Assembly (NCBI GenBank): GCA_036375135.1
Contig: DASUSL010000091.1
Coordinates: 10,947 to 74,946 of the forward strand
Length of the DNA stretch: 64,000 bases
DNA from: Thermoanaerobaculia bacterium
GTDB lineage: Bacteria > Acidobacteriota > Thermoanaerobaculia > Gp7-AA8
Reading direction: 5' to 3'
Shown: positions 1-64,000 of the stretch, piece by piece
Numbering within the stretch: position 1 is the stretch's first letter
How the letters are laid out: each line of letters starts with the position of its first letter
Program-made: the position numbers and the translations under genes
The notes under the pieces: generated by a model
Databases searched by the model: none
Told to the model about the DNA's origin: nothing
The model's input: the letters and a program-made list of their open reading frames with translations, nothing else

Positions 1-239
1 GAGATGAGCTTCTTGTCCGCGGCGGCCTCGATGAAGTGGACGTCCGGATGCGTCCGCCGGTCGATGCGCAGGCAGGACTGGCAGTCGTCGCTGGTCGAGC
101 CGTTGAGGCAGTTCAGCGTCTTGGCCAGCCGCACGGCAAGGTCGCGCAGGAGCGACGGCGACGGTCCGTGCAGGATGATCGCGTGGTGCAGCTCGCCGCG
201 GCGTGCGGTGTCGAGCAGGAGTGAGGTCGTGGTCGTCAT
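1..239 (-). CDS. holB: DNA polymerase III subunit delta-prime (HolB), N-terminal part; gene continues beyond window start
   Basis: Minus-strand translation from the ATG (rc of 237-239) gives MTTTTSLLLDTARRGELHHAIILHGPSPSLLRDLAVRLAKTLNCL...CQSCLRIDRRTHPDVHFIE, the HolB N-terminal pattern (zinc-module CxxC, HPD). It overlaps the tmk stop in ATGA; tmk-holB adjacency is conserved. Confidence 0.7.
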   Translation of the reverse strand, partial: MTTTTSLLLDTARRGELHHAIILHGPSPSLLRDLAVRLAKTLNCLNGSTSDDCQSCLRIDRRTHPDVHFIEAAADKKLI

Positions 240-874
240 GAGAAGAGTTGCGGCGCGCGTGCGCGGAGCGTCTCGAGGGTGCGGTCGAAGACCTCGTCGA
301 TCGTGCCGTGCGCGTCGACGACGGCGAACCGTTTCGGCTCCGCTTTCTCCAGCGCAAGATATCCCTCGCGCACCCGCCGGTGGAAGCGCAGATCCTCGGC
401 CTCGAAACGCCCCTCGTCGACGGTCATCTCCGCGTTCCGGGCATGGGCGCGGGCCAGCCCGGTCTCCTCGTCGATGTCGAAGAGCAGCGTGAGGTCGGGC
501 GCGAGGCCGTCCGTGGCCCACTGATTCAGCGTCTGGAGCCTGCCGAGGTCCAGCCTGCGGCCGTAGCCCTGGTAGGCGAGGGTGGCGTCGGTGTAGCGGT
601 CGCAGAAGACGGCCGTGCCGCGGTCCTGCGCGGGACGGATCACCTCGACGACGTGCTGACGCCGCGAGGCCGCGTACAGCAGCAGCTCGGTCATCGCGTC
701 CATGCCGGTCGCCGCGGAGTCGAGGAGGATGGCCCGGATGCGGTCGCTGATGGGCGTGCCGCCCGGCTCCTTGGTGACCACGCACTCGCGCCCGAGGCCG
801 CGATACCACGCCCCCACGCGCTGGATCTGCGTCGACTTGCCCGACCCCTCGGGGCCTTCAAACGTGATGAACAT
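236..874 (-). CDS. tmk: thymidylate kinase
   Basis: 212 aa starting MFITFEGPEGSGKSTQ (P-loop), followed by DRY and a lid region; full-length Tmk architecture. Confidence 0.9.
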   Translation of the reverse strand: MFITFEGPEGSGKSTQIQRVGAWYRGLGRECVVTKEPGGTPISDRIRAILLDSAATGMDAMTELLLYAASRRQHVVEVIRPAQDRGTAVFCDRYTDATLAYQGYGRRLDLGRLQTLNQWATDGLAPDLTLLFDIDEETGLARAHARNAEMTVDEGRFEAEDLRFHRRVREGYLALEKAEPKRFAVVDAHGTIDEVFDRTLETLRARAPQLFS

Positions 875-1763
875 TCGTCAGACCGTCGCGCAGCCCGCGC
901 AGGTAGTGCTCGCGCATGAGCGTCTCGAACACGTTCGACCGCGCGAGCAGCCGGAAGCGCTCGCCCAGGCGCGCCTTGCGGCGGAGCTTCGCGAGCTGCG
1001 CTTCGTCCGCGAGCTTACGCGTTTCCAGCTCGTGGACGCCGAGGAAGTGGCCGAGCTCGGGATGCTTCTGGTAGAAGATCGCCCCCGACTTGCCGACGGT
1101 GTACTGGCGGCGCGCGAACGAGTCGACGTTCATCGGGTGGTAGTGCCGGGTGACGGCCCGCGCGTTGTAGCGGATCTGCAGGCCGTGCTCCTTCAGCCGG
1201 TAGGCGAGCTCGATGTCCTCCCAGGCGGCCGAGGGGAAGGTCGTGTCGAAGGGATGGGCCGTGAGGACCGCGCGGTCGATGGAGATGTTGGACGTGTAGA
1301 AGAAGTTGAACGGGACCACGGCGCCGTCCTCGATCAGCTTGTAGCCGAACTGCAGGCCGTAGTCGTTGATGTAGTCCATGAACGCCGTCACCCGCTCGCC
1401 GCGCGGCCAGCCCGTATAGCCGAGGCAGGCCAGGAGCGGGTCGTCGTTGGACTCGCGATGGACGCGGGCGTGCTCGGCCAGGAAGCGCGGCTCGGGGACG
1501 GTGTCGTCGCCGATGAAGACGATGAACCGGCCCTGCGCGAGCGAGACGCCGTGGTTGCGGGCGCGTCCGGGGCCGGAGTTCGGTTGCGTGCGGAAGGTGA
1601 TGCCCTTCCGCTGTGAGATCACCCGGTCCGTGTCGTCCTTCGAGCCGTCGTTGATGACGATCGTCTCGAACGGCGGCGCGTCGATCTGCGCGTCCAGGCC
1701 ATCGAGGACGCGGACGAGCATGTCGAGACGGTTGTAGGTGGGGATGACGACGGAGAAGTACAT
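858..1763 (-). CDS. family 2 glycosyltransferase
   Basis: VVIPTYNRLDMLVRVLDGLDAQ...ETIVINDGSKDDT...GDD: GT-A fold DxD signatures. Start chosen at ATG MYFSVVIPTYN (rc of 1761-1763), because the longer ORF start at 1850 lies inside the inverted-repeat element. Confidence 0.8.
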   Translation of the reverse strand: MYFSVVIPTYNRLDMLVRVLDGLDAQIDAPPFETIVINDGSKDDTDRVISQRKGITFRTQPNSGPGRARNHGVSLAQGRFIVFIGDDTVPEPRFLAEHARVHRESNDDPLLACLGYTGWPRGERVTAFMDYINDYGLQFGYKLIEDGAVVPFNFFYTSNISIDRAVLTAHPFDTTFPSAAWEDIELAYRLKEHGLQIRYNARAVTRHYHPMNVDSFARRQYTVGKSGAIFYQKHPELGHFLGVHELETRKLADEAQLAKLRRKARLGERFRLLARSNVFETLMREHYLRGLRDGLTNVHHV

Positions 1764-1798
1764 GGTCAGAGTCGCGGCGCGGGATTGTATCGTCACCC

Positions 1799-1913
1799 GC
1801 GGAGCGCCGGCTTCCAGCCGGCCGCTACGCCGCCTTCCAGGCGGCAGCATTTCTCGCGAGAGGCGTGCCGGCAGGATGCCGGCGTAGCGGCCGGCTGGAA
1901 GCCGGCGCTCCGC
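1799..1913. repeat. perfect 34-bp inverted repeat (arms 1799-1832 and 1880-1913) with a 47-nt spacer, MITE/REP-like; possible bidirectional terminator downstream of fabG
   Basis: GCGGAGCGCCGGCTTCCAGCCGGCCGCTACGCCG and its exact reverse complement. The spacer contains a nested CCGGCAggaTGCCGG hairpin. The element sits between the fabG stop (1920-1922) and the GT2 start. Confidence 0.85.
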
Positions 1914-1919
1914 GATTCT

Positions 1920-2645
1920 CTACGCCGACGCGCCGCCGTCGATGGCGAGGACCTGGCCGGTGATTCCGCTGGCGTCGTCCGACAGCAGGAAGGCGATGGC
2001 CGCGGCCACCTCGTCGGCGCGGATGGCCCGGCGCATGGGGATCTGGCGGATCATCTCCCGCTTCACGTCCGGGTCGAGGGCCGCGATCATGTCCGTGTCG
2101 ACGAGGCCGGGCGCCACGCAGTTCACGCGGATGCCGCTGCGGGCCACTTCGCGGGCGAGGGAGCGGCTCATGGCGATCAGGGCCCCTTTCGCGGCGGAGT
2201 AGTTCGTCTGGCCGACCACCCCGTGCAGTCCCGACAGCGAGGCCACGTTCACGATCGCGCCGCGGCGCTGCTGCATCATCACCGGCAGCACGGCCTTGGT
2301 CATCGACCACGCGCCGCGCAGGTTCGTGTCCAGCACCTCGTCCCACTGCTCGGGGGACATGTTGTAGAGGAGGGCGTCCTGCCGCACGCCGGCGTTGTTG
2401 ACCAGCGCGTCGATCGTGCCGAATTTCGCGGCGACCTGTTCGGCCACGCGCTTGTTGGCGTCGTGGTCGCGCACGTCGGCCTCGAACGCCAGGGCGCGGC
2501 CTTTGGACTCCGCCTCGAACGCGAGGGCGGCATCTTTGGACTTCCCGTACGTGAACGCGATCGACCAGTCCTCGGCGAGCAGATGCATCGCCGTCACGCG
2601 GCCGATGCCGCGGGAGCCGCCGGTGATGAGTGCGACTCTGGTCAG
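1920..2645 (-). CDS. fabG: 3-oxoacyl-ACP reductase-like short-chain dehydrogenase (FabG family)
   Basis: [11 protein letters not shown] Rossmann motif, NNAG, YSAAK catalytic motif and a FabG-like C-terminus. The stop is TAG (rc of 1920-1922). No ATG/GTG/TTG lies between the acs stop and the Rossmann motif, so the start is uncertain (possibly CTG 2643-2645 overlapping the acs stop). Confidence 0.75.
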
Positions 2646-4594
2646 GATTCTTCCTCGTATTTCTCTTTCAGCGTGGCCACGACCGTGGGATCGGCGAGCG
2701 TGGTCACGTCGCCCAGGGCGCGGCCCTCGGCGATGTCGCGCAGGAGGCGGCGCATGATCTTGCCGGAGCGCGTCTTGGGGAGGTCGACCGAGATGATGAT
2801 CTTCTCGGGCCGCGCGATCGCGCCGATCTTTTCCGCGACGTGGGCCTTCAGCTCCTGCTCGAACTTCGCCGGATCGGCGAGGGCGGCCTCGCGCTCGCTC
2901 TCCTTGACGATCACGAACGCGGCGATGCCGGTGCCCTTGATCTCGTGCGCGATGCCGACCACCGCGGCCTCGGCGATCGAATGGTGGTCGACCAGCGCGG
3001 ACTCGACTTCCATGGTCCCGATGCGGTGTCCGGCGACGTTGATGACGTCGTCGACGCGGCCCAGGAGCCAGAAGTAGCCGTCTTCGTCGCGCTTCGCGCC
3101 GTCGCCCGTGAAGTAGACCCCGGGCCACTTCGACCAGTACTGCTTCACGAAGCGATCGGGGTCGCCCCAGATGCCGCGGAGCATCGACGGCCACGGGGAG
3201 GTCAGGGCGAGGTAGCCGCCGCCGACTTCCACTTCCTTGCCGCTCTGGTCCAGGATCTTCGCGTCGATGCCCGGGAACGGCTTCGTCGCGGAGCCGGGCT
3301 TGGTGGGGACCAGGCCGGGCAGCGGGGTGATGAGGATCGCGCCGGTCTCGGTTTGCCACCAGGTGTCCACGATCGGGCAGCGCTCGCCGCCGATGTTGCG
3401 GTGGTACCAGATCCACGCCTCGGGGTTGATCGGCTCGCCGACGCTGCCCAGCAGTCGCAGGGAGGACATGTCGTGCGACTTCGGCAGATCTTCGCCCCAC
3501 TTCATGAAGGCGCGGATGGCGGTGGGGGCGGTGTAGAAGATCGAGACCTTGTGCTTCTCGATGATCTCCCAGAAGCGGTCTTTCTTCGGCCAGTCGGGCG
3601 CGCCCTCGTAGATCATCACCGTGGCGCCGGCGGCCAGCGGGCCGTAGACGACGTACGAGTGGCCGGTGACCCAGCCGATGTCGGCGGTGCACCAATAGAT
3701 GTCGTCGTCCTTGAAGTCGAAGACCCACTTGCAGGTGGCCAGGCACTGGGTGAGATAGCCGCCCGTGGTGTGGACGATGCCCTTCGGCTTGCCGGTGCTG
3801 CCGGAGGTGTAGAGGACGTAGAGCATGTGCTCGGAGTCGACCCACTCCGGCTCGCACCAGGCGTCGGCGGAGGCCATGACGTCGTGGTACCAGACGTCGC
3901 GGCCGTCGTGCATGGTCACTTCATCCTCGGGGCGGCGGCGGACGACGACGACTTTCTCGATGGACGGGCACTCGGCGACCGCGGCGTCGGTGGTCTTCTT
4001 CAGCGGCACGACCGTGCCGCGGCGGTAGCCGCTCGTGGCGGTGATGCAGACCTTGGCCGTGCCGTCCTGGATGCGGTCTTTCAGGGCGTCGGCCGAGAAG
4101 CCGCCGAAGACGACCGAGTGGATGGCGCCGATGCGCGCGCAGGCGAGCATGGCCACCACGGCCTCGGGGATCAGGGGCATGTAGATCGCGACGCGATCGC
4201 CTTTGACGACGCCGAGGGACTTGAGGGCGTTGGCGAACTTGCAGACGTCGGCGTGGAGGGCGCTGTAGGAGATGCGGCGGATCTCGCCCGGCTCACCCTC
4301 CCAGATCAGGGCGATTTTGTCGCTGTTCTTCTCGAGATGGCGGTCCAGGCAGTTGAAGGACGCGTTGAGGGTGCCGCCGGTGAACCACTTCGCGTAGGGC
4401 GGCTCCCACTCCAGCACCTTGTCCCACTTCGTGTGCCAGTCGAGCTGCTCGGCCCACCCTGCCCAGAATTTCTCGCGGTCTTTGTCGGCCTTCGCCCAGA
4501 TCGCGGGATCCTTCACGTTCGCGTTCCGGCGGAACTCCTCGGATGGCGGAAACTCGCGGCTTTCCTGCAGGAGTGCGTCGATCTCTTGAGCCAT
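2642..4594 (-). CDS. acs: acetyl-coenzyme A synthetase (AMP-forming)
   Basis: 650 aa; N-terminal [24 protein letters not shown]-binding box [12 protein letters not shown]-terminal [11 protein letters not shown]; colinear with Acs. Confidence 0.95.
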
Positions 4595-4635
4595 TCTTCA
4601 TGACCTCCAGGGGAGCGAGATTGTATAGCGTTGAT

Positions 4636-4906
4636 TTTTCGAATCCTCGGCCTGATTCGTCGAATCTTCGCGAGGATTCCCATTCGCTTCGCGAGGATTC
4701 CCATTCGCTTCGCGAGGATTCCGTTTCGCTTCGCGAAGATTCCGTTTCGCTTCGCGAAGATTCGTTTTCGCTTATCGAAGATTCAGGTTCGCTTGTCGAG
4801 GATTCGTTTTCGCTTCGCGAAGATTCGTTTTCGCTGATCGAGGATTCGTTTTCGCTTGTCGAAGATTCGTTTTCGCTTCGATCGGATTTCGCGAAAATCG
4901 CGAAAA
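4636..4906. repeat. tandem array of about 12 degenerate 21-bp units (consensus TCGTTTTCGCTTCGCGAAGAT) in the acs upstream / purQ downstream intergenic region
   Basis: Direct head-to-tail repeats with no unique spacers. Each unit carries the palindrome TTCGCGAA or a near variant. The array ends in TTCGCGAAAATCGCGAAAACG. Confidence 0.9.
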
Positions 4907-4934
4907 CGCAGGCAAGTGAAGCTAGGTCAATGGC

Positions 4935-5630
4935 TTACGCCCGTGCGAACGACGCCGCGATCGATTTGAAGACCAGCAGGCCGTCGGCATTTCCGAGGAT
5001 CGACTCCGCGCAGCGCTCCGGGTGGGGCATCAGGCCGAGGACGTTCCGGCCGCGGTTGCAGATGCCCGCGATGTGGCGGGCGGAGCCGTTCGGGTTGGCC
5101 TCGCTGGTCAGGCGCCCCTCCTCGTCGCAGTAGCGGAAGATCACCTGCCGGTTGCGCTCGAGCTCATCGAGCGTGGCCTCGTCGGCGAAGTAGTTCCCCT
5201 CGCCGTGGGCGATCGGCGTGCGGATGATCTGCCCGGCCGCCAGCTCGTTCGTGAACGGCGTATCCGTCTCCTCCGTGCGAATGAAGACGTCGCGGCCGAG
5301 GAAGCGGAGGTGCTGGTTGCGCATCAGCGCCCCCGGGAGCAGGCCGACTTCCGTCAGCACCTGGAACCCGTTGCAGATCCCGAGGACCAGGCCCCCCGCC
5401 TCGGCGTGCCGGCGGATCGGGTCCATGATCGGGGCGAACTTCGCCAGCGCGCCGGCCCGCAGGTAATCGCCGTACGCGAAGCCGCCGGGGATGATCACGC
5501 AATCCGCGCCCTTGAGGTCCGTGTCCTTGTGCCACAGCATCTCGGCGTCTTGTCCGAGGACGTCCTTCGTCACGTGAAGCGCGTCGTGATCGCAGTTCGA
5601 GCCGGGGAGGACGACGATGCCGAATTTCAT
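4935..5630 (-). CDS. purQ: phosphoribosylformylglycinamidine synthase subunit PurQ (glutaminase)
   Basis: 231 aa; [16 protein letters not shown]...GICNGFQ (Cys nucleophile) ...HPER; class-I GATase of the PurQ type. Confidence 0.95.
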
Positions 5631-5681
5631 GCCCCGAGTTTAACAAGTGAAACGGTTCGGCGGTCTCCTGCACTATCGGGT

Positions 5682-6815
5682 ATGCAGGTGGAAGAAGTCC
5701 GTTTCAACCACAACCCGAATTCGGCGGCGAACGACGCCATGACGATCGCCGTCAACGGCGCGTCCGGGGCTGTCGTTGCGCCGGAATGGCAGCGCAGTCC
5801 GGTCAAGCGCGACCCGTGCGCGTACGCCCTCGGCGCCCTCAGCGGAGCGGTGACGATCAAGGCGCGCTTCTCCGGCGGACCGTCGAACGGCGTCCGGCGG
5901 ATCCGCGCGGTCGACGCCAACCCGGTGCCTCCGCAGCAGGCCGGGTGCGCCGGCTTTCTGCTCTGGCTGCTCCAAGCCATCCTCCACGCCTTGTTCGGCC
6001 CCATCGGGGACGTTCTGCCGAAAAACGTGGCGTTCGATGCGGCCGGCAACTCGGGGCTGGAGACCTTCACGCTCAACGCCCCGTACCTCGGCGCGAACGG
6101 CTTCGTCACGAAGCGCAACACGGTGTGGAAGTGGCAGTACAAGTCGGGCGGCTCGTGGATCGACTTCGACACCACCGACCACACCATGTACGTCACCGTA
6201 GACCTGCCCACCGCGCCGTGGGTGCAGTCGGGGAACCCGTCGCAGCTCCCGTGGGCGATCGCGTTGGATCAGGCGTGCCTCTGGGCCATCGGGAAGAAGA
6301 CGAAGGACGACGTCGCCGCGGCCATCACGCTGGAAGTGAATCGCGTGCCGAACGTCTCCTACACGCCGATGACGATGTTCGGCTTCAGCGACTATCAGCT
6401 CACGTCGTACCTCACGCATCTCGCGGGCGGACCGTTCATCATGAACTGCACCGACGCCGCCGACGCCGTCACGACGCTCTCCAACCTCCTCGGCTGCAAC
6501 CTGGCCGAGGGGCGGTTCTTCAACATGGTGACGCGGAAGTTCCTGACCCTGTCGGGCAATCCCGCCGTTCCCGCGGACTGGGTATCGTGGGCGTGGGGCT
6601 ATCACGAGATCTGCTGGCTGAACGACTTCTCCAGCAACACCGTGTGGGACGGCTGCCTGCAACTGGACATGAGCGACGTGCCGAACGTGCACGTGGCAAA
6701 GCTGGTGGCGAAGATGCCGTTCAGCGTGCCGGACCCGAACGACTACAAGACGCGCCTGATCGCGAGCGGCCTCGGCACGCTCGAGAGTTTCGTCCGGCAC
6801 CGGGCCGTGGTTTAA
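5682..6815 (+). CDS. hypothetical protein (377 aa) with no recognisable family; first gene of a two-gene cassette inserted between purQ and purS
   Basis: ATG at 5682 is in frame with ORF 5022-6815, whose upstream part is antisense to purQ. Codon usage and GC resemble neighbouring genes. Seven Cys; C256-x51-H308-x14/20-D323/329 spacing. Confidence 0.6.
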   Translation: MQVEEVRFNHNPNSAANDAMTIAVNGASGAVVAPEWQRSPVKRDPCAYALGALSGAVTIKARFSGGPSNGVRRIRAVDANPVPPQQAGCAGFLLWLLQAILHALFGPIGDVLPKNVAFDAAGNSGLETFTLNAPYLGANGFVTKRNTVWKWQYKSGGSWIDFDTTDHTMYVTVDLPTAPWVQSGNPSQLPWAIALDQACLWAIGKKTKDDVAAAITLEVNRVPNVSYTPMTMFGFSDYQLTSYLTHLAGGPFIMNCTDAADAVTTLSNLLGCNLAEGRFFNMVTRKFLTLSGNPAVPADWVSWAWGYHEICWLNDFSSNTVWDGCLQLDMSDVPNVHVAKLVAKMPFSVPDPNDYKTRLIASGLGTLESFVRHRAVV

Positions 6816-6824
6816 GGAGAGACG

Positions 6825-7490
6825 ATGCAGCGGGAAATCACGATGAAAGCAATCGCTCCGGTGCTCGGCCATCCGCGCGAGCCGGGTCTGCTGCTGGTGG
6901 GCTTCAAGGCCTGGTCCGGGCCGCAGCCGGACGGCGCGTCGTCGCTGCGCGAGCAGCTCGCCCCGAACAGCTCCCGCGCGGTGTGGGACCTCGGCCGCGG
7001 CCGGATCGCGCTGACGGTCACCGAGCACGGCTCGGTGGAAGACGCGCTGAGCGCGCTCGCGGACGACATGGAAGCCAACCAGCTCGCGGAAGTGCCACGC
7101 GGCCCCGAGGACGTCGGGGAGATCAGCTTCGTGCATCCGCCCGAGGCGCCGCCGGCGCTGTTCTTCGTGCGCGGCAACCTGACGATGGGCGTATTCAGTT
7201 TCGGCCGCGAGGCCGTGGACGTCGAGCCGTTCGCGCGGCGCGTCGACACCGAGCTGCGGGCGCGTCCGGCGGATGCGCGTGAAGGCAACCTGGAGGTGCA
7301 GCGCGGCGAGCGCGGCATCGTCGTGAAGCCGCGCTACGCGGGAGACGGCTACGTGAAAGTGTTCGCGGCGGGGAAGGCGCGCAAGCACGGCGCCGAGATC
7401 GTCCTCGAAGGAGACGGCGACGCGGACCTCTATTACGTGGAGCCGGGCCGCGAGACTCAGCGGGCGACGGCGGGGCGCGGCAAGTTGTAA
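6825..7490 (+). CDS. hypothetical protein (221 aa), translationally linked to the upstream gene
   Basis: AGGAGA Shine-Dalgarno 8 nt upstream of ATG 6825; 9-nt gap after the 6815 stop; no family recognised. Confidence 0.55.
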   Translation: MQREITMKAIAPVLGHPREPGLLLVGFKAWSGPQPDGASSLREQLAPNSSRAVWDLGRGRIALTVTEHGSVEDALSALADDMEANQLAEVPRGPEDVGEISFVHPPEAPPALFFVRGNLTMGVFSFGREAVDVEPFARRVDTELRARPADAREGNLEVQRGERGIVVKPRYAGDGYVKVFAAGKARKHGAEIVLEGDGDADLYYVEPGRETQRATAGRGKL

Positions 7491-8491
7491 ATCGTGAGGA
7501 ACCCCGCGCGGTCGGTGGCGACGAGGGAGTTGCTGGCCGGGTCGAAGGCCAGAGCGTAGGCGTCCACGCCATACAGCGATGCGGGCGTGACGCCGCGGGT
7601 CGAGCCGGGGAAGGCGGTGCTCGCGCTGCAGCGGCGCTCGGCGTAGACGACCAGCGTATCCGCGCCGGCGACCGTGGCCACCTGCGGGCCGGCGTTCTCG
7701 GGGATGCACACGCGGTTGCCGTTCACGAGCTCCCTGCCGGACTTCACCGCCTTCTCGAAGATCGCGTCGCGGCTGAAGGCGACGAGGGAACGGTCGCCCG
7801 CGGCGAACGTCGCGGACTCGATGGTCTTGTCGGTCTGCATCGGGTCGCGCGAGATCACGGTGAAGGTCTTCGTGTCGAATAGCGTTACGGCCGTGGCCTT
7901 GGCGTTGCCGAAGTTCTCGGTGGCGAAGACCGCGAGGGTGTTGCCGCTCGCGCTGACGGCGATGGTCATCGGATCGTCGATCGGCAGCGTGCGCAGCTCG
8001 GTGTCGCCCTCGCGGTCGTAGACGTGGACCTTGCGGCCGAGGACGTAGACGTAGCGGCCCTTCGGATCGGGGATGACGTCGCGGATCCGCTCGCCCTCCA
8101 TGGTGATCTCGCGGAGGACGGCCAGGTTCGGCAGGGAAAGGATCAGCGCGCTCTCGTCCGTACCGTTGGCGATGTAGAGGCGCGAGCGGTCGGGATTCGT
8201 GCGCAGGGTGACCAGCTCCTTGGTTGCGGCGATCTGCGCGGAGTCGAGGACGACGTGCTTCCGGACCGTGCCGGTCGCGGGGTCGATCGCGGCGACGGAC
8301 TGCGTCTCGGCCAGGCCGACGTAGATGGTGCCGTCGGCACCGACGGCGACGCCGCGCGGGTCGCCGGACAGCGTCCAGCGCTTGATCACCTTCCGGTCTT
8401 TGGTGGAGACGGGCCTGAGGGTGTCAGCGACCAATGCAGGGGCGAAGAGCGACACCGCCGCGGAGGTGAGCAGGACGAGAGCGGCGAGTCT
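7457..8491 (-). CDS. secreted YVTN/NHL-type beta-propeller repeat protein
   Basis: Signal-peptide-like SRSRLAALVLLTSAAVSLFAPALVA, followed by repeated G.DG.IYV / dPa.g.v motifs. The start codon is unclear: there is no canonical start between the purS stop and the signal peptide; in-frame GTG at rc 8453-8455 or an upstream ATG overlapping purS are alternatives. Confidence 0.6.
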   Translation of the reverse strand, partial: RLAALVLLTSAAVSLFAPALVADTLRPVSTKDRKVIKRWTLSGDPRGVAVGADGTIYVGLAETQSVAAIDPATGTVRKHVVLDSAQIAATKELVTLRTNPDRSRLYIANGTDESALILSLPNLAVLREITMEGERIRDVIPDPKGRYVYVLGRKVHVYDREGDTELRTLPIDDPMTIAVSASGNTLAVFATENFGNAKATAVTLFDTKTFTVISRDPMQTDKTIESATFAAGDRSLVAFSRDAIFEKAVKSGRELVNGNRVCIPENAGPQVATVAGADTLVVYAERRCSASTAFPGSTRGVTPASLYGVDAYALAFDPASNSLVATDRAGFLTIYNLPRPAVAR

Positions 8492-8738
8492 ACTCCTCGA
8501 GTGTGTAGGAGAATTTTTCGATGACCGTGTTCGCGAGGAGCCGCTCACACATCTGCCGAAGCTGCGTTTCGACGTTCTCCCGTGTCTGCCCACCATCCGC
8601 AAGCGTAATTCGGAACACTTTGCCCACCCGCACATCTTCCACACCGGAGAAGCCGAGCGAGCTCAGCGAGTGCTCGATGGCCTTGCCCTGAGGGTCGAGG
8701 ACGGACGGTTTGAGCTCGACGGTAACGGTTGCCTTCAT
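8490..8738 (-). CDS. purS: phosphoribosylformylglycinamidine synthase subunit PurS
   Basis: 82 aa MKATVTVELKPSVLDPQGKAIEHSLSSLGFSGVEDVRVGKVFRITL...MCERLLANTVIEKFSYTLEE matches the PurS family over its full length. Confidence 0.9.
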   Translation of the reverse strand: MKATVTVELKPSVLDPQGKAIEHSLSSLGFSGVEDVRVGKVFRITLADGGQTRENVETQLRQMCERLLANTVIEKFSYTLEE

Positions 8739-8855
8739 CGGGCGCGGATTCTATCTCCTCCGTCCCACGGAGGATAACGATGAACGATGAGCGATGAACC
8801 GCCTTCACCCCGGATGGGAGGCAGGGTTCATCGTTCATCGTTCATCGCTCATCGT
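8739..8855 (-). promoter_or_regulatory. structured purS leader: long imperfect hairpin built from GAACGAT/ATCGTTC heptamer repeats, plus a small hairpin that pairs the purS Shine-Dalgarno
   Basis: GATAACGATGAACGATGAGCGATGAACC ... GGTTCATCGTTCATCGTTCATCGCTCATCGTTC arms. On the purS sense strand, CCTCCGTGGGACGGAGG occludes GGAGG about 14 nt before the ATG. Confidence 0.5.
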
Positions 8856-9692
8856 TCAAAAGAGCGATAGCTGGCCCGGGAGGGGCTTGCGCTCGCGGCG
8901 GCGGGCGACGTCGAAGAGGCCTGTCGGCTCGAATTGTTTCGCAATGGAAAACTCGAGGCTCGCGCCCGTGCGGCGAAGCAGGCGCGTGCACATGTCGCGG
9001 ACGATCGACTCGTGGTTGTTCTTCTGCGAGAGGTGGATCATGCAGAGCGTCTTCAGGTCGGCGCCGAGGAGGCGCTGCACGGCGCTCACGGAATCGTCGT
9101 TCGACAGGTGGCCGAACCGCGACATGATCCGGCGCTTGAGCGACCACGGATAGCTGCCCATGCGGAGCATGTCCAGATCGTGGTTGGATTCGAAGAACAG
9201 GCCGTCGCATCCGCTGAGGTGGTCGAGCACTTCGCGGTTCACATAGCCGAGGTCGCTGGCGATGCCCACGCGGGTGCCGTCGCGGGACTCGATGACGAAG
9301 CAGGAGGGGTCCGCCGCGTCGTGGATCGTCTTGCGGGCGTGGACCTGCAGCTCGCCGATCCGGAACGTCGTGTCGTTCTGGAACACGACCATCTTCACGT
9401 CCGTCGTGTCGATGTTCGACGCGTCGAGCGTGCCTTTGGTCAGATAGATCGGCACCTCGTACTTGCGGGCGATCTTCTCCGCCCCGCGGATGTGATCGTA
9501 GTGCTCGTGGGTGACGACGATCGCCGAGAGCCGCTCGATGTCGCACCCCAGCGTGGCCAGGCGCTTCTTCGTGTCCCTGGGACCTATGCCGGCGTCCACG
9601 AGGATGGCTGTGCCGTCGCTCTCGAACCAGTAGGCATTCCCGGCCGAACCGGAGGAGAGAGGGGCCACGAGCATGGAGCGATGGTAGCTCAT
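8856..9692 (-). CDS. MBL-fold metallo-hydrolase
   Basis: THEHYDH (HxHxDH) motif and GSGSAGNAY N-terminus; about 270 aa. The start may be the internal ATG (MLVAPLSSGS). Confidence 0.8.
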   Translation of the reverse strand: MSYHRSMLVAPLSSGSAGNAYWFESDGTAILVDAGIGPRDTKKRLATLGCDIERLSAIVVTHEHYDHIRGAEKIARKYEVPIYLTKGTLDASNIDTTDVKMVVFQNDTTFRIGELQVHARKTIHDAADPSCFVIESRDGTRVGIASDLGYVNREVLDHLSGCDGLFFESNHDLDMLRMGSYPWSLKRRIMSRFGHLSNDDSVSAVQRLLGADLKTLCMIHLSQKNNHESIVRDMCTRLLRRTGASLEFSIAKQFEPTGLFDVARRRERKPLPGQLSLF

Positions 9693-9744
9693 TACCGCCA
9701 GCTCTGCGCTCGCTCAGGGCTAACCGGGTATGATCCGGCGCGAA

Positions 9745-11034
9745 ATGGCTGAACGGTTTATCGTCGAAGGTGGTCACCGGCTCGAAGGCTCGATCCGGCC
9801 GGGCGGCAACAAGAACGCGGCGCTGCCGATCCTGGCGGCGTGTCTGCTGACGGACGAGCCGGTGGTGCTCCGGAATCTGCCGGACATCCAGGACGTCCGG
9901 GTGATGCTGCAGATTCTCGAAGGGATCGGCGCCTCGGTCGAGCGTCTCGAGCAGAACGTCGTGCGCGTCACCGCGAAGGGCGACATCTCCTGCAACCCCG
10001 ACACGGAGCTGTCGAAGAAGATCCGCGCCTCGATCCTCCTGGCCGGGCCGCTGCTCGCGCGGTGCGGGAGTGTCTCCGTGGCGAAGCCGGGCGGAGACGC
10101 GATCGGCCGGCGCCGCGTCGATACGCATCTCCTCGCGCTGGAAGCCCTCGGCGCGCAGATCGAAGTGTCGGCGTACGAATACAACATGTCCGCCCGCGCG
10201 CTGCGCGGGAAGAAGATGTTCCTCGACGAGGCCTCGGTCACCGCAACCGAGAACGCGATCATGGCCGCGGTGCTGGCCGAGGGCGATACGTTGATCTACA
10301 ACGCCGCCGCCGAGCCGCACGTGCAGGACCTCTGTCACATGCTCATCTCCATGGGCGCGCAGATCGAGGGGATCGCCACCAACCAGTTGAGGATCCAGGG
10401 AGTCGAGGCCCTGCACGGCTGCGACTACACCATCGCCAGCGATCACATCGAGGTCGGCTCGTACATCGGCCTGGCGGCGGTGACGCGCAGCGAGCTGGTG
10501 ATCGAGGACGCCGTCCCCGAGCACATGTACGCCGTGCGGCACATGCTCGAGAAGCTCGGCGTCGAGATCAAGATCGAGGGGAAGAACATCCGCGTCCCGC
10601 GCAACCAGGAGCTGCGCGTCCGCTACGACATCGGCGCCGCGGTGCCGAAGATCGACGACGGACCGTGGCCGCTGTTCCCGGCGGACCTGCTGTCCATCAT
10701 GGTGATCATCGCCACGCAGGCCGAGGGGACGGTGATGATCTTCGAGAAGATGTTCGAGTCGCGCCTGTTCTTCACGGACAAGCTGATCGGCATGGGCGCG
10801 CGGATCATCCTCTGCGACCCCCACCGGGCCATCATCGTCGGCGGCGCGCGCCTGTACGGCGGCGAGATCTCCAGCCCCGACATCCGCGCCGGCATGGCTC
10901 TGCTCCTGGCCGCGCTCTGCGCGAAGGGGGAGAGCATCATCCACAACGTGCATCAGATCGACCGCGGCTACGAGCGGATCGACGAGAGGTTGAACGCGCT
11001 GGGGGCGCGGATCCGGCGCGAACGGGACGTCTGA
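9745..11034 (+). CDS. murA: UDP-N-acetylglucosamine 1-carboxyvinyltransferase
   Basis: MAERFIVEGGHRLEGSIRPGGNKNAALPILAACLL...; full-length EPSP-synthase-fold MurA. The ORF also allows an upstream ATG at 9730. Confidence 0.95.
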   Translation: MAERFIVEGGHRLEGSIRPGGNKNAALPILAACLLTDEPVVLRNLPDIQDVRVMLQILEGIGASVERLEQNVVRVTAKGDISCNPDTELSKKIRASILLAGPLLARCGSVSVAKPGGDAIGRRRVDTHLLALEALGAQIEVSAYEYNMSARALRGKKMFLDEASVTATENAIMAAVLAEGDTLIYNAAAEPHVQDLCHMLISMGAQIEGIATNQLRIQGVEALHGCDYTIASDHIEVGSYIGLAAVTRSELVIEDAVPEHMYAVRHMLEKLGVEIKIEGKNIRVPRNQELRVRYDIGAAVPKIDDGPWPLFPADLLSIMVIIATQAEGTVMIFEKMFESRLFFTDKLIGMGARIILCDPHRAIIVGGARLYGGEISSPDIRAGMALLLAALCAKGESIIHNVHQIDRGYERIDERLNALGARIRRERDV

Positions 11035-11427
11035 GTGCTCGCTTCGCTGACGCCGGACGATCTGGATGCACTCGCTGACGCGCGGCTGCACGACGCCGAG
11101 GCGTTGCTGGCGGCGGGCCGGTTCGACGGCGCGCGGTATGTCTGCGGGTATGCCGTCGAGTTGAAGCTCAAGGCGCGGATCTGCAGAGCGCACGGATGGG
11201 AGGAGTACCCTCCGGTGCCACAGCTCGCACAGGCGCTCAAGACGCATAACCTGCTCGTGCTGTTGCTGCTTTCCACGATGCAGACGACAATACTTTCGCA
11301 GCACGGGCAATACTGGTGGGTGGTCGTGCCGTGGACACCCGAACAGCGATACGCCACGGCAGCCGTGACGGCACAGGATGCGCAGACGATGATCGATGCA
11401 GCGCGCGCTCTGATGGCGGTTTTATGA
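11035..11427 (+). CDS. HEPN domain protein (PF05168-like)
   Basis: GTG start immediately after the murA stop (TGAGTG). DLDALADARLHDAEALLAAGRFDGARYVCGYAVELKLKARICRAHGW...KTHNLLVLL matches the HEPN helix pattern with the Rx4H motif. Confidence 0.75.
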   Translation: MLASLTPDDLDALADARLHDAEALLAAGRFDGARYVCGYAVELKLKARICRAHGWEEYPPVPQLAQALKTHNLLVLLLLSTMQTTILSQHGQYWWVVVPWTPEQRYATAAVTAQDAQTMIDAARALMAVL

Positions 11428-11816
11428 TCGAGCCCAGACACATCCAGAACGTTCGGCGGCGCCTCATCGCCGATCGTGGACAACTCACCTTCCTCGCGCT
11501 CTTCGAGCGTGACGAGGAGCCCGGCTGGTGGGATCTGCTGATCGCGGGGAGTGACCTGCGTTCCGACACGCTGGCCCACTACTCGTATGTCGCCGATGTG
11601 CTGCGGGCGGAGCTGACGCGGGATGAGATGGTGCGGCTCGCGAAGGTCGTCCTGCTTCCCGAGGATTATGAGCCCATCCAGAAGCTGCTGAGGCGAGTGC
11701 ATGTCGAAGACGGTGAGCCGGTCGAGCTCGAGTACTTCCGCTTCCACGAATTCCTCATTCGGCGCGCGCTGATCTTTCAGGCTGTTCCCGCCGCGGTGGG
11801 TGCCGAAAAGGCGTGA
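11424..11816 (+). CDS. hypothetical protein (130 aa), translationally coupled partner of the HEPN gene
   Basis: ATGA overlap with the HEPN stop; ends TGA 11814-11816, overlapping the folP GTG start. No canonical MNT motif (GSx9-13DxD is absent: only LLIAGSDLRSDT). Confidence 0.55.
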   Translation: MIEPRHIQNVRRRLIADRGQLTFLALFERDEEPGWWDLLIAGSDLRSDTLAHYSYVADVLRAELTRDEMVRLAKVVLLPEDYEPIQKLLRRVHVEDGEPVELEYFRFHEFLIRRALIFQAVPAAVGAEKA

Positions 11817-12619
11817 GCGACGCGCACGGCCCCGCCGTGATGGGCATCCTCAACGTCACGCCGGACTCGTTCTCGGACGGTGGCCTGCACTACGACCGCG
11901 CGGTGGCCATCGACGCCGCGCTGCGGATGGAGCAGGACGGCGCGGCGATCATCGACGTGGGCGGCGAGTCGACGCGCCCCGGATCGGACACCGTCTCCAT
12001 CGACGAAGAGCTGAGCCGCGTCATCCCGGTGATCGAAGGCATTCGCGCACGCAGCGGAGTGCGCATCTCCGTCGACACGAGAAAAGCGGAAGTGGCCGCG
12101 GCGGCGCTCGATGCCGGCGCGGACATGGTCAACGACGTCACGGCATTACGCGACGCGGAGCTGCGCGCGCTGGTCGCCAGTCGCGGCGTGCAGGTCATCC
12201 TCATGCACATGCGCGGCGAGCCGAAGACGATGCAGGACGACATCCACTTCGACGACGTCGTGCACGACGTCGCCCGCGAGCTGCAGCAGTGGCGCGACGA
12301 CGCCGTCGCCGCCGGCGTGAAGAAAGAGAACATCCTCATCGACCCCGGCATCGGCTTCGGCAAGACCTTCGAGCACAACCTCGAGATCCTGGCGCGCTGC
12401 GACGAGTACCGCAGCATCGCCCCCGTGGTCATCGGCGCGTCGCGCAAGGCCTTCATCGGACACCTCACCGGGCAGCCGGGCGGCGCGCCGCGCATGGCCG
12501 GATCGCTCGCGGCCGTGGCCGCGGCGGCGAAAGGATGCGCATCGTACGTGCGCGTGCACGACGTCCGCGAGACCGTCGATTTCCTGAAGGTGCTGGCCGC
12601 GATCGAGGCGCACGCGTGA
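11813..12619 (+). CDS. folP: dihydropteroate synthase
   Basis: ILNVTPDSFSDGG, IDVGGESTRPG and pterin-binding motifs over the full length. Alternative ATG start at 11840. Confidence 0.92.
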   Translation: MSDAHGPAVMGILNVTPDSFSDGGLHYDRAVAIDAALRMEQDGAAIIDVGGESTRPGSDTVSIDEELSRVIPVIEGIRARSGVRISVDTRKAEVAAAALDAGADMVNDVTALRDAELRALVASRGVQVILMHMRGEPKTMQDDIHFDDVVHDVARELQQWRDDAVAAGVKKENILIDPGIGFGKTFEHNLEILARCDEYRSIAPVVIGASRKAFIGHLTGQPGGAPRMAGSLAAVAAAAKGCASYVRVHDVRETVDFLKVLAAIEAHA

Positions 12620-13386
12620 ACTTCTTCGACCGCCTGCTGCTGCTCAACTTCACGTGGCGCGACGCGGTCGACATCCTCATCGTCGCCCTGATCATCTACG
12701 GCATCTTCGCGCTCATCCGCGGCACGCGGGCCATGCAGATCTCCATCGGCCTCGTCATCCTCGGCTCGACCTTCTTCGTCGCGCGGGCATTCGACCTTCC
12801 CGCCCTCGAGGCCATCTCGGCGCAGATCCTCTTCTATCTTCCCTTCGCGGTGATCGTGCTGTTCCAGCAGGAGATCCGCCGCGCGCTGGCGCGCATGGTC
12901 GGCAACCCGATGGCCATCTTCTTCCGCCGTCCCGACGGCACGCTGCCGATCGACGCCATCGTGCACGCGTGTGACGTCCTGGCGTCGAAGCGCGTCGGAG
13001 CGCTGATGGCCATCGAGGGACGGCAGACGCTGCGCATGTACGAGGATGGGGCGAAGCCGGTGGATGCGGTGCTGACGAACGAGTTGCTGGTCGCGATCTT
13101 CACGCCGGGCGGTCCGCTGCACGACGGCGCGGTGCTGATCCGCGGCAACCGCATCGCCGCGGCGAACGCGTTCCTGCCGCTGACGTCGACGCCCGATCCG
13201 ACACTCGCGCACGGGACGCGTCACCGCGCGGCGATCGGACTCAGCGAGGAGACCGACGCGCTGGTGATCGTCATCTCCGAGGAGAATGGGTCGACGGCCC
13301 TGGCCGCGGACGGCGTGCTGCGCGAGAACGTCGACAGCGGCGCGCTGCGCGTGGCGCTCACCGAGCGCTTCGGAGCCTCACGTTGA
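12617..13386 (+). CDS. cdaA: diadenylate cyclase CdaA (c-di-AMP synthase)
   Basis: Three N-terminal TM helices followed by a DisA_N domain (DGAVLIRGNRIAAANAFLPLT, GTRHRAAIGLSEETDALVIVISEENG). GTGA overlap with folP. Confidence 0.9.
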
Positions 13387-13420
13387 AGCGCCTGTCCTCC
13401 ACTAAACTGCGCGCGCCGCG

Positions 13421-14131
13421 ATGAAGAACCTCGGCCTCAAGCTCGTCTCGCTGCTGCTGGCGTGCATCCTCTGGTGGTACGTGTCGCTGCCGCGGCGCGA
13501 GGAAGTGCGCGAGCGCGTGGTCACGGCGTCGCTGGCGCTGGTGGGGATGCCGTCCTATCTCGTCATCACCACGCCCGACATCCCCAGCAGCGTGGCCGTG
13601 CGCGTGCGCGGGCGGAAGACCGACCTGCGCGGCGTGGCCTCGCAGACCCTCGAGGCGTCCGCCGACCTGAGCGCCATCACCACGCCGGGTGAAGTCGAGA
13701 TCACGATCCGCGCGCGGCACATCAACGTGCCGGACGAGATCGAGGTCATCTCCATCGAGCCGTCGAAGGTGCGCTTCCGCGTGGAGCAGTTGCGCCAGCG
13801 CGCGGTGCCGATCCGGCCGTTCCTCGACGGCGGCGTGCCGGCGGGCTTCATCATCGGACAAGCCACCGCGGAGCCGCCGCTGGCGCTGGTGTCCGGGCCG
13901 GCGTCGCAGATCATGAAACTGGCCGAGGTCACGACGGAGCGCATTATCATGACCGGCCGCACGGAGACGTTCGTGCAGAGCGCGGGCGTCATCGCCGACT
14001 CACCGCTGGTGCGGATCATCTCGCCGCTCACCACACAGATCACGGTTCCGGTGCTCGCGGAGGTCGGACCCGAGCCGCCCACGGACACGAGCGGTACGAC
14101 CGGCACCACGGAGACCACGAGCACACAATGA
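13421..14131 (+). CDS. cdaR: CdaA regulatory protein CdaR (YbbR-like domains)
   Basis: N-terminal TM helix followed by YbbR-like repeats. Position between cdaA and glmM is the conserved cdaA-cdaR-glmM arrangement. Confidence 0.75.
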   Translation: MKNLGLKLVSLLLACILWWYVSLPRREEVRERVVTASLALVGMPSYLVITTPDIPSSVAVRVRGRKTDLRGVASQTLEASADLSAITTPGEVEITIRARHINVPDEIEVISIEPSKVRFRVEQLRQRAVPIRPFLDGGVPAGFIIGQATAEPPLALVSGPASQIMKLAEVTTERIIMTGRTETFVQSAGVIADSPLVRIISPLTTQITVPVLAEVGPEPPTDTSGTTGTTETTSTQ

Positions 14132-15441
14132 GACAACTCTTCGGCACTGACGGCATCCGCGGCAAGGCGCGGCAATATCCTCTCGACGAGCCGACGCTGA
14201 TCCGCCTCGGATACGCCCTCGCCAAACGCTTCCCCGGCAAAGTCCTCCTCGGCCGCGACACGCGCGAGTCGGGAGCGATGATCGCCGGCGCACTCGCCGC
14301 CGGCCTGAAGGCAGGCGGCGCGCAACCGGTGGCGGTCGGCGTCATCCCCACGCCCGGCATCGCCTGGCTCTGCAGAACGACAGACGATGCCGTCGCGGCG
14401 ATCTCGATCTCCGCTTCGCACAATCCGTGGGAAGACAACGGCGTGAAGATCTTCGGTCACGACGGGATGAAGCTGCCCGATCGCATCGAGCTGGAGATCG
14501 AGCAGGACCTCGAGCGCGTCGACATCGGCGCGCAGACGTCGACCGAGAACGACGAGGAATCGCCGGAGCTCATCGAAGCGTACGAGCGCTTTCTCATTTC
14601 AGGGATCCCGCCCGCGGCGCTGAAGGGACGCAAGGTCGTGCTCGACGTCGGTCACGGAGCCGCCTATCGAATCGCGCCGGAAGTGTTCCGCCGCGTCGGC
14701 GCGGACGTCGTGGTCATCCACGACGCGCCGGACGGCCGCAACATCAACGAGAACGCCGGCGCGATGCATCCGGAGCGGCTGGCCGAGGTGGTGGTGGAGC
14801 AGCAGGCGGACTACGGCGTGGCCTTCGACGGCGACGCCGACCGCGCCATCTTCGCCGACGACGCGGGAAAGATCCGCGACGGCGACGAGATCATCTATCT
14901 CTGGGCGAAACACCTGAAACTGCCGCTGGTCGTGACGACGGTGATGTCGAACTTCGGCTTCGAAAAACAGCTCCAGGCCGACGGCATCGAGCTGCTGCGC
15001 GCACAGGTGGGCGACAAGTACGTCCTCGAGCAGATGCTCGAGCGCGACGCGCTCCTCGGCGGCGAGCAGTCCGGCCACATCATCGACCGCACCGTGCACA
15101 CCACCGGCGACGGCATCCACACCGCGGTCGTCTTCGGCAGCATCCTCGCGGAAATGGGACAGCCGTTCTCGAAGCTGCACACGTTCGACCCGATGCCGCA
15201 GCTTCTGCTGAACGAGAAGGTGGCCTCCAAGCCGCCGCTCGAGTCGCTGCCGAAGTATCAGGAGGCGCACGCCGCCGCACTGCGCCAGCTCGATGGGAAG
15301 GGACGCATTCTCGTGCGCTACTCGGGAACGGAGAATCTCGTCCGCGTGATGGTGGAAGGGGAGGACGACACGCTGATCCGGCGCATTGCGGAGGAGCTGC
15401 GCGGCGTGCTCAAAGAGGAAATCGATGACGTGTCATCCTGA
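14128..15441 (+). CDS. glmM: phosphoglucosamine mutase
   Basis: MRQLFGTDGIRGKA ... SASHNP (phospho-Ser loop) ...; 437 aa full-length GlmM. Confidence 0.95.
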   Translation: MRQLFGTDGIRGKARQYPLDEPTLIRLGYALAKRFPGKVLLGRDTRESGAMIAGALAAGLKAGGAQPVAVGVIPTPGIAWLCRTTDDAVAAISISASHNPWEDNGVKIFGHDGMKLPDRIELEIEQDLERVDIGAQTSTENDEESPELIEAYERFLISGIPPAALKGRKVVLDVGHGAAYRIAPEVFRRVGADVVVIHDAPDGRNINENAGAMHPERLAEVVVEQQADYGVAFDGDADRAIFADDAGKIRDGDEIIYLWAKHLKLPLVVTTVMSNFGFEKQLQADGIELLRAQVGDKYVLEQMLERDALLGGEQSGHIIDRTVHTTGDGIHTAVVFGSILAEMGQPFSKLHTFDPMPQLLLNEKVASKPPLESLPKYQEAHAAALRQLDGKGRILVRYSGTENLVRVMVEGEDDTLIRRIAEELRGVLKEEIDDVSS

Positions 15442-15531
15442 GGCGTGTAGACGCCGAAGGATCCCCTGCCGACGGAGCGGGCATCGGTTTCAGCACGCGG
15501 TCCTTCGCCCTCTACGGAGCTCGGGATGACA
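15436..15531. mobile_element. MITE-like element (family GTGTCATCCTGAG...CTCAGGATGACAC), about 100 bp, with terminal inverted repeats
   Basis: GTGTCATCCTGAGGCGTGTAGACGCCGAAGGA ... TCCTTCGCCCTCTACGGAGCTCGGGATGACAC. A second copy lies inside carB (19151-19258). The left end contains the glmM stop; the right end contains the ATG of the SDR. Confidence 0.8.
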
Positions 15532-16281
15532 CCGCGGTGGACGCTCGCAGGGAAAACCGCCCTCGTCACCGGCGCGACGAAAGGCATCGGCCTGGCCATC
15601 GCGAACGAACTGGCGGCCTTCGGCGCTGACGTCATCGGCGTGGCACGTGGCAATGTGGCGACGGGCTTCAGCCCTTCGCGTGACGGGCTGAAGCCCGTCA
15701 CCACATTCGCAGCCGACATGAGCAGGCCGGAAGACCGCCGGCGCCTCATCGAAGGAATCGACAGACTCGACATCCTCGTCAACAACGCCGGCACGAACAT
15801 CCGCAGGAAGGCGATCGATTACGAGGACGGCGAATACGAGCGCATCCGCGAGCTCAATCAGGATGCGGTGCTTGATCTCTGCCGTCTCGCGCATCCGCTC
15901 CTGAAGCAATCGGGCGAGGCGAGCATCGTCAACATCGTCTCCGTGGCCGCCTTCCGCCACCTCGGCACCGGCATCCCGTACGCCATGACCAAGGCGGCCG
16001 TGGCGCACATGACCCGCGGCCTCGCGGCGGAGTGGGCGGCGGACGGGATCCGCGTCAATGCCGTGGCGCCGTGGTACATCCGCACGCCGCTGGCGCAGCC
16101 GGTGCTCGACGACCCGTTGCGTCTGGCGAAAATCCTCGAGACCACGCCATTGAAGCGCGTCGGCGAGCCGGAGGAAGTCGCGTCGCTCGTTGCATTTCTC
16201 TGCATGTCGGCCGCGTCTTACATCACCGGACAGTGCATTGCGGTCGATGGCGGATTCAGCGTTGCCGGTGTTTTCCAATAA
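15526..16281 (+). CDS. SDR family oxidoreductase
   Basis: [12 protein letters not shown] and YAMTKAA motifs. Carries a 15-aa in-frame insertion ([15 protein letters not shown]) encoded by the GGGCTTCAGCCC palindromic element at 15661-15698. Confidence 0.85.
15661..15698. repeat. palindromic element GGGCTTCAGCCC ... GGGCTGAAGCCC (F2 family), in-frame within the SDR gene
   Basis: ACGGGCTTCAGCCCttcgcgtgACGGGCTGAAGCCCGT. The same core occurs at 26765, 41085/41271 and 54272. Confidence 0.8.
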
Positions 16282-16285
16282 AACA

Positions 16286-16314
16286 TTGGCGTTCTGAACG
16301 ACCGCTGCTATATT
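16286..16314 (+). promoter_or_regulatory. sigma-70-like promoter (TTGGCG-N17-TATATT) upstream of the H1-like gene
   Basis: Spacing is exact; AT-rich discriminator; about 40 nt upstream of the RBS GGAGATAGGG and ATG 16354. Confidence 0.45.
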
Positions 16315-16353
16315 GCGCCATCCATTTTTAGCCCAATATCGGAGATAGGGTGC

Positions 16354-17377
16354 ATGGCGAAGGCGCAGGGGAAGAAGGCGGTCGCCGCCGCCAGTGGTAA
16401 GAGTGCGGCAAAGAAGGTCGCGGCGAAGCTCAAGAGCGCGGCCAAAGCGGTGAAAAAAAAGGTCGCGCCGAAAAAGGCCGCCGCGCCCGCAGCGAAGCCA
16501 GCCGCGAAAAAGCCCGCGCCCAAAGTCGCGGCCAAGCCCGTCAAGCCTGCCAAGCCCGTAAAGCCCGCCCCGAAGCCGGCACCGAAGGCCGCGGCCAAAC
16601 CGGCGCCGAAGCCGGCACCGAAACCCGCGCCGAAAGCCAAGGCTCCCGCGAAACCGGTCGCGAAGGCGGCCAAGGCGGCGGTCAAGGCCGTGAAGAAAGT
16701 CGCGGCCAGGGTTGCGCCGAAGGCAGCCGAGAAGCCTGCTCTCAAGCCGAAAGCGGTCAAGCCGGCGCCGCCCACTCCCGCGCCGGTCGCGCCGAACGTT
16801 CCCGCCGTGCCGAAGCCGGCGCCCGCGCCGGAGCCGGAGAAGGCCAAGCGCGGCCGCCGCGCGCGTCCGCGCGTGATCTCCAGCGGAGCGCCCGCCGCGT
16901 CGTGGCTGTCGTCCGAGAAGCCGCGTCCGGCGTCGTTCATCGCCGCGCCCGCGCGTGCCGAGGCGCCGAGCGCCGTGGCCGCGCCGCCGGCGTCGTCGGA
17001 TCGACTCATCCGCGCCGAAGATCTGGACCATTCCGCCCTGCGCACCGTGCCGGTGCGCATCGACGTCGAGCAGGGGGCGGGACGCTTCTACGTCATCGCC
17101 AATCCGATGGAAGTCTCCGTGCGCGTCGGTGAAGGGATCGAGTGGGATTTCCGCTACATCGGCGGCGCCGACGTCAACGTCGACGAGATCGTCATCGAGC
17201 TCGAGAAGCCGTCGCCGTTCACGCAGAGCGTCTTCCGTACGCGCAAGCCGGGCGGCGCGCGTCCGCATCGCCAGCTCTCCGGCGCCGCGGTGGCGTCCGC
17301 GGCGGGCAAGCGCATTCAGTACACGGTGCGCGCGATGACGCCGTTCAAGACAGAGCTGGCGAACACGAAGGTCTGGG

Positions 17378-17394
<17 letters not shown>
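16354..17394 (+). CDS. histone H1-like Lys/Ala/Pro-rich protein fused to a C-terminal domain of unknown function
   Basis: N-terminal roughly 150 aa are AKKAAPKPAAKP repeats (AlgP/Hc1/BpH1-like), followed by about 180 aa of non-repetitive sequence ([28 protein letters not shown]...). Confidence 0.65.
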
Positions 17395-20662
<3,268 letters not shown>

Positions 20663-20690
20663 CGGGGGCGAATGATACAGTTTCGGACCG

Positions 20691-20764
20691 CAGTGCTGAG
20701 TGCTGGGTGCTGAGGGCTGAGACCACAGCGAAACTCAGCACCCGGCACTCAGCACTCAGCACTG
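20691..20764. repeat. hairpin of tandem heptamers (GTGCTGA)n / (TCAGCAC)n, occupying the carB divergent intergenic region
   Basis: GCAGTGCTGAGTGCTGGGTGCTGAGGGCTGAG ... CTCAGCACCCGGCACTCAGCACTCAGCACTG. It abuts ATG 20766 and lies 29 nt from the carB ATG. Confidence 0.85.
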
Positions 20765-20765
20765 T

Positions 20766-21236
20766 ATGAAACGCTTCATCGAGTGGGACAGCATCGAGGT
20801 CCGTGTGGACGGCGAGAAGATCGCCGCCATGGCTCGCGAGATGGTCGCGGCCGACCCGATGATCGAGCGGCTGCACCTTCGGTTCGCGAACGGACTGCTC
20901 CGCGTGGAAGGGTCGGTGCGCAAGTTCATCAGCGTCCCCTTCCAGGTCGACATCACGCAGATGATCGCGTCGGGGACGACCGTGCGCGTGCCGCTGGCGC
21001 GCATCTCCGCCGGACCGATCCCCGTGCCGACGCTGCTGGTGGGGCTGGTGCGGCAGAAGTTCCCGAAGGAGCTCGTGCGCTACGAGGACCCGGCCACGCT
21101 GGTCCTCTCGCTGGATCGCTTTTTGCCACCTTTCGTCTCCGCTGATATCCAGAAGATCTGGATCATCGACGGCGGCCTGGCCGTGACTCTCGGCAAAGGC
21201 GGCGCCGATCTTCCCACCGGAGGTACGACTTCATGA
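20766..21236 (+). CDS. hypothetical protein (156 aa)
   Basis: ORF with typical codon usage; ATGA overlap with the downstream DUF1232 gene. The start is uncertain because the repeat hairpin abuts the ATG. Confidence 0.5.
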   Translation: MKRFIEWDSIEVRVDGEKIAAMAREMVAADPMIERLHLRFANGLLRVEGSVRKFISVPFQVDITQMIASGTTVRVPLARISAGPIPVPTLLVGLVRQKFPKELVRYEDPATLVLSLDRFLPPFVSADIQKIWIIDGGLAVTLGKGGADLPTGGTTS

Positions 21237-21733
21237 GTGAACAGGGCTTCGACGAAATGATGCGTGAGAGCACCGAGGTGTCGGGGCCGGTCTCGCGCGA
21301 CCGCGCGGACCGCTTCTACGACCGCATGCGCGAGAGTATTCGCAACTATCTGGCCGCGAAAGGCTCCGCCGCGGGCTCCGCGGGCGAGTATCTGCTGCTC
21401 GCTCCCGACATCTTCGTGCTGCTGTGGCGTCTGATCAACGACGACCGCGTCAACGCCAAGAACAAGGTCATGCTCGGCAGCGGCCTGGCGTACTACATCT
21501 TCCCGCTCGACATCATGCCCGAGGGCTTCCTGGGGCCGATCGGCTACATCGACGATCTCGTCTTTGCGGTGTATCTGCTGAACAAGCTGCTCACCGACAC
21601 CGACGTGGAGATCCTGCGCGAGCACTGGAGCGGCCGGGACGACATCCTCGACTCGATCCGCAACGTGCTGAACGCCGCGGACAACCTCGTCGGCAGCGAC
21701 ATCATCGGAAAGATCAAAAAGAACGTGAAGTAA
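21233..21733 (+). CDS. DUF1232 (YkvA-like) membrane protein
   Basis: DIMPEGFLGPIGYIDDLVFAVYLL matches the DUF1232 signature (IPDFIPViGYlDD). Confidence 0.65.
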   Translation: MSEQGFDEMMRESTEVSGPVSRDRADRFYDRMRESIRNYLAAKGSAAGSAGEYLLLAPDIFVLLWRLINDDRVNAKNKVMLGSGLAYYIFPLDIMPEGFLGPIGYIDDLVFAVYLLNKLLTDTDVEILREHWSGRDDILDSIRNVLNAADNLVGSDIIGKIKKNVK

Positions 21734-21742
21734 AAAAGATAG

Positions 21743-21775
21743 TGGAAGGACAGGCAATCCTGCCTGTCCTCCACT
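21743..21775. repeat. palindromic element GTGGAAGGACAGGCAATCCTGCCTGTCCTCCAC (F1 family), intergenic copy
   Basis: A 14-bp stem around an ATCC loop. Five more copies fall inside coding regions (23765, 33010, 40312, 54036, 54078). Confidence 0.85.
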
Positions 21776-21785
21776 GGAAATGGCA

Positions 21786-21813
21786 GGCGCGGCCACACGG
21801 CCGCGCCTTTTTT
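21786..21813 (+). terminator. Rho-independent terminator after the DUF1232 gene
   Basis: GGCGCGGCC acac GGCCGCGCC followed by TTTTTT. Confidence 0.8.
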
Positions 21814-21824
21814 ACCTACGAGCG

Positions 21825-21859
21825 GTGGATATTTGTGGACTCCAGTGGACGTCAGTGGT
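21825..21859 (+). promoter_or_regulatory. putative MraZ operator: four GTGGA/GTGGT direct repeats at exact 10-bp spacing upstream of mraZ
   Basis: GTGGA at 21825, 21835, 21845 and GTGGT at 21855. E. coli MraZ binds GTGGG-type direct repeats at this periodicity in the mraZ promoter. Confidence 0.55.
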
Positions 21860-21879
21860 ACAAAAGCCTCTGAATCGAC

Positions 21880-22332
21880 ATGGAACTCAGCGTTTTTATG
21901 GGGCACAGCCCCGCGAAGATCGACGAGAAGGGGCGGCTCAAAGTGCCCGCGAACTTCCGGAAGATCATCGAGGAGCGCTACGGCAGCGAGTGCTTCATCA
22001 CCTCGAAAGACGGTGAGAGCGCGCTCGTTTACCCGCTCCCGGTCTGGCTCGAGTTCCAGGCCAAGCTGGCCAAGGTTCCGTCGACGTCGATGGCCAAGAT
22101 CAAGCTGCTCGAGCGGGTGAACTACTTCGGGCAGGTCGGGACGATGGACGCGCAGGGGCGCGTGCTGGTGCCGGCCGTCCTCCGGGGAGTGGCCGGCATC
22201 GCCGAAGACGTGGTCGTCCTCGGCAGCCAGGACCATCTCATCGTCTGGAACGAGCAGAAGATGAAGAAGCGGCTCGAGGACACGCCGCTCACGGCTGAAG
22301 ACTACAAAGAGCTCGAACTTCACGGCGTGTGA
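21880..22332 (+). CDS. mraZ: transcriptional regulator MraZ
   Basis: Two SpoVT/AbrB-like halves (DEKGRLKVP, DAQGRVLVP). The start may be the ATG at 21898. Confidence 0.9.
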   Translation: MELSVFMGHSPAKIDEKGRLKVPANFRKIIEERYGSECFITSKDGESALVYPLPVWLEFQAKLAKVPSTSMAKIKLLERVNYFGQVGTMDAQGRVLVPAVLRGVAGIAEDVVVLGSQDHLIVWNEQKMKKRLEDTPLTAEDYKELELHGV

Positions 22333-22333
22333 A

Positions 22334-23254
22334 GTGAGACACGAACCTGTTCTTTTGGAACCTGTGCTCGAGTATCTCGAGCCCAACCGCCGCGACGGCG
22401 TCTTCGTCGACGCGACGGTGGGGCTGGGAGGGCATTCGGAGGCGCTGCTGGAGCGGCATCCGGATGTCCGCCTGGTCGCGATCGATCGCGACCCGGAGGC
22501 ACTCGAACGGTCGCAGGAGCGGCTGAGCCGCTTCGGCGAGCGCGTGACGTTCGTCCGTGGACGTCACGAATCGCTCATTGACATCCTGAAGCAGTCCGGC
22601 GTGGCGAGCGTGAGTGGCTTGCTCGCCGATCTCGGCGTCTCGTCGATGCAGCTCGACGACGCGGCGCGCGGCTTCTCGTTCCGCTTCGACGGACCTCTGG
22701 ACATGCGGATGGGCTCCGAGGGGACGAGCGCGGCGGACCTGGTGAACGGGCTCGACGAGTACGAGCTGTTCCGCATCATCCGCGACTACGGCGAGGAGCC
22801 GATGGCGCGGAGGATCGCGAGAGCGATCGTCGAGGCGCGGGCGGAAGGGCGCATCGAGACGACGACGCGTCTGTCGGAAATCATCCGCTCGGTGAAGAAG
22901 CCGAGATTCAAGGAGATCGATCCGGCGACGCTGACGTTCCAGGCGTTGCGCATCGCCACGAACGAGGAGCTGGTCGGACTCGACCGCTTCGTCGACGACG
23001 CGGTGAGCGTCCTCGAGAGCGGGGCGCGCGCGGCCATCATCTCCTTCCACTCGCTCGAGGATCGCATCGTCAAGCGGGCGTTCCGGAGGCTGGAAGGGGA
23101 GTGCACCTGTCCGCCGAACATGCCGGTGTGCGGGTGCGGCGCGAAGGCGTTGGTCAACGTGTTGACCGGAAGGCCGGTCACTGCTTCAGAAGAGGAAATG
23201 GTGAGAAATCCGCGATCGCGCAGCGCCAAGCTGCGGGTGGCGGAGAGGGTGTGA
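22334..23254 (+). CDS. rsmH: 16S rRNA (cytosine1402-N4)-methyltransferase
   Basis: HEPVLLEPVLEYL, FVDATVGLGGHS and SAM-methyltransferase motifs; GTG start. Confidence 0.9.
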   Translation: MRHEPVLLEPVLEYLEPNRRDGVFVDATVGLGGHSEALLERHPDVRLVAIDRDPEALERSQERLSRFGERVTFVRGRHESLIDILKQSGVASVSGLLADLGVSSMQLDDAARGFSFRFDGPLDMRMGSEGTSAADLVNGLDEYELFRIIRDYGEEPMARRIARAIVEARAEGRIETTTRLSEIIRSVKKPRFKEIDPATLTFQALRIATNEELVGLDRFVDDAVSVLESGARAAIISFHSLEDRIVKRAFRRLEGECTCPPNMPVCGCGAKALVNVLTGRPVTASEEEMVRNPRSRSAKLRVAERV

Positions 23255-23416
23255 ATCGAGTTTGCGCGGCGCGGAGTCGTCGAGCAAGGGTGAAGGTTGG
23301 GGAAGGGTTGGGTGTGTGTGTGGCGTGGGGAGCTCGGGAGGGGTGGAGCGTGGAGCGTGGGTGTGTGTGGATGGCTTCTCGCGTTGCACTGGTAGGCAGA
23401 TCTTCACCCTTGTTCG

Positions 23417-23842
23417 TTGATTCCGCGGTTTCCGGTCATGTACACGCAGAAAAAGTCCATCGACAACACGCACGTCGTTCGCGAGCGGGATCGCCAGCGA
23501 AACCGTGAGCTGGTCGCCGTCCTCTCCTTCGGCGTCCCGATCGGCCTCTTTCTGCTCCTGTTCACCTGGCAGAACCTCGAGGTCATCCGCCTCGGCCGCG
23601 AAGCCACGAAGCTGCAGAAGGACCTCAAGAACGTCACCGCCGAGCACAAGGCCCTTCAGGCCGAGCTCGATCGCCTGACCTCCTTCGACGCCGTCGAGAA
23701 CAAAGCGAAAGACCTCGGCTTCCAGACCACGGAAGCAAAAAACATCATCATCATCGAACCGCCAGTGGACGACAGGCGATCCCGCCTGTCGGGACAGGCA
23801 GGATTGCCTGTCCTCCACAGTCCTGCGAACGGAGCGCGGTGA
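23417..23842 (+). CDS. ftsL: cell division protein FtsL
   Basis: Small bitopic protein: TM helix VAVLSFGVPIGLFLLLF, then a coiled coil; located between rsmH and ftsI. The C-terminus carries an in-frame F1 palindromic insertion (VDDRRSRLSGQAGLPVLHS). The start may be the ATG at 23438. Confidence 0.7.
   Translation: MIPRFPVMYTQKKSIDNTHVVRERDRQRNRELVAVLSFGVPIGLFLLLFTWQNLEVIRLGREATKLQKDLKNVTAEHKALQAELDRLTSFDAVENKAKDLGFQTTEAKNIIIIEPPVDDRRSRLSGQAGLPVLHSPANGAR
23765..23818. repeat. tandem double copy of the F1 palindromic element inside the ftsL 3' end
   Basis: GTGGACGACAGGCGATCCCGCCTGTC GGGACAGGCAGGATTGCCTGTCCTCCAC. Confidence 0.85.
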
Positions 23843-25779
23843 TGCAGATCTCGCATCGCCGTCTGATCCAGGTCTTCGCGTTCCTGGCCGCGTGGGGCGT
23901 CGTGGTGGTCGCGCGTCTCGTGCAGGTGCAGCTCGTGCGGCACGACCATTACGTCGCGCGCGCGCAGCGGCAGCAGGAGCGCACGCTCGACCTCAATCCC
24001 GTGCGCGGCTCGATCATGGACACGCGCGGCCGCATGCTGGCCGAGTCGATCGCCGCCGAGTCGATCTACGCCGATCCGCAGAGCATCAGCGACCGTCGCG
24101 GCGTGGCGCGCAAGCTCGCGGCCGTGCCCGGGATCGGCATGACCGCGCGCGAGATCGAGTCGAAGCTGCGCGGCAGCGGCAGCTTCGCCTGGATCGCGCG
24201 ACAGCTCCCGCTCGAAACGACGGCGGAAGTGCGCAAGCTCGGCCTCCCCGGCATCTACTTCATCGAGGCGCATCGCCGCACCTACCCGCGCTCCATGCTG
24301 GGCGCGAACGTGATCGGCTACGTCGGTGTCGACGGCGACGGTCTGGCCGGCATCGAGCACTCGTTCGCCAGCTACCTCCAGGGAACGCCCGGCAAAGTCA
24401 CGCTGCTCAAGGACGCGCGCAAAGGCGTCTACCTCGTCGGCGGCGACGGCGCCAATCGTCCGAAAGACGGGCAGCACGTCGTCCTGACCATCGACTCCGT
24501 CGTCAAGTTCATCGCCGAGCGCGCGCTGAAGACCGCGGTCGAGAAGCATCGCGCCTCCGGCGGCTCCGTGGTGGTCATGGAGCCGGAGACAGGCGACATC
24601 CTGGCCATGGCCTCGTGGCCGACCTACGACCCGAACCGCTTCCGCGACTTCACGCCGGCGGCGTGGAAGAACCGCAACGTGCAGGACTTCTACGAGCCCG
24701 GCTCGACCTTCAAGATCATCACCGCCGCGGCGGGCCTCGAGGAGCGGCTGGTCACGCCGTCGCAGATTCTCGACTGCGCCAACGGCGCGATCACCATCGG
24801 CAACATCACCATCCGCGAGCACGACAACCATCGCTACGGCCTGCTGTCGTTCGAGGACGTGATCGTGAACTCGTCCAACGTCGGCACCGTGCGCGTCGGC
24901 CTGGCCCTCGGCCAGCAGCGCATGTACGACTGGGTGCGCAAATTCGGCTTCGGCGACCGCACCGGCCTGCCGCTGCCGGGCGAGTCGCCGGGACTGGTGC
25001 GCCGCGTCAGCCGCTGGACGCAGGTCTCGCCGGCCAGCATCTCCATCGGCCAGGAGATCGGCGTCACGCCGCTGCAGGTCGTGCGCGCGGTCAGCGCCGT
25101 GGCCACGGGCGGAGTGCTCGTCGAGCCGCGCATCGTCAAGCGCGTCGTCGACGACGAAGGCAACACGATCTACGAGCCGCGCCGCGGCAAGCCGCAGCGG
25201 GTCATGTCGGAAAAGACCGCGGCCGTCCTGAACGAGATCCTGAAGAACGTCGTCGCCCGCGGCACGGGCGAGAAGGCCGCGCTCGCGGAGCATGTCGTGG
25301 CGGGGAAAACCGGCACGGCGCAGAAGGCCATCGGACGCCTCGGCTATGTCGACGGTCGCTACGTCGGCTCGTTCGCGGGATACGTTCCGGCCGACCGGCC
25401 GCGGCTGGCGATCCTCGTCGTCATCGACGAGCCGCGCGGCGAGCACTACGGCGGCGCGGTGGCCGCGCCGGCGTTCCGCGAGATCGCCGAGGGAGCGCTG
25501 AGGTACATGGGTGTGCAGCCGTCGCTGCCGTCGCGCTCGATCCAGGTCGACCGCCCGTTGCTGGCCGCGTTTTCGCAACCTCGCACGCCGAGCGGTCCGA
25601 TGTCGGGAGTACCTGATCTGCGGGGTCTGGATGCGCGCGCGGCGATCGCCCGCGCGGTCTCGAGCGGACTGACCGTACGGACCGTCGGAAGTGGAGTGGT
25701 GATCTCACAGGAACCGGAACCAGGCGGAGCTTTGCCCGCCCATCGCAGCGTCGTCCTGCGGCTGGAGGCGCGCGGATGA
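23839..25779 (+). CDS. ftsI: peptidoglycan D,D-transpeptidase FtsI (PBP3)
   Basis: N-terminal TM helix, dimerisation domain and transpeptidase motifs STFK, SSN and KTGT; dcw-cluster position. Confidence 0.9.
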   Translation: MMQISHRRLIQVFAFLAAWGVVVVARLVQVQLVRHDHYVARAQRQQERTLDLNPVRGSIMDTRGRMLAESIAAESIYADPQSISDRRGVARKLAAVPGIGMTAREIESKLRGSGSFAWIARQLPLETTAEVRKLGLPGIYFIEAHRRTYPRSMLGANVIGYVGVDGDGLAGIEHSFASYLQGTPGKVTLLKDARKGVYLVGGDGANRPKDGQHVVLTIDSVVKFIAERALKTAVEKHRASGGSVVVMEPETGDILAMASWPTYDPNRFRDFTPAAWKNRNVQDFYEPGSTFKIITAAAGLEERLVTPSQILDCANGAITIGNITIREHDNHRYGLLSFEDVIVNSSNVGTVRVGLALGQQRMYDWVRKFGFGDRTGLPLPGESPGLVRRVSRWTQVSPASISIGQEIGVTPLQVVRAVSAVATGGVLVEPRIVKRVVDDEGNTIYEPRRGKPQRVMSEKTAAVLNEILKNVVARGTGEKAALAEHVVAGKTGTAQKAIGRLGYVDGRYVGSFAGYVPADRPRLAILVVIDEPRGEHYGGAVAAPAFREIAEGALRYMGVQPSLPSRSIQVDRPLLAAFSQPRTPSGPMSGVPDLRGLDARAAIARAVSSGLTVRTVGSGVVISQEPEPGGALPAHRSVVLRLEARG

Positions 25780-27233
25780 CGCTCACCGAACTGCTCAGAG
25801 ACGTCCCCGTGCGCGAAGTGCGTGGCGACCGCAACGTCGACGTGACGTCGGTGACGCCCGACTCGCGCCTCGTCACCGAGGGTGCGCTGTTCGTGGCCAT
25901 TCCGGGCACGGCCAAAGATGGCGCGGCCTTCATCCCGATGGCGCGTGAGAAAGGCGCGGCGGTGATCGTCGGACAGAGCGGCGACGTCGACGTGCTCGTC
26001 GACGACGCGCGCGCCGCCCTCGCACTCATCGCCGCCAACTTCTACGGCCGTCCGGCCGACAAGCTCTCGCTCGTCGGCGTGACCGGCACCTCCGGCAAGA
26101 CCACCACCACGCGCATGATCGAGTCGGTCTTCGACGCGGGCAGCGAGCCGGTCGGCCTCATCGGCACGATCGAGTACCGCGCCGGCGACGAGCGCCTCAA
26201 CGCCGACCGCACCACGCCCGACGCCGTCGTGCTGCAGGAGTGGTTCGCCAAGATGGTCGACGCCGGCGTGCGGCACGCGGTGATGGAAGTGTCGTCGCAC
26301 GCCCTCGCGCTCAAGCGCACGCACGGCGTGCACTTCGCGGCGGCGGTCTTCACCAACCTCTCCCGCGAGCACTTCGACTTTCACAAGGACTTCGAGGACT
26401 ACTTCGCCGCGAAGCGCATCCTCTTCGACCAGATCGACCGCACGCGGCAGACCGCGGTGGTGAACGTCGACGACCAGTACGGCCGGCGCCTGGCGAACGA
26501 GCTCGGCGCGAGCGCGATGACGTTCGGCCGCGAAGGCGACATCCGTCCGTCGGTCGACATTTCGGTGGACGGCATCCGCGGCACGATCCACACGCCGCAC
26601 GGCGACGTGCGCATGGAGTCGCCGCTCCTCGGGCAGCCGAATCTGTACAACTGGCTCGGCGCCATCGGCGCGGCGCTGGTCGTCGGCGTCCCGATCGCAC
26701 AGATCGAGGCGGGCATCCGCAACCTCGAGTCGGTGCGCGGCCGCTTCGAGCGCGTGAATGTGGGACGGGCTTCAGCCCGCCCGGAGCCGACGGTCATCGT
26801 CGACTACGCGCACAAGCCCGACGCCATCGAGAAGCTCCTGCACGCCGTGCGCGACATCGCCGGTGAGCGGAAGGTCTCCATCGTCTTCGGCTGCGGCGGC
26901 GATCGCGACCGCGGCAAGCGTCCGGAGATGGGGGCCATCGCCTCGCGGCTCGCGGACCGCGTGATCGTCACCAGCGACAACCCGCGCACCGAGGATCCGA
27001 AAGCGATCATCGAGGAGATCCTGAAAGGGATCGACGGCAGCAACACCATCGCCATCGCCGACCGGCGCGAGGCCATCGAGCGGACCATCGCCGAGGCGGG
27101 GGACGACGAGGTCATCGTCATCGCCGGCAAGGGTCACGAGACCTACCAGTACGTCGGAGACCGGGTCATCCACTTCGACGACAAAGAAGAAGCAGAATAC
27201 GCACTCAAAAAGCGTTACGAAAAACGATCTTGA
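25776..27233 (+). CDS. murE: UDP-N-acetylmuramoyl-L-alanyl-D-glutamate--2,6-diaminopimelate ligase
   Basis: Mur ligase domains with GTSGKTTT; the DNPR motif suggests meso-DAP specificity. Contains an in-frame F2 element (GRASARPEP) at 26763-26786. Confidence 0.9.
   Translation: MTLTELLRDVPVREVRGDRNVDVTSVTPDSRLVTEGALFVAIPGTAKDGAAFIPMAREKGAAVIVGQSGDVDVLVDDARAALALIAANFYGRPADKLSLVGVTGTSGKTTTTRMIESVFDAGSEPVGLIGTIEYRAGDERLNADRTTPDAVVLQEWFAKMVDAGVRHAVMEVSSHALALKRTHGVHFAAAVFTNLSREHFDFHKDFEDYFAAKRILFDQIDRTRQTAVVNVDDQYGRRLANELGASAMTFGREGDIRPSVDISVDGIRGTIHTPHGDVRMESPLLGQPNLYNWLGAIGAALVVGVPIAQIEAGIRNLESVRGRFERVNVGRASARPEPTVIVDYAHKPDAIEKLLHAVRDIAGERKVSIVFGCGGDRDRGKRPEMGAIASRLADRVIVTSDNPRTEDPKAIIEEILKGIDGSNTIAIADRREAIERTIAEAGDDEVIVIAGKGHETYQYVGDRVIHFDDKEEAEYALKKRYEKRS
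26763..26786. repeat. single F2 palindrome GACGGGCTTCAGCCCGCCCGG inside murE
   Basis: Same GGGCTTCAGCCC core as in the SDR and sulfotransferase copies. Confidence 0.7.
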
Positions 27234-27384
27234 TTATTGCCATGACATTCGCATACTCTATCGATGTTCCGGCCCCGTCCGCCGGTTTCGCGGGTGGACG
27301 GTCGGTGTTCGCCAGGCAGTTCTCGGGGAAGGGGACGAACCATGGCGGAGAAACCCGGCGGGGCCGGACGTTGAGGGAGGTCAC

Positions 27385-28749
27385 GTGCCCACGCTGACCT
27401 TCTCCAGACTGGCCGAGATGATCGGCGGCCGCGTCATCCAGGGCGGCGACGCCGAGTGCTCCACCGTCGTCATCGACTCGCGCGAGGTGAAGCCCGACTC
27501 CGTCTTCTTCGCCATCAAGGGCGAGCGGCTCGACGGCCACGCGTTCCTCCCGCAGGCGCTGCAGACCGCGCGCGGTGCGGTGGTCTCGCAGGTGCCCGGG
27601 GACACGGACAAGGCGATCGTGCAGGTCGACGACACGACCGTCGCGCTGCAGCGGCTGGCGAAGTCGATCCGCCAGACCTACGAGCCGCTCGTCATCGGCA
27701 TCACCGGCTCGGCCGGCAAGACGACGACGAAAGAGATGATCGCCACGCTCGTGGCGACCGAGCGCCGCACGCACAAGTCGTGGGGCAACTTCAACAACCA
27801 GATCGGCGCGCCGCTCTGCATGGACAACATGCCCGACGGCGCCGAAGTGGTGGTCAGCGAGATGGGGATGAACCACGCCGGCGAGATCGCCGAGATCGCG
27901 GGGCTGATGCAGCCGCAGGTCGGCGTCTACACGAACATCGCCCCGGTGCACATCGAGTTCTTCGGCACGATCGAGGGGATCGCCGCCGCCAAGCGCGAGC
28001 TGCTGGAGAACGTGGTGCCGGGCGGCACGGTCATCGTCAACAACGACAACGAGCACGTCGTGCGCATCTCGCGCGACTTCGAAGGGCGCCGCGTGACGTA
28101 CGGCGTCGAGAACGACGCCGAGTACCGCGCCACCGGCATCCGCGAGCGCGGCCTCCTCGGCACGCGCTTCACGCTGCACGCCGAAGGGACCACGCGCGAG
28201 CTGGAGCTCGCGCTCCCCGGACGCCACAACCTCGACAACCTCCTCGCCGCCATCGCCACCGCGCGCGCCATCGGCATCTCGTGGGACGGGATCGAGCGCG
28301 GCGTGAAAGAGGTGAAGCCGGCCTATCACCGCGGCATCGTCATCCCGTGGCGCGGCGCCACGATCTACGACGACACGTACAACTCGAATCCGTACGCGCT
28401 GGCGCGCACGCTGGAGCTGATGGCCCAGGCCGACGTGCCGGGCCGGCGCATCGCCGTCATCGGCGACATGCTGGAGCTGGGCGAGCAGGAGCTGCAGTTC
28501 CATCGCGACGCCGGCCGCGGCATCCCGAAGTCGATCGACGTGGTGGTCGGCGTCGGCAACCGCTCGCAGGCGCTGCTCGAAGGGGCGCGCGAGGCGGGAT
28601 TCGAAGAAGGCAATCTGCGGCACTTCACCGATGCCGAGGCGGCGGGTGCGTTTCTCAGGGCGTTCGTGCAGCCGGGCGATCTCGTGCTGCTCAAGGGAAG
28701 TCGCGGAGTGGGGCTCGATAAAGCGGTTGCGATGCTGGAGGGTGCCTGA
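27385..28749 (+). CDS. murF: UDP-N-acetylmuramoyl-tripeptide--D-alanyl-D-alanine ligase
   Basis: GTG start; ITGSAGKTTTKEM P-loop; Mur ligase C-terminal domain; dcw position. Confidence 0.9.
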   Translation: MPTLTFSRLAEMIGGRVIQGGDAECSTVVIDSREVKPDSVFFAIKGERLDGHAFLPQALQTARGAVVSQVPGDTDKAIVQVDDTTVALQRLAKSIRQTYEPLVIGITGSAGKTTTKEMIATLVATERRTHKSWGNFNNQIGAPLCMDNMPDGAEVVVSEMGMNHAGEIAEIAGLMQPQVGVYTNIAPVHIEFFGTIEGIAAAKRELLENVVPGGTVIVNNDNEHVVRISRDFEGRRVTYGVENDAEYRATGIRERGLLGTRFTLHAEGTTRELELALPGRHNLDNLLAAIATARAIGISWDGIERGVKEVKPAYHRGIVIPWRGATIYDDTYNSNPYALARTLELMAQADVPGRRIAVIGDMLELGEQELQFHRDAGRGIPKSIDVVVGVGNRSQALLEGAREAGFEEGNLRHFTDAEAAGAFLRAFVQPGDLVLLKGSRGVGLDKAVAMLEGA

Positions 28750-29837
28750 TGCTGTTTCACCTCCTCTACCGGTTGCGGGACGTCTTCGTCGGCTTCAACG
28801 TCTTTCGCTACATCACCTTCCGCACGGCCTTCGCCGCGCTGACGGCGCTGCTCATCTCGCTCATCCTCGGTCCGTGGCTGATCGAGCGCATGCGCCGCAT
28901 CAAGCTCGGGCAGTACATCCGCGAGGAGGGGCCGAAGTCGCATCAGTCGAAGGCGGGCACGCCGACGATGGGGGGCATCCTCATCTGCGTGGCCATCATC
29001 ATCCCGACCATCCTCTGGGCCGACATCCTCAACCCGTACATCTGGATCGTCCTCTTCGTCACCGCGGCCTACGGCGCGATCGGCTTCATCGACGACTATC
29101 GCAAGCTCGCCAAGAAGCGGAACCTCGGCCTGACCAGCAAAGAGAAATTCGCCGCGCAGTTCATCGTGGCGCTGCTGGTGGCGCTGGCCATCGCCTACCT
29201 GCCGATGCTGAAGAACAACTACTCCACGGCCATCACCTTTCCGTTCCTCAAGGACGTGGTGCTGAACCTGGGGCTGCTCTACATCCCGTTCGTGATGATC
29301 GTGCTGGTCGGCGCGTCGAACGCGGTCAACCTCACGGACGGCCTCGACGGACTGGCCATCGGCTCGTCGCTGATCGCGGCGGTCACCTTCACCGTGCTCA
29401 CGTACGCGTCGGGACACGCGCGCATCGCCGAATACCTGCGCATCGCCTGGGTGCCGCAGACCGGCGAGCTGGCCGTCTTCTGCGGGGCGATGGTCGGCGC
29501 GTCGCTGGGGTTCCTCTGGTTCAACGCGCATCCGGCCGAGATTTTCATGGGCGACGTCGGCTCGCTCGCTCTGGGCGGCGCGATCGGCTGCCTGGCCGTG
29601 ATGATCAAGCAGGAGCTGCTGCTCGTGCTCGTGGGCGGGCTGTTCGTCCTCGAGGCGCTCTCGGTGATCCTGCAGGTGGCCTCGTTCAAGATCACCGGAC
29701 GGCGCATCTTCAAGATGTCGCCGCTGCATCACCACTTCGAGCTGTCGGGGTGGAGGGAGACCAAGGTCGTCGTGCGCTTCTGGATCATCGCCATCATCTT
29801 CGCGATGCTCGCGCTGGCGACGCTGAAACTGCGATGA
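28749..29837 (+). CDS. mraY: phospho-N-acetylmuramoyl-pentapeptide transferase
   Basis: Ten-TM MraY with DDxxD and NAVNLTDGLDGLA motifs; TGATG overlap with murF. Confidence 0.95.
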   Translation: MLFHLLYRLRDVFVGFNVFRYITFRTAFAALTALLISLILGPWLIERMRRIKLGQYIREEGPKSHQSKAGTPTMGGILICVAIIIPTILWADILNPYIWIVLFVTAAYGAIGFIDDYRKLAKKRNLGLTSKEKFAAQFIVALLVALAIAYLPMLKNNYSTAITFPFLKDVVLNLGLLYIPFVMIVLVGASNAVNLTDGLDGLAIGSSLIAAVTFTVLTYASGHARIAEYLRIAWVPQTGELAVFCGAMVGASLGFLWFNAHPAEIFMGDVGSLALGGAIGCLAVMIKQELLLVLVGGLFVLEALSVILQVASFKITGRRIFKMSPLHHHFELSGWRETKVVVRFWIIAIIFAMLALATLKLR

Positions 29838-29920
29838 GAGTCTCAGAGTCTCAAAGGCGCAAAGTCTCAAAGGAGGAGGCGACCTCTTTGCGACTTTGCG
29901 ACTCTGCGACTTTGAGACTT
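29838..29920. repeat. inverted repeat built from tandem roughly 10-mers (AGTCTCAAAG / CTTTGCGACT) with the RBS AGGAGGAGG in its loop, between mraY and murD
   Basis: GAGTCTCAGAGTCTCAAAGGCGCAAAGTCTCAAAGG aggaggcga CCTCTTTGCGACTTTGCGACTCTGCGACTTTGAGACT. Confidence 0.8.
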
Positions 29921-31251
29921 CGGTTCACCAACGTATGAGCAAAACACTCGTGATCGGCGCCGCAAAATCCGGCGTGGCCGCGGCGAACTGGCTCGCCGCC
30001 CACGATGCCGACGTGCGTCTGACCGACCGCGAGGCCGATCCGGTGCTGCCGTACGAGGTCGATCCACGCGTGGAGCGCGCGTTCGGCGTGCACTCGGCCG
30101 ACGTGCTCGACGGCGTGACGCAGATCGTGCTCAGCCCCGGCGTGCCGATGACCATTCCGCTGTTGCATGAGGCGGCGGCGCGCGGCATCGAGATCATCGG
30201 CGAGATCGAGCTCGCGTTCCGCAATCTGAAGGGGATCGTCATCGCCATCACCGGCTCGAACGGCAAGTCGACGACGACCGCGCTCATCGGCGAGATCCTC
30301 CGCGTGGCCGGACGGCAGCCGATCGTGGCCGGCAACATCGGCGAGCCGCTCATCGCCTCGCTCGACGAGGAGCGCCCGCGCACCTACGTGCTCGAGCTCT
30401 CGTCGTTCCAGCTCGAGGCGGTGGACAGCTTCCGCGCCAACGTGGCCCTGCTGCTGAACATCACCCCCGATCACATGGACCGCTACGCGAACTTCGACGC
30501 CTACGCCGCGGCGAAGTACCGCATCTTCCGCAACCAGGAATCGGGCGACACGGCCATCGTCAATGCCAGCGACCGCCGCGGCGCGTCGCGCGACAGCGTG
30601 GCGCGGCAGTGGCGCTTCTCGGCGACGAAAACGGTCGACACGGGCGCGTGGCTCGACGGCGACGAGCTGGTCACGAACGTCGGCGGCGACGAGCGCCGCA
30701 TCCCGCGCTCGATGCTGAAGCTGCAGGGACAGGCCAACGTCGAGAACGCGCTGGCCGCCTGGCTGGCCGCGCGCGCGGTCGGCGTCGACGACGTCGACGT
30801 ACAGATCGCCTTCGGCACGTTCGCCGGACTGCCGCACCGCATGGTGCTCGTGCGCGAGCTGGACGGCGTCCGCTGGATCAACGACTCCAAAGGCACCAAC
30901 GTCGACGCCACGTTGAAATCGCTGGAAGGCTTCGACGAATCGAGCGTGATCCTCATCCTCGGCGGCAAGGACAAGGCGGGCGAGTTCGAGCGCATGCGCG
31001 ATCTCGTCTCCGCGAAGGCGCGCACGGTCCTGACCATCGGCGCCGCCGCCGAGCGCATCGCCGAAGGATTGAACGGCGCCAGCGAGATCGTCCCCGCCGG
31101 CGACATGCAGCGCGCCGTCGAATGGGCGCGCGCGAACGCAAAGTCCGGCCAGACCGTCCTGCTCTCCCCCGCCTGCGCGAGCTTCGACCAGTACCGCAAC
31201 TTCGAGCATCGCGGCGAGCACTTCGAAGAGCTGGTGAGGGGACTGCGATGA
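29896..31251 (+). CDS. murD: UDP-N-acetylmuramoylalanine--D-glutamate ligase
   Basis: VIGAAKSGVAAANWL Rossmann-like N-terminus and GSNGKSTTTAL P-loop. The ORF begins with TTG 29896; the more likely start is ATG 29935 (MSKTLVIG). Confidence 0.9.
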   Translation: MRLCDFETSVHQRMSKTLVIGAAKSGVAAANWLAAHDADVRLTDREADPVLPYEVDPRVERAFGVHSADVLDGVTQIVLSPGVPMTIPLLHEAAARGIEIIGEIELAFRNLKGIVIAITGSNGKSTTTALIGEILRVAGRQPIVAGNIGEPLIASLDEERPRTYVLELSSFQLEAVDSFRANVALLLNITPDHMDRYANFDAYAAAKYRIFRNQESGDTAIVNASDRRGASRDSVARQWRFSATKTVDTGAWLDGDELVTNVGGDERRIPRSMLKLQGQANVENALAAWLAARAVGVDDVDVQIAFGTFAGLPHRMVLVRELDGVRWINDSKGTNVDATLKSLEGFDESSVILILGGKDKAGEFERMRDLVSAKARTVLTIGAAAERIAEGLNGASEIVPAGDMQRAVEWARANAKSGQTVLLSPACASFDQYRNFEHRGEHFEELVRGLR

Positions 31252-31266
31252 GCCGCGCTGGACGTC

Positions 31267-31351
31267 GAAGTGCTGAGTTCTGGGTGCTGCGTGCTGAGTC
31301 GCTTGCCGCCCACTGCCTCTGCTCAGCACTCAGCACTCAGCACTCAGCACT
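31267..31351. repeat. hairpin of tandem heptamers (GTGCTGA)n / (TCAGCAC)n between murD and ftsW
   Basis: GAAGTGCTGAGTTCTGGGTGCTGCGTGCTGAG ... CTCAGCACTCAGCACTCAGCACTCAGCACTTC, 22 nt before the ftsW ATG (GGAGG RBS between them). Confidence 0.85.
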
Positions 31352-31372
31352 TCGCCATGCTGGAGGCGCTCG

Positions 31373-32467
31373 ATGAGCAGGAAATTGTCCTTCGACTCCT
31401 GGCTCTTCGCCACCGCCACGATCATCGTCGTGGTGGGGATGGTCATGATCTACAGCGCCTCGGCCATGATCGCCACGCAGCGCTTCGGTCACGGGCCGTA
31501 CTACTTCCTCACGCGCCAGGGCGTCTTCCTGCTCGCCGGCGCGCTGGCGATGCTCTTCCTCATGCACGTCAATCCCGCGTTCCTGCAGGACCGGCGAGTG
31601 CAGTACGGCGCGCTCGGCCTCGTCGCGCTGGGTTTGATCGTGGCGCTCTTCCAGTCACCGATCAACGGCACGCATCGCTGGATCGACTTGCCGTATTTCA
31701 ACCTGCAGCCGTCGGAGTTCGCGAAGCCGGCCATGATTCTCTTCCTGGCGTCGTTCCTGGCGCGGCGGGAAGAGCGGATCAACGACATGACCGGCACGCT
31801 GCTGCCGGTCGGCTTCATCCTGGCGCTCTTCGCCGGACTGATTCTCCTCGGCCGCGACTTCGGCACGGCCACGACGCTGGTCCTCGTGGCCAGCGCCATG
31901 ATCTTCGCCGCCGGCATCTCGTGGCATTACATCGCCGGCCTCTCTCTGGGACTCATTCCGGCGATCGGCTACTTCGCCGGCAGCGCCGCGTACCGGCGCG
32001 AGCGGCTGCTGACGTTTCTGAATCCCGAGGCCGATCCGCTGGGCAAAGGGTTCCAGCCGATGCAGTCGCTGATCGCGCTGGGGACGGGCGGCTTCGAGGG
32101 ACTGGGGATCGGCAACGGGAGGCAGAAGCTCTTCTTCCTCCCCGAGCCGCACACTGATTTCATCTTCTCGATCATCGGCGAGGAGCTCGGCTTTCTCGGC
32201 GCCGTGCTGCTGCTGGCGGCGTTCGCGCTGCTGGCGTGGCGCGGCTTCCGGATCGCCCGCTACAGCCACAGCCGCTTCGCGTTCTACGCGGCGCTCGGCT
32301 GCACGCTGATGATCGTCATCCAGGCGCTGATCAACGTCAGCGTGGCGTTGTGTCTCCTGCCGACGAAAGGGATTCCGCTGCCGCTGGTGAGCTACGGCGG
32401 ATCGTCATTGATCGTCAGCCTCATCGCGGTGGGGCTGCTGCTGAATTTCTCCCAGCAATCGGGCTGA
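31373..32467 (+). CDS. ftsW: SEDS-family peptidoglycan glycosyltransferase FtsW
   Basis: Ten-TM SEDS protein (IYSASAM...; LPEPHTDFIFS; PLPLVSYGGSS) in the dcw cluster between murD and murG. Confidence 0.9.
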   Translation: MSRKLSFDSWLFATATIIVVVGMVMIYSASAMIATQRFGHGPYYFLTRQGVFLLAGALAMLFLMHVNPAFLQDRRVQYGALGLVALGLIVALFQSPINGTHRWIDLPYFNLQPSEFAKPAMILFLASFLARREERINDMTGTLLPVGFILALFAGLILLGRDFGTATTLVLVASAMIFAAGISWHYIAGLSLGLIPAIGYFAGSAAYRRERLLTFLNPEADPLGKGFQPMQSLIALGTGGFEGLGIGNGRQKLFFLPEPHTDFIFSIIGEELGFLGAVLLLAAFALLAWRGFRIARYSHSRFAFYAALGCTLMIVIQALINVSVALCLLPTKGIPLPLVSYGGSSLIVSLIAVGLLLNFSQQSG

Positions 32468-32487
32468 ATCGAAAAAACGAGGGCGTG

Positions 32488-33603
32488 ATGGGCGTGACGG
32501 GCGTGTTGATGGTTGCAGGCGGTGGGACGGGAGGCCACATCTATCCCGCCATCGCCATCGCACGGGAGTATCTCGCGCGCGATGCCGCGCGCAGCGTCGT
32601 CTTCGTCGGCACCGAGCGCGGTCTCGAAAAGACCATCGTGCCGAAGGCCGGCTTCCCCCTCGAGTTCATCGACGTCGGCGGCCTCAAAGGCAAAGGCGGC
32701 CTCGATCTCGTCAAGAACATTTTCCGGGTGCCGAAAGGCTTCATCCAGGCCTGGAAGCTGATCGGCAAGCACCGGCCGAGCGTGGTCCTCGGCGTCGGCG
32801 GCTACTCCTCGGGACCGGTGCTGCTCGCCGCCAGAATGCGCGGCGTTCCCACCATCGTCCACGAAGCGAACGCCTTCCCCGGTCTCGCCAACAGAAGCCT
32901 CGCCAAATTCGTCACCACCGTGGCCGTGGCCTTCGCGGAAGCCGGCCCGCGCATGAAGCGCAAAGACGCGGTGGTGACGGGCAACCCGATCCGAGCGGAG
33001 TTCTTCGAAGTGGGGGACAGGCGATCCCGCCTGTCCGGACAGGCAGGATCGCCTGTCCTCCACCGGCTGGTCCTCTTCGGCGGGTCGCAGGGCTCGCGCA
33101 TCCTCAACGACACCATGACCGGCGCGCTGCTGTTCCTGGCCCGTCACAAGGAGACGCTGGAGATCGTTCACCAGACCGGGCCGAACGAGCTGGAAAAAGT
33201 GCAGGCCGCGTATCGCACCTCCGCGTTCGCGGACACGGCGCGCGTCGTCCCGTATCTCGACCCCATCGTCGACGAGATCGCATCGGCCGACGTCGTGGTC
33301 TGCCGCGCCGGCGCCATGACCATCGGCGAGCTCGCGGCCATCGGGCGGGGCGCGATCCTCGTCCCCTTCGCCGCGGCCACGAACAACCACCAGGAATTGA
33401 ATGCGCGCGTCGTGGAGCGTGCCGGCGGGGCGGTGGTCATTACCGAAAAAGAGCTGTCGCCGGAGCGGCTGGCCGGCGCGATCAACGAAGTGCTGGCCGA
33501 TCCGCAGCGGGCCGCGCGCATGGGCGCGGCGGCGAAAACGCTGGCCATGCCTCAGGCAACGAAAACCATCGTCGATTTAATCGAGCGTATTCAGAGAATC
33601 TAA
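32488..33603 (+). CDS. murG: undecaprenyldiphospho-muramoylpentapeptide beta-N-acetylglucosaminyltransferase
   Basis: MVAGGGTGGHIYPAIAIA N-terminus and GT-B C-terminal domain with GAMTIGELAA. Contains an in-frame F1 double palindrome (DRRSRLSGQAGSPVLH) between the two domains. An alternative ATG lies at 32509. Confidence 0.9.
   Translation: MGVTGVLMVAGGGTGGHIYPAIAIAREYLARDAARSVVFVGTERGLEKTIVPKAGFPLEFIDVGGLKGKGGLDLVKNIFRVPKGFIQAWKLIGKHRPSVVLGVGGYSSGPVLLAARMRGVPTIVHEANAFPGLANRSLAKFVTTVAVAFAEAGPRMKRKDAVVTGNPIRAEFFEVGDRRSRLSGQAGSPVLHRLVLFGGSQGSRILNDTMTGALLFLARHKETLEIVHQTGPNELEKVQAAYRTSAFADTARVVPYLDPIVDEIASADVVVCRAGAMTIGELAAIGRGAILVPFAAATNNHQELNARVVERAGGAVVITEKELSPERLAGAINEVLADPQRAARMGAAAKTLAMPQATKTIVDLIERIQRI
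33010..33063. repeat. tandem double copy of the F1 palindromic element inside murG
   Basis: GTGGGGGACAGGCGATCCCGCCTGTCC GGACAGGCAGGATCGCCTGTCCTCCAC. Confidence 0.85.
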
Positions 33604-33657
33604 TTGCTTCCGTCCATTCATAAACTTAAAATTTCACATTAAGACGCCAACTCCGTA

Positions 33658-34998
33658 ATGAATTTCGGTGACATTAAAAACATTCATTTCGTCGGCATCG
33701 GCGGAATCGGAATGAGCGGTATCGCGGAGATCCTCGCGGACTCCGGCGTCTCGGTGTCGGGTTGCGACGCCCGCTCCTCCGTGGCCACCGACCTGCTCAC
33801 GCGCCGTGGCGTCCGTGTGTCCATCGGCCATGACCCCGCGCATCTCGACGGCGTGGAGATGGTGATCGTCACCGCGGCCGTCAAGGGCGAGCACGCGGAG
33901 CTCGACGAAGCGCGCCGCCGCGGCATCCGCATCATGAAGCGCGCCGAGGCGCTCGGCGCCATCACCGACCCGAAACGCACCATCGGCGTGTCGGGCACGC
34001 ACGGCAAGACCACCACCTCGGCCATGATCGCGGTCGTCCTCGAAGAGGCCGGCCTCGACCCCACGGTGCTCGTCGGCGGCATGGTCCAGAACCTCCAGAC
34101 CAACGCCAAGAACGGCCGCGGCGACTTGGTCGTCGTCGAGGCCGACGAGTACGCGCGCACCTTCCACCACCTCCACCCCGAGGTGGCCGTGGTCACGAAC
34201 GTGGAGGCGGATCACCTCGAGTACTACGGCTCGTTCGAGAACATCCAGGAAGCGTTCCGGATCTTCCTCGGCAACGTGAAGCCCGGCGGCGTCGTGATCG
34301 GCTGCGTGGATGACCCGAACGTCGGGCCGCTGCTGCCGGAAGGTGCGGTCCGTTATGGCTTGTCCGAGTCCGCCGATCTTCGCGCCGTGAACCTCGAGTT
34401 CCACGAGCGCGGCACGCGCTTCGAAGTCCCGGGCGTCGGACACTTCAAGCTCTTCGTGCCGGGCGAGCACAACGTGCGCAACGCGCTGGCGGCCATCGGC
34501 GTGGCGCGCCACCTCGGCGTCGACGCCGAACAGATCGCGAAGGGCCTGGCCAAGTTCCTCGGCGTCGACCGCCGCTTCCAGATCCTGGGCGACTACCTCG
34601 GCGCGATCGTCGTCGACGACTACGCGCACCACCCGACCGAGATCCGCGCCACGCTGCAGGCCGCTCGCGCCGGCTATCCCGGCCGCCGCATCGTGGCGCT
34701 CTTCCAGCCGCACCTCTTCTCGCGCACGCGCGACTTCGCCATGGAGTTCGGCGAGTCGCTGCGCGGCGCCGACGTCCCCATCGTCACGCCCATCTACGCC
34801 GCGCGCGAGCACCCGGTCGACGGACTCTCCGCGCGCATCATCTCCGACTCCGTTCCGGGCATCGAGTTCCTCGACCGCAGCAACTCCGAGATCGTGAACG
34901 AGATGCGCCGCCGCCTCGGCCCGCAGGACCTCTTCATCGTCATGGGCGCGGGCGACGTGCACGAGATCGCCGAGCAGCTCGTGCGGGGGGAGGCATGA
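33658..34998 (+). CDS. murC: UDP-N-acetylmuramate--L-alanine ligase
   Basis: HFVGIGGIGMSGIAEIL and GTHGKTTTSAM motifs; Mur ligase domains. Confidence 0.92.
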   Translation: MNFGDIKNIHFVGIGGIGMSGIAEILADSGVSVSGCDARSSVATDLLTRRGVRVSIGHDPAHLDGVEMVIVTAAVKGEHAELDEARRRGIRIMKRAEALGAITDPKRTIGVSGTHGKTTTSAMIAVVLEEAGLDPTVLVGGMVQNLQTNAKNGRGDLVVVEADEYARTFHHLHPEVAVVTNVEADHLEYYGSFENIQEAFRIFLGNVKPGGVVIGCVDDPNVGPLLPEGAVRYGLSESADLRAVNLEFHERGTRFEVPGVGHFKLFVPGEHNVRNALAAIGVARHLGVDAEQIAKGLAKFLGVDRRFQILGDYLGAIVVDDYAHHPTEIRATLQAARAGYPGRRIVALFQPHLFSRTRDFAMEFGESLRGADVPIVTPIYAAREHPVDGLSARIISDSVPGIEFLDRSNSEIVNEMRRRLGPQDLFIVMGAGDVHEIAEQLVRGEA

Positions 34999-35140
34999 GA
35001 ACGCACCTCCAGGCGGACCGCCGGCGTCCTCGCCGGCTGCCGCGCAGGCGTCCCGCGCCTGCGCTCCCGGGCGGGCGGCGGGACGCCGCCCTGGCAGCCG
35101 CCGGGACGGCGGCCGTCCGCAGAACCGAAAGGGGGGAGGC

Positions 35141-35941
35141 ATGAACCTCGACACCACCGCCTCCCGCTTCCTCCGCCCGACCGACCTGCAGCGGCTGCGC
35201 CGCAACCAGCGCCGCGTGCAGGTGCAGCGGCTGCTGGTGTGGATGCGCAACGGAGGCCTCGTGGCGGCGCTGATCGTCGGCGGGGTGTGGGCGTGGCGGC
35301 ACACGCAGTCCGACCCGAGCTTCGCCGTGCGCACGATCGAGATCGACGGCGCGGTGCACACGCCGCGCGCCGCGCTGCTGAAGGCGACCGAGCCGTACAA
35401 GGGACTGAATCTCTTCCAGATCGACATCGCCCGCGTGCAGCACGACCTGCGCGACCTCGGCTGGGTACGCCTCATCGACATCGAGAAGAAGCTCCCCGAC
35501 ACGCTGCGCATCAAGATCACCGAGCGCCAGCCGGTGGCGCTCGCGCGGGTGAAGGAACAGCTCCTGTACGTCGACGCCGAGGGCGTCGCGTTCGCGGAGC
35601 TGTCGCCGCGAGTGGGCGATCAGGACCTGCCGCTCATCGCCGACGCCGAAGGAGCGGAGCTGGCGCGCAGCGTGGCCTTCCTGGTCGCGCTGCGGAAGAG
35701 CGATCGCGAGCTGTACGCGCGGGTGTCCGAGGTGTGGCCGATCGCGCCGAGGGGCTTTGCGTTGTACGACCGGGAGCTGGGTGCCGTCGTCTACGCCAAT
35801 GCGGAAGACGTCTCCGCCAAATACCGCAACCTGCGCGCCGTCCTCGGCGCGGAGAGCAACCCGAAAATCGAATACGCGGACTTGAGGTTCGCGGACCGAG
35901 TCATTGTGAAAACGCTGGAGACCACACATGTCGCGAACTGA
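35141..35941 (+). CDS. ftsQ: cell division protein FtsQ/DivIB
   Basis: N-terminal TM helix and POTRA domain (VRTIEIDG); positioned before ftsA. Confidence 0.8.
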   Translation: MNLDTTASRFLRPTDLQRLRRNQRRVQVQRLLVWMRNGGLVAALIVGGVWAWRHTQSDPSFAVRTIEIDGAVHTPRAALLKATEPYKGLNLFQIDIARVQHDLRDLGWVRLIDIEKKLPDTLRIKITERQPVALARVKEQLLYVDAEGVAFAELSPRVGDQDLPLIADAEGAELARSVAFLVALRKSDRELYARVSEVWPIAPRGFALYDRELGAVVYANAEDVSAKYRNLRAVLGAESNPKIEYADLRFADRVIVKTLETTHVAN

Positions 35942-37157
35942 AGACAAGTACATCGTGGCCCTCGACATCGGCACCTCGAAAGTGTGCGCGCTGGTCGGTG
36001 AGATCGGCGACCGCGGACAGCTCGAGATCATCGGCAAGGGCACCTCGCCGATGAAGGGCACGCGTCGCGGCAACATCATCAACCTCGACCAGGCCGTCGA
36101 GGCGGTGAAGAAAGCCGTGGACGAGTGCGAGGTGATGGCCGGGCTGCAGATCGAGTCGGCCTACGTCGGCGTGGCGGGCGATCACATCCGCTCCGTCAAC
36201 TCGCGCGGCGTGGTCTCGGTCATGGGCAAGCACAAGGAGATCGCCCGCGAGGACATCGATCGCGTGATCGAGGCCTCCAAGTCGATCAACATCCCCTCCG
36301 AGCTCGAGCTGCTGCACGTCATCCCGCGCGAGTTCGTCGTCGACGGACAGGACGGCATTCACGATCCGCTGGGGATGACCGCCACGCGCCTCGAGGCCAA
36401 CGTGCACATCGTCACCGGCGCGCGCACGCACAACCAGAACGTGCTCACGTGCGTGAACAAGGCCGGCATCGCGGTGCAGGAGCTCGTGCTCGAGCAGCTT
36501 GCCGCGGCCGAAGCCGTGCTCACGCAGGACGAGCGCGAGATGGGCGTGCTGCTGATGGACCTCGGCGGCGGGACCACCGATTACGCGGTCTTCCTCGAAG
36601 GGAACGTCATCCACACCAACGTGCTCCCGGTCGGCGCGGGCCACTTCACCAGCGACATCTCGGTCGTGCTGCGCACGCCGATGGAAGACGCGGAGCGGAT
36701 CAAGAAGCGCTACGGCTGCGCGCTGGCGTCGCTGGTCATGGAAGACGATCCGATCGAAGTGCCGACGGTGGGCGGCCGCGCGCCGAAGATCCTCAGCCGG
36801 CAGGAGCTGACCGGGATCCTCGAGCCGCGCGCGGCGGAGATCGCGAAGCTCGTCTACCGCGACCTGGAGAAGGTCGGGCTGGACAAGGAGATCCGCTCCG
36901 GCGTGGTCGTCGTCGGCGGCGGCGCGGAGATGGACGGCATCGTGGAGATGGTCGAGCAGGTCTTCGACCAGCAGGCGCGCAAGGGCGTGCCGCGCGGCGT
37001 CGGCGGACTGGCGGACACGGTGAGCGGGCCGGAGTGGGCGGCGGCCAGCGGCCTGCTGCTGTGGGGACTGCGCGACCAGACCCGGGTGCGCAAGCGCCCG
37101 CGCAAGGGTCTGGCGAAGGTCGCCGACTCGTTCAAGCAATGGTTCGCCTGGAATTGA
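35928..37157 (+). CDS. ftsA: cell division protein FtsA
   Basis: Actin-fold: IVALDIGTSKVCALVGE, DLGGGTTD. Confidence 0.95.
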   Translation: MSRTEDKYIVALDIGTSKVCALVGEIGDRGQLEIIGKGTSPMKGTRRGNIINLDQAVEAVKKAVDECEVMAGLQIESAYVGVAGDHIRSVNSRGVVSVMGKHKEIAREDIDRVIEASKSINIPSELELLHVIPREFVVDGQDGIHDPLGMTATRLEANVHIVTGARTHNQNVLTCVNKAGIAVQELVLEQLAAAEAVLTQDEREMGVLLMDLGGGTTDYAVFLEGNVIHTNVLPVGAGHFTSDISVVLRTPMEDAERIKKRYGCALASLVMEDDPIEVPTVGGRAPKILSRQELTGILEPRAAEIAKLVYRDLEKVGLDKEIRSGVVVVGGGAEMDGIVEMVEQVFDQQARKGVPRGVGGLADTVSGPEWAAASGLLLWGLRDQTRVRKRPRKGLAKVADSFKQWFAWN

Positions 37158-37244
37158 TATTCAAAGCACCCCTCGACGGGGTGAGACACAAGAAATTTGA
37201 TTGAAATTGCACATCGAAACTTCTAACATCCGGAGAACGGTTAA

Positions 37245-38546
37245 ATGATCACGTTTGACGAGAGGCCTGGCGACGGAGCGCTCGCAGTCACCCTGGACGA
37301 AGAGCTGCATCTCGGCGCGAAAATCAAGGTCATCGGCGTGGGCGGGGGCGGAGGGAATGCCGTCAACCGGATGATCCAGGCCGGCATCAAGGGCGTCGAG
37401 TTCCTCGTCGCCAACACCGACCTGCAGGCCATGCGCAACTCGCTGGCCCCCACCAAGCTGCAGATCGGCGGCAAGCTCACCAAAGGCCTCGGCGCGGGCG
37501 CGAATCCCGAAGTCGGCAAGCAGGCCGCGCTCGAAGACACCGACCGCATCCTGGAAGCGCTCAGCGGCGCGGACATGATCTTCATCACCACCGGCATGGG
37601 CGGCGGCACCGGCACCGGTGCGGCGCCGATCATCGCCTCGCTGGCGGCCGAGCTGGGCGCGCTCACCGTGGCCGTCGTCACCAAGCCGTTCGGCTTCGAA
37701 GGGAAGCGGCGGCGCGTGCAGGCGGAGCACGGCATCCGCGCGCTGCGCGACACGGTCGACACGCTGATCACGATCCCGAACGAGCGGCTGCTGAACTTCG
37801 TCGAGCGCGGTACGTCGCTCAACGAGGCCTTCAAGATCGCCGACGACATCCTGCGCCAGGCGGTGCAGGGCATCTCCGACCTCATCACCGTCCCGGGCGA
37901 GATCAACCTCGACTTCGCGGACGTGAAGACGATCATGCACGGCATGGGCATGGCTCTCATGGGCACGGGCGTCTCGCAGGGCGAGCATCGCGCCGTCGAG
38001 GCCGCGCAGCGCGCGATCTCGTCCCCGCTGCTCGAGGAGGCGTCGATCGAGGGTGCCAAGGGCGTCCTGATCAACATCACCGGCGGCCCCGACATGACCC
38101 TCTTCGAAGTGCACGAGGCGGCGTCGGTCATCCAGTCGGCCGCCGACGACGAGGCGAACATCATCTTCGGCACGGTCATCGATCCGCGCATGAAGGACGA
38201 AGTGAAGGTGACGGTCATCGCCACCGGCTTCGACACGGCCACCAAGGGATTGCTCAACAGCCGCGGCGAGTCGCTGTCGCAGACGTCGTCGTCGCGCAAC
38301 ACGCAGGAGCGTCCGGCGCCCGCGCCGTACCGCCCCTTCGCACCGCCCAAGGAAAAAGAGATCGCCGCGCAGCATGAAGAGCCGGCCCCGCCGCAGGTGG
38401 GGGCGGAGGGCGAGATCTACGATCCCCCGTTTTTTCGAAGAGGCTTCTCCCGCGCCGACGGCACCGGCGGCTTCGGGCCGATGGCGTCGAGCGATTTCGG
38501 CAGTGATCTCGACATTCCGACGGTGATCAGGAACCTGAGTGATTAG
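37245..38546 (+). CDS. ftsZ: cell division GTPase FtsZ
   Basis: [13 protein letters not shown] and tubulin signature GGGTGTG, with a C-terminal variable linker and conserved tail. Confidence 0.97.
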
Positions 38547-38635
38547 TTTCGCCGGGGCGTAGGGCCTCGGCGCGGCGTACCCCTCATGTACGCCACAAGC
38601 GATCCAGGGGAGAGGGCCCCGGGATCACCTGCTCC

Positions 38636-38680
38636 CGCGGGGGCGCGGTTCTTCCGGCCGCGTCCCCGCACTTTTTTTCG
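38636..38680 (+). terminator. Rho-independent terminator after ftsZ
   Basis: GCGGGGGCGCGG ttcttccgg CCGCGTCCCCGC (one G-U pair) followed by ACTTTTTTT. Confidence 0.7.
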
Positions 38681-38855
38681 GCGAGGAGCCGGTAGAGCAC
38701 CACGCCCTTCACCCGGGCCACGACCGCCAGTCCGCGCGTCGCGACGTGGCGAACAGATACGGCGGAGGGTCCGCACCGGCAAATCCTGACAGAGGGGCTT
38801 CGTAAGAAAACCGGCCCTGCCGCCGCGTTTGCTTTAGCATCGCCAGCCGAACTCG

Positions 38856-40034
38856 ATGACGATCCTGCGCCGCTTTCTCTCCAGCAACCTCGCCGTCTTC
38901 CTCTTCGTGGCCGCGGTGCACGGCGTCATGACGCGTGCGAATGCGATCATCGGCGTCGACACGCAGCTCTACATCACGTTGGCCGATCAGGTGCGCGCCG
39001 GCACGTGGAGCGGCGTCTTCGACTCGTCGCGCGTGTTGTGGACGAAGACCATCTACATCGTCCTCCTGGCCGCGGCGCGCGCGATCAGCAGCGTGCACTG
39101 GCCGCTGATCATGGTGGCGGTGAACGTCCTCTGCAGCGCGGCCACGGCGGTGCTGCTCGTGGCGCTGATGCGGCGCGCGACGTCGTCGCTGCCGGCCACG
39201 GCGCTGGCGCTCGCGTTCTACGTCACGGGCTTCGACATCTTCACGTGGGTGCGCTGGGTGCTCACCGACACGATCTACACGCTGGCCGCCCTCGGCGTGT
39301 TCGTGCTGGTGGCGATCCCGGTCCTCGATCCGTCCGCGCCGCGGCGCCATGGCCTCCTCGCCGCCGCGCTGCTGTTCGCGCTCTTCAGCCGGCCGCCGGG
39401 GATGGTGCTGGTCGCGCTGACGGCCGTCGCCGCGCTCTGGTTCTGGCCGCCGCCGCGTCTGCGCCGCGGCCTGCTCGCGACGATGCTGCTGGTGATCGTG
39501 GCCGCGGTCGGGTTCCGCACGTACATCGTCCACGATCCGGGACGCTGGCCGGTGCATCCGCTGCGGCAGAAGATCCACGAGTTCGCGGCGCGCGAGAAAT
39601 CGGGGGAAGTGATCTTCGGCCGGCAGGAGGCGTTCCGCCCGCCGGCGCGGACGGCCGGCGATCACCTGGTCATTCAGGCGGACCGCTTCGCGCGCTTCTT
39701 CCAGTTCACGGCGGCGGGCTACTCGCGCGCGCACAACCTGTACAACGTGCTCTATTTCGTCGCGCTCTATCTGCTCGCGCTGATCGGAGTGGTGCACGGT
39801 TACCGCTCCGCGGATCGCCGCAGGCGGGACCTGGTGCGGCTGACGCTCCTCTGGTTCCTCGCCTTCGCCGTCTATCACGCCATCACGGTGCTCGACTACG
39901 ACTGGCGTTTCCGCACGCCGGTGATGCCGCAGCTGATCGTGCTGGCGGCGCTCGGCGCGGAGGCGCTGCTTCAGCGGGTGACGTGGCGGCGGACGAGCTC
40001 CGCGGCGCGCGTCGCTTTCTCCTCGTCGAAGTAG
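38856..40034 (+). CDS. polytopic membrane protein, possibly a GT-C-fold (ArnT/PMT-like) glycosyltransferase
   Basis: About 10 predicted TM segments; an Arg/aromatic-rich loop follows TM1. The call rests on topology and on context with ArnC-like and ArnB/WecE-like genes; no motif could be confirmed. Confidence 0.4.
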   Translation: MTILRRFLSSNLAVFLFVAAVHGVMTRANAIIGVDTQLYITLADQVRAGTWSGVFDSSRVLWTKTIYIVLLAAARAISSVHWPLIMVAVNVLCSAATAVLLVALMRRATSSLPATALALAFYVTGFDIFTWVRWVLTDTIYTLAALGVFVLVAIPVLDPSAPRRHGLLAAALLFALFSRPPGMVLVALTAVAALWFWPPPRLRRGLLATMLLVIVAAVGFRTYIVHDPGRWPVHPLRQKIHEFAAREKSGEVIFGRQEAFRPPARTAGDHLVIQADRFARFFQFTAAGYSRAHNLYNVLYFVALYLLALIGVVHGYRSADRRRRDLVRLTLLWFLAFAVYHAITVLDYDWRFRTPVMPQLIVLAALGAEALLQRVTWRRTSSAARVAFSSSK

Positions 40035-40783
40035 CGGTCGTTGAAGAGATTCACGACCTCCGCGTGCAGCCGCTCCGCGTGCGGGAAGCCGCGCTCGAGC
40101 GGCGCGTAGTGGCGGCTGGCGAAGAGTCCCGCGTCGAAGATCGCGCGCACCAGCTCCTCGGCGCGTGCGACGCGGATGTTGAAGCGCCACGTGCAGAGCT
40201 CCGGCGGCATTTGGACTTCCAGCGGGATGATTTCCCGATAGATGGCGTTGAGCCGCGCCTTCACGTCGTCAGCCCGGTCTCGCTCTTTGAGAACGCGCTC
40301 GAGATACTCCGGTGGAGGAGAGGCAATCCTGCCTGTCCCGGACAGGCTGTATTGCCTGTCCTCCATCATCTGCGCGAAGCCGCCCTCGCCGAGGTCGACA
40401 TACTTTGCGTAGCCCGTACTGAAGAGCGTCACATCCGCATGTGGCGAAAGATCCGTCCCTTCGACGTCGGGCGGACAGAGGCACCGATCGTCGACGATCC
40501 TGAAGTCCTCGCGCGCGAGCTCCGCAAAGAACGCGTCCGCGTCGTAGACCGCCCCGTACGTCCGCACGAAGACCACGCCCGCGCAATGCGGCGCACGAGA
40601 AAGAATCTGCTCGCGCGACGGCTCCAGCGTGACGGGGTCGACGTCGACCAGCTCGTACGCGCGCCCCGCGGCGCGCAGCGTGGCCGGCACGATGTCGCAG
40701 ACGTTGGCGGGGAGGAGCCACACCCCGTCGTGTGAGGCCACGACGTCGTGCAGGATGGCCGCGGCGCGGTGAGCGTAGATCAT
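39971..40783 (-). CDS. short DegT/DnrJ/EryC1/StrS-family (PLP-dependent aminotransferase-like) protein
   Basis: LPANVCDIVPATLRAAGRAYELVDVDPVTLEP...FRIVDDRCL...FSTGYAKYVDLGEGG resembles the DegT core including the Lys-containing motif. Contains an in-frame F1 double palindrome (EDRQYSLSGTGRIASP). Confidence 0.45.
   Translation of the reverse strand: MIYAHRAAAILHDVVASHDGVWLLPANVCDIVPATLRAAGRAYELVDVDPVTLEPSREQILSRAPHCAGVVFVRTYGAVYDADAFFAELAREDFRIVDDRCLCPPDVEGTDLSPHADVTLFSTGYAKYVDLGEGGFAQMMEDRQYSLSGTGRIASPPPEYLERVLKERDRADDVKARLNAIYREIIPLEVQMPPELCTWRFNIRVARAEELVRAIFDAGLFASRHYAPLERGFPHAERLHAEVVNLFNDRYFDEEKATRAAELVRRHVTR
40312..40366. repeat. tandem double copy of the F1 palindromic element inside the DegT-like gene
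   Basis: GTGGAGGAGAGGCAATCCTGCCTGTCC CGGACAGGCTGTATTGCCTGTCCTCCAT. Confidence 0.85.
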
Positions 40784-42015
40784 CGCAGCCGCTCGAGCCG
40801 CTGCTGTTCGCGGGCGATGTTGTGCGCATCGACCGCGTCCGCGGTCATGTCGTCGCGCGTCGTGTAAGGCTCTTCGAAAGAGCGGAGGATGTCCGGCGCT
40901 TCCTCTTCGCGGATGCCGGCGTCGTAGCCAAGGAGGCGCATCTCGGGGAAGCAGGTCGCTTCGACGAAGCGGATCACGTCCCGCGGCAGCACGTCGCGAT
41001 ACGCTCCCACCGACTCACGCGAGACGCCCCGCCGCTCGCCGTGCGACGAGTTGCCACCCCACGACATGCTCTCCCCAATGTGGGGCGTGGCTTCAGCCCG
41101 CCCCTCGGGCGGGGTGGGGGGCACCGGGATAGGCGGGACCGGGGTGGGCGGCACCGGGATAGGCGGGACCGGGGTGGGCGGCACCGGGCCGGGCGGCACC
41201 GGGGTGGGCGGCACCGGGATGGCCGGCACCGGGCCGGACGGCACCGGGCCGGCCGGCACCGGGGTGGGCGGGCTGAAGCCGCGCCCCACATTGGCCAGCA
41301 GTCGTTGCAGTTCGGCCGCGGGGGCTTGCGTGAGGTCTTCGTAGCGCAGCCAGTGAAAACCCGCGCGTCCTTCGAGCTCGAGCGCGAAGGCGACGCTCTT
41401 GCGCCACTGCCGGATGTTGAAGAGCGTCGGCTTCAGCGCGCCGCCGAACTCCGGGCCGCGGCCGTGATTGAGCGACGCCAGCACGTCGCGCGGATCGCGC
41501 ACGATCAGCGCGCACGACACACCCGCGTCGAGAAACGCGGGGAGAAACTCCTCGCACGTCGTCTCCTTCGCCCCGGCCACCGGCGCGTCGCGGCGCGCCA
41601 GCCCGCGCCAGAGCGCGGTCATCATCGGCACGAACGGAGCGTCGGTGAGTGCGGCGTCCGTCTCCTCGCGCGTGAAGCGCGTGTACTGGCCGGAGTAGGT
41701 CTCCATCCGCGCGAAGAGCGCACGCGCGCGCTCGCGGTCCAGCGTGTAGTCGCGCAGGAACGCCGTGAAGTCGGCGGGCGTGTAGCGCGTTTCGCCGAAG
41801 AGGTGGCCGAGCGGGTAGCGCGCGTCTTCTTCGCCGAGCGTGCGCAGAAAGTCGCGCTTCGCCTCGACGAACAGCAGCGGCGCGGGCTGGGAAAGGATCG
41901 TCAGTGAAGGCTGTGCGTCGAGCAGCTTTTCGAGAAGCGTCGTTCCCGAGCGCTGCATGCCGGTGATGAACATCCGGCGCGAATGATAGGGCATGGTAGG
42001 ATGCGCGGCCCTCAT
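40780..42015 (-). CDS. sulfotransferase-domain protein carrying an in-frame Pro-rich pentapeptide repeat insertion
   Basis: [17 protein letters not shown] is the PAPS 5'-phosphosulfate-binding loop; an RDPRD region follows. A 73-aa insertion (GRGFSPP[TPVPx]n...[13 protein letters not shown]) is encoded by the composite repeat 41075-41294. The start may be an internal ATG (MPYHS, rc 41992-41994). Confidence 0.75.
41075..41294. mobile_element. composite MITE-like element: about 30-bp terminal inverted repeats containing the F2 GGCTTCAGCCC core, flanking ten 15-bp tandem repeats (GGCACCGGGGTGGGC)
   Basis: Left CCAATGTGGGGCGTGGCTTCAGCCCGCCCC; right GGGCGGGCTGAAGCCGCGCCCCACATTGG (one mismatch to the rc of the left arm). 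The internal 150 bp is 10 x 15 bp, read as PxVPx pentapeptides on the minus strand. Confidence 0.8.
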
Positions 42016-43714
42016 GACCGTCCTCGTCAGTCCGTATGGCGGCCGTCTCGTCGATCTCGTCGAGAGTCTCGAGCGTCAGGCACTGCTCGAAGCGGCAAAA
42101 CAACTCCCGTCGATCCAGATCTCGGAGCGCGCGCTGTGCGATCTCGAGCTCCTCGCCACCGGTGCGTTTTCGCCGCTGGACACGTTCCTCGGACGCGCCG
42201 ACTACGAGCGCGTGGTCGAGGAGATGCGTCTCGCCGACGGCACGCTCTTCCCGATCCCGGTGACGCTCCCGGTCGAGCCGTCGGAGGCGCTGCAGCTCGA
42301 CCGCGACATCGTGTTGCGCAGCTCGCGGAACGAGATCCTCGCCGTCATGACCGTCACGGAGATTTACGAGTGGGACCGCGCCGAGGCGGCGGCGCGCGTG
42401 TTCGGCACGACCGATCCCGCGCATCCCGTCGTGGCGGAGCTGGAACAGTGGGGGAGGGTCAACATCTCCGGTCCGCTGCGCGTGCTGAAGCTCCCCACGC
42501 CGCCCGACTTCGCGGCGCTGCGCCACACCCCCGCGGGCGTGCGCAGGATGCTCGAGGAGCGCGGCCGCGCGAACGTGGTCGCCTTCCAGACGCGCAACCC
42601 GCTGCATCGCGCGCATGAAGAGCTGACGCGCCGCGCGTACCAGTCGATCGACGGCGTGCTGCTGCTGCATCCGGTCGTCGGCATGACCAAGCCGGGCGAC
42701 GTCGATCACTTCACGCGCGTGCGCACGTACAAGGCGCTGGCGGAGAACTACTATCCGGCCGACCGCATCGTCCTGTCGCTGCTGCCGCTGGCCATGCGCA
42801 TGGCCGGCCCGCGCGAGGCGCTGTGGCACGCCATCATCCGGCGCAACCACGGCGCCAGTCACTTCATCGTCGGCCGCGATCACGCCAGTCCCGGCAGCGA
42901 CAGCCACGGGAAGCCGTTCTACGGTCCATACGACGCGCAGGAGCTGCTGGCGCGACATGCCGAGGAGATCGGCGTCACGCCGGTCGCGTTCAACGAGATG
43001 GTGTATCTCGTCGATGAGGATCGCTACGAAGAATCATCGCGCGTTCCGGGGAATGCACAGGTGCGCAAGCTCTCCGGCACGCAGGTGCGCGACGAGTATC
43101 TGAACCGCGGCACGCTGCTGCCGGCGTGGTTCACGCGGCCGGAGGTCGCGGCGATCCTGCAGGAGACGTATCGCCCGCGATCGCAGCAGGGCTTCTGCGT
43201 CTGGTTCACGGGCCTCAGCGGCGCAGGGAAGTCGACCATCGCCGAGGTGCTGGTGCGGCTGCTGATGGAGCGCGGGCGGCAGTCGACGCTGCTCGACGGC
43301 GACGTCGTCCGCACGCATCTCTCCAAAGGCCTCGGCTTCTCGAAGGAAGACCGCGACACGAACATCACGCGCATCGGCTTCGTGGCCGCCGAGGTCGTGC
43401 GTCACGGCGGCGCGGCCATCTGCGCGGCGGTCAGTCCGTATCGCGCCACGCGCGACGCGGTGCGGGCCATGGTCGGACACGACCGCTTCCTGGAGATCTT
43501 CGTCGACACGCCGCTCGAGGTCTGCGAGGCGCGCGACGTCAAAGGTCTCTACGCGCAGGCGCGCGCCGGCACGGTCGCGCATTTCACCGGCATCAGCGAT
43601 CCGTACGAGGCACCGCTGTCGGCGGAGCTGATCGCGGACACGGTGCAGCGGTCGCCGGAAGAGAACGCGCGGATGATCGTCGAGCTACTGGCCGGCCGCG
43701 GTCTCGTGCACTGA
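42014..43714 (+). CDS. bifunctional sulfate adenylyltransferase / adenylylsulfate kinase (PAPS synthesis)
   Basis: N-terminal ATP sulfurylase ([30 protein letters not shown]) and C-terminal APS kinase ([12 protein letters not shown]-loop). Diverges from the sulfotransferase with overlapping start regions. The ORF also allows ATG 41993. Confidence 0.9.
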
Positions 43715-44406
43715 GTCGCGCCATCCCCAGATGAAGCGCGGCGCGTCCGGTCCGGTGTGGAACAGGAGATCGATGATGCTGACGCGGTGCTCGAACGGCG
43801 GGTGGAACTGCGGGTACTCGGGATAGCCGGCGTAGTCCTTCCACGTCAGCTCGATGCCCTGGGCCTCGAAGCCCTCCGGCTCGATGTAGCTTTTCGCGGC
43901 AGGGCCGGAGAGATACGCGCTCGCACCGGTCTCGCGCAGGATGGCCAGCAGCCGATCCTGCCGCCGCAGCTCCGGAGCCATGCCGCGCGAGTCGCCGAAG
44001 ATGGTGCGGATGCCGAGAAGCTCCGTGGCGATCGCGCGGATGAGATGCTGATTGAGATCCGACAGCAGACGCCACGGGCGCGCCAGGTAGATCTCCTCGA
44101 AGAACGGGCGATAGAGATCGAAAAACGGTGCGCGGCCGTAGGCCTCGCGGATGCGCCGCCAGTGCGTCGCGGCCCACGTGTCGGATGGAAGCTCGACGTC
44201 GCAGATGCGGCGGCGGAGGTCGGTGCCGACGGGGATGGTCAGCCACTCGGCGCCGTTGGCGGTCTTGATGCGGTTGCGGTTGCGCCAGTCCTGCCGCGTG
44301 TACTGCACGTCGTCGAGGAAGATCAGCTCGTCGACGTCATGGATAATGTCGAAATAGCCTTTCCACGGGAGATAGCCGGATTGAAGGATTGCGACGCGCT
44401 TGGCCA
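43685..44406 (-). CDS. WbqC-like family protein
   Basis: MAKRVAILQSGYLPWKGYFDIIHDVDELIFLDDVQYTRQDWRNRNRIKT matches the WbqC N-terminal signature. The longer ORF upstream is GC-artefact extension. Confidence 0.7.
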
Positions 44407-45344
44407 TGCAGGAGCAGAGTAGGAGTATAGCCACGCCGGACGTGTCGATCGTCGTCCCCGTGTACAACAGCCCCGACCTCGTCGCGCTCGTCGACCGCAT
44501 CGACGCCGCGTTCCGCGGCCGCGCCGAGTCGTACGAGGTGATCCTCGTCGACGACGCCTCGCCCGACGCGCGCATCTGGCCGCGACTGGAGACGCTGGCG
44601 CGCGAGCGCGCGCACGTGGCGGCCATTCAGTTGTCGCGCAACTTCGGACAGCAGGCGGCCACGCTGTGCGGACTGCGCGAGGCGCGCGGCGCCGTGGCCA
44701 TCACCATGGACGACGACCTGCAGCACGATCCGGCCGACATCCCGCTGCTGCTCGCCGCGCGCGGGCACGACATCGTCATCGGCGTGCTGGCCGGCAGGAA
44801 GCATCACTTCCTGCGCCGCGCCGCGAGCCGCGTCAAGAACGTCTTCGATCGCATCGTGATCGGCACGCCGAAGGGACTGCAGCTCAGCTCCTTCCGCCTG
44901 CTCAGCCGCACGGTCATCGACGGCGTGCTCTCCATGCGCACCGCGCGTCCGTTCCTCCCCGCGCTCCTGTTTCACGTGAGCAAGGACGCGACGGCGGTGC
45001 CGGTCACGCACAGCCGCCGCGCGGCGGGGCGCAGCGGCTACACGTTCTCGCGGCTCCTCGCGCTCTTCAGCAATCTGGTCATCAGTAACTCGTCGATCCT
45101 GCTGCGCGCGGGCGCGTACGCGGGCTTCACCTTCGCGTTCGTGAGCTTCGTGCTGGCGGCGATCGTCATCTACCGCAAGCTCGTGCACGGGCTGGCGGTG
45201 CAGGGATGGGCGTCGCTCTTCGCCGCGGTGATGCTGGTCGGAGGACTGATGCTCATCCAGCTCGGGATCATCGGCGAGTACCTGATCCGCATCATCGAGA
45301 CCGGCGAGGCGAAGCCCGCCTACATCGTGCGCCGCCGCTGCTGA
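44400..45344 (+). CDS. polyprenol-phosphate glycosyltransferase (GT2, ArnC/DPM1-like) with two C-terminal TM helices
   Basis: VSIVVPVYNSPDLVALVDRI, VILVDDASPD, QLSRNFGQQAATLCGL, then a DDDLQHDP catalytic region and C-terminal TM helices; ArnC/GtrB architecture. Confidence 0.8.
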   Translation: MAMQEQSRSIATPDVSIVVPVYNSPDLVALVDRIDAAFRGRAESYEVILVDDASPDARIWPRLETLARERAHVAAIQLSRNFGQQAATLCGLREARGAVAITMDDDLQHDPADIPLLLAARGHDIVIGVLAGRKHHFLRRAASRVKNVFDRIVIGTPKGLQLSSFRLLSRTVIDGVLSMRTARPFLPALLFHVSKDATAVPVTHSRRAAGRSGYTFSRLLALFSNLVISNSSILLRAGAYAGFTFAFVSFVLAAIVIYRKLVHGLAVQGWASLFAAVMLVGGLMLIQLGIIGEYLIRIIETGEAKPAYIVRRRC

Positions 45345-45480
45345 GGGGAACCGACGAAGAGGCCTCCGGCGGGCCGACGGGGCCGGCAGCGCCGGTTGCT
45401 CCGCCGAGAGCGTGCGTTCAGCGAAGCAACAAGCGCTGCCGGTCGCACCGGCCCGCCGGAGGCCTCCCGGTCGGTCTCCT

Positions 45481-46635
45481 TCAGAAGCTGCAGACCGCGT
45501 CGATGATGCGCGTCTGGTCCGCCTCGCTGAGCGTCGGATACAGGGGGAGGCGCACGACGCGATCGCTGACCGACTCCGCGACCGGGCAGTCGCCGGGGCG
45601 GCCGCCGAACCGCTCGCCCATCGCCGAGAGGTGCAGCGGCATGTAGTGGAAGATCGCCTGCACCGAGCGGCGGCGCAGATGGGCGATGAAGGCCTGCCGT
45701 TCGTCGAGCGACGGCAGGAGCAGGTGGAAGAGGTGCCAGGCCTGCGTGCAGTGCTCCGGCACGTGCGGCAATTGCACGCCGCGTTGCTGCGCCCAGTCGC
45801 GGATGCCGTCGAAGTAGCGCTCCCAGACGCGCTGGCGGGCGCGCTGGATCTTCTCGCGCGCCTCGAGCTGCGCGACGAGAAACGCGGCCAGCATGTCGGA
45901 GGCGACGTAGCTCGAGCCGAGGTCGAGCCACGTGTACTTGTCGACCTCACCGCGAAAGAAGCGGCTGCGGTCCGTCCCTTTCTCGCGGAGGATCTCGGCG
46001 CGCGCGATGAGCGACGGATCGTTGATCACCAGCGCGCCGCCCTCGCCGCAGGAGACGTTCTTCGTCTCGTGAAAGCTGAGCGTGCTCAGCGCGCCGAACG
46101 TGCCGAGGGGGCGGCCGCGGAACTGGCCGAAGAGACCGTGCGCGTTGTCTTCGATGACGTTGATGCGGTTGCGGCGCGCGATGTCGAGGATCGTGTCGAG
46201 CTCGCAGCCGACGCCGGCGTAATGCACGGGGACGATGGCGCGCGTGCGCGGCGTGATGAGCTGCGGCAGCAGGCGCTCGTCGAGGTTGAGCGTATCGGGA
46301 CGGATGTCGATGAACACCGGCCGCGCGCCGCGCAGTGCGAAGGCGCTGGCCGTGGAGACGAAGGTGAACGACGGGATGATCACCTCGTCGCCCGGCTGGA
46401 GATCGAGCAGCAGCGCGGACATCTCCAGCGCGTGCGTGCACGACGTCGTGAGGAGCACGCGCGCGCCGCCCAGGAGCTCGGACAGCATGCTCTCGCTGCG
46501 GCGCGTGTAGACGCCGTCGCCGGAGATGTGCCCCCGCTCGATGGCGTCGCGGACGTACGCCAGTTCCTGCCCGGCCAGCGACGGCCGGTTGAACGGAATG
46601 GCCGGCTCGATCACTGCGCGTTCGGCTTCTTTCAT
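45481..46635 (-). CDS. DegT/DnrJ/EryC1/StrS-family sugar aminotransferase (WecE/ArnB-like)
   Basis: IPFNRPSLAGQELAYVRDAIERGHISGDG...SCTHALEMSALLL...VIIPSFTFVSTA...FSFHETKNVSCGEGG...DKYTWLDLGSSY, colinear with dTDP-4-amino-4,6-dideoxygalactose transaminase. Start ATG rc 46633-46635. Confidence 0.85.
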   Translation of the reverse strand: MKEAERAVIEPAIPFNRPSLAGQELAYVRDAIERGHISGDGVYTRRSESMLSELLGGARVLLTTSCTHALEMSALLLDLQPGDEVIIPSFTFVSTASAFALRGARPVFIDIRPDTLNLDERLLPQLITPRTRAIVPVHYAGVGCELDTILDIARRNRINVIEDNAHGLFGQFRGRPLGTFGALSTLSFHETKNVSCGEGGALVINDPSLIARAEILREKGTDRSRFFRGEVDKYTWLDLGSSYVASDMLAAFLVAQLEAREKIQRARQRVWERYFDGIRDWAQQRGVQLPHVPEHCTQAWHLFHLLLPSLDERQAFIAHLRRRSVQAIFHYMPLHLSAMGERFGGRPGDCPVAESVSDRVVRLPLYPTLSEADQTRIIDAVCSF

Positions 46636-46667
46636 CACTCCTTCGACGATGCCAGAATACCGGAGCG

Positions 46668-47297
46668 ATGAGCCACCGAACCAGCGGTCTGTACAGATTT
46701 CTGGAGGTGCCCGCGCTCTACGAAGCCCTGCAGCGTCTCCTCGGCGCGGACGCCGCGCGGAAACGATTCGTCGCACGCTTTCTCCGTCCCGCGAGCGGCA
46801 TGCGCATCCTCGACATCGGCTGCGGTCCCGGCCCGATGCTCGACTATCTCCCCGCCGATGTCGCCTACACCGGCTACGACCTGAACGCGGCGTACATCGA
46901 GGCGGCGCGGCAGCGCTACGGCGCGCGGGCGCGCTTTCTCCACGCACGCGTCGGTGAGGAGCCGGCCGAGATCGAGGCGTCGAGCTTCGACCTCGTCATC
47001 GCCAAGGGGATCCTGCATCACCTGAACGACGACGAGGCGCATCAGCTCCTGCGCGCGGCATTCCGCTATCTCCGTCCGGGAGGCTTCTTCGTGTCGCTCG
47101 ACGGCGTGCGTCACGAGGGTCAGAAGATGCTGTCGCGATGGATCATCTCGCTCGATCGCGGGCGCGCCGTGCGCGATCCGGAGGGTTACGAGCGTCTCGC
47201 GCGCGCACACACGCCGGCGGTGGAAGGAGCACTGATCACCGACTGGCTGGCGGTGCCGTACAGCTACTACATCATGCGCGCGCAACGGACGCCGTGA
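46668..47297 (+). CDS. class I SAM-dependent methyltransferase
   Basis: ILDIGCGPGPM (motif I) and DLVIAKGILHHL. Confidence 0.75.
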   Translation: MSHRTSGLYRFLEVPALYEALQRLLGADAARKRFVARFLRPASGMRILDIGCGPGPMLDYLPADVAYTGYDLNAAYIEAARQRYGARARFLHARVGEEPAEIEASSFDLVIAKGILHHLNDDEAHQLLRAAFRYLRPGGFFVSLDGVRHEGQKMLSRWIISLDRGRAVRDPEGYERLARAHTPAVEGALITDWLAVPYSYYIMRAQRTP

Positions 47298-48114
47298 GCA
47301 GCAGGCTGGCGCCGAAGGGAATCGTCGCGCCGCGCTCGATGCGGCGGATCTCGAAGGCCAGCGACGTTTGCGCGAGCCCGCGCATTGCACCTCCGCCGGC
47401 GCGATGCTGCGCGCGCGAGCTGGCGCGTGCGACCTCGCGCGGCGAGAGACGCGAGCGCAGCGTGCGGCCGAGGAAGATCGCCGGCGGCAGCAGCGAGAAA
47501 AAGTACGTCGCGTAGTCGACGCGATAGCCGGCGGCGGTCACGGCGTCGCGCAGCGTGCGGCTCGTGTAGCGGCGCTTGTGTCCCGACGTGATGTCGTTGC
47601 GCGACCAGAGCCACGGATAGGCGGGGACCGTGAGATAGAGACGCCCGCCCGGCTGCAGATAACGCGCGAGGTCGCGCAGATAGCCGCGGTCATCCTCGAT
47701 GTGCTCGACAACGTCGAACAGGCCGATGCCTCCCGCCGTGGCTTCGCGGAACGCGGCGGAGGGAAGCGCGCCGCAGACCACCTCGCTCACGCCGCGCGAG
47801 ACGGCGTTCGCCGCGCCGGTGCGGCCCGGCTCGATGGCGATCGTGCGGATGCCGGCGCGCTGGAGCGAGGCGGTCACGTAGCCGTTGCCGGCCCCCACGT
47901 CGAAGATCGGCCCCGCGGCGGGCGGCCATCGCCGCACTGCCGCGGCGATCGCCGCGCTGCGATGCGCGAACCAGAACGACTCCTCCTCGAAGCTCAGGCA
48001 GTAGTCGTGAGCGTCGGCGGGGTAGGAAGCCGCGGCGTCGTTCGGCGCGACCCAGTAGCCCGCGGCGTCGCGTGCGAGTCCGGGTGCGATCTGCTGCAGC
48101 TCCATCCGGCGCAC
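47272..48114 (-). CDS. class I SAM-dependent methyltransferase
   Basis: IFDVGAGNGYVTASL (motif I), LFDVVEHIEDD and RLYLTVP. Confidence 0.75.
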   Translation of the reverse strand: MRRMELQQIAPGLARDAAGYWVAPNDAAASYPADAHDYCLSFEEESFWFAHRSAAIAAAVRRWPPAAGPIFDVGAGNGYVTASLQRAGIRTIAIEPGRTGAANAVSRGVSEVVCGALPSAAFREATAGGIGLFDVVEHIEDDRGYLRDLARYLQPGGRLYLTVPAYPWLWSRNDITSGHKRRYTSRTLRDAVTAAGYRVDYATYFFSLLPPAIFLGRTLRSRLSPREVARASSRAQHRAGGGAMRGLAQTSLAFEIRRIERGATIPFGASLLLTASVARA

Positions 48115-48176
48115 TTTAGAGCAAAAACAAAAAGCCCCGGCTTGCGCCGGGGCTTTCGTGATTCGCGGAACGGAAA

Positions 48177-49976
48177 TTACTTCTGCACGACGGGGAACGC
48201 ACCTTCGCGCTCGACTTCGTAGCCGAGGTAGCCCTTGCGGACGCCCTGGACGAGGTAGTCGAACTCGAGGTCCGTGCTGCCGTTGGCGACCTTGATGACC
48301 AGCTTCTCCGCCGACTTGCTGGCGACGTAGAGCTGTCCCGGCGCGCCGACCGGCGTGAGCTGCACGGTCATCCGCTCGTTCTCGGTGAGGCGGGAGAAGT
48401 AGCCCGGGAGCTCGATCACCACTTCGCCGTTGACCGTCTTCGCGGTGCCGCGGTAGTAGGTGCCGGCCTCGGGACCTTCGAGCGCGGTGTAGTAGAGCGC
48501 CTGGTTCTCGTTGGCAGGATCGACGACGGCGAAGTTCTTCACGCCGGAAACGGTGAAGTTGCCCGGAACCGTGATCGCGCCCGTCGAGGCGATCGTCATG
48601 CGGGCGGTGCTGTTCGTGCCGAGGATCAGCGGCGTCGAGCCCTGGGTACCGACGATCAGACCGTTGCCGCCGGCGTTGAGCATTTCGCTCCAGGCGCCGA
48701 GCGTCTGGCCGAAGCGCGAGATCGTGCGCCCCGTGCCGTGAGCGATCAGGCTGGTCACCGCCGTGTCGCCTTTGGCCTGCAGGACGCCCGCGGCCGAAAG
48801 ACCGGTCGAGTTCGTGTTCTGGACGAGCGTGATCGTGTTGGCGTCGTCCGACGCCTCGATGTTGAGCTTCGTGTCGGGGGAAGCGGTACCGACGCCGACG
48901 TCACCGTCGGCGCTGATGTCGATCGACGAGGTCGGGGCGCCCGGGCGGATGCGGAACGGCAGGCGCGAGCCGCTGGTCACGTCGCGGACGAAGAAGTTCG
49001 CCTCGTTGCCCGCGATGTCCCAGGTCTGGGCGGTGAAGCCGCCGGCGTTGGTCTGCTCGAGGCGGATGGCCGGGGTGTTGCTCGTCGAGACGTGGAGGTC
49101 GAGCACCGGGGTGGCGGTGCGGAAGCCGACGCGGCCCGTGCTGTCGACGAAGATCGAGTTCGTCGATGCGCCGGCGGTGATCGTCATCGGAACCTTGGCG
49201 CCGGTGATGTCCTCGATCGAGAAGCGGTTCGCGGTGCCGCCCGGCGGGTCGTTGGCGGTGAGCTGCCAGTCGTTGGACGGGAAGCTGCCCGTGGACGTGT
49301 CCTCGAACTTGATGCGCGTGCTGTTCTCTTTGAGGCGGATCGTGTCGAAGCCGAAGCTCTCGCCGTTGACGCAGTCGAAGCCGACGCAGAGGCTGCTCTG
49401 CACGATGAGGTCATCGGGGATGACCTGGTCGTTGACCGCAACCTTGCCGCCGCGCGGCGTCGTCGTGCCGCCGATGGTGGTCTCCTCTTCCTTCTGCGAA
49501 GAGGTCTCGGTCTGCATGCGCGCTTCGGTGGCCGACGGGTTGACGAACGTGCCGCCGCTGACGGTGATCGTGCCGGACGACACGTTGTCGGTCAGGCCGG
49601 CCTCGCGCATGATCTTGCGGGCGGCCGAGTCGTCGTTCGCCGCGCGGGCGTTCTCGAGCTTCTTGGCCACGGCGCCGGAGACGGTCGGGGCGACGCGGAT
49701 CTCCCACGTGTAGGCACCGTCTTCGATGTCGGAACCAAGATCGCTCAGACGGAGCGTGATCGGACGGTTGCCGTTGTAGGTCTTGGTGATGGTGTCGCCG
49801 TTCGGGAACGACAGCACGAGCTCCACGCTCTCATGCTGGCCGCTCGGATTCGGCCACTCGATCGTCGAGCTGCCGACCGACGGCTTACCGACGGCATTGC
49901 CGGCAAACGCGCTGAACGGAATGGCGAGGCAAACCACGATTGCGGCAATGCGAAGCATGGGGAACCGATAAATCAT
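48177..49976 (-). CDS. secreted tail-fibre-like repeat protein with a probable C-terminal intramolecular-chaperone (S74-like) domain
   Basis: Signal peptide MLRIAAIVVCLAIPFSAFA, Gly/Thr/Ser-rich beta-strand repeats, the GDVGVGTASPDTKLNI motif typical of tail-fibre-domain proteins, and a conserved-looking C-terminus. Confidence 0.5.
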   Translation of the reverse strand: MIYRFPMLRIAAIVVCLAIPFSAFAGNAVGKPSVGSSTIEWPNPSGQHESVELVLSFPNGDTITKTYNGNRPITLRLSDLGSDIEDGAYTWEIRVAPTVSGAVAKKLENARAANDDSAARKIMREAGLTDNVSSGTITVSGGTFVNPSATEARMQTETSSQKEEETTIGGTTTPRGGKVAVNDQVIPDDLIVQSSLCVGFDCVNGESFGFDTIRLKENSTRIKFEDTSTGSFPSNDWQLTANDPPGGTANRFSIEDITGAKVPMTITAGASTNSIFVDSTGRVGFRTATPVLDLHVSTSNTPAIRLEQTNAGGFTAQTWDIAGNEANFFVRDVTSGSRLPFRIRPGAPTSSIDISADGDVGVGTASPDTKLNIEASDDANTITLVQNTNSTGLSAAGVLQAKGDTAVTSLIAHGTGRTISRFGQTLGAWSEMLNAGGNGLIVGTQGSTPLILGTNSTARMTIASTGAITVPGNFTVSGVKNFAVVDPANENQALYYTALEGPEAGTYYRGTAKTVNGEVVIELPGYFSRLTENERMTVQLTPVGAPGQLYVASKSAEKLVIKVANGSTDLEFDYLVQGVRKGYLGYEVEREGAFPVVQK

Positions 49977-50172
49977 TTCTTCCTCCTGTTTGGACCAAAG
50001 CGTAGCCCCCGGGGTTACGCCGTCGTGCCCACGTTGCGTGAGGGCCTGCTCTCAGAATGTGGGCTTAGACGCGGATGAGTCACTATACGCTTACGCGGTG
50101 ACGAAAATCACGCGACGTTGTAATGCATGTAACCGGAAGTGGAATTGATTTACCGAAATTGACCGGCAGCGC

Positions 50173-51723
50173 TCACTCCCACTCGATCGTGCCGGGTGGT
50201 TTCGAGGAAATGTCGTAAACGACGCGATTGATGCCCCGCACCTCGTTCACGATGCGGCGCGCCATGCGGTCGAGCAGGTCGTGCGGCATGCGGTACCAGT
50301 CGGCGGTCATGAAGTCAGTCGTGGTCACGGCGCGGATCGCGCACACATTCTCGTACGTGCGCTCGTCGCCCATCACGCCGACGCTCTTCACCGGCAGCAG
50401 CACCGCAAACGCCTGCGCGATCTCGCGATAGAGGCCGGCGTTGCGGATCTCGTCGATGACGATCTCGTCGGCGTTCTGCAGCACTTCCACGCGCGCGGCG
50501 TTCACCTCGCCGAGGATGCGCACGGCCAGGCCGGGGCCGGGGAAGGGATGGCGCCAGACGAATTCCTCTTCCAGCCCGAGCTCGATGCCGAGGCGGCGCA
50601 CTTCGTCCTTGAACAGCTCGCGCACCGGCTCGATGAGCTTCAGCCCCATCTTCTCCGGCAGCCCGCCGACGTTGTGATGCGTCTTGATGACCGCGGACGG
50701 ACCTTTGATGGACACGGACTCGATCACGTCGGGGTAGAGCGTCCCCTGGACGAGGAACTCCACGTCCTGGATCCGCTTCGCTTCCTCTTCGAAGATGACG
50801 ATGAACTCGTTGCCGATGCGCTTGCGCTTGACCTCGGGATCCTCGATGCCGGCCAGTTTCGCGTAGAAGCGCTCGCGCGCGTCGACCTGCACGAAGTGCA
50901 GCCCGAGGCGGTCGCTGAGCCGGGAGCCGACCTGCACGGCCTCGTGCTTCCGCAGCACGCCGTTGTCGACGAAGATGGCCGTGAGCTGATCGCCGATGGC
51001 CTCGGCCACGAGCAGCGCGGCGACGGTGGAGTCGACGCCGCCGCTCACGGCGACGATGGTTTTGCGGTCGCCGACCTGCTGGCGGATCTCTTCGACCTTG
51101 CGGCGGCGGAAGTCGCCGAGGTCCCACGTCGGCTGGCAGCCGGCGATGTCGAAGAGGAAGTTCTTCAGGATCTGTCCGCCCGCCTCGGTGTGCGTGACCT
51201 CGGGATGGAACTGGATGCCGTAGCAGCGGCGCTCCGCGTTCTCGAACGCGGCCACGGGCGCGCTGGCGGTGGAGGCGATGGTGCGGAAGCCGGGAGGGCC
51301 GGCCAGGATGCGGTCGCCGTGGCTGGCCCACACCTGCTGTTGTTTCGGGGTGCCGGCGAAGAGCGGCGAGTCGGCGGTGACTTCGATCTCGGCGCGGCCG
51401 TACTCGCGCTCGGTCGCGGCTTCGACTCTCCCCTCGAGGAAGTAGGCCGTGAGCTGCATGCCGTAGCAGATGCCGAGGATCGGCACGCCGAGCTCGAAGA
51501 CTTCCCGCGAGCAGTACGGCGCGGCCTCGGCGTAAACCGACTGCGGACCGCCGGAGAGGACGATGGCCTTCGGGGCCAGCTCGCGGATCTTCTCGATCGG
51601 CCAGTCGCACGGATGGACGACGGAGTAGACGGCGTTCTCGCGAATCCGCCGCGCGATCAGTTGCGTGTATTGGGAACCGAAGTCGAGAACGAGGACAGTC
51701 TGCTCAGGCTGCACGGCGCGCAT
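50173..51723 (-). CDS. guaA: GMP synthase (glutamine-hydrolysing)
   Basis: N-terminal GATase ([18 protein letters not shown]), PP-loop [13 protein letters not shown]-terminal dimerisation domain ending PPGTIEWE. Confidence 0.97.
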
Positions 51724-51789
51724 TGTATGTCCCTCGACGCGTCAGGGGACGACGAGAGGCCTCCGGTCGTTCCCTGGTGCATCGAGGAG

Positions 51790-51823
51790 AAAAGGCTCGG
51801 CCGCCGTCGCGCAGCCTGTTGCG
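51790..51823 (-). terminator. probable Rho-independent terminator of the HU gene
   Basis: Perfect 12-bp stem GGCCGCCGTCGC ... GCGACGGCGGCC, followed on the minus strand by AGCCTTTTCTCC. Confidence 0.5.
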
Positions 51824-51958
51824 ACGGCGGCCTGGTGGGCCTGGGTGGTGGGATGGTGCATCACGGGGGTTGTGTGATGCGGAGTGCTTCGTTCGTCATC
51901 TCTTATGACGAATTCCCCGCGATGATGTTGCGCGCTCCGGCCGCGCGTTTCCGGTTGT

Positions 51959-52228
51959 TTACAACAGGTTCCGGAGCTCCTTGCCCGGCTTGAAGCGAAT
52001 CGTGTTGCCGGGCGGGATCTTCACCTCGACGCCGGTCTTCGGGTTGCGGCCGATTCCCTTCTTGCGCTGCTTGACCTGGAAGACGCCGAAACCGCGGAGC
52101 TCGATCCGCTGTCCGCGCGCGAGCGCGTTGCGGAGGCCCTCGATCACGGTATCGACCGCCTGCGCCGCCTTGACGCGGGAAATTTCCGAAGTCTCCGCGA
52201 CTTTGTTGACGATGTCCGCCTTGATCAT
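51959..52228 (-). CDS. HU/IHF-family DNA-binding protein
   Basis: MIKADIVNKVAETSEISRVKAAQAVDTVIEGL...RNPKTGVEVKIPPGNTIRFKPGKEL; 90 aa; GGAGGA RBS. The longer annotated ORF is an upstream artefact. Confidence 0.92.
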   Translation of the reverse strand: MIKADIVNKVAETSEISRVKAAQAVDTVIEGLRNALARGQRIELRGFGVFQVKQRKKGIGRNPKTGVEVKIPPGNTIRFKPGKELRNLL

Positions 52229-52253
52229 CTTTCCTCCGAAGGCGCTGATTATA

Positions 52254-52628
52254 CAAAGTTTAATGGAACGGCATCGCATCGACACGTGGCTCAGGCAGGT
52301 CTGCCTCTTCAAACACCGGGCAGAGGCGACCGAAGCCTGCAAAGGCGGCAAGGTCAAGATCAACGGACTCCGCGTCAAGCCGGCCGCGCCCGTCAAGGAA
52401 GGCGACGTGGTCGAGTTCTACGACGGCGGCGACCGCTACCGCCGCGTCATCGTGCAGTTCGTCCCCGACTCCAACGTGTCGAAAGTGAACGCGCGCACCA
52501 TGTACGACGACGAGACGCCGGTGCAGGACAAGATCGACGTCATCACCTCGATCTACCGCGAGCGCGGAACCGGCCGGCCGACGAAGAAGGATCGCCGCGA
52601 CATCGAGAAAATGGAGGAGATGGAGTGA
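52254..52628 (+). CDS. RNA-binding S4 domain protein (Hsp15-like)
   Basis: RIDTWLRQVCLFKHRAEATEACKGGKVKINGLRVKPAAPVKEGDVVEF matches the S4 fold of ribosome-associated Hsp15/YbcJ. Confidence 0.7.
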   Translation, partial: QSLMERHRIDTWLRQVCLFKHRAEATEACKGGKVKINGLRVKPAAPVKEGDVVEFYDGGDRYRRVIVQFVPDSNVSKVNARTMYDDETPVQDKIDVITSIYRERGTGRPTKKDRRDIEKMEEME

Positions 52629-53335
52629 ATCTGGTCGAGCGGCACGATCGCGGGGTGATCCGCCACGCGAGTACGGTTTACGGTTCCTCGGTCGACGGCG
52701 TTCCCCTGACGGTCTTTCTGCCCGATTCCGGCAGCGCCGAGCTGGTCCTCCTCGCCGCCATCCACGGCGACGAGCCGGAGACGACGGTCGCGCTCTCCGA
52801 AGCACTGCGCTGCCTGCCGGAAGGGGAGCTGCGCGCGGCGGTGATCCTGTGCGGCAATCCCGACGGGCTGCTGCGCGGCACGCGCGGCAACGCGCGCGGG
52901 ATCGACCTGAACCGCAACTTTCCGACGTCGAACTGGACTCCGGGCGAGGTGTTCTACAAGAGCCGCGCGAACGACGCGCGCGACATCGCGCTCAGCCCCG
53001 GCCCCGAGCCTGCCTCGGAACCGGAAACGCGCGCGTTGCTGGCGCTGCTCGAGAAGCTCGACCCTCGCGCGGTGGTCAGCATGCATTCCGCGCTGGCCTG
53101 CGTCGACGACTCCGGCAAGTCGCACCTCGGGAAGCAGCTCGCCGACCGTTGCACGCTCCCGCTCCTGACCGAGATCGGCTATCCGACGCCCGGCTCGATG
53201 GGGACGTGGGCCAGCGAGCGCGGGCTGAACCTGGTCACGCTGGAGCTCGAGGACGCGTCGCTGTACGCGCTGAAGGATCATCACGTGCCGATCCTGCTCG
53301 ATCTGATGACCGGCAGGTTCGAGCTCGAGGCGTAG
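52625..53335 (+). CDS. M14-family zinc carboxypeptidase/amidase (MpaA-like murein peptide amidase)
   Basis: GTGA overlap start; AAIHGDEPET (HxxE zinc ligands), NPDG and IDLNRNF motifs; about 237 aa like MpaA. Confidence 0.7.
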   Translation: MNLVERHDRGVIRHASTVYGSSVDGVPLTVFLPDSGSAELVLLAAIHGDEPETTVALSEALRCLPEGELRAAVILCGNPDGLLRGTRGNARGIDLNRNFPTSNWTPGEVFYKSRANDARDIALSPGPEPASEPETRALLALLEKLDPRAVVSMHSALACVDDSGKSHLGKQLADRCTLPLLTEIGYPTPGSMGTWASERGLNLVTLELEDASLYALKDHHVPILLDLMTGRFELEA

Positions 53336-53337
53336 CG

Positions 53338-54246
53338 ATGCACATCCTCGTCACCGACTCCGGCGTCGGCGGCCTTTCCGTGGTCGCGTACGCCGAGCGC
53401 TTCGTGCGCACGCACGGCTTCACCGAGCCGGTGCGGCTCACGTTCGCGAACGCCGCTCCGGCGAACGACTACGGCTACAACTCCATGCGCACGCGCGAGG
53501 AGAAGCTGGAGACCTTCGACCGCTTCCTGCGCAACGTGACGGAGCGCTTCGCGCCCGACTCGATTTACGTCGCCTGCAACACGCTCTCGGTGCTGCTGCC
53601 CGACACGCCGTACTTTGCTGATGCGCCGGTGCCGGTGAAAGGGATCGTGGAGACGGGCGTCGAGCTCCTGCTGCGCGAGCTGGCGCCGCGGAGTGTGGCG
53701 ATGATCTTCGGCACCCAGACCACCATCGACGCGGGAACGTATCCGCGGCTCCTCATCGAGCGCGGCATCGAGCCGTCGCGCATCGTCAGCCAGGCCTGTC
53801 CCGGGCTGGCGGACACGATCTCCGAAGACCGCGAGGGGACGCGAACGCGCGAGGAGATCCGCGGCTGGGTGAGCGCCGCGATCGCGAAGATGGAGCACGC
53901 CGGCGCGCCCGTCGTCGCCGCGCTGGCCTGCACGCACTACGGCTATCGCAAGGACGACTTCGCCGCGGCGTTCGAGGAAGCGGGGATCGACGCGCGCGTG
54001 GTGAACCCGAACGAGCGCGCCGCCGACGACCTGATGGAGGACAGGCAATCCTGCCTGTCCGGTTTTTCGCGAGATCGGGACAGGCAGGGTTGCCTGTCCT
54101 CCACCACTGACGTCGAGGTGCGCTTCGTCACGCGCTACGCGATCCCGGATGCGACGGTCGAGGCGCTCACGTTCTTCCTGAACGAGATCTCACCCCGGAC
54201 CGTCGCCGCGATGCGGCACTTCGAGCATCTGCCGGATCTGTTCTGA
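53338..54246 (+). CDS. murI: glutamate racemase-like (Asp/Glu/hydantoin racemase family)
   Basis: VTDSGVGGLSV and LACTHYGY catalytic-Cys motifs. Carries an in-frame 24-aa insertion from two inverted F1 palindromes (EDRQSCLSGFSRDRDRQGCLSSTT). Confidence 0.7.
   Translation: MHILVTDSGVGGLSVVAYAERFVRTHGFTEPVRLTFANAAPANDYGYNSMRTREEKLETFDRFLRNVTERFAPDSIYVACNTLSVLLPDTPYFADAPVPVKGIVETGVELLLRELAPRSVAMIFGTQTTIDAGTYPRLLIERGIEPSRIVSQACPGLADTISEDREGTRTREEIRGWVSAAIAKMEHAGAPVVAALACTHYGYRKDDFAAAFEEAGIDARVVNPNERAADDLMEDRQSCLSGFSRDRDRQGCLSSTTDVEVRFVTRYAIPDATVEALTFFLNEISPRTVAAMRHFEHLPDLF
54036..54104. repeat. two inverted F1 palindromic elements separated by 17 nt inside murI
   Basis: GGAGGACAGGCAATCCTGCCTGTCC ggtttttcgcgagatcg GGACAGGCAGGGTTGCCTGTCCTCCAC. 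Confidence 0.85.
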
Positions 54247-54249
54247 ACG

Positions 54250-54333
54250 CAGGGCAGGCCACAAAAACGTAGGGCAGGCTTCAGCCTGCCCATGGACAGG
54301 CTGAAGCCTGTCCTACGTTACGCCTGTCCTGCC
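54250..54333. repeat. compound palindromic element combining F2 (GGCAGGCTTCAGCCTGCC) and F1-like (GACAGGCTGAAGCCTGTCC) cores; fills the convergent murI/rodA intergenic region
   Basis: GCAGGGCAGGCCacaaaaacgtaGGGCAGGCTTCAGCCTGCCCatgGACAGGCTGAAGCCTGTCCtacgttacGCCTGTCCTGCC; likely a bidirectional terminator or REP. Confidence 0.75.
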
Positions 54334-55431
54334 TTACGCGTTCACGAACCGCCGCATGTCCACGTTCAGGATCAGCCCGATGGCGATGAAGAACATCATC
54401 GTCGACGAGCCGCCGTACGAGATCAGCGGCAGCGGAATGCCCGTCGTCGGCAGGATCCCGATCTGCATCGACACGTTGATGAGCACGTGGAAGATGATGA
54501 ACGAGATCAGGCAGATGATCAGGAACGTGCCTCCCCGGTCACGTGCCTGCTTCGCGAAGTTCAGGGCTTGAATCACGAGGAACAGATAGAGCCCCAGCAC
54601 GATGATCACGCCGATGAAGCCCCACTCCTCGCCGAGGACCGCGAAGATGAAGTCGGTGTGCCGCGCGGGGAGGAACTCCAGCTTCGCCTGCGTACCGTGG
54701 CGGAAGCCCTTGCCGTTGATGCCTCCGGAGCCGATGGCGATCTTCGCCTGCGTGACCTGGTAGCCCGAGCCGAGGGGATCGCGCTCCGGGTTGAGGAAGA
54801 TCGCCACGCGCTCCTTCTGGTACGGCTTGAGGAACGCGAACCATCCCACGGGGAGCGCGATCGCCACCAGCAGGATCATGGCGATCCAGACGCGGGCGCG
54901 GATCCCTCCGAAGAACATCGCCACGGCGTAGAGCGGGAAGAACGACGCCGCGGTGCCGAAGTCGGGCTGGATGATGATCATCCCCACCGGCAGCGTGATG
55001 ATGCCCATGACCATCAGGAACGAGCGCAGGTCGAGATAGGCGCGGTCGTTCGAGTCGAAAAAGCGCGCCACCATCAGCGCGGTGAAGAGCTTCATGAACT
55101 CCGACGGCTGGAACTGGAAGCCGCCGATGTGGATCCACGAGCGCACGTTCGCCGTGAGCCGTCCGAACACCATCAGATACAACAGCAGCAGAATGCCGAT
55201 GCCGTAGAGGATCGGCGCGATGTCGAACAGGACGTGATAGTCGACGACCATGAACGCGATCATCAGCGCCACGCCGATGGCCACCCACAGCAGCTGCTTC
55301 TTCGCGGTCGAGAGCGAGGGATCGCTGTAGTAGGTCGCGCTGTAGACGAGCAGCACGCCGATGAGCGCCAGCACCACGGCGGTGCCGAGGAAGTTCCAGT
55401 CGACGGACGGGCCACGGTCGCGAAAAATCAT
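54334..55431 (-). CDS. rodA: SEDS-family peptidoglycan glycosyltransferase RodA
   Basis: Ten-TM SEDS protein (QPSEFMK, LPARHTDFIFA, PLPLISYGGSS), adjacent to mrdA. Confidence 0.9.
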   Translation of the reverse strand: MIFRDRGPSVDWNFLGTAVVLALIGVLLVYSATYYSDPSLSTAKKQLLWVAIGVALMIAFMVVDYHVLFDIAPILYGIGILLLLYLMVFGRLTANVRSWIHIGGFQFQPSEFMKLFTALMVARFFDSNDRAYLDLRSFLMVMGIITLPVGMIIIQPDFGTAASFFPLYAVAMFFGGIRARVWIAMILLVAIALPVGWFAFLKPYQKERVAIFLNPERDPLGSGYQVTQAKIAIGSGGINGKGFRHGTQAKLEFLPARHTDFIFAVLGEEWGFIGVIIVLGLYLFLVIQALNFAKQARDRGGTFLIICLISFIIFHVLINVSMQIGILPTTGIPLPLISYGGSSTMMFFIAIGLILNVDMRRFVNA

Positions 55432-57371
55432 CGTGTAGTCGGGAGAGGCAGGTCGCCTTCCTTGATCTGCTCCAGCGTTTCGGGATTACGGAGATCGAGG
55501 CGCGCGCCCGCGACCTGGTCGCGGAACGCCGACTCGTACATCAGTTTTGCGAGAGGCGCCGCATCCGCGCCGCCGGCGCCGCCGTGCTCGACGAACACCA
55601 CCACCACCATCTGCGGGTTGTTGGCCGGCGCGAACGAGGCGAACCAGGCGTGGTCGCGGAACTTGAACGGCAGCGACGTCGCCTTGATCCAGCCGGAGTA
55701 GGCGATGACCTGCACGGATCCGGTCTTGCCGGCCACGTTCAGTCCTTCCACGCGCGCGTTGCTGCCCGTGCCGCCCTGGGCGTTCACCACGTCCCACAGA
55801 CCCTGGCGGACCGCGTTGAGCGCCGGGCCGGAGAGCTCGATCTTGTGCAGCACGCGGCTCGGGACGCGGAAACGCTTGTACGAGCCGTCGCGCTGCACGC
55901 GGTCGATGTAGCGCACCACGTGCGGCTGGAAGACGTTGCCGCCGTTGGCCACGGCCGCGGTCATGTTCGCCACCTGCAGCGGCGTGACGATCAGCGGACC
56001 CTGTCCGATGGCCACCGAGATCGTCTCGGCCGGGTACCACTTCTTGTCGCCCTTGACCGGATGCTCGGCGCGCCACTTGGTGGAGGGCACGAGGCCGGCG
56101 CGCTCGCCGTCGAGGTCGATGTGCGAGATCTCGCCGAAGGTGAGCTTGCGCGCGTACTCGTTGATCTTGTCGACGCCGAGGCGGCCGCCGACCGTGTAGA
56201 AATAGATGTCGCAGGAGACCTTCAGGGCGCGCTCGACTTCCACCGAGCCGTGCCCTTCCTTCTTCCAGCAGCGGAAGCGGCGGCCGAAGAAGTGACCGCT
56301 GCCGCCGCAGCCGAAGCTCGTGTCGGGGCCGACCACATTCTCGGAGAGCCCGGCCATGGCCATGACGATCTTGAAGACCGAGCCGGGCGAGTAGAGCCCC
56401 TGGATGGCGCGGTTCAGCTCGATCTTGAACGGGTTGCTGGTGATGGTCTTGTAGACCTCGGGGGTGAAGCGCTTCGAATAGACGTTCGGGTTGTAGGCCG
56501 GCGAGGAGACCATGGCCAGCACTTCGCCGTTGCGCGGGTCGAGGGCCACCGCGGCGCCGACCATCTCGTTCTCGACGAAGTACTGCTCCGCGCGGCGCTG
56601 CAGCTCGAAGTCGAGCGTGAGGTAGACGTTGTCGCCCGGCACCGGCTGCTTGCGCGCGGGGACGTACTCGCTGAGGCGGCGGCCGTCGGCGTCGTACTCC
56701 CAGTACTCGGCGCCGCCGCGGCCGCGCAGGTACTGGTCGTACATCAGCTCGACGCCGCGCTTGCCGATCAGCTCACCCTGCTCGAGCTCCGGGTTGGCGC
56801 GCAGCTCCTTGTCGTTGACCTCGCCGATGAAGCCGAGGACGTGCGCGGCCATGGTGCCGTACGGATAGTTGCGGCGCTGTTCCGGCACGACGTTGACCTC
56901 GGGGAAGGCGATCGACTGCGCCTGGATCGACGCGACCTGCGACATGCTCAGGTCTTCGGCGATGACGAACGGCTGGGTGAAGTTGACCTTGGCCGCTTCC
57001 TTGTCCCATCGGGCGTGCAGCTCGGGGAGCGGCATGCGCAGGATCTGCGAGAGGAAGGCTTCCAGCTTCTCGCGGCGCTGCTTGTCGGCCTTCAGCAGCG
57101 GCTTCATGACCACGCGGTCCACCTGCAGCGTGTACGACGGCTGGTTGTCCGCGAGGATCTTTCCCTTGCGGTCCATGATCAGGCCGCGTTTCGGCGGGAT
57201 CTCGATCTCGCGCAGCGCGTTGGCCTCGGAGAGGCCGCGGTACTTCTCGGCCTGCACGCCCTGCACGAACCAGAACGAGCCGGCCAGGAAGACGAACGCC
57301 GCCACGATGCCCCAGAGCACCGCGTTGATGCGGAAGGTGAGGAACTTTTGATCGTCTCGATAGACGCGCAT
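55428..57371 (-). CDS. mrdA: penicillin-binding protein 2 (elongasome transpeptidase)
   Basis: N-terminal TM helix, pedestal domain and transpeptidase motifs SVFK, SCD and KTGS; mrdA-rodA pair. Confidence 0.92.
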   Translation of the reverse strand: MRVYRDDQKFLTFRINAVLWGIVAAFVFLAGSFWFVQGVQAEKYRGLSEANALREIEIPPKRGLIMDRKGKILADNQPSYTLQVDRVVMKPLLKADKQRREKLEAFLSQILRMPLPELHARWDKEAAKVNFTQPFVIAEDLSMSQVASIQAQSIAFPEVNVVPEQRRNYPYGTMAAHVLGFIGEVNDKELRANPELEQGELIGKRGVELMYDQYLRGRGGAEYWEYDADGRRLSEYVPARKQPVPGDNVYLTLDFELQRRAEQYFVENEMVGAAVALDPRNGEVLAMVSSPAYNPNVYSKRFTPEVYKTITSNPFKIELNRAIQGLYSPGSVFKIVMAMAGLSENVVGPDTSFGCGGSGHFFGRRFRCWKKEGHGSVEVERALKVSCDIYFYTVGGRLGVDKINEYARKLTFGEISHIDLDGERAGLVPSTKWRAEHPVKGDKKWYPAETISVAIGQGPLIVTPLQVANMTAAVANGGNVFQPHVVRYIDRVQRDGSYKRFRVPSRVLHKIELSGPALNAVRQGLWDVVNAQGGTGSNARVEGLNVAGKTGSVQVIAYSGWIKATSLPFKFRDHAWFASFAPANNPQMVVVVFVEHGGAGGADAAPLAKLMYESAFRDQVAGARLDLRNPETLEQIKEGDLPLPTTR

Positions 57372-57382
57372 ATAGGGGGTCC

Positions 57383-57444
57383 GGGTGCTGGGTGCTGAGT
57401 GCTGAGTGCTGAGAACTCAGCACCCAGCACTCAGCACTCAGCAC
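57383..57444. repeat. hairpin of tandem heptamers (GTGCTGA)n / (TCAGCAC)n between mreD and mrdA
   Basis: GGGTGCTGGGTGCTGAGTGCTGAGTGCTGAG aa CTCAGCACCCAGCACTCAGCACTCAGCAC, 12 nt upstream of the mrdA ATG. Confidence 0.85.
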
Positions 57445-57456
57445 TTCTCTTTCATG

Positions 57457-57960
57457 TCAGTACGCCTTGCTGCGCGTCGCCTCGATCGGCTCTTCGCGCA
57501 GGAAGAGCGTCAGCAACTGATACACCAGCATTCCGAACAGAAGTGTGAAGATCGTCTTCACGAGCAGCGCCTGCTCGAACATCTCGATCTTCTGCTTCAT
57601 GAGGATGTTCACCAGGACGTAGATCACCAGCTCGTTCACGATCACCGCGCCGCCGAGGCAGGCGCCGAAGGCGAGAGAGCCGCGCAGCGCCAGGCGCGCG
57701 TTGATCGAGGCCACCACGTAGCCGCACACCGTCAGGGAGAAGGCGTGCAGGCCGAAGGGGGCATTGGAGAACGCATCCTGGACGAAGCCGGCCAGGACGC
57801 CGGCCACGATCGCGCCGAGGATGTTGCCGCCCATCGAGTAGTAGACCACCAGGATGACGTACGGATTGAAGAACGCCAGGGCGTTCGGATAGAAGCTGTC
57901 GAGCAGCGAGTGCAGGGTCAGGGCGAGGAGCAGCCCGATGGCGAAGCGCAACCACCTCAA
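57457..57960 (-). CDS. mreD: rod shape-determining protein MreD
   Basis: 167 aa, five hydrophobic helices, directly downstream of mreC with a 4-nt overlap. Confidence 0.65.
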   Translation of the reverse strand: MRWLRFAIGLLLALTLHSLLDSFYPNALAFFNPYVILVVYYSMGGNILGAIVAGVLAGFVQDAFSNAPFGLHAFSLTVCGYVVASINARLALRGSLAFGACLGGAVIVNELVIYVLVNILMKQKIEMFEQALLVKTIFTLLFGMLVYQLLTLFLREEPIEATRSKAY

Positions 57961-58817
57961 GGCGCGTACCTCACGACCTGCGGCGGGATCTTCCGCGTAT
58001 GAATCACGATCACTTCCTCGATGGTGCCGAAATCGACGGCCGGCTTCACCGTCACGCTCTTGAACAATGACTGCCCCGGCTGGGAGCGGACCACGGTGCC
58101 GATGGGGATCCCTTTCGGGAAGATGCCGTCGATGCCCGCGGTGAGGACGCGGTCGCCCGGCTGCACGTCGGCCAGCGCCGGGATGTCGAACATCTCCACG
58201 TTGGCGGCGCCGCTGCCGCGGACGACGCCCTGCCGGCGCGTGCGCTCGACGAGCGAGCCGACCGAGCAGTTGTTGTCGGTCACGAGCTGCACCTTGGAGA
58301 GATCGTTCGTGGTCAGCACGACACGGCCGACCAGGCCGTTGGCGTTGGCGATGATGTCGTTCACTTCCACGCCGTCGGCCGAGCCGCGGTCGATGATGAT
58401 CGATTTGAAGCGTCCCGCCGTGTCCAGCATGATCGTCTGCGCCATCGACGTCTCGAAGTCGAACTGCTCGGCGTAGGCCAGGAGGCTGCGCAGGCGGCGC
58501 ATGTCGCTGCCGGACTGGCGCAGCTTGAGGTTCTCGGTCGTGAGCGAGGCGACCTTGCGGCGCAGGTCCACGTTCTCGTTCACCGCGCGGCGCATGTCGA
58601 GGTAGCCGGAATGCATGTCCTGCGCGGTGCCGCCGACCCAGTTCACGAACTTGGGCACGGGCGAGAAGATGGTCATCACCGTCCGCTCGAACATCGTGCG
58701 CGTCTCGCCGATGTACCGCGTGCGGCTGCTGAAGCTCATCAATACGAACAGCAGCGACAGCACGATGATGAACAGGAGCGTTGGGCGCCGCGGGATGACG
58801 TCAGTGGGAACAGCCAT
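57957..58817 (-). CDS. mreC: rod shape-determining protein MreC
   Basis: N-terminal TM helix, coiled coil (LRRKVASLTTENLKLRQ), and beta-barrel domains with DVQPGDRVLTAG...GIPIGTV. Confidence 0.9.
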   Translation of the reverse strand: MAVPTDVIPRRPTLLFIIVLSLLFVLMSFSSRTRYIGETRTMFERTVMTIFSPVPKFVNWVGGTAQDMHSGYLDMRRAVNENVDLRRKVASLTTENLKLRQSGSDMRRLRSLLAYAEQFDFETSMAQTIMLDTAGRFKSIIIDRGSADGVEVNDIIANANGLVGRVVLTTNDLSKVQLVTDNNCSVGSLVERTRRQGVVRGSGAANVEMFDIPALADVQPGDRVLTAGIDGIFPKGIPIGTVVRSQPGQSLFKSVTVKPAVDFGTIEEVIVIHTRKIPPQVVRYAP

Positions 58818-58902
58818 AGATTTCGCGAAGTCAGCTCAGCAGATTTCCTGCCACCGCGCCGGCCGGAGCTAACTTTCCTTTCCCCCTCGCGTAGTTCGAC
58901 AC

Positions 58903-60117
58903 GTGATGACCGGTCAGTCGCTCCTCGCCGCCGCCGTTTTGCCGCTCTGTTTCGTGCACGGACAATGGTTCGACGGCACGAAGTTCACCGGGAAGAGTTT
59001 CTGCGCGGAAGGTGGGGTGCTCGTCCAGCGCCAGCCGCGGGCAGGCGACCGGACCATCGATCTCGGCGGCAAATTCGTGGTGCCGCCGTTCGGCGAAGCG
59101 CACAACCATAACGTCGACAGCGGCGAGCGGCTGCAGAGCCGCATCTCCGCCTACCTCGGCGCGGGAGTCTACTACGTCAAGAATCCCAACAATCTGCCGC
59201 GCACGGTGCCGCGCGACCGCGTCAATCAGCCTCGCAGCATCGACGCGGTCTTCGCGCAGGCCAGCCTGACCGGACCGGGCGGACATCCGCTCGACGTGAT
59301 GAAACGCCTCATCGACCGCGGCGTCGCGAAGCCGGAGGACGCCGACGGAGGCTTCTACTTCGTCGTCCGCGACGCGCGCGAGCTCGCCGGGCGCTGGCCC
59401 GCCGTCCTGGCGAACCGCCCCGACTTCATCAAGACCTATCTCCTCTACTCCGAGGATTACGCACGGCGGAAGGACGATCCGGCGAAAGCGGGATGGAACG
59501 GACTCGATCCGGCGCTGCTGCCGGAGATCGTCGCCCGCGCCCGCGCCGCCGGCCTTTCCGTGACGACGCACGTGGAAACGGCCGCGGACTTTCGCGCCGC
59601 CGTCGCCGCGGGCGTCGACGAGATCAATCACCTGCCCGGCTTTCGTCCGGAGAAAGAGGACTTCTCGATCTTCACTTCCGGCCGCGCGCGGCTGACCGAT
59701 GCCGACGCGCGCGCCGCGGCGCGGAAGGGGATCGTGGTCGTGACCACGGTCGGGGAGTCGATCGTCATGGCTCGCGAGCAGAAGCAGGCGGCGTGGCTGG
59801 AGACGATCGAGCACAACCTCCGCACGCTGCACCGCAACGGCGTCCGTCTCGCCATCGGCAGCGACGACTACGGCCGCGGCGTCGTCCCCGAGGCGATGGC
59901 GCTGGCCTCCCTCGGCATCTTCTCGAACGCCGAGCTGCTGCGCATGTGGACCGAGCACACGGCCGCGGCCATCTTCCCGAAACGGAAGATCGGCCGGCTG
60001 CGCCCCGGCTACGAGGCCAGCTTCCTCGTGCTCGGCGCCAACCCGCTCCGTTCCTTCGCCGCCGTCCGCACGATCGAGCTGCGTGTGAAGGAGGGGGAGA
60101 TCCTCAGCGCGAAGTAG
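58903..60117 (+). CDS. amidohydrolase-family metal-dependent hydrolase, secreted
   Basis: Signal peptide, FGEAHNHNV (HxH metal motif), later HVE and GSDD-type motifs; 404 aa. Confidence 0.7.
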   Translation: MMTGQSLLAAAVLPLCFVHGQWFDGTKFTGKSFCAEGGVLVQRQPRAGDRTIDLGGKFVVPPFGEAHNHNVDSGERLQSRISAYLGAGVYYVKNPNNLPRTVPRDRVNQPRSIDAVFAQASLTGPGGHPLDVMKRLIDRGVAKPEDADGGFYFVVRDARELAGRWPAVLANRPDFIKTYLLYSEDYARRKDDPAKAGWNGLDPALLPEIVARARAAGLSVTTHVETAADFRAAVAAGVDEINHLPGFRPEKEDFSIFTSGRARLTDADARAAARKGIVVVTTVGESIVMAREQKQAAWLETIEHNLRTLHRNGVRLAIGSDDYGRGVVPEAMALASLGIFSNAELLRMWTEHTAAAIFPKRKIGRLRPGYEASFLVLGANPLRSFAAVRTIELRVKEGEILSAK

Positions 60118-60170
60118 AGGCAAGAGGAAAGAGGAAAGAGGGAAGAGGAAAGCGCCGCGCGCTGAGGATC
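60099..60170. repeat. hairpin GATCCTCAGCGCG / CGCGCTGAGGATC enclosing a purine-only (GAGGAAA)n tract, over the amidohydrolase stop
   Basis: Purine run GAGGCAAGAGGAAAGAGGAAAGAGGGAAGAGGAAAGCG at 60117-60154. Its complement-type pyrimidine run recurs at 60745-60785. Confidence 0.75.
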
Positions 60171-60218
60171 TACTCGATCGAGAGTCGCTGCCAGCCTGAG
60201 GTTGCGTACACTTCCGCT

Positions 60219-60347
60219 ATGGCCGATGAACCGCCACCTGAGCCATCGAACAGGCTGCCGCACGCCGAGCATGCGGTAGTTCACGAGTCCAAAGTTCGCG
60301 AGTATCTGCTATCTCCCAGTCATCCTATCGGTCGCTTCGAAGTATGA
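60219..60347 (+). pseudogene. truncated DUF6883-family gene fragment (N-terminal about 40 aa only)
   Basis: MADEPPPEPSNRLPHAEHAVVHESKVREYLLSPSHPIGRFEV* matches the DUF6883 N-terminal signature (..KL.DYLLS..HP.GR.KA.FF) but stops where the family continues for about 70 more aa. Downstream frames have no convincing continuation. Confidence 0.5.
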
Positions 60348-60464
60348 GGTTCGTGGTGCTGTCGTGGGGCCTTCTGGCCGGCAGGCCGACGTTGTGACGA
60401 TCTGGATCGTTCGCGCGGGCGACACATACCCGCAGTTGGTGACAGCATTTCCGGGAGAGCAGCC

Positions 60465-60701
60465 GTGACTTATGAGGAACTCGACACCGTTGTCTTGAAC
60501 CGCGACCTTCCCGCGTACGGATTGAGGCGGGGGGATCTTGGCGCGGTCGTGCAGGTGTATCGCACGGAGGGGCTCGAAGTAGAGTTCGTAACGGCTTCAG
60601 GACGTACGCAAGCTGTGGTCACGCTGGATGTGACCGATGTGCGCCCGGTCAGTGATCAGGATTTATTGTCGGTGCGCACAGTCATTCGCGGAGCTGCCTG
60701 A
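60465..60701 (+). CDS. DUF4926 domain protein
   Basis: VVLNRDLPAYGLRRGDLGAVVQVYRTEGLEVEFVTASGRTQAVVTLDVTDVRPV matches the DUF4926 pattern; 78 aa. Confidence 0.6.
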   Translation: MTYEELDTVVLNRDLPAYGLRRGDLGAVVQVYRTEGLEVEFVTASGRTQAVVTLDVTDVRPVSDQDLLSVRTVIRGAA

Positions 60702-60710
60702 GCCCCCGCC

Positions 60711-60785
60711 GAAGAGAAAAGAGAAAAGCGCACCCGACCTCCGGGCCTCTTTCCTCTTTTCTCCTTCCTCTTTCCTCCGCTTTCG
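60711..60785. repeat. purine-run / pyrimidine-run hairpin abutting the mreB stop; inverted counterpart of the 60117-60154 purine tract
   Basis: GAAGAGAAAAGAGAAAAGCG ... CCTCTTTCCTCTTTTCTCCTTCCTCTTTCCTCCGCTTTCG. With the 60117 tract it brackets about 600 bp containing the DUF6883 remnant and the DUF4926 gene. Confidence 0.7.
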
Positions 60786-63324
<2,539 letters not shown>

Positions 63325-63443
63325 GAACGAACGGCGTGAGTTATAGCAGTTGGCGCGGCTGCCGGGAATAGGTAAACTGCGCCGCTTTTTGTGGAGCGCT
63401 GACCAGCTCTGGCCCAATCCGGGCCTTCCGAAAGGTAGTTTCC

Positions 63444-64000
63444 ATGCTCAAAGTAATGCGCGACAGCTTTCATCACCTCAAGTGGGTGCTCATCATCGTC
63501 GTAGTGGCGTTCATCTTCGGCTTTGTCTTCATCGACATGGGGATGGGCGGTGCCTTCGGCGGCGGACAGGAGCAGGCCCGCAACTACGCGGCGCGCGTGA
63601 ACGGCGAGACCATCGGCTTCGATGACTACAACCGCGCGCTGAAGAACGTCGAGGACATGTACCGCCAGCAGTTCGGCGGGCAGTTCACGCCGGAGATGGC
63701 GCAGCAGCTCAACCTCCCGACGCAGGTCATGAACATGCTGGTCGACCAGCGCCTCCTCACGCAGGAAGCGGCGCGGCTCAACCTGACCGCCAGCCCCGAC
63801 GAGGTGCGCCGGAAGCTGATGGAGATCCCGAACTTCACCGAGAACGGCAAGTTCATCGGCATGGAGCTCTACAACAACTACGTGGGCCGCCTCGGCTACG
63901 CCAGCCCCTCCGACTTCGAGGCGGACCTCGGACGCGAGATCGCGCTGCAGAAGATGGAGAGCGCGCTGCAGAATTCGGTCGTCCTCTCGCCGAAGGCCAT
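63444..64000 (+). CDS. ppiD: peptidyl-prolyl isomerase PpiD / SurA-N-domain chaperone, 5' part; runs off window end
   Basis: MLKVMRDSFHHLKWVLIIVVVAFIFGFVF (cytoplasmic tail plus TM), then a SurA-N-like helical region; no stop before the window end. Confidence 0.7.
   Translation, partial: MLKVMRDSFHHLKWVLIIVVVAFIFGFVFIDMGMGGAFGGGQEQARNYAARVNGETIGFDDYNRALKNVEDMYRQQFGGQFTPEMAQQLNLPTQVMNMLVDQRLLTQEAARLNLTASPDEVRRKLMEIPNFTENGKFIGMELYNNYVGRLGYASPSDFEADLGREIALQKMESALQNSVVLSPKA

Follow-up and report, generated by a model that had tools for sequence, protein, structure and literature searches.

Organization of the locus

Two small genes lie between murA, encoding UDP-GlcNAc 1-carboxyvinyltransferase, and folP in the window, that is, the whole stretch of 64,000 nucleotides that was analysed (Table 1). 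The first encodes a HEPN protein and the second a protein of an unannotated family, here called the partner; together they are referred to as the cassette. The GTG start codon of the HEPN gene begins with the base directly after the murA stop codon, the HEPN stop codon overlaps the start of the partner gene, and a GTGA is shared both by the partner stop and the folP start (at 11813) and by the folP stop and the cdaA start (at 12616). Reading frames and overlaps were checked on the sequence, and the layout of the murA/HEPN/partner/folP junctions given in the initial annotation was reproduced in all coordinates and all stop/start overlaps. An 822-residue ORF antisense to murA, which reaches into the HEPN gene, is a high-GC shadow without support; such shadow ORFs misled simple gene-calling heuristics.

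Table 1. Features of the window around the cassette, with positions counted from the first base of the window.
Feature	Position	Strand	Remarks
purS	8490-8738	-	
Repeat hairpin	8777-8853		between purS and the MBL-fold gene
822-aa ORF	8842-11310	-	antisense to murA
MBL-fold gene	8856-9692	-	
murA (UDP-GlcNAc 1-carboxyvinyltransferase)	9730-11034	+	Pfam EPSP_synthase, E 1e-79; TGA at 11032-11034
Cassette gene 1, HEPN-T (AF0298-like), 130 aa	11035-11427	+	GTG start
Stop/start overlap ATGA, HEPN/partner	11424-11427	+	
Cassette gene 2, partner, 130 aa, unannotated alpha/beta family	11424-11816	+	ATG start
folP (dihydropteroate synthase)	11813-12619	+	GTG start; Pfam Pterin_bind, E 1e-78
cdaA (diadenylate cyclase)	12616-13386	+	Pfam DAC and CdaA_N
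ybbR/cdaR-like gene	13421-14131	+	Pfam YbbR
glmM	14128-15441	+	Pfam PGM_PMM I-IV; overlaps ybbR at 14128

Scans of the region for promoters, terminators and Rfam families returned no sigma-70-like promoter, no intrinsic terminator and no Rfam family inside the cassette, which would be read as part of a murA-folP-cdaA-ybbR-glmM operon without a visible promoter or terminator of its own. Its GC3 is 0.77-0.79, compared with 0.87-0.93 in the neighbouring genes. Between the window and a related locus that also carries the cassette (L010:4001-4776), the dS of the cassette is ~0.95-1.0, or 2.5-3 times that of the flanking genes murA, folP and glmM (0.31-0.41). Low GC3 and high dS appear to mark the cassette as foreign or as under less constraint; the two features could stem from a weaker codon bias, from exchange of cassette alleles or from recombination that affected the flanks.

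The window has a GC content of 67% and many long spurious ORFs, the frame antisense to murA being one example, which speaks for reading the two small ORFs as chance reading frames in high-GC DNA. Against this stand the in-frame conservation of both ORFs in dozens to hundreds of genomes, dN/dS values well below 1 and confident structure models for both proteins, and the probability that they are not genes is practically nil. Close relatives of the partner fall into 29 clusters (68-98% identity) and relatives of the HEPN ORF into 66, with identities down to 44%; named sources of these relatives are Thermoanaerobaculia/Acidobacteriota MAGs. Comparison with the closest genomes gives both genes a dN/dS of 0.10-0.26. 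AF2 models built from alignments of the relatives have pLDDT values of 94.7 for HEPN and 90.4 for the partner, and the GTG start of the HEPN ORF agrees with the N-termini of aligned homologues. The GC artefact considered in the initial annotation is ruled out, as both ORFs are conserved and under purifying selection.

The HEPN protein

In the predicted fold of the HEPN protein, four helices form an up-down bundle, and an insert separates helix 2 from helix 3. The model resembles solved HEPN domains, in agreement with the original assignment of the gene. This relationship came from the fold search, and a search of PDB sequences with the HEPN profile returned noise alone (PD-1 matches). An alignment of 46 relatives contains seven invariant polar residues (Arg29, Tyr35, Glu42, Lys46, His71, Arg105 and Tyr106), and Arg48 is nearly invariant. 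With helix boundaries taken from the AF2 model, the conserved site consists of Glu42-x3-Lys46 in helix 2, His71 in the helix 2-3 insert, and Arg105-Tyr106 ending helix 3. The canonical Rx4-6H motif is absent from the end of helix 3, where Arg105 is invariant and has no histidine 5-7 residues on. Both an Ex3[KR] motif in helix 2 and the alternative histidine of the insert are present in the 46 sequences. The stretch RICRAH had at first been taken for an Rx4H-type active site, a proposal that we abandon because Arg48-His53 sits in helix 2 and residue 53 is leucine or serine in most relatives.

The combination of Ex3K, an insert histidine and an arginine, as in AF0298-like HEPN-T proteins and AbiV, has been proposed to form an alternative RNase site (Anantharaman et al., PMC3710099). 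The cassette protein is a HEPN-T domain (PF05168) of the AF0298-like subgroup. By analogy with the HEPN family, its Glu42/Lys46/His71/Arg105 site would be expected to have RNase activity. To our knowledge, RNA cleavage has been shown for no AF0298-like HEPN-T protein. In the PADLOC library the HEPN protein matches PDC-M28A weakly, with E-values of 7e-5 to 4e-8. A central member of the HEPN family, searched against plasmid and phage GenBank, gave one weak match in each. Pfam scans detected no DNA-binding domain in either HEPN or the partner.

The partner protein

When 1.84 billion representative proteins were searched with a profile (E ≤ 1e-3), ~460 clusters of partner sequences at 50% identity were obtained, mostly 120-140 residues long. 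Neither the single partner sequence nor a 100-member profile matched Pfam, NCBIfam, PADLOC, PHROGs or PDB sequences; when 100 diverse members of the family were searched one by one, none of them matched Pfam and no consistent match to PADLOC emerged. Only Gly19, Trp36 and Asp37 are nearly invariant in the family, whose consensus reads ..G.F.LFALFLRED....WDLVVAAPW... Among the longer homologues of the partner examined for extra domains, the sole find was a 221-residue protein (P0198), in which an N-terminal HEPN fragment (PF05168, residues 6-46) precedes a partner domain (residues 103-213); it is probably a frameshifted cassette or a fusion of both genes.

The model of the partner has the predicted secondary-structure order alpha-beta-beta-alpha-alpha-beta-alpha-beta-beta. 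A Foldseek search against the PDB returned as its top match the MNT antitoxin of a HEPN-MNT complex (7ae2_B; E = 5.6e-3, probability 0.94), followed by 7ae9, 7aer, 5yep and 6m6w, with TM values of only ~0.36; the immunity protein MafI2 is also among the best structural matches. The initial annotation had pointed out that the partner lies downstream and lacks the MNT signature, and this is borne out: the GS and DxD elements are absent and there is no annotated family. The hG[GS] and [DE]x[DE] nucleotidyltransferase motifs, both invariant in an alignment of solved MNTs, are missing from the partner family. In hhalign, the family was assigned a probability of 0.14% against this alignment, a small and low-powered one made of four solved sequences recovered with a consensus-like query. 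A standard MNT or antitoxin family, the alternative raised at the outset, was rejected for the partner on the missing nucleotidyltransferase motifs, the lack of Pfam NTP_transf matches and this hhalign result.

These data bear on the idea that the pair is a very divergent true type VII HepT-MntA system, in which the partner would AMPylate a tyrosine of HEPN, for example Tyr106 beside Arg105. The top Foldseek matches are indeed MntA antitoxins, an order of alpha-beta-beta-alpha-beta in the partner parallels the MNT core, and in HEPN an invariant tyrosine adjoins a conserved arginine. However, next to the missing motifs the partner offers a single conserved acidic residue, Asp37, which is lost in the prophage cousins described below; Pfam NTP_transf is found in 0 of 100 family members, the profile comparison is negative, and the gene order is opposite to the MNT-first order that is near-universal in HEPN-MNT pairs (PMC3710099). 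We regard a true type VII system as very improbable. A related proposal, that the partner descends from an MNT antitoxin but has lost catalysis, has switched from AMPylating to stoichiometric neutralization and has been relocated to the 3' position, is possible but doubtful. The "dead MNT" is to be taken as a lead and not as a finding, and AMPylation is unlikely, because the nucleotidyltransferase motifs are absent, the fold matches are weak and the profile comparison is negative.

Pairing and co-evolution of the two genes

Among 185,579 genomes, each representing a different GTDB species, 405 (~0.2%) contained a relative of the HEPN gene, and these belong to more than 12 phyla. The groups represented comprise Acidobacteriota, Verrucomicrobiota, Pseudomonadota, Desulfobacterota, Planctomycetota, Chloroflexota and Chlamydiota, and further Patescibacteria, Gemmatimonadota, Bacteroidota, Rokubacteria, KSB1, Poribacteria and Binatia. 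Eighty species-level loci were kept, two of which end at contig edges; the 78 untruncated ones, which again cover more than 12 phyla, all have the partner gene directly 3' of the HEPN gene on the same strand. HEPN is the 5' gene in every one of the 88 loci that carry both genes, and in 86 of these the two are joined by a 4-nt stop/start overlap (ATGA in 74, GTGA in 11 and TTGA in one), which is therefore a trait of the module and not of the murA-folP operon. The overlap would make synthesis of the partner dependent on translation of HEPN.

Pairwise identities of the two proteins correlate (r = 0.77), and the partner diverges faster, with a mean pairwise identity of 33% versus 52% for HEPN. Antitoxins usually diverge faster than their toxins. 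HEPN and partner constitute a fixed, portable two-gene module. Two small, co-oriented, overlapping and co-evolving genes with a patchy distribution and a presence/absence polymorphism have the generic features of a type II-like toxin-antitoxin (TA) pair.

Prophage-borne relatives in E. coli

A distant relative of the HEPN protein is phrog_5737 (E = 1e-14 against the window copy, 31-36% identity), which occurs in viral contigs (L090-L119) and in 190 of 5426 complete E. coli genomes (~3.5%). The prophage pair occupies the moron slot of the lambdoid nin region, between the gene of replication protein P/ren and ybcN(ninB)-ninE; an example is found in the chromosome of E. coli STEC409 (NZ_CP041422.1, 1378722-1379518; L120:5001-5797). 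The native E. coli pair is represented by the proteins WP_001038620 and WP_000520499. Downstream of the prophage HEPN gene, and overlapping it by 22 nt, lies a gene for a 133-residue protein (phrog_5760), which aligns collinearly with the partner family at a level that is not significant (hhalign E = 0.013, probability 3%). The only link of the partner to PHROGs runs through these distant prophage cousins. In the probable prophage homologues Asp37 of the partner is replaced by arginine or lysine.

Compared with the cassette, the E. coli pair likewise combines a related HEPN protein with an overlapping second gene of equal size, and the motifs of the second proteins are collinear (a conserved tryptophan and a C-terminal hairpin). 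Homology of the partners is suggestive only. Both prophage genes are annotated as "unknown function". The two arrangements differ in the overlap (22 nt there, 4 nt here), in the replacement of Asp37 and in their carriers, the E. coli pair residing on prophages whereas the window cassette sits in a housekeeping operon.

The roles of the two proteins might be reversed, with the partner as the toxic effector and HEPN as a non-catalytic antitoxin or regulator. Such an assignment would agree with the rule that the 5' gene of a TA pair is usually the antitoxin (PMC3710099), with the lack of Rx4-6H in HEPN and with the near invariance of Gly19, Trp36 and Asp37 in the partner. It is at odds with the faster evolution of the partner, the usual signature of an antitoxin, and with the retention of the invariant Ex3K/H/R constellation in HEPN; the exchange of Asp37 for arginine or lysine argues against catalysis, and the best structural matches of the partner are antitoxins and immunity proteins (MNT antitoxins and MafI2). 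We consider reversed roles unlikely.

Genomic contexts of the cassette

The tree of the module conflicts with taxonomy, and one MAG contains two different copies of the cassette on separate contigs of CAZOAL01 (isolate SRP119689_co1_304; L066 and L069). Multiple copies per genome are common for TA modules. Elsewhere the cassette is found between pyrH and frr, between genes for an ABC permease and LysE, and in a run of small unknown ORFs. In the first of these contexts, on an acidobacterial-like contig (ENA NODE_1201; L005:4264-6448), the genes for a HEPN protein of 131 residues and a partner of 155 residues are separated from pyrH and frr by gaps of only 8 and 27 nt, so that here too, and independently, the cassette rides a core operon. 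For 38 loci, half of the total, the two longest ORFs in either flank were compared with Pfam. They gave 129 different families, mostly of housekeeping function and including one transposase, with no common theme; defence genes were not enriched in these flanks. On the strength of its distribution and its tree, the cassette appears to spread horizontally between phyla. The pair is thus not peculiar to the murA-folP operon; as a widespread, portable module it recurs in many genomic settings.

Filled and empty murA-folP junctions

Six further murA-folP loci carry the cassette (L001/L011; L003/L004/L136; L010; L012; L054; L125). Relative to the window copy, identities range from ~73% down to 48% for HEPN and from ~75% down to 31% for the partner, the partner of L054 being 31-33% identical. 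In the module tree the cassettes at this site are monophyletic, and they branch as the host genes do, a pattern that fits one ancient insertion followed by vertical descent.

MurA is 87-96% identical among relatives, and most close relatives have an empty junction. Eighty metagenome loci with 83-92% identical MurA comprised 69 empty, two filled and nine truncated ones; folP directly follows murA in 69 of the 71 informative loci, in some with a 4-nt overlap, and in all four contigs sampled with 87-90% identical MurA. In a neighbour-joining tree of MurA and FolP (no bootstrap), the filled sites fall within one larger clade, where they are interleaved with empty ones. Where the junction is empty, murA and folP overlap by 4 nt, lie 5-20 nt apart, or are separated by 80-257 nt that include a repeat hairpin, and no remnants of the cassette were found in these spacers. 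Given the interleaving and the lack of remnants, there have therefore been several clean losses, or else exchange by recombination through the conserved flanks. The pair had been thought impossible to lose without disturbing folP translation, a view contradicted by the 69 of 71 loci and the four contigs that are empty. As most close relatives do without it, the cassette is an optional passenger of the operon and is not locked into it; it is inserted at murA-folP in a few soil Acidobacteria and is the exception at this site.

The window itself contains a hairpin of the kind seen in some of the empty junctions, located between purS and the MBL-fold gene (-51.5 kcal/mol, z = -6.7). Its arms are tandem repeats of 6-7 nt, for example (CGATGAA)n ... 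(TTCATCG)n, and the 12-mer GATGAACGATGA occurs five times in the window versus 0.46 expected. Repeat hairpins are also present in the murA-folP spacers of L126, L127, L132, L134, L140, L141, L143, L167 and L176, and the units in the empty junctions of relatives are either the one seen in the window or different ones (GGATGAAGG, AATGTTC, GTTCCGC). The hairpins look like a REP/MITE-like family that targets operon junctions; they have no match in Rfam.

Persistence at one site over such distances could also mean that the cassette encodes a domesticated, non-toxic heteromer, in which HEPN would bind RNA or a nucleotide and the partner would serve as its structural mate. Such a complex would have a regulatory or RNA-processing job in the host, possibly tuning its own operon (murA-folP-cdaA-glmM here and pyrH-frr elsewhere). 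The missing canonical motif of HEPN is in line with this, as are the lack of an own promoter or terminator, the embedding in housekeeping operons, which is seen independently at least twice, vertical inheritance at murA-folP over a large divergence under purifying selection, and the absence from defence libraries and from a defence-island context; inactive, domesticated HEPN domains are known to serve as binding modules (PMC3710099). A host function of this type is difficult to reconcile with presence in so few species genomes (~0.2%), which are nevertheless spread over more than 12 phyla in a tree that contradicts taxonomy, with the same operon lacking the cassette in most close relatives, with several clean losses, with the atypical codon usage of the cassette, with cousins in a prophage moron slot, and with invariant polar residues at the proposed alternative HEPN active-site positions. 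We assign a rather low probability to domestication.

Proposed mode of action

We slightly favour the view that the cassette is a mobile, translationally coupled pair of the TA or abortive-infection type, composed of a HEPN effector and a non-enzymatic partner that neutralizes it. Strict pairing, co-evolution, patchy spread over many phyla and presence/absence polymorphism all fit a TA- or defence-like nature, as judged from comparative sequence data. The HEPN-T protein, with its AF0298-like alternative site (Ex3K, the insert histidine and the arginine), would be the likely RNA-targeting effector. The partner would be its obligate cognate mate, may descend from the MNT fold, and would restrain HEPN by stoichiometric binding, not by AMPylation; binding is suggested because the partner has no catalytic motifs. 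The gene structure, folds, pairing, distribution and evolution of the module are directly supported by the data; RNase activity, toxicity, neutralization by binding, a trigger and any role in addiction or anti-phage defence are predictions, made by analogy with other HEPN proteins and from population genetics of the TA kind.

The cassette may have moved horizontally and landed exactly between murA and folP, which are normally adjacent or overlapping, in one sub-lineage of the Thermoanaerobaculia; vertical inheritance and repeated clean deletion would have followed. Classical autoregulation is not evident, because the partner has no recognizable DNA-binding domain and the window copy no promoter-like site. 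The cassette may benefit its host, because it has persisted vertically at murA-folP down to partner identities of 31-33% (L054). Against a TA pair speak the absence of the canonical Rx4-6H motif, flanks that are not enriched in defence genes and the lack of a consistent PADLOC match for the partner. The effector-first order, a minority arrangement among TA pairs, counts against it as well.

Significance

Many TA and anti-phage systems have HEPN proteins as their effectors, among them Cas13, Csm6, RnlA, HepT and AbiV. The module described here is one more HEPN two-gene module, and the lock-in to an essential operon once claimed for it is refuted. It couples HEPN strictly to a partner family that is absent from Pfam, NCBIfam and PADLOC and touches PHROGs only at entries of "unknown function". 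Hundreds of species of many phyla nevertheless carry the module, and a distant form in ~3.5% of complete E. coli genomes makes bench testing easy.

As a promoterless cassette that is translationally chained into the operon, it would express a HEPN RNase in step with envelope and c-di-AMP genes. The promoterless cassette would ride an essential operon by translational coupling, and the filled and empty murA-folP junctions offer a natural experiment in which a promoterless selfish cassette enters such an operon and leaves it without a scar. If the partner turns out to be a dead MNT, it would provide an example of an enzymatic antitoxin that evolved into a binding-type one. The module would then represent a new, widespread class of HEPN TA or anti-phage systems, with ~460 clusters, more than 12 phyla and E. 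coli prophage cousins, and its HEPN protein could make an arrest of growth depend on the state of translation of the murA-folP-cdaA and pyrH-frr operons.

Comparison with known systems

The pair had been suspected to be undescribed, and we found no description of it in the libraries or the searchable literature. Literature searches for HEPN with a degenerate nucleotidyltransferase, or for HEPN with murA and folP, returned nothing relevant. For the PADLOC candidate system PDC-M28 no paper was found; no partner sequence matches any of its components, and HEPN alone matches PDC-M28A, weakly.

Like HEPN-MNT pairs (type VII HepT-MntA), the module consists of a small HEPN-fold protein and a partner of ~100-140 residues encoded by tightly linked genes, it is horizontally mobile and scattered across prokaryotes, and the best, albeit weak, structural matches of its partner are MntA antitoxins. 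Unlike in HEPN-MNT, the HEPN gene comes first, and the partner has no GS or DxD element, no nucleotidyltransferase Pfam domain and no detectable profile-profile homology. The HEPN protein also differs from HepT (DUF86) in being of the HEPN-T/PF05168 AF0298 type and in having only Arg105-Tyr106 in place of Rx4HxY. Neutralization by AMPylation is unlikely because these type VII hallmarks (gene order, nucleotidyltransferase motifs and Rx4HxY) are absent. AF0298-like HEPN-T proteins (UPF0332; PDB codes 2hsb, 1wol and 1ufb) and AbiV are 16-19% identical to the window HEPN; the archaeal and thermophile AF0298-like proteins are typically encoded beside a true MNT at the 5' side, whereas here a different, unannotated family lies at the 3' side.

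The rnlAB and lsoAB systems, which are tied to phage defence and mobile DNA, share with the module an effector-first order and a downstream protein neutralizer of unrelated fold, as predicted here for the partner. In contrast to the cassette protein, RnlA and LsoA are large, consist of several domains and have the canonical HEPN active site, and RnlB and LsoB, which are not among the fold matches of the partner, have no sequence or structural relation to it. The module falls outside both type VII and PDC-M28; it is most like HEPN-MNT in its working and is ordered like rnlAB and lsoAB.

Follow-up and report, generated by a model that had tools for sequence, protein, structure and literature searches.

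The boundary between glmM and the downstream gene for a short-chain dehydrogenase/reductase (SDR) in a Thermoanaerobaculia bacterium (phylum Acidobacteriota) from soil is very probably explained by a dispersed palindromic repeat and the deletion of a single base, through which both the stop codon of glmM and the start codon of the SDR gene have become repeat-borne. The window, i.e. the whole stretch of 64,000 nucleotides that was analyzed, thus offers a worked example in which a selfish palindromic repeat together with a one-base deletion gives a new stop to glmM, a gene that is essential for cell-wall precursors, and a new start to the SDR gene, while neither of the two is inactivated. According to the proposed mechanism, a repeat lodged at the boundary of the two genes, its left end bringing a TGA in one frame and its right end an ATG. 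In the lineage of the window one base was lost from the last codon of glmM (GGA TGA to G-A TGA C), allowing translation to proceed past the native stop. GlmM now terminates at the TGA of the repeat, by which DDVSS replaces the terminal G, and the SDR would initiate at the ATG of the repeat (MTPRW...), probably aided by a GGAG that has arisen inside the right arm. The changes to both proteins appear to have been near-neutral.

The copy at the junction, e1, measures 103 bp (positions 15430-15532, forward strand) and was delineated on basis of its inverted repeat, its folding and its homology to a copy in carB and to copies in metagenomes. It runs from the left terminal inverted repeat GTGTCATCCTGAG (15430-15442, forward), the columns of which are invariant in 12 copies of the family, to the right terminal inverted repeat CTCGGGATGACAC (15520-15532, forward), which has one A-to-G change compared to the family consensus. 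The inverted arms of 43 nt show 74% complementarity and enclose a centre of 17 nt. The RNA fold has a predicted free energy of -52.5 kcal/mol (z = -3.95 against dinucleotide shuffles), and both strands fold at around -53 kcal/mol (z = -4.0 and -4.7 against the same type of shuffles). An earlier note on this DNA had described an element of about 100 bp at 15436-15531. The element is real, its extent had to be corrected to the 103 bp given above, and the right end CTCGGGATGACAC differs by one mismatch from the CTCAGGATGACAC that was quoted. The main observations of that note were borne out. The TGA at 15439-15441 (forward), inside the left end, is the stop codon of glmM, and the ATG at 15526-15528 (forward), inside the right end, starts the SDR gene and is the only usable start codon. 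The intergenic region of 84 nt (15442-15525) consists for 100% of e1 DNA, as had been stated.

The two genes involved are readily identified. The upstream gene (14128-15441, forward) encodes a protein of 437 aa whose homologues have the four PGM_PMM Pfam domains and are annotated as phosphoglucosamine mutase. The downstream gene (15526-16281, forward) encodes a classical SDR of 251 aa, the orthologues of which contain the Pfam domains adh_short and adh_short_C2. The nearest GlmM homologues (at most 96% identity) came from metagenome-assembled genomes of Thermoanaerobaculia, and in close relatives the gene order folP-cdaA-ybbR-glmM-SDR-(Lys/Ala-rich protein)-carB has been kept. We have compared the glmM-SDR junction in some 35 orthologous loci (about 31 distinct). 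The loci of the window, L001, L003, L004 and L006 are roughly equidistant, at about 90% nucleotide identity, so that the element-free allele of L001 may be either ancestral or the result of a secondary loss.

The family to which e1 and the carB copy belong is a non-autonomous, hairpin-forming, non-coding dispersed repeat of about 100 bp, with the ends TGTCATCCTGAG...CTCAGGATGACA. Within the window alone the 11-mer count was 4 against 1.26 expected, a number that was reached in 7 of 100 shuffles and hence not significant. A scan of metagenomes with the pattern TGTCATCCTGAG-N55-85-CTCAGGATGACA (12-nt ends, 55-85 nt apart) yielded same-end copies in at least 120 contigs, with a contig GC content of 0.34-0.74 among the matches listed. 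In addition, 18 end pairs were found in the related loci, and the window of 64 kb holds two copies. The ends of 12-13 nt, TGTCATCCTGAG and CTCAGGATGACA, are invariant across copies, and an extra box, ...CGAAGCGAAGGAYC..., which the pattern had not required, is common to most copies among the matches listed. The copy nearest to e1 among these matches resides on L207, an unrelated contig. The family is widely distributed among soil bacteria and abundant in soil and peat metagenomes. Literature searches, including searches with DNA strings for which only unrelated primers were matched, gave no description of the repeat, and the family is apparently undescribed. A known ribozyme or structured RNA as the identity of e1 is argued against by Rfam, which gave no match at the gathering score for the whole window and only chance-level matches for 15380-15580 at E-values up to 10. 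Pfam had no match for the three peptides that the element can encode.

The earlier note had called the element MITE-like. The size of 103 and 106 bp, the lack of coding capacity, the terminal inverted repeats and the multiple dispersed copies are all in line with that classification; a target-site duplication is the part that did not hold. No consistent duplication was found adjacent to the ends (95 of 124 metagenome copies lack any direct repeat), and when all offsets up to 25 nt were considered, the longest word common to both flanks was as long as in a shuffled-pair control (122-124 copies). The bases next to the two ends are complementary in 50% of the copies (n = 124), most often as T...A, so that the repeat is effectively one base longer; beyond this base the 124 metagenome copies showed no conserved flank or target motif. 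In the 1.94 Mb sampled, two end pairs were 250-4000 nt apart, one of 1.8 kb (L129) and one of 295 bp (L203). The 1.8-kb pair was considered as an autonomous insertion sequence and rejected, for it consists of two separate elements around ordinary genes (MarR/GNAT-like and cupin-like ORFs by reading of the translations), with no transposase. A tblastn search of the approximately 1.9 Mb sampled with an approximate E. coli RayT query, which has low sensitivity, gave only weak matches, and the two that were inspected were antisense to real genes. As the copies lack a target-site duplication, Rfam has no match and the 1.94 Mb sampled gave no partner transposase, the element is best described as MITE-like or REPIN-like and not as a proven MITE. 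That it is or was mobile we infer from patterns of presence and absence only. Compensatory evolution of the arms was considered as well and rejected, the difference between the arm complementarity within copies (0.69) and the identity between copies (0.61) being too small.

The second copy in the window, e2, comprises 106 bp (19152-19257, reverse strand) and lies in frame inside carB, which is lengthened by about 32 aa as a result. Read in the sense of carB, it is 93% identical to e1 over the first 43 nt of the latter (blastn E = 1e-12), and it forms a near-perfect hairpin of 106 nt (-80.7 kcal/mol, z = -10.5); together, e1 and e2 fold better than shuffles with z-scores of -4 to -12. Compared to e2, e1 with its 74% arm pairing is a decayed copy, which fits a tolerated passenger and not a maintained structure. 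The site of e2 maps between residues 478 and 487 of E. coli CarB, in the oligomerisation domain. Five relatives (L006, L011, L017, L025 and L032) lack e2 in the orthologous loop, which there measures 60 nt (ERNAxxTPLLxLKR), and its absence implies either insertion or loss. In-frame copies of the e1/e2 family occupy the loop in the window, L001, L003, L012 and L016, a GTCATTCC type is found in L026 and L036, and another palindrome in L028. The net additions of 72, 84, 96 and 117 nt are all multiples of three.

The glmM-SDR junction has likewise been occupied repeatedly. Members of the repeat superfamily were found there in 15 of the approximately 31 distinct loci, and at least five forms can be told apart: the e1 type, a copy in L009 that resembles L132, GTGTCATGCCGAGCGAAGTCGAGG in L087, TTATCCTGAGCGnAGCGAAGGATCAG in L008, L010 and L015, TTATCCCGAGCG in L022 and GTCATTCCGAGCGTAGCGAGGAAC in L031. 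Six other loci carry unrelated palindromes at this position. More specifically, the related subfamily in L008, L010 and L015 provides both the stop of glmM (..QGLS-stop) and the ATG of the SDR gene, and constitutes an independent recurrence of the dual supply. A third site lies between cdaA and ybbR, where the ATGA overlap is intact in L001 and L004, L003 and L006 have a TTATCCCGCG palindrome, L087 has a copy of the e1/e2 family, and the window has a remnant of 34 nt (13387-13420).

The comparison of the orthologous loci reveals how the end of GlmM has changed. [quoted passage not shown] The ends of element-free relatives are different (GlmM ...NEIG and SDR MRSVRW in L001, ...EEIG and MNRRW in L006), where identical ends had been named in the earlier note as the observation that would speak against remodelling. 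Among the 120 GlmM clusters nearest to the window, 73 have a single residue behind the conserved E-I, this residue being G in 57, and 20 end in ..SS, ..LS or ..VS, as is predicted by TCATCC-TGA or TTATCC-TGA. The claim that the insertion itself had remodelled the C-terminus needs to be corrected. In L003, L087 and L009 the element is present at the junction and the native TGA of glmM is kept just before it (...EIG or ...EIR), and thus insertion alone did not remodel GlmM. The gene of L003, the GlmM of which is 94% identical to that of the window, ends with ATC GGA TGA TC|TGTCATCC. The corresponding ends are ATC GAT GAC GTG TCA TCC TGA in the window, ATC GAC GAT GTG TCA TCC TGA in L004 and ATC GAT GAA GTG TCA TCC TGA in L088. 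These three have one base fewer than L003 (GGATGA to GATGA), by which the frame shifts past the native TGA. As judged from these alignments, the remodelling is a matter of insertion plus one-base deletion, in which a terminal G became DDVSS or DEVSS. L003 and L004, which pair as sisters in the GlmM tree, differ in the state of the deletion, and it may have arisen once or several times.

The ATG of the SDR gene, situated within GGGATGACAC, is the first ATG, GTG or TTG after an in-frame TAG at 15448-15450 that itself lies within e1, and because the GxxxGxG motif (TGxxxGIG) begins at residue 15 no later start is possible. The SDR of the window begins with MTPRW from the ATG of the repeat. The ATG of the right-end repeat is also the SDR start in L003, L004, L009, L033, L087 and L088, as well as in L018, L026 and L028, which keep the right end only; in total the homologous repeat ATG is the inferred start in 13 loci. 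Public gene calls begin the SDR at this homologous ATG in L003, L004, L087 and L088, and the repeat ATG is probably the one that is used. The tetramer GGAG in the right arm (15516-15519, forward), 6 nt upstream of the ATG, resembles a Shine-Dalgarno sequence and would act as a putative ribosome-binding site. At this position the junction copies of L003, L004 and L088 have GGGG, and copies elsewhere have GCGG, a pattern that suggests selection for a ribosome-binding site but is no proof of it. In relatives without a junction element the two genes overlap or abut, in agreement with translational coupling: the SDR ATG lies 14 nt inside glmM in L001 (MRSVRW), a TTG start overlaps the glmM stop in L013 and L014, GGATGAC forms an ATGA overlap in L019 (SDR MTDRW), and L036 has a GTGA overlap (start GTG ACA). 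A Met-Thr start (ATGACn) is moreover found where the junction has unrelated palindromes or nothing at all (L012, L016, L019 and L023), and in L031 the ATG of the repeat is out of frame, with a native ATGACG following 12 nt further downstream. Thus, of the proposed remodelling of the SDR N-terminus, the start at the repeat ATG stands, whereas the change it brought is slight, as a Met-Thr start also occurs without this repeat. The ATGACA of the repeat may in fact overlie an ancestral ATGACA start, either via the choice of target or via descent from one ancient insertion.

If the choice of target is responsible, the SDR already had an ATG ACN start overlapping the glmM stop (GGATGAC, as in L019), and the repeat, whose end GGATGACA resembles such a junction, inserted there preferentially, so that its ATG came to overlie the native one. 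We regard this as possible, though less likely than not, considering that L012, L016, L019 and L023 have ATGACn and an N-terminus of the type MT(N)(D)RW without this repeat, that at least five subfamilies are found at exactly the glmM-SDR junction, that repeated hits are also seen in the loop of carB and at the ATGA junction of cdaA and ybbR, and that the left flank is always G(G)ATGAn. However, the 124 metagenome copies show no conserved flank motif beyond the one complementary base, and the element-free carB sites are only loosely like the ends of the repeat. Moreover, survivor bias could mimic a preference, as only those insertions that preserve both a stop and a start would persist. One ancient insertion deep in the Thermoanaerobaculia, which donated ATGACA to the SDR gene and was followed by decay, conversion or displacement, seems somewhat unlikely as the source of the coincidence. 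Partial or full deletion in later lineages would then have left ...GGCTCAGGATGACA or GGATGAC, and the lengths observed are indeed graded, from 103 nt (window and L009) via 82-88 nt (L003 and L004), 58 nt (L088) and 51 nt (L033) to the right end only (L018, L028 and L026) and finally GGATGAC (L019). The copies in the window, L003, L004 and L088 also share the arm variants GGCG...GACGCC and CGCCCT; as a shared arm variant is found in the unrelated contig L117 too, it may mark a subfamily instead of descent in place. The copies of L009 and L087 carry centres or arms of other subfamilies, and a neutral orthologous copy would have been randomised at 73% GlmM identity, whereas that of L009 is near the consensus.

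A native regulatory hairpin that tunes the SDR relative to glmM, as an attenuator, an RNase site or a stabiliser of the mRNA, would make the junction something other than selfish DNA. The stem is stable, stop and start are located in its paired ends, so that termination of a ribosome on glmM could in principle make the SDR start accessible, and effects of REPs and MITEs on the stability of mRNA are known (PMC3733652). We nevertheless consider this explanation improbable, as the same sequence is also found within carB and on contigs with many different, unrelated contexts, close relatives have unrelated palindromes or nothing at the junction, e1 is degraded (74% arm complementarity against the near-perfect e2), and no U-tract terminator is present. 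A sequence scan found no promoter-like site and no U-tract terminator-like site in or adjoining e1, and therefore glmM and the SDR gene are likely to remain co-transcribed. Folding of a 186-nt context with ViennaRNA predicted pairing of the SDR ATG with coding sequence further downstream, both with and without a ribosome on the glmM stop, a result that speaks neither for nor against coupling. With both codons in paired stem ends, a ribosome that terminates on glmM might expose the SDR start, and a secondary regulatory effect of the hairpin may exist next to its origin as a repeat.

The combination of a repeat and one or more codons at the end of a gene has precedents. The repeats QMITE1 and QMITE2 of Coxiella burnetii overlap the 3' ends of functional genes, to which they give a stop or a few C-terminal residues, and in this organism an indel has joined enhC to a copy of QMITE2 (PMC5896051). 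The family described here resembles the QMITEs in its general features, being small, non-coding, multi-copy and hairpin-forming with inverted-repeat ends, and glmM followed the same two-step route of element plus indel as enhC. In contrast to bacterial MITEs and QMITEs, the 122-124 copies inspected showed no target-site duplication, and the 1.94 Mb sampled gave no cognate insertion sequence; unlike the QMITEs, a single copy here also supplies the start codon of the next gene. The ends of REPs are a frequent source of stop codons, and certain REPs are located within ORFs. Families of TIR repeats have been described beside genes of tyrosine transposases (TIRYT) in Acidobacteria (PMC3733652, Di Nocera et al.). 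With REP and REPIN sequences (PMC3733652, PMC2817692) our repeat shares the long hairpin of two inverted arms, the lack of a target duplication and the location between co-directional genes, but a conserved tag of the GTAG or CGTC type is lacking. The copies e1, e2 and L207 do have GTAG, which is replaced by GAAG or GCAG in L003, L004, L009, L132, L178 and L116, in neither case at a terminal position. A RAYT or TIRYT gene, as found beside REPs or TIR repeats, was not seen in the 1.9 Mb sampled, in a search of low power.

The insertion into carB is reminiscent of the Rickettsia palindromic elements (RPE), which insert in frame in protein genes (reviewed in PMC10969869). Here too a palindromic repeat is found in frame in a housekeeping enzyme, adding about 32 aa in a surface loop, and the frame is kept after internal deletions (L003 and L016). 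Unlike the RPEs, the present repeat has a shorter unit and a free-living soil host of the Acidobacteriota; the likeness is one of behaviour and family membership is not claimed. For the RPEs, no report of the supply of both stop and start at one junction was found in the literature searched. The Correia elements of Neisseria generate a duplication of a TA target and contain promoters as well as binding sites for IHF, whereas at the glmM-SDR junction no promoter-like site and no duplication was seen. What e1 has in common with these elements (NEMIS) and with ERIC is its position at a gene junction; both are MITE-type junction repeats that are co-transcribed and alter the expression of their neighbours (PMC3733652). 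As the supply of stop codons by repeats has already been documented for REPs (PMC3733652) and for the QMITEs of Coxiella (PMC5896051), the junction in the window is a clear case and not an unprecedented one. New are the under-studied phylum and the apparently undescribed repeat family. The case is distinguished by one copy giving both gene boundaries, by the intermediate alleles in relatives and by the repeated occupation of the junction. There are also consequences for annotation in uncultured soil Acidobacteriota: GlmM tails of the type ..VSS or ..LS and the associated SDR starts, as well as inserts of 24-39 residues in CarB, are to be regarded as repeat-derived and not as lineage-specific features.

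The repeat itself has three frames, one that stops at the left-end TGA, one that stops at the right-end TGA and a third that is fully open (VILS...AQDD), and its right end carries an ATG. It is conceivable, though we think it rather doubtful, that the ends of the superfamily are built for tolerance at gene boundaries or even target stop/start junctions. If so, the repeat would regenerate a stop, a start or an open frame at ATGA junctions (e.g. GGATGAC) or in protein loops, which would explain why different subfamilies have recurrently settled between glmM and the SDR gene, between cdaA and ybbR, and in one loop of carB. In that case the repeat would be selfish DNA with an adaptation to compact operons, from which new protein termini would regularly arise. 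A real preference for gene junctions would also make it a useful model for the coexistence of mobile DNA and tightly packed operons. In a survey of 250 element-strand instances (metagenome copies among the matches listed), 10 have an upstream ORF of 200 codons or more that ends at the element-end TGA. The frame of the element-end ATG leads into a downstream ORF of such a length in 19 of the 250, versus 18 for the other open frame, and hence there is no enrichment of the ATG frame for downstream ORFs. Within the family, the supply of a stop is fairly common, and the supply of both signals is uncommon and not unique, the copies of L116 and L147 being further candidates for providing a stop as well as a start.

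The second copy of the 103-bp palindromic repeat found at the glmM-SDR junction, e2, lies on the minus strand within the carB open reading frame (19152-19257 in 17378-20662). It is read in frame and provides the protein with about 32 extra amino acids, at a site between the equivalents of residues 478 and 487 of E. coli CarB. In other Thermoanaerobaculia this loop contains palindromes of several families, likewise inserted in frame; in five relatives it is short, at 60 nt. In-frame reading also holds for a 56-bp palindrome of another family (AATGTGGCGACGGGCTTCAGCCC...GGGCTGAAGCCCGTCACCACATT) inside the SDR gene (15652-15707), where it takes the place of the stretch that joins strands 2 and 3 of the Rossmann fold. 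Among the orthologous SDR genes, those of loci L006 and L088 have this palindrome, it is partly deleted in L001, and L003, L004 and L087 are without it.

The boundary between cdaA and ybbR, upstream of glmM, is a third junction hotspot. The stop and start codons of the two genes overlap as ATGA in L001 and L004, and palindromic elements occupy the junction in L003 (3160-3290), L006 (3165-3295) and L087 (332-436), with the CGCGATGA junction found at either side of the insert. At the corresponding position of the window just a 34-nt remnant is left (13387-13420, ...CACTAAACTGCGCG).

Larger insertions were encountered as well. In three relatives whole genes have been inserted between glmM and SDR or right behind SDR, and the glmM-SDR junction is therefore a general site of genome flux. 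The inserted stretches comprise L089 7002-9176, which encodes a GH44/PKD protein, L090 6910-7161, and L091 7064-8284 and 9038-11884; the last two, a DUF4062 gene and a gene for a ThsB-TIR/WD40 protein, look defence-related. The gene that follows SDR in the window (16354-17394, plus strand) has the same position in the relatives and encodes a protein of 346 amino acids for which no Pfam match is on record. Its first 150 or so residues consist of Lys/Ala/Pro-rich repeats (AKKVAAK..., PKPAPK...), in which it is similar to histone H1.

In L006 the glmM-SDR junction is occupied by a relative of the GGGCTTCAGCCC-type family, sites of which are matched six times in the whole window against 0.37 expected. 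Sites of this type lie at 26757-26790, 41078-41291 and 50635-50646. The pair at 41078-41291 has the ends AATGTGGGGCG.GGCTTCAGCCCGCC around tandem GGCACCGGG(A/C)... repeats that span some 170 nt, and falls in long open reading frames on both strands.

Several copies of the glmM-SDR repeat family, tandem or nested, were observed on some metagenome contigs (L193, 224-715; L103, L165 and L183). Additional CTCAGGATGACA ends occur inside a single element on these contigs. The arrangement suggests that copies insert into or beside each other.

Follow-up and report, generated by a model that had tools for sequence, protein, structure and literature searches.

Tandem heptanucleotide repeats have for decades been an unexplained excess in bacterial non-coding DNA, met under the names STRR, LSSR, GGGAATC and TAACTGA. 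The STRR heptamers of cyanobacteria were reportedly described by Mazel and colleagues in 1990. For the LSSR class, the summary given in PMC4679880 names units of 5-11 nt, heptanucleotides being the commonest (Mrazek et al., 2007). The closest precedent for the structures considered here is the inverted GGGAATC heptamer pairs of Xanthomonas. Tandem GGGAATC arrays, mostly of four units, lie for the most part in intergenic DNA between co-oriented genes, and 70-75 cases per genome consist of two nearby arrays that are always convergent and could form a stem-loop (Rehm et al., 2015, PLoS One, PMC4692102). In that study 83% of the repeats are positionally common to two species, with variable lengths; GGGGA(C/T)T repeats are reported from Nostoc (PMC4692102). 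TAACTGA heptamers occur in marine Beggiatoaceae, cyanobacteria and Bacteroidetes as sets of 2-6 repeats, mostly a few nucleotides 5′ of start codons, with a patchy distribution across phyla and no evident transfer mechanism (MacGregor, 2015, PMC4679880).

Repetitive sequences are also found inside operons. As one review presents them, the mycobacterial interspersed repetitive units, or MIRUs, are intercistronic inserts within operons, at start codons (Supply et al., 1997, cited in PMC12548453). The same review describes a small MIRU ORF that overlaps the flanking stop and start codons, with −4 translational coupling surviving the insertion (PMC12548453). REP and BIME elements and REPINs, the latter treated in PMC3116915, are known from Enterobacteria and Pseudomonas.

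The window analysed here, a stretch of 64 kb, contains six tandem-repeat hairpins made of four different units. Three hairpins are built of GTGCTGA and its complement TCAGCAC. Site 1 lies in the divergent spacer between carB and a 156-aa ORF, ORF156 (arms 20691-20721 and 20734-20764, 31 nt, 87% complementary, 12-nt loop); site 2, the focal hairpin, at the murD-ftsW junction (arms 31266-31298 and 31322-31354, 33 nt, 91% complementary, 23-nt loop); and site 3 at the mreD-mrdA junction, where both genes are on the − strand (arms 57385-57413 and 57416-57444, 29 nt, 93% complementary, 2-nt loop). The flanking genes are confirmed by Pfam (CarB, MurD, FtsW, MreD, PBP2/MrdA and MraY), and gene calls outside the dcw cluster are approximate, being drawn from a GC3 heuristic. 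A preliminary description had placed near-identical GTGCTGA hairpins at these three locations, with arms of four to five heptamers and stems of about 30 bp, and the observation holds. The 14-mer (GTGCTGA)2, with at most 2 mismatches, has 18 matches, every one within the three sites; chance predicts 0.43, and none of 100 shuffles reached 18. TRF finds 4.1-4.4 copies of GTGCTGA or TCAGCAC in each arm at all three sites, for predicted stems of 29-33 bp. The focal 5′ arm reads GTGCTGA GTTCTGG GTGCTGC GTGCTGA and its 3′ arm (TCAGCAC)4, the stem being lengthened by CGAA/TTCG. At site 1 the 5′ arm is GTGCTGA GTGCTGG GTGCTGA GGGCTGA and the 3′ arm TCAGCAC CCGGCAC TCAGCAC TCAGCAC. Sense-strand RNA is predicted to fold at −68.3 kcal/mol at the focal site (z −4.8) and −54.3 kcal/mol at site 3 (z −8.1), and site 1 at −58.9 kcal/mol on the + strand (z −9.6) and −53.5 kcal/mol on the − strand; no shuffle was as stable at any of the three.

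With the Xanthomonas pairs these hairpins share about four units per arm, a convergent order with the G-rich array first, and the capacity to form a stem-loop. They differ in that a single G-tract unit, read as a G-quadruplex former, is used there, whereas consecutive Gs are absent from GTGCTGA (GGG arises only across the borders of the GTGCTGG variant), and in that many unrelated units occur here, with orthologous junctions that differ in unit or have no array. The G-quadruplex capacity is a matter of how those authors interpret their repeats, not of the architecture. The bridging ORFs seen here, like the loss of in-frame stops, are not described for the Xanthomonas pairs. LSSR and STRR are likewise tandem heptamers over-represented in the non-coding DNA of scattered phyla, including Nostocales, but they are described as direct arrays, and inverted pairing, a length of about four units and insertion behaviour lie outside their definitions. 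TAACTGA sets are nearly all direct (169 direct against one indirect) and hence form no hairpin, in contrast to the inverted GTGCTGA arrays (PMC4679880). Searching the literature for the GTGCTGA dimer gave nothing but a rice paper on another subject, and a search combining stem-loop with heptanucleotide only papers on frameshifting.

The MIRU family is conserved in sequence; its units measure 46-101 bp, follow one another as direct repeats and are not palindromic, whereas units here are 7-8 nt, the arrays inverted and the sequences unrelated between sites. A MIRU-like coupling ORF is found at the focal hairpin and at a further hairpin between mraY and murD, and not at sites 1 and 3. The hairpins resemble REP, BIME and REPIN elements as dispersed extragenic palindromes that often stand between genes of one operon, and REPs in E. 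coli can shield upstream mRNA from 3′ exonucleases. REPs, however, form a conserved family of 20-40 nt tied to a RAYT transposase, and a REP or REPIN is recognised by many genomic copies of one conserved imperfect palindrome with its stem, loop and flanking motif, while heptamer hairpins have tandem-repeat arms, many units and no common flanks. The three GTGCTGA copies have the heptamer alone in common, their loops (23, 12 and 2 nt), termini and linkers being unrelated, and when 30 GTGCTGA hairpins from other genomes were added to the comparison nothing beyond the units was shared. Among the genes annotated in these 64 kb of the genome there is no RAYT, and no transposase was seen there. Nor do the hairpins resemble MITEs, with their terminal inverted repeats, fixed-length target duplication and conserved interior, since the duplication here is 3-8 nt and the interior is not conserved.

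At the focal junction the hairpin stands inside a bridging mini-ORF of 42 codons (31248-31376, + strand). Its ATG overlaps the murD stop (ATGA, 31248-31251), no stop interrupts the frame within the hairpin, and the closing TGA (31374-31376) shares bases with the ftsW ATG (31373). Only one position of the array (31281-31283) would place a TGA in this frame, and it reads TGG. A Shine-Dalgarno-like GGAGG read from the sequence (31362-31366, + strand) lies outside the stem, where it is left free, 6 nt 5′ of the ftsW ATG, which is itself 18 nt beyond the stem. For this hairpin, inside an ORF linking the murD stop to the ftsW start, the relation to translation is expected to be read-through with coupling preserved rather than a blocked start codon. 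The mini-ORF peptide gave no match when searched against proteins, nor did an exact look-up of the window FtsW, made for strain-level variants. The mraY-murD hairpin (29839-29920, −49.6 kcal/mol, z −4.8) has the architecture of the GTGCTGA hairpins with a different, period-8 unit (AGTCTCAA and CTTTGCGA), and it too is spanned by a mini-ORF (29834-29938, + strand, 34 codons), whose ATG overlaps the mraY stop and whose TGA overlaps the murD ATG (29935). Such a frame is kept in 15 of 18 dcw inserts, the focal one included, where 2.2 would be expected (P=2.9e-13): its ATG shares bases with the stop of the gene before it, and its own stop with the start of the gene after it. Units that would put TGA in frame are changed to TGG in these inserts, and a G·U pair is retained. 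That 15 of 18 are in a coupling-competent frame indicates purifying selection rather than switching.

The other two GTGCTGA sites are arranged differently. Bridging ORFs were sought at both and rejected. At site 3 a vestigial ATG, 1 nt after the mreD stop, opens a 5-codon ORF (57438-57455, − strand) that is closed by the first TGA of the array. At site 1 one open frame ends at a TGA overlapping the ORF156 ATG, its first start codon lies within the stem, and there is no upstream gene for coupling. The translation argument is therefore limited to the focal and mraY-murD hairpins; TGG stands in place of TGA also at 20704 (site 1) and 57426 (site 3). The hairpins had been described as lying just upstream of start codons in three operons; at site 1 the adjoining ATG (20766), 1 nt past the stem, is the start of the divergent ORF156 and not of carB. 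The site 3 hairpin begins 12 nt 3′ of the mreD stop (57459-57457) and ends 13 nt, not 12, from the mrdA ATG (57371). Site 1 had also been thought to cover the whole promoter region. This needs correcting, because an AT-rich −10-like box (TATCAT on the − strand, 20672-20677, 9 nt 5′ of the carB ATG) separates the hairpin from carB. At the corresponding position relatives that lack the hairpin have ATAGTATA; the hairpin lies beyond it, and the box is a putative promoter element, although no consensus promoter was found there.

Comparison of the same junctions in relatives, whose flanking genes are 85-99% identical, finds the uninserted state to be an ATGA overlap or a spacer of 6-22 nt. The mreD-mrdA hairpin is absent from seven relatives (L200, L201, L202, L203 and the L237-L240 group), which have spacers of 6-51 nt, and a relative with 97% MreD identity (L236) has a palindrome of a different unit there. 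The carB hairpin is absent from four relatives with carB 85-95% identical; the spacer is 22 nt in L204-L208, among which the window is nested, and only the outgroup L050 has a hairpin at this place, with arms of GTCCTGA and TCAGGAC. At murD-ftsW, relatives carry at least eight different repeat units or an ATGA overlap without any spacer. This pattern of no insert or a different unit at the junctions of close relatives indicates that the three GTGCTGA hairpins are young, recurrent insertions. It also tells against the earlier proposal of a dedicated role in regulating ftsW, mrdA and carB. The window and L120 agree at 29 of 29 positions of the 3′ arm and at about 38% of the loop. Occupancy is uneven, at about 10 of 15 relatives for murD-ftsW, 2 of 13 for murF-mraY and about one junction in ten as a genome-wide average, which could reflect positive selection for a murD-ftsW stem-loop instead of mere tolerance.

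The focal insert is flanked by two copies of the junction octamer CGATGAGC, both on the + strand. The left copy (31246-31253) comprises the murD stop and a vestigial start codon, the right copy (31371-31378) the functional ftsW start and the mini-ORF stop, while relatives without an insert have a single copy (an overlap of the ctgcgATGAGC type). Across inserts the duplicated junction is variable, at 3-8 nt, and only ATGA plus 0-4 nt is repeated. Any surviving insert in an ATGA overlap must show this duplication in any case. Beyond the left copy the 5′ coding sequence of ftsW is not repeated. A target duplication of about 20 nt, taking in the ftsW ribosome-binding region, was likewise rejected: in alignments against random windows 0 of 15 cases reached p<0.05, with a combined p=0.27.

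These hairpins are a general feature of these genomes, not a GTGCTGA-specific system. In 282 kb of DNA from related Thermoanaerobaculia there are 25 of them, about 9 per 100 kb, with periods of 7 (19 hairpins), 8 (five) and 11 (one) and 3.4-5.4 copies per arm (mode about 4.3), apart from one arm with 8.7 copies in each of two loci. All loci together hold 94 inverted array pairs, 78 of period 7 and 11 of period 8. At least 119 stretches contain (GTGCTGA)3; they come from at least eight phyla, among whose members are Acidobacteriota, Chloroflexota, Nostocales, Gemmatimonadota, Planctomycetota, Chlorobiaceae, Nitrospirota and others, and 27 viral stretches contain it too; the unit is also present in many Nostoc, Calothrix and Anabaena genomes. 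In all 31 pairs (GTGCTGA)n precedes (TCAGCAC)n. More widely, 33-40 unit classes have the G-rich arm first (5′) and six the C-rich arm (p from about 1e-5 to 3e-7), with no A/T skew. Stop codons in the three frames of the first arm were considered as the cause of this order and rejected, the G-first units GGCAGAG, GACGCGGG and GGGACTG having no stops. Simple slippage does not predict the G-first rule or the arm length of about 30 bp, and both point to a constraint or a generating mechanism.

We give about an even chance to the following reading: the hairpins are young palindromic simple-sequence inserts, of a class abundant in this Thermoanaerobaculia lineage and in many phyla, and are tolerated where flanking expression is unbroken. 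They would enter junctions that once overlapped (ATGA) or measured 6-22 nt, and the stop/start tetranucleotide would come to be duplicated on both sides. Slipped-strand mispairing within an arm and template switching between arms may then homogenise the arrays, which would keep the arms near-perfect while loops and linkers diverge. Inserts would persist only where they leave expression of the genes on either side intact, with coupled junctions keeping an open mini-ORF in which a stop-making TGA becomes TGG and can still pair with U. At the focal junction a ribosome ending murD would re-initiate at AUG 31248, melt and read through the 33-bp stem, terminate at UGA 31374 and re-initiate on ftsW, which also has its own GGAGG. 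The untranslated stem would form, probably as a generic intercistronic stem-loop serving as a 3′ exonuclease barrier or RNase III substrate, and would modulate expression rather than specifically regulate it.

An adaptive role in RNA is possible, though we think it probably not the explanation. The hairpins would then be cis-acting stem-loops, acting as REP-like 3′-end stabilisers of the upstream cistron, RNase III/E sites or dampers of ribosome flow, that determine how much of a low-abundance membrane protein (FtsW, PBP2) is made relative to the upstream enzyme. The preliminary description had suggested a REP-like or RNase III role, and part of this stands: dispersed extragenic palindromes with stems of about 30 bp are physically plausible in it, and the predicted 29-33 bp exceed the roughly 20 bp or more of near-continuous double-stranded RNA that RNase III would need, whereas features of a REP family are lacking. 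Placement 12-14 nt after the upstream stop, uniform arm length, conserved arms beside divergent loops, and the repeated gain of different-unit hairpins at murD-ftsW all suit such a role. So does the greater stability of the sense fold over the antisense in 24 of 34 co-directional cases (p=0.024), but that sense-strand G·U bias is also explicable by TGA→TGG stop removal or by deamination of the non-template strand. Ribosomes reading through would moreover keep the stem open much of the time, a whole-window Rfam scan at the gathering threshold gave 0 matches, U-tracts are lacking, and close relatives do with an ATGA overlap or a 6-22-nt spacer at all three junctions. Termination or attenuation inside or between operons is an extremely improbable role. 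Many GTGCTGA hairpins in lower-GC genomes do have A-rich 5′ and T-rich 3′ flanks (L114, L022, L020), one in L132 is followed by TTTTTT, and a hairpin of another unit directly follows mreB in the window; yet at the three GTGCTGA hairpins of the window a terminator scan found no terminator-like site and a scan for the sigma-70 consensus no promoter, and the sense-strand tails after their stems (CTTCGCCATG, TGTATGAAAC and CCGGACCCCC) have no T-run. The stems are also 2-3 times longer than those typical of intrinsic terminators and sit inside essential operons (dcw, mre), the focal one within an ORF linking two cistrons. Very unlikely, too, is a phase-variable switch in which each 7-nt unit gained or lost would shift the bridging frame or the spacing and so reversibly switch the downstream gene. 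Tandem heptamers are prone to slippage, one unit would move the mini-ORF frame by +1 with coupling lost or regained, and arm copy numbers differ in some loci (8.7 against 4.4 in the two arms of L050), but copy number is otherwise tightly clustered at about four per arm, the mini-ORF frame is maintained in the dcw inserts, and the genes are essential housekeeping genes, not surface or virulence genes.

Other readings concern the origin or survival of the DNA itself. That the hairpins are non-autonomous mobile elements of MITE or REPIN type, copied by a transposase encoded elsewhere (a RAYT, for example, or a hairpin-recognising IS200/IS605-type enzyme), is distinctly improbable. One unit does recur at several sites of a genome (three times in the window, twice each in L121 and L208, four times in L087), units are shared by 7 of 28 pairs within a locus against 18 of 272 between loci (p=0.004), and presence/absence polymorphism, a short target duplication and occurrence in viral contigs would fit. 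A sequence-specific transposase does not, however, explain dozens of unrelated units in one architecture, nor three GTGCTGA copies without a common loop, termini or linkers, and the target duplication is short and variable, the longer one having been rejected. We think a DNA-level function quite unlikely as well, with the G-rich arrays serving as protein-binding sites or as Chi-like sequences flanking a central break of the SbcCD type; in the Chi-like variant an active orientation on both sides of the break would make the palindrome repairable and so tolerated. The G-rich arm is 5′ on both strands, the order recognised from a central break in RecBCD/Chi geometry, and G/T-rich unit families (GTGCTG[AG], GGTTGC[CG]) recur across genomes. 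The arm rule also matches the 'always convergent' arrangement of Xanthomonas (PMC4692102). Against this, several units are not G-rich, six unit classes break the rule, and the selection on reading frame seen in the bridging ORFs acts at the level of RNA and translation. No binding protein for such arrays is known. A function of this kind would bear on the survival of the palindrome, not its action, and is compatible with tolerated insertion. Unlikely, finally, is a dedicated process by which palindromic heptamer arrays are written de novo at gene junctions and of which the uniform architecture would be the footprint: about four units per arm, period 7 and less often 8, the G-rich arm 5′ on both strands, a unique loop, few units reused per genome, and different units at orthologous junctions of sister lineages. 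The architecture occurs in Acidobacteriota, Chloroflexota, cyanobacteria, Xanthomonas and viral contigs. One possible route would be reiterative synthesis of the G-rich strand, snap-back copying and insertion at a break, and on this route a palindrome cleaved at its centre could also be repaired thanks to the orientation rule. Such a process, if real, would not be ordinary slippage but a genome-writing or mobile process of a new kind.

To the long-standing record of tandem heptanucleotides the comparison adds a paired inverted form that behaves as a fast-turnover insertion at gene junctions, an arm order strictly kept across at least eight phyla, and a reading-frame filter that links flanking stop and start codons in translationally coupled operons. 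For annotation, such hairpins should not be taken as conserved regulators, terminators or REP elements, and short ORFs spanning them are to be read as coupling devices, not genes.

Hairpins of other units in the window vary in setting. One of (AACGATG)n and (CATCGTT)n (8776-8858) lies between two − strand genes, with the stop of the upstream gene (8858-8856) at its edge. Another (1798-1914) has 49-nt arms with a periodicity of about 11 nt (GCCGGCTTCCA and GCCGGCTGGAA), the C-rich arm first. The hairpin directly after the mreB stop is made of (AAGAGAA)n and (CCTCTTT)n (60712-60777), and a partner array, (AGAGGAA)5 (60116-60152), stands across a small inserted cassette from it. Several hairpins have −10-like boxes beside them (1786, 4625, 8750 and 20672), candidate promoters at none of which a consensus promoter was found. 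The window also holds a separate, genuinely REP-like family, GGACAGGC-N6-GCCTGTCC.

Hairpins with (GTGCTGA)n/(TCAGCAC)n arms, which the preliminary description placed at three sites of the window, are present as described according to inverted-repeat search, TRF and RNA folding. The inverted-repeat search resolves the hairpin between carB and a divergent 156-aa ORF (ORF156) into arms at 20691-20721 and 20734-20764 (31 nt, 87% complementary), that of the murD-ftsW junction into arms at 31266-31298 and 31322-31354 (33 nt, 91%), and that of the mreD-mrdA junction into arms at 57385-57413 and 57416-57444 (29 nt, 93%). Every arm holds 4.1-4.4 copies of the 7-nt unit (TRF). With at most two mismatches allowed, (GTGCTGA)2 matches 18 times in the window, always within these sites, against 0.43 expected, and the sense-strand RNA folds of the three hairpins (-68.3, -58.9 and -54.3 kcal/mol) are equalled by no shuffle. 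The G+C content of the window is 66.7% and its gene map is clear from GC3, a heuristic that defines the gene boundaries outside the dcw cluster. Pfam confirms CarB, MurD, FtsW, MreD, PBP2, MraY, the rest of the dcw cluster and MreB. Named homologues of MreD and ORF156 come from Thermoanaerobaculia (Acidobacteriota) metagenome-assembled genomes.

The GTGCTGA hairpins are one case within a class of hairpins with tandem-repeat arms. The window also carries an (AACGATG)n/(CATCGTT)n hairpin (8776-8858), a period-8 pair at the mraY-murD junction (29839-29920), a period-11 pair (1798-1914) and AGAGGAA/CCTCTTT arrays (60116-60152 and 60712-60777). The census covers 64 kb of the source genome, and the genome-wide picture is approximated through relatives: 282 kb of the window's bacterial family contain 25 such hairpins (8.9 per 100 kb), with periods of 7 (19 cases), 8 (5) and 11 (1) and 3.4-5.4 copies per arm, reaching 8.7 in one arm each of L050 and L208 (L-numbers denote loci of other genomes). 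The loci scanned for arrays yielded 94 inverted array pairs, of which 78 have period 7 and 11 have period 8; arrays of period 6 or 9 are frequent there, yet hardly ever paired. A pattern scan of one genome per species, whose loci are biased towards GTGCTGA, returned at least 119 (GTGCTGA)3 stretches. The matches listed include Thermoanaerobaculia, Blastocatellia, Pyrinomonadaceae, Chloroflexota, many Nostocales, Longimicrobium/Gemmatimonadota, Planctomycetota, Chlorobiaceae, Nitrospirota and a few others.

Viral contigs carry the GTGCTGA unit in a further 27 stretches. One viral-labelled IMG/VR contig, IMGVR_UViG_3300005578_000008 (40.8 kb; L219, L224, L227, L230 and L235), holds at least 10 GTGCTGA/GTCCTGA/TCAGAAC hairpins, which are thus packed much more densely than in the bacterial loci. 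Within the window's family, GGTTGC[CG]-type units form palindromes at differing junctions of differing genomes (L125 ~560-600; L127 ~1010-1140; L128 ~2110-2185 and 3470-3700; L236 2000-2110; L206 16684-16782), and GTCCTGA accompanies GTGCTGA in loci of Acidobacteriota, Chloroflexota, Anabaena and Gemmatimonas. It therefore seems that the units are drawn from a restricted set and not at random.

Orthologous junctions differ in their inserts. Among 15 relatives compared at murD-ftsW (FtsW identity 65-88%), L120 has the unit of the window (GTGCTGG/TCAGCAC). Other period-7 units are found in L121 (GCAGAGG), L126 (AGCTCTT), L130 (AAATGCA) and L132 (GCGATCA), period-8 units in L123, L127 and L128, a GGTGACC-like unit in L134 and a plain palindrome in L133. 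The spacer is 3 nt in L129 and zero in L122, L125, L131 and L135, where ATGA combines the ftsW ATG with the murD TGA. Overlap is the majority state at mraY-murD and murF-mraY, with conserved context (ctgcgATGAgc), and it is for this reason taken as ancestral and the spacers as insertions. The mreD-mrdA spacer measures 6-15 nt in L200 (MreD identity 99%), L203, L237-L239 and L240, and 51 nt without a hairpin in L201 and L202, while L236 (97% identity) carries a 132-nt palindrome of GGTTGCG-type units. At carB/ORF156, the hairpin is absent from L204-L208, and the window falls inside this group by carB nucleotide identity (95% to L204). In the outgroup L050 (82%), this position is taken by a hairpin whose arms are GTCCTGA/TCAGGAC, and there is an additional unpaired GTGCTGA expansion. 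Thus, none of the three hairpins is conserved at its junction and, judged from these comparisons, insertion there is recent and recurrent.

Window carB is 67% identical to that of L204 over its first 30 nt and 93-100% further in, which points to import of the spacer with its edge via recombination, or to local rebuilding. The carB start codon is ATG in the window (region 20660-20690) and GTG in L204-L208. In that group the carB and ORF156 starts lie 22 nt apart (~9975-10000) around an AT-rich palindromic box, cATAGTATAgg; this layout implies putative divergent -10 elements that overlap, and mRNAs almost without a leader.

Inserts in the dcw cluster are typically bridged by a reading frame. At murD-ftsW, the frame begins with the ATG at 31248, which shares bases with the murD stop (ATGA), and runs 42 codons across the hairpin up to a TGA (31374-31376) overlapping the ftsW ATG; copies of the octamer CGATGAGC flank this insert at 31246-31253 and 31371-31378. 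The mraY-murD hairpin is likewise bridged (34 codons, 29834-29938). In the window's family, 15 of 18 inserted dcw junctions have such a frame, of 21-104 codons, against 2.2 expected from shuffled spacer interiors with length randomised by 0-2 nt (P=2.9e-13). From three units upwards, a perfect (GTGCTGA)n array puts a TGA stop in each of the three frames. At each site, the relevant-frame unit reads TGG instead (31281-31283 at murD-ftsW, 20704-20706 at carB/ORF156, and 57426-57424 on the sense strand at mreD-mrdA), an A-to-G change that retains a G·U pair with the opposite arm. At least some of the folding advantage of sense over antisense strands (24/34, p=0.024) can be explained in this way. 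No bridging frame exists at mreD-mrdA, where a vestigial ATG 1 nt past the mreD stop is closed after five codons, or at carB/ORF156, where the hairpin lies between divergent genes. PMC12548453 (citing Supply 1997) describes MIRUs that 'insert themselves at start codons' and retain a -4 coupled ORF, an arrangement matching that of the dcw bridging-ORF inserts.

Arms are preserved and loops diverge. In L120, the 3' arm of the murD-ftsW hairpin is identical to that of the window (29/29) and the 5' arm nearly so (25/28), while the loop is ~38% identical and the left linker scarcely alignable; within the window, the three copies have mutually unrelated loops and linkers. Units are shared by 7/28 pairs within a locus vs 18/272 between loci (p=0.004). 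From the known behaviour of quasi-palindromes, we infer that array homogenisation by slippage plus arm-on-arm templating would fit this pattern. Transposition of a defined element does not fit kept arms with unrelated loops and linkers, the shared termini or loops required of a MITE or REP family are absent among the copies, and long target duplication was not supported on testing. The window has no Rfam match, and the three hairpin sites show no promoter or terminator consensus and no sense-strand U-tract.

We put most weight, about an even chance, on the reading that these are tolerated, self-homogenising palindromic insertions. Their survival would be filtered by their effect on expression: in coupled junctions ribosomes would read through the insert, and an untranslated insert would act as a generic stem-loop in the mRNA. 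As the main alternative, the stem-loop could be selected per se at these junctions, setting mRNA stability or the ratios of cistrons. The frequent presence of an insert at murD-ftsW (~10/15 relatives) and the constant arm of ~30 bp speak for such selection, but the hairpins are missing in close relatives, and we regard it as rather doubtful. A dedicated process generating tandem-unit palindromes is quite improbable; it is worth testing because the architecture is regular across phyla and a few units are reused per genome without shared loops.

A hairpin reads alike on either strand, so arm order is a genuine feature of it, independent of the strand read. The 5' arm is (GTGCTGA)n in 31/31 pairs with this unit. 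Of 51 unit classes, 40 have the G-rich arm first and 6 the C-rich arm, and 5 are neutral (p=3e-7); the bias persists on consensus units (33 vs 6, p=1.4e-5), which show no A/T skew, and in the subset ascertained other than through GTGCTGA (13 vs 4, p=0.049). RecBCD/Chi geometry is established and underlies our hypothesis that the orientation rule may stem from Chi-like repair. As the G-rich arm is the 5' one on either strand, a central break in the palindrome would expose G-rich motifs on both sides in the orientation read by a Chi-recognising enzyme, so repair, and hence palindrome survival, would be favoured. This arm order agrees with that of Xanthomonas GGGAATC repeat pairs, which are 'always' convergent and mostly of four units (PMC4692102).

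A separate family, GGACAGGC-N6-GCCTGTCC, has 10 matches in the window vs 0.54 expected (copies at 21748-21769, 23770-23813, 33015-33058, 40317-40361 and 54039-54099; related palindromes at 15652-15707 and 54266-54319). It looks like a true REP/BIME-type family of sequence-conserved palindromes, distinct from the heptamer hairpins. Its copies are often paired neighbours with complementary loops, one pair lying at the 3' end of the ftsL ORF.

Several further features were noted. The minus-strand genes mreB (60786-61811) and mreC (57957-58817), adjacent in relatives L201, L237 and L238, lie ~1.9 kb apart in the window. The intervening opposite-strand DNA (58817-60786) holds an amidohydrolase gene (58903-60117), a truncated DUF6883 ORF (60219-60347) and a DUF4926 ORF (60465-60701). 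The small DUF6883/DUF4926 cassette is flanked by (AGAGGAA)5 and an (AAGAGAA)/(CCTCTTT) hairpin, which gives the impression of an insertion into, or next to, a heptamer palindrome. A 21-bp tandem unit, CTTCGCGAGGATTCGTTTTCG (4666-4880; 10.2 copies, 86% matches), equal in length to three heptamers, occupies a large part of the divergent spacer 4594-5022. The 15-bp unit CGGGATGGGCGGCAC (41110-41271, 10.8 copies) lies in a region of long ORFs and is probably a repetitive coding segment. An imperfect palindrome (45334-45491; 74-nt arms, 78% complementary, 10-nt centre) sits between convergent genes 44400-45344 (+) and 45481-46947 (-). In distant Acidobacteria (FtsW ~50% identical), the murD-ftsW spacer contains a conserved ~35-nt motif, cgcaggctaccccggtctgcgaggtcggtgtccc, seen in L136 (~1480-1520) and upstream of the ftsW match in L140, L142 and L145; L136 also has direct AAAGGCA/AAAGTCA repeats right before the ftsW GTG.

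Follow-up and report, generated by a model that had tools for sequence, protein, structure and literature searches.

Rickettsia palindromic elements (RPE) lie in frame within ORFs, including those of essential genes, where the host proteins tolerate them as additional surface peptides. RPE-1, which is confined to Rickettsiales, is A+T-rich and has a length of roughly 100-150 bp. GTAG REPs are mobilised by RAYT transposases. In E. coli, Pseudomonas, Stenotrophomonas and Opitutus terrae these REPs and the related REPINs are G+C-rich stem-loops that carry a tetranucleotide at one end and pair into inverted dimers. Known REPs are dispersed in hundreds of copies, a genome having several families of them, and are mostly intergenic with additional intragenic singlets and dimers. 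O. terrae, a soil bacterium with a high-GC genome, has GTAG-tagged REPs of families GTAG-17 to GTAG-20, including the GTGG-headed GTAG-20, and about 70 rows of intragenic REPs have been listed for it (PMC3733652). REP dimers are 0-2 bp or more apart, and many intragenic dimers of O. terrae and other species encode 20-30 amino acids (PMC3733652). In the same work, RPE-4 and RPE-6 of Rickettsia were classed as CGTC-tagged REPs (PMC3733652).

Here, we analyze a family of short palindromes in a 64-kb stretch of DNA from a Thermoanaerobaculia bacterium (the window). Its G+C content is 64-69%, and its genes include the dcw series mraZ-rsmH-ftsL-ftsI-murE-murF-mraY-murD-ftsW-murG-murC-ftsQ-ftsA-ftsZ and, farther on, mpaA, a racemase-like gene and rodA-mrdA-mreDCB. 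The MreB protein sequence is identical in many genomes. The initial annotation had described one palindrome inserted into cell-wall and division genes and had likened it to RPE. That likeness is apt for the behavior of the repeat, which also sits in frame in ORFs, essential genes among them, but its closest class is that of the GTAG-tagged REPs and REPINs.

Anatomy and class of the repeat

The family A unit is 27 nt long and consists of the head GTGGA (5 nt) followed by GGACAGGC-N6-GCCTGTCC, a hairpin with a G+C-rich stem of 8 bp and an asymmetric loop of 6 nt. The claim that a single repeat family is present is supported, and the family is far above chance: GGACAGGC-N{2,12}-GCCTGTCC has 8 exact matches in the window compared to 0.00 expected from 100 shuffles. 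The stem 8-mer by itself is found 21 times (3.06 expected) and the tail-plus-head 13-mer GCCTGTCCTCCAC 11 times (2.1 expected). The consensus originally proposed had a 5-nt spacer and must be abandoned: it finds 0 matches in the window, even with 2 mismatches permitted, because the loop is 6 nt long. Every position originally listed does hold an element, but the copy at 54290 belongs to a related yet separate, GTAG-headed family (family B). In total, 9 family A units were counted in the 64-kb window, and 4 of its 6 family A elements are inside ORFs (Table 1).

Table 1. Repeat elements of the window, with positions, structure and genomic context.
Element	Position	Strand	Structure and sequence	Context
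Family A remnant	13390..13402	+	tail stem plus head, GCCTGTCCTCCAC	just past the stop (13386) of a cdaA-like ORF
Family A singlet	21742..21774	.	heads GTGGA(A) and TCCAC flank one hairpin, GGACAGGC-AATCCT-GCCTGTCC; DNA fold -15.9 kcal/mol, z = -6.2	intergenic, DUF1232 gene (21233-21733) to mraZ (21880-22332)
Family A tail-to-tail doublet	23765..23818	+	54 nt, loops GATCCC/AGGATT; encodes VDDRRSRLSGQAGLPVLH	C-terminal tail of FtsL/DivIC (ORF 23417-23842)
Family A tail-to-tail doublet	33010..33063	+	54 nt, reads GTGGGGGACAGGCGATCCCGCCTGTCC joined to GGACAGGCAGGATCGCCTGTCCTCCAC; encodes VGDRRSRLSGQAGSPVLH, residues 175-192	interdomain linker of MurG (gene about 32488-33603)
Family A doublet, 1-nt spacer	40312..40366	-	encodes MEDRQYSLSGTGRIASPPP	uncharacterised ORF 39971-40783 (-), adjoining a sulfotransferase gene
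Family A doublet, 17-nt spacer	54034..54106	+	encodes MEDRQSCLSGFSRDRDRQGCLSST	loop of a glutamate-racemase-like protein (ORF about 53338-54246)
Family B doublet, GTAG-headed	54266..54319	.	4-nt loop, GTAGGGCAGGCTTCAGCCTGCCC / GGACAGGCTGAAGCCTGTCCTAC; fold -28.5 kcal/mol, z = -10.7	intergenic, racemase-like gene to rodA (54334-55431, -)

The unit was characterized further in a census of the related loci listed (about 790 kb) together with the window, which comprised 196 units in 124 elements. Because the search pattern included the head and stem, their conservation in this set is partly built in, whereas that of the loop and of the boundary is independent of the pattern. The loop is AATCCT in 61% of units, and its orientation is strictly coupled to the side of the head in the 184 oriented units. 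The 5' boundary is sharp at GTGGA, and conservation ends at the head: beyond it there is a weak preference for A immediately before the head and no other shared target motif. Doublets account for 65 of the 124 elements, of which 62 are tail-to-tail with heads outside, and spacers of 0 and 9 nt are the commonest. Most family A units of the window are likewise in tail-to-tail doublets, of at least 54 nt.

Single 22-nt hairpins (8-bp stem, 6-nt loop) fold as DNA with energies of -8.7 to -11.6 kcal/mol (z = -4.4 to -5.0), and doublets fold into long hairpins that are stable both as DNA and as RNA. The G+C content of family A is about 70%. None of the six frames of the element contains a stop codon, so that an intragenic copy keeps the ORF open provided that its length is divisible by three. 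The ORFs of the window do stay open, as had been pointed out, but this is no special property of the coding copies.

Including family A, the window holds four families of GTAG/GTGG-headed hairpins. The two arms of the family B doublet differ by a compensatory G-C to A-T change in the stem. An Rfam search of the window matched no family.

By these sequence features, we class family A, whose head is GTGG(A), among the REP-type repeats of the GTAG-tagged superfamily, and its doublets as REPIN-like. The assignment to this superfamily is based on the GTGG-headed hairpin, the inverted doublets, the dispersal, the co-resident GTAG/GTGG families and the mostly intergenic location. More generally, family A combines a short stem-loop palindrome, a tag at one end, a high, dispersed and lineage-limited copy number, inverted pairing and a mostly extragenic location, as REPs do. 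A TIR-type MITE was considered and rejected, since the flanks are not duplicated, none is conserved beyond the head, and the whole element is a hairpin rather than a sequence bounded by TIRs. In size, tag and host, family A differs from RPE: it has 27-nt units, doublets of at least 54 nt, a GTGG rather than a CGTC tag and free-living hosts from soil Acidobacteriota.

Within the superfamily, family A differs from the known GTAG REPs in stem and loop sequence, and GGACAGGC and the encoded peptides are absent from the supplementary tables of PMC3733652. It also differs in its phylum, Acidobacteriota, and in its dcw hosts, which are unlisted in PMC3733652. One type of host is shared, as an ASPIC/UnbV protein with an intragenic REP is found in O. 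terrae (PMC3733652) and likewise at one of the loci studied here (L009). The high-GC host had been presented as a novelty, but GTGG-headed intragenic REPs were already described in high-GC O. terrae (PMC3733652). In the literature searched, we found no paper on family A or on heptamer repeats (see below) in Acidobacteriota. Intragenic REP-type repeats are already known, and it is the family and the lineage that are new.

Distribution and coding copies

A scan of GTDB (one genome per species) with the pattern GTGGAGGACAGGC-N6-GCCTGTCC returned at least 100 matching stretches, and among the matches listed nearly all were from MAGs of soil Thermoanaerobaculia or "Acidobacteria gp7". The family is a high-copy one, restricted to this group. 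Coding calls were made with a codon-position G+C signature that required GC1 > GC2; GC3 alone picked antisense frames. Among the loci listed, 117 elements could be evaluated: 81 (about 69%) are noncoding, 25 (about 21%) lie inside ORFs, 8 (about 7%) are C-terminal, at most 30 codons from the stop, and 3 are ambiguous. Since coding density is about 88%, genes are strongly but incompletely avoided. This depletion is what purifying selection would predict.

Hosts checked by Pfam are real proteins, in which the insert is mostly between or beside recognised domains. Besides those of the window, they include a HypB-type GTPase, an HhH-GPD glycosylase, an Lhr helicase (between WH3 and WH4), the hinge of an SMC protein, 2-oxoglutarate dehydrogenase, RlmI (between the PUA and methyltransferase domains), the ASPIC/FG-GAP protein of L009 and CarB. 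The window hosts had been described as essential genes. Pfam confirmed the identity of MurG and FtsL/DivIC, but the ORFs named "murI" and "DegT-like" fall below curated thresholds. The former belongs to the Asp/Glu racemase superfamily and scores under the curated cut-offs for glutamate racemase (45.8 bits for TIGR00067, cut-off 146.65; 30.9 for Pfam, cut-off 31), and the latter (39971-40783) has a sub-threshold match at best (E = 0.013).

The MurG doublet falls between two Pfam domains (residues 92-230 and 278-444 of the long ORF) and aligns with the interdomain linker of a solved MurG (3s2u). In the AlphaFold model (mean pLDDT 88.7), residues 181-190 average 57 and are the lowest-confidence stretch. 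Placement of the inserts in loops and linkers, expected from the initial annotation, was borne out. The repeat peptide is present in 11 of the 120 MurG orthologues listed (76-95% identical) and in the window (12/121), and the linker of the remaining orthologues is shorter and unrelated (for example NRQPPTANRQ or RNQQPATSN). In the racemase-like ORF, the element is in none of the 120 orthologues listed, leaving the window as sole carrier (1/121). The window gene is 13-17 residues longer than these orthologues, and about 7 native codons have been replaced. For ORF 39971-40783, the exact site of the window doublet is occupied by a singlet in L104, whose orthologue is 88% identical, and the two differ there by 30 nt. 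In CarB, the doublet of a relative (L003) occupies a loop for which the window has an unrelated, longer sequence.

Both flanks align collinearly with orthologues, and the Pfam domains continue in frame. The copies are insertions or replacements because orthologues without the element have shorter, unrelated loops; they lack the same extra residues, and the insertion reading stands. The addition is not a clean one in MurG, CarB or the racemase-like ORF, where native residues have given way to the repeat. Intragenic copies are therefore in-frame insertions combined with replacement, located in loops, linkers and tails. Presence and absence differ between close relatives, and therefore the sites turn over. 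About 55 kb of sequence from the closest relatives contained no family A copy.

Taken as a whole, these data are probably explained by a REP-type family spread in trans by a RAYT, followed by selection that leaves copies in tolerant loops. The element would spread non-autonomously as single-stranded hairpin DNA, with catalysis provided in trans by a single-copy RAYT of the HUH/Y1 type. Mobilisation of family A by a RAYT is what we infer from its class membership; no RAYT/Y1 transposase was found in the window and about 870 kb of related loci by tblastn (with an approximate E. coli RayT query) or by a scan for an HUH...Y motif. Coding insertions need not be lethal, because units are 27 nt and zero-spacer doublets 54 nt long and contain no stops. 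Selection would then purge most of them, the survivors being those in flexible loops, interdomain linkers and C-terminal tails. The translated repeat would be a neutral or slightly deleterious filler of 9-24 residues, often replacing part of a native loop. Genes of the dcw cluster may be hit because they offer such loops, and not from any role of the element in division.

Alternating repeats at fixed sites

Four dcw sites carry different repeats in different relatives. In the FtsL tail, the window and L107 have a REP doublet, L101 and L102 have (CCAACCG)n, and L108 has (GAAGGCA)n, which is the left arm of an inverted heptamer hairpin. The MurE loop is empty in the window, holds a heptamer array in L101, L102 and L107 (+21 nt each) and a REP doublet in L108. 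In the MurG linker, REP doublets are found in the window, L107, L108 and L029, with (AACCAGC)n in L101 and (AACCGCC)n in L102. The MurC loop is empty in the window and L101, has an inverted array of octamer type in L102 and L107, and a REP doublet in L108.

Heptamer arrays, which are not REPs, are very common in the lineage (about 830 kb contain 64 perfect arrays of 20 nt or more), and those of the window form intergenic hairpins. Cyanobacterial STRR are families of 7-nt tandem repeats dispersed around the genome. The heptamer arrays resemble them in being dispersed 7-nt tandem units and differ in that many form hairpins through inverted pairing and several are located in frame within essential genes, where they come in blocks of about 3 units (21 nt).

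MurG alleles with a REP occur at scattered places in the MurG tree, and all 12 carry the minority loop GATCCC, a variant found in 7 of 184 units. Such scattering of alleles with a shared loop requires that alleles recombine between lineages, that the element is lost repeatedly or that its reinsertion is strongly targeted. It suggests that the MurG alleles arose once and were then exchanged or repeatedly lost, or that reinsertion was targeted. Selection for GATCCC at the peptide level (Cys to Arg) was considered and rejected, as the variant is found in frame 1 too and resembles a subfamily.

Random insertion followed by filtering explains the alternation only if very few sites are permissive. 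The strongest competing account links REP doublets, heptamer arrays and inverted 7-8-mer arrays mechanistically, as cassettes swapped at set codon positions of FtsL, MurE, MurG and MurC. One repeat might mark where another inserts or be the footprint left by its excision, or hairpins already present might attract new ones. The switching of four sites among empty, heptamer array, inverted array and REP doublet in relatives 77-93% identical speaks for such exchange, as do the persistence of a heptamer-like unit directly 5' of the FtsL REP (GAACCGCCA in the window, CCAACCGGCCA in L107) and the minority REP subfamily common to MurG, FtsL and MurC. However, REPs adjoin heptamer arrays within genomes only 2 times where 1.3 are expected, and 373 of 1000 randomisations reach 2. 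Moreover, relatives have ordinary loop sequence at the racemase-like and CarB sites, and the weak A before the head is the sole trace of a flanking target motif. We thus consider mechanistic exchange unlikely. Because REPs do not adjoin heptamer arrays above chance, filtering for a few indel-tolerant loops is the economical explanation.

The same doubt applies to the broader idea that the FtsL tail, MurE loop, MurG linker, MurC loop and MurF tail are landing pads rewritten by unrelated repeat families through a directed process, for example one that targets repeats or hairpins already in place, or one in which arrays grow from the footprints of excision. It is a minority possibility in our judgment. 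If true, repeats would drive the evolution of linkers in essential proteins by a route not described before.

Possible functions of the coding copies

A selected function of the RNA or DNA is improbable. Under this explanation, the hairpins would act on the dcw transcript (RNase III/E processing, protection from 3' exonucleases, or translational pausing or coupling at ftsL-ftsI) or serve as sites for gyrase or nucleoid proteins. The hairpins are indeed very stable, reaching -50.1 kcal/mol (z = -7.2) for the MurG doublet in the murG mRNA. The FtsL doublet ends 21 nt upstream of the ftsI start, and the MurG copy is kept in genomes merely 77% identical at the DNA level. In E. coli, REPs have been reported as DNA gyrase targets, and roles in transcription termination and mRNA stabilisation have been hypothesised (PMC3733652). 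Nevertheless, wherever a site was examined, close relatives do without the element, the host genes are many and unrelated with all frames in use, and some MurG copies are decaying (P0071 and P0082). The absence of any Rfam match in the window points the same way.

It is even harder to believe that the repeat is kept for the peptide it encodes, as a linker or interaction motif such as DRRSRLSGQAGLPVLH. The peptides quoted in the initial annotation (DRRSRLSGQAG[SL]PVLH, EDRQSCLSG and EDRQYSLSGTG) are correct, and the four intragenic copies of the window do share one relative frame, as it stated, but this does not extend to the lineage: the intragenic copies of related genomes use all three frames (11 : 3 : 11). 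The depletion of frame 1, which encodes WRTGNPACPDRQDCLSS (3/25, binomial p = 0.03), could be read in favor of a peptide function. However, the peptides VEDRQSCLS... and GGQAILPV... differ greatly from each other and are equally frequent, most copies are noncoding, and it is the DNA palindrome and not the peptide that is conserved. In MurG the segment is a low-confidence linker for which orthologues use unrelated sequences. The frame common to the four window copies is a local coincidence or a mild bias.

Finally, although the window and all relatives are MAG or metagenome assemblies, in which repeat-induced chimeric joins could mimic in-frame insertions, such an artefact can be practically dismissed, as the same MurG and FtsL alleles recur in independent assemblies from different projects (NCBI TPA, JGI, ENA and Logan), with both flanks collinear and Pfam domains in frame.

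Spread of a REP-type family and its survival in tolerant loops, the reading we favor, extends REP/REPIN elements and their little-studied intragenic habit to an abundant, uncultured soil class of Acidobacteriota. It provides natural examples in which 18-24 extra residues are tolerated in MurG, FtsL, MurE and MurC. On the practical side, these repeats inflate ORFs, break assemblies and mislead the annotation of MAGs, and their polymorphic sites can be used directly as strain markers. What deserves follow-up is that fixed sites alternate between repeat types. Should this alternation at identical loops go beyond selective filtering, an unknown mechanism of targeting or replacement would be indicated.

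Heptamer arrays and a hairpin insert in cell-wall genes

In close relatives, the FtsL, MurE, MurF and MurG genes carry tandem heptamer arrays that remain in frame, among them (AACCGCC)n, (AACCAGC)n and (GAAGGCA)n. Compared with the window, the array in MurE amounts to a clean addition of 21 nt (3 x 7). Perfect heptamer arrays of at least 20 nt numbered 64 in about 830 kb of the lineage. These arrays call to mind the cyanobacterial STRR heptamers.

MurC is lengthened by about 19-28 residues in two related loci, L102 and L107, by an in-frame hairpin made of an inverted (TTCGAGTC)-type array and placed in a loop after C[AI]DD. The same loop site holds a REP doublet (an inverted pair of 27-nt GTGGA-headed hairpin units) in L108, and is empty in the window and L101.

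Repeat-built hairpins and other repeats in the window

Inverted arrays of 7-8-nt tandem units also form intergenic hairpins in the window, with (AGTGCTG)~4 facing (ACTCAGC)~4, AACGATG facing GTTCATC, or AGTCTCAA facing CTTTGCGA. Several lie in dcw-gene intervals (the carB side, mraY-murD and murD-ftsW). Though built from repeats, these hairpins look like terminator or stabiliser hairpins. Upstream of mreB, the heptamer array (AGAGGAA)5.3 and the complementary array (CCTCTTT)4.6 form an inverted pair at long range, spaced by ~600 nt on either side of the region of ORF 60637-61227.

Two additional GTAG/GTGG-headed hairpin families were observed; the GTAGCGGCCGGCTGGAAGCCGGC family is a head-to-head pair with 49-nt arms (92% complementary), and the GTGGTGACGGGCTTCAGCCCGTCA family is present as a doublet. 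A 15-nt repeat encodes a proline-rich PTPVPP-type linker within a sulfotransferase-family protein.

Repeats and genes in the window and related loci
Feature	Locus	Positions	Remarks
Heptamer arrays	L101	1137-1166, 10529-10552	
Heptamer arrays	L102	455-485, 2644-2673, 9774-9810	
Heptamer arrays	L107	3391-3416, 6214-6245	
Heptamer array	L108	1040-1078	
murC with insert	L102	10404-11828	
murC with insert	L107	11147-12544	
Inverted-array hairpins	window	8776-8858, 20691-20764, 29839-29920, 31266-31354, 57385-57444	intergenic
(AGAGGAA)5.3	window	60116-60152	
(CCTCTTT)4.6	window	60712-60777	
Additional hairpin families (two)	window	1798-1914, 15652-15707	
21-nt tandem repeat, CTTCGCGAGGATTCGTTTTCG	window	4666-4880	10.2 copies, 86% matches; apparent intergenic region
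15-nt repeat	window	41110-41271	10.8 copies; ORF 40780-42015, minus strand
Inverted repeat	window	45334-45491	74-nt arms, 78% complementary, 10-nt gap
mpaA	window	52286-53335	murein tripeptide amidase, MpaA type; NCBIfam 235.9 bits
Racemase-like gene	window	53338-54246	divergent, glutamate-racemase-like

The mpaA and racemase-like genes

The gene that the initial annotation called murI directly follows mpaA, and both adjoin rodA-mrdA-mreDCB. This arrangement suggests that the two genes form a peptidoglycan-recycling pair, and not that the second is a canonical murI.
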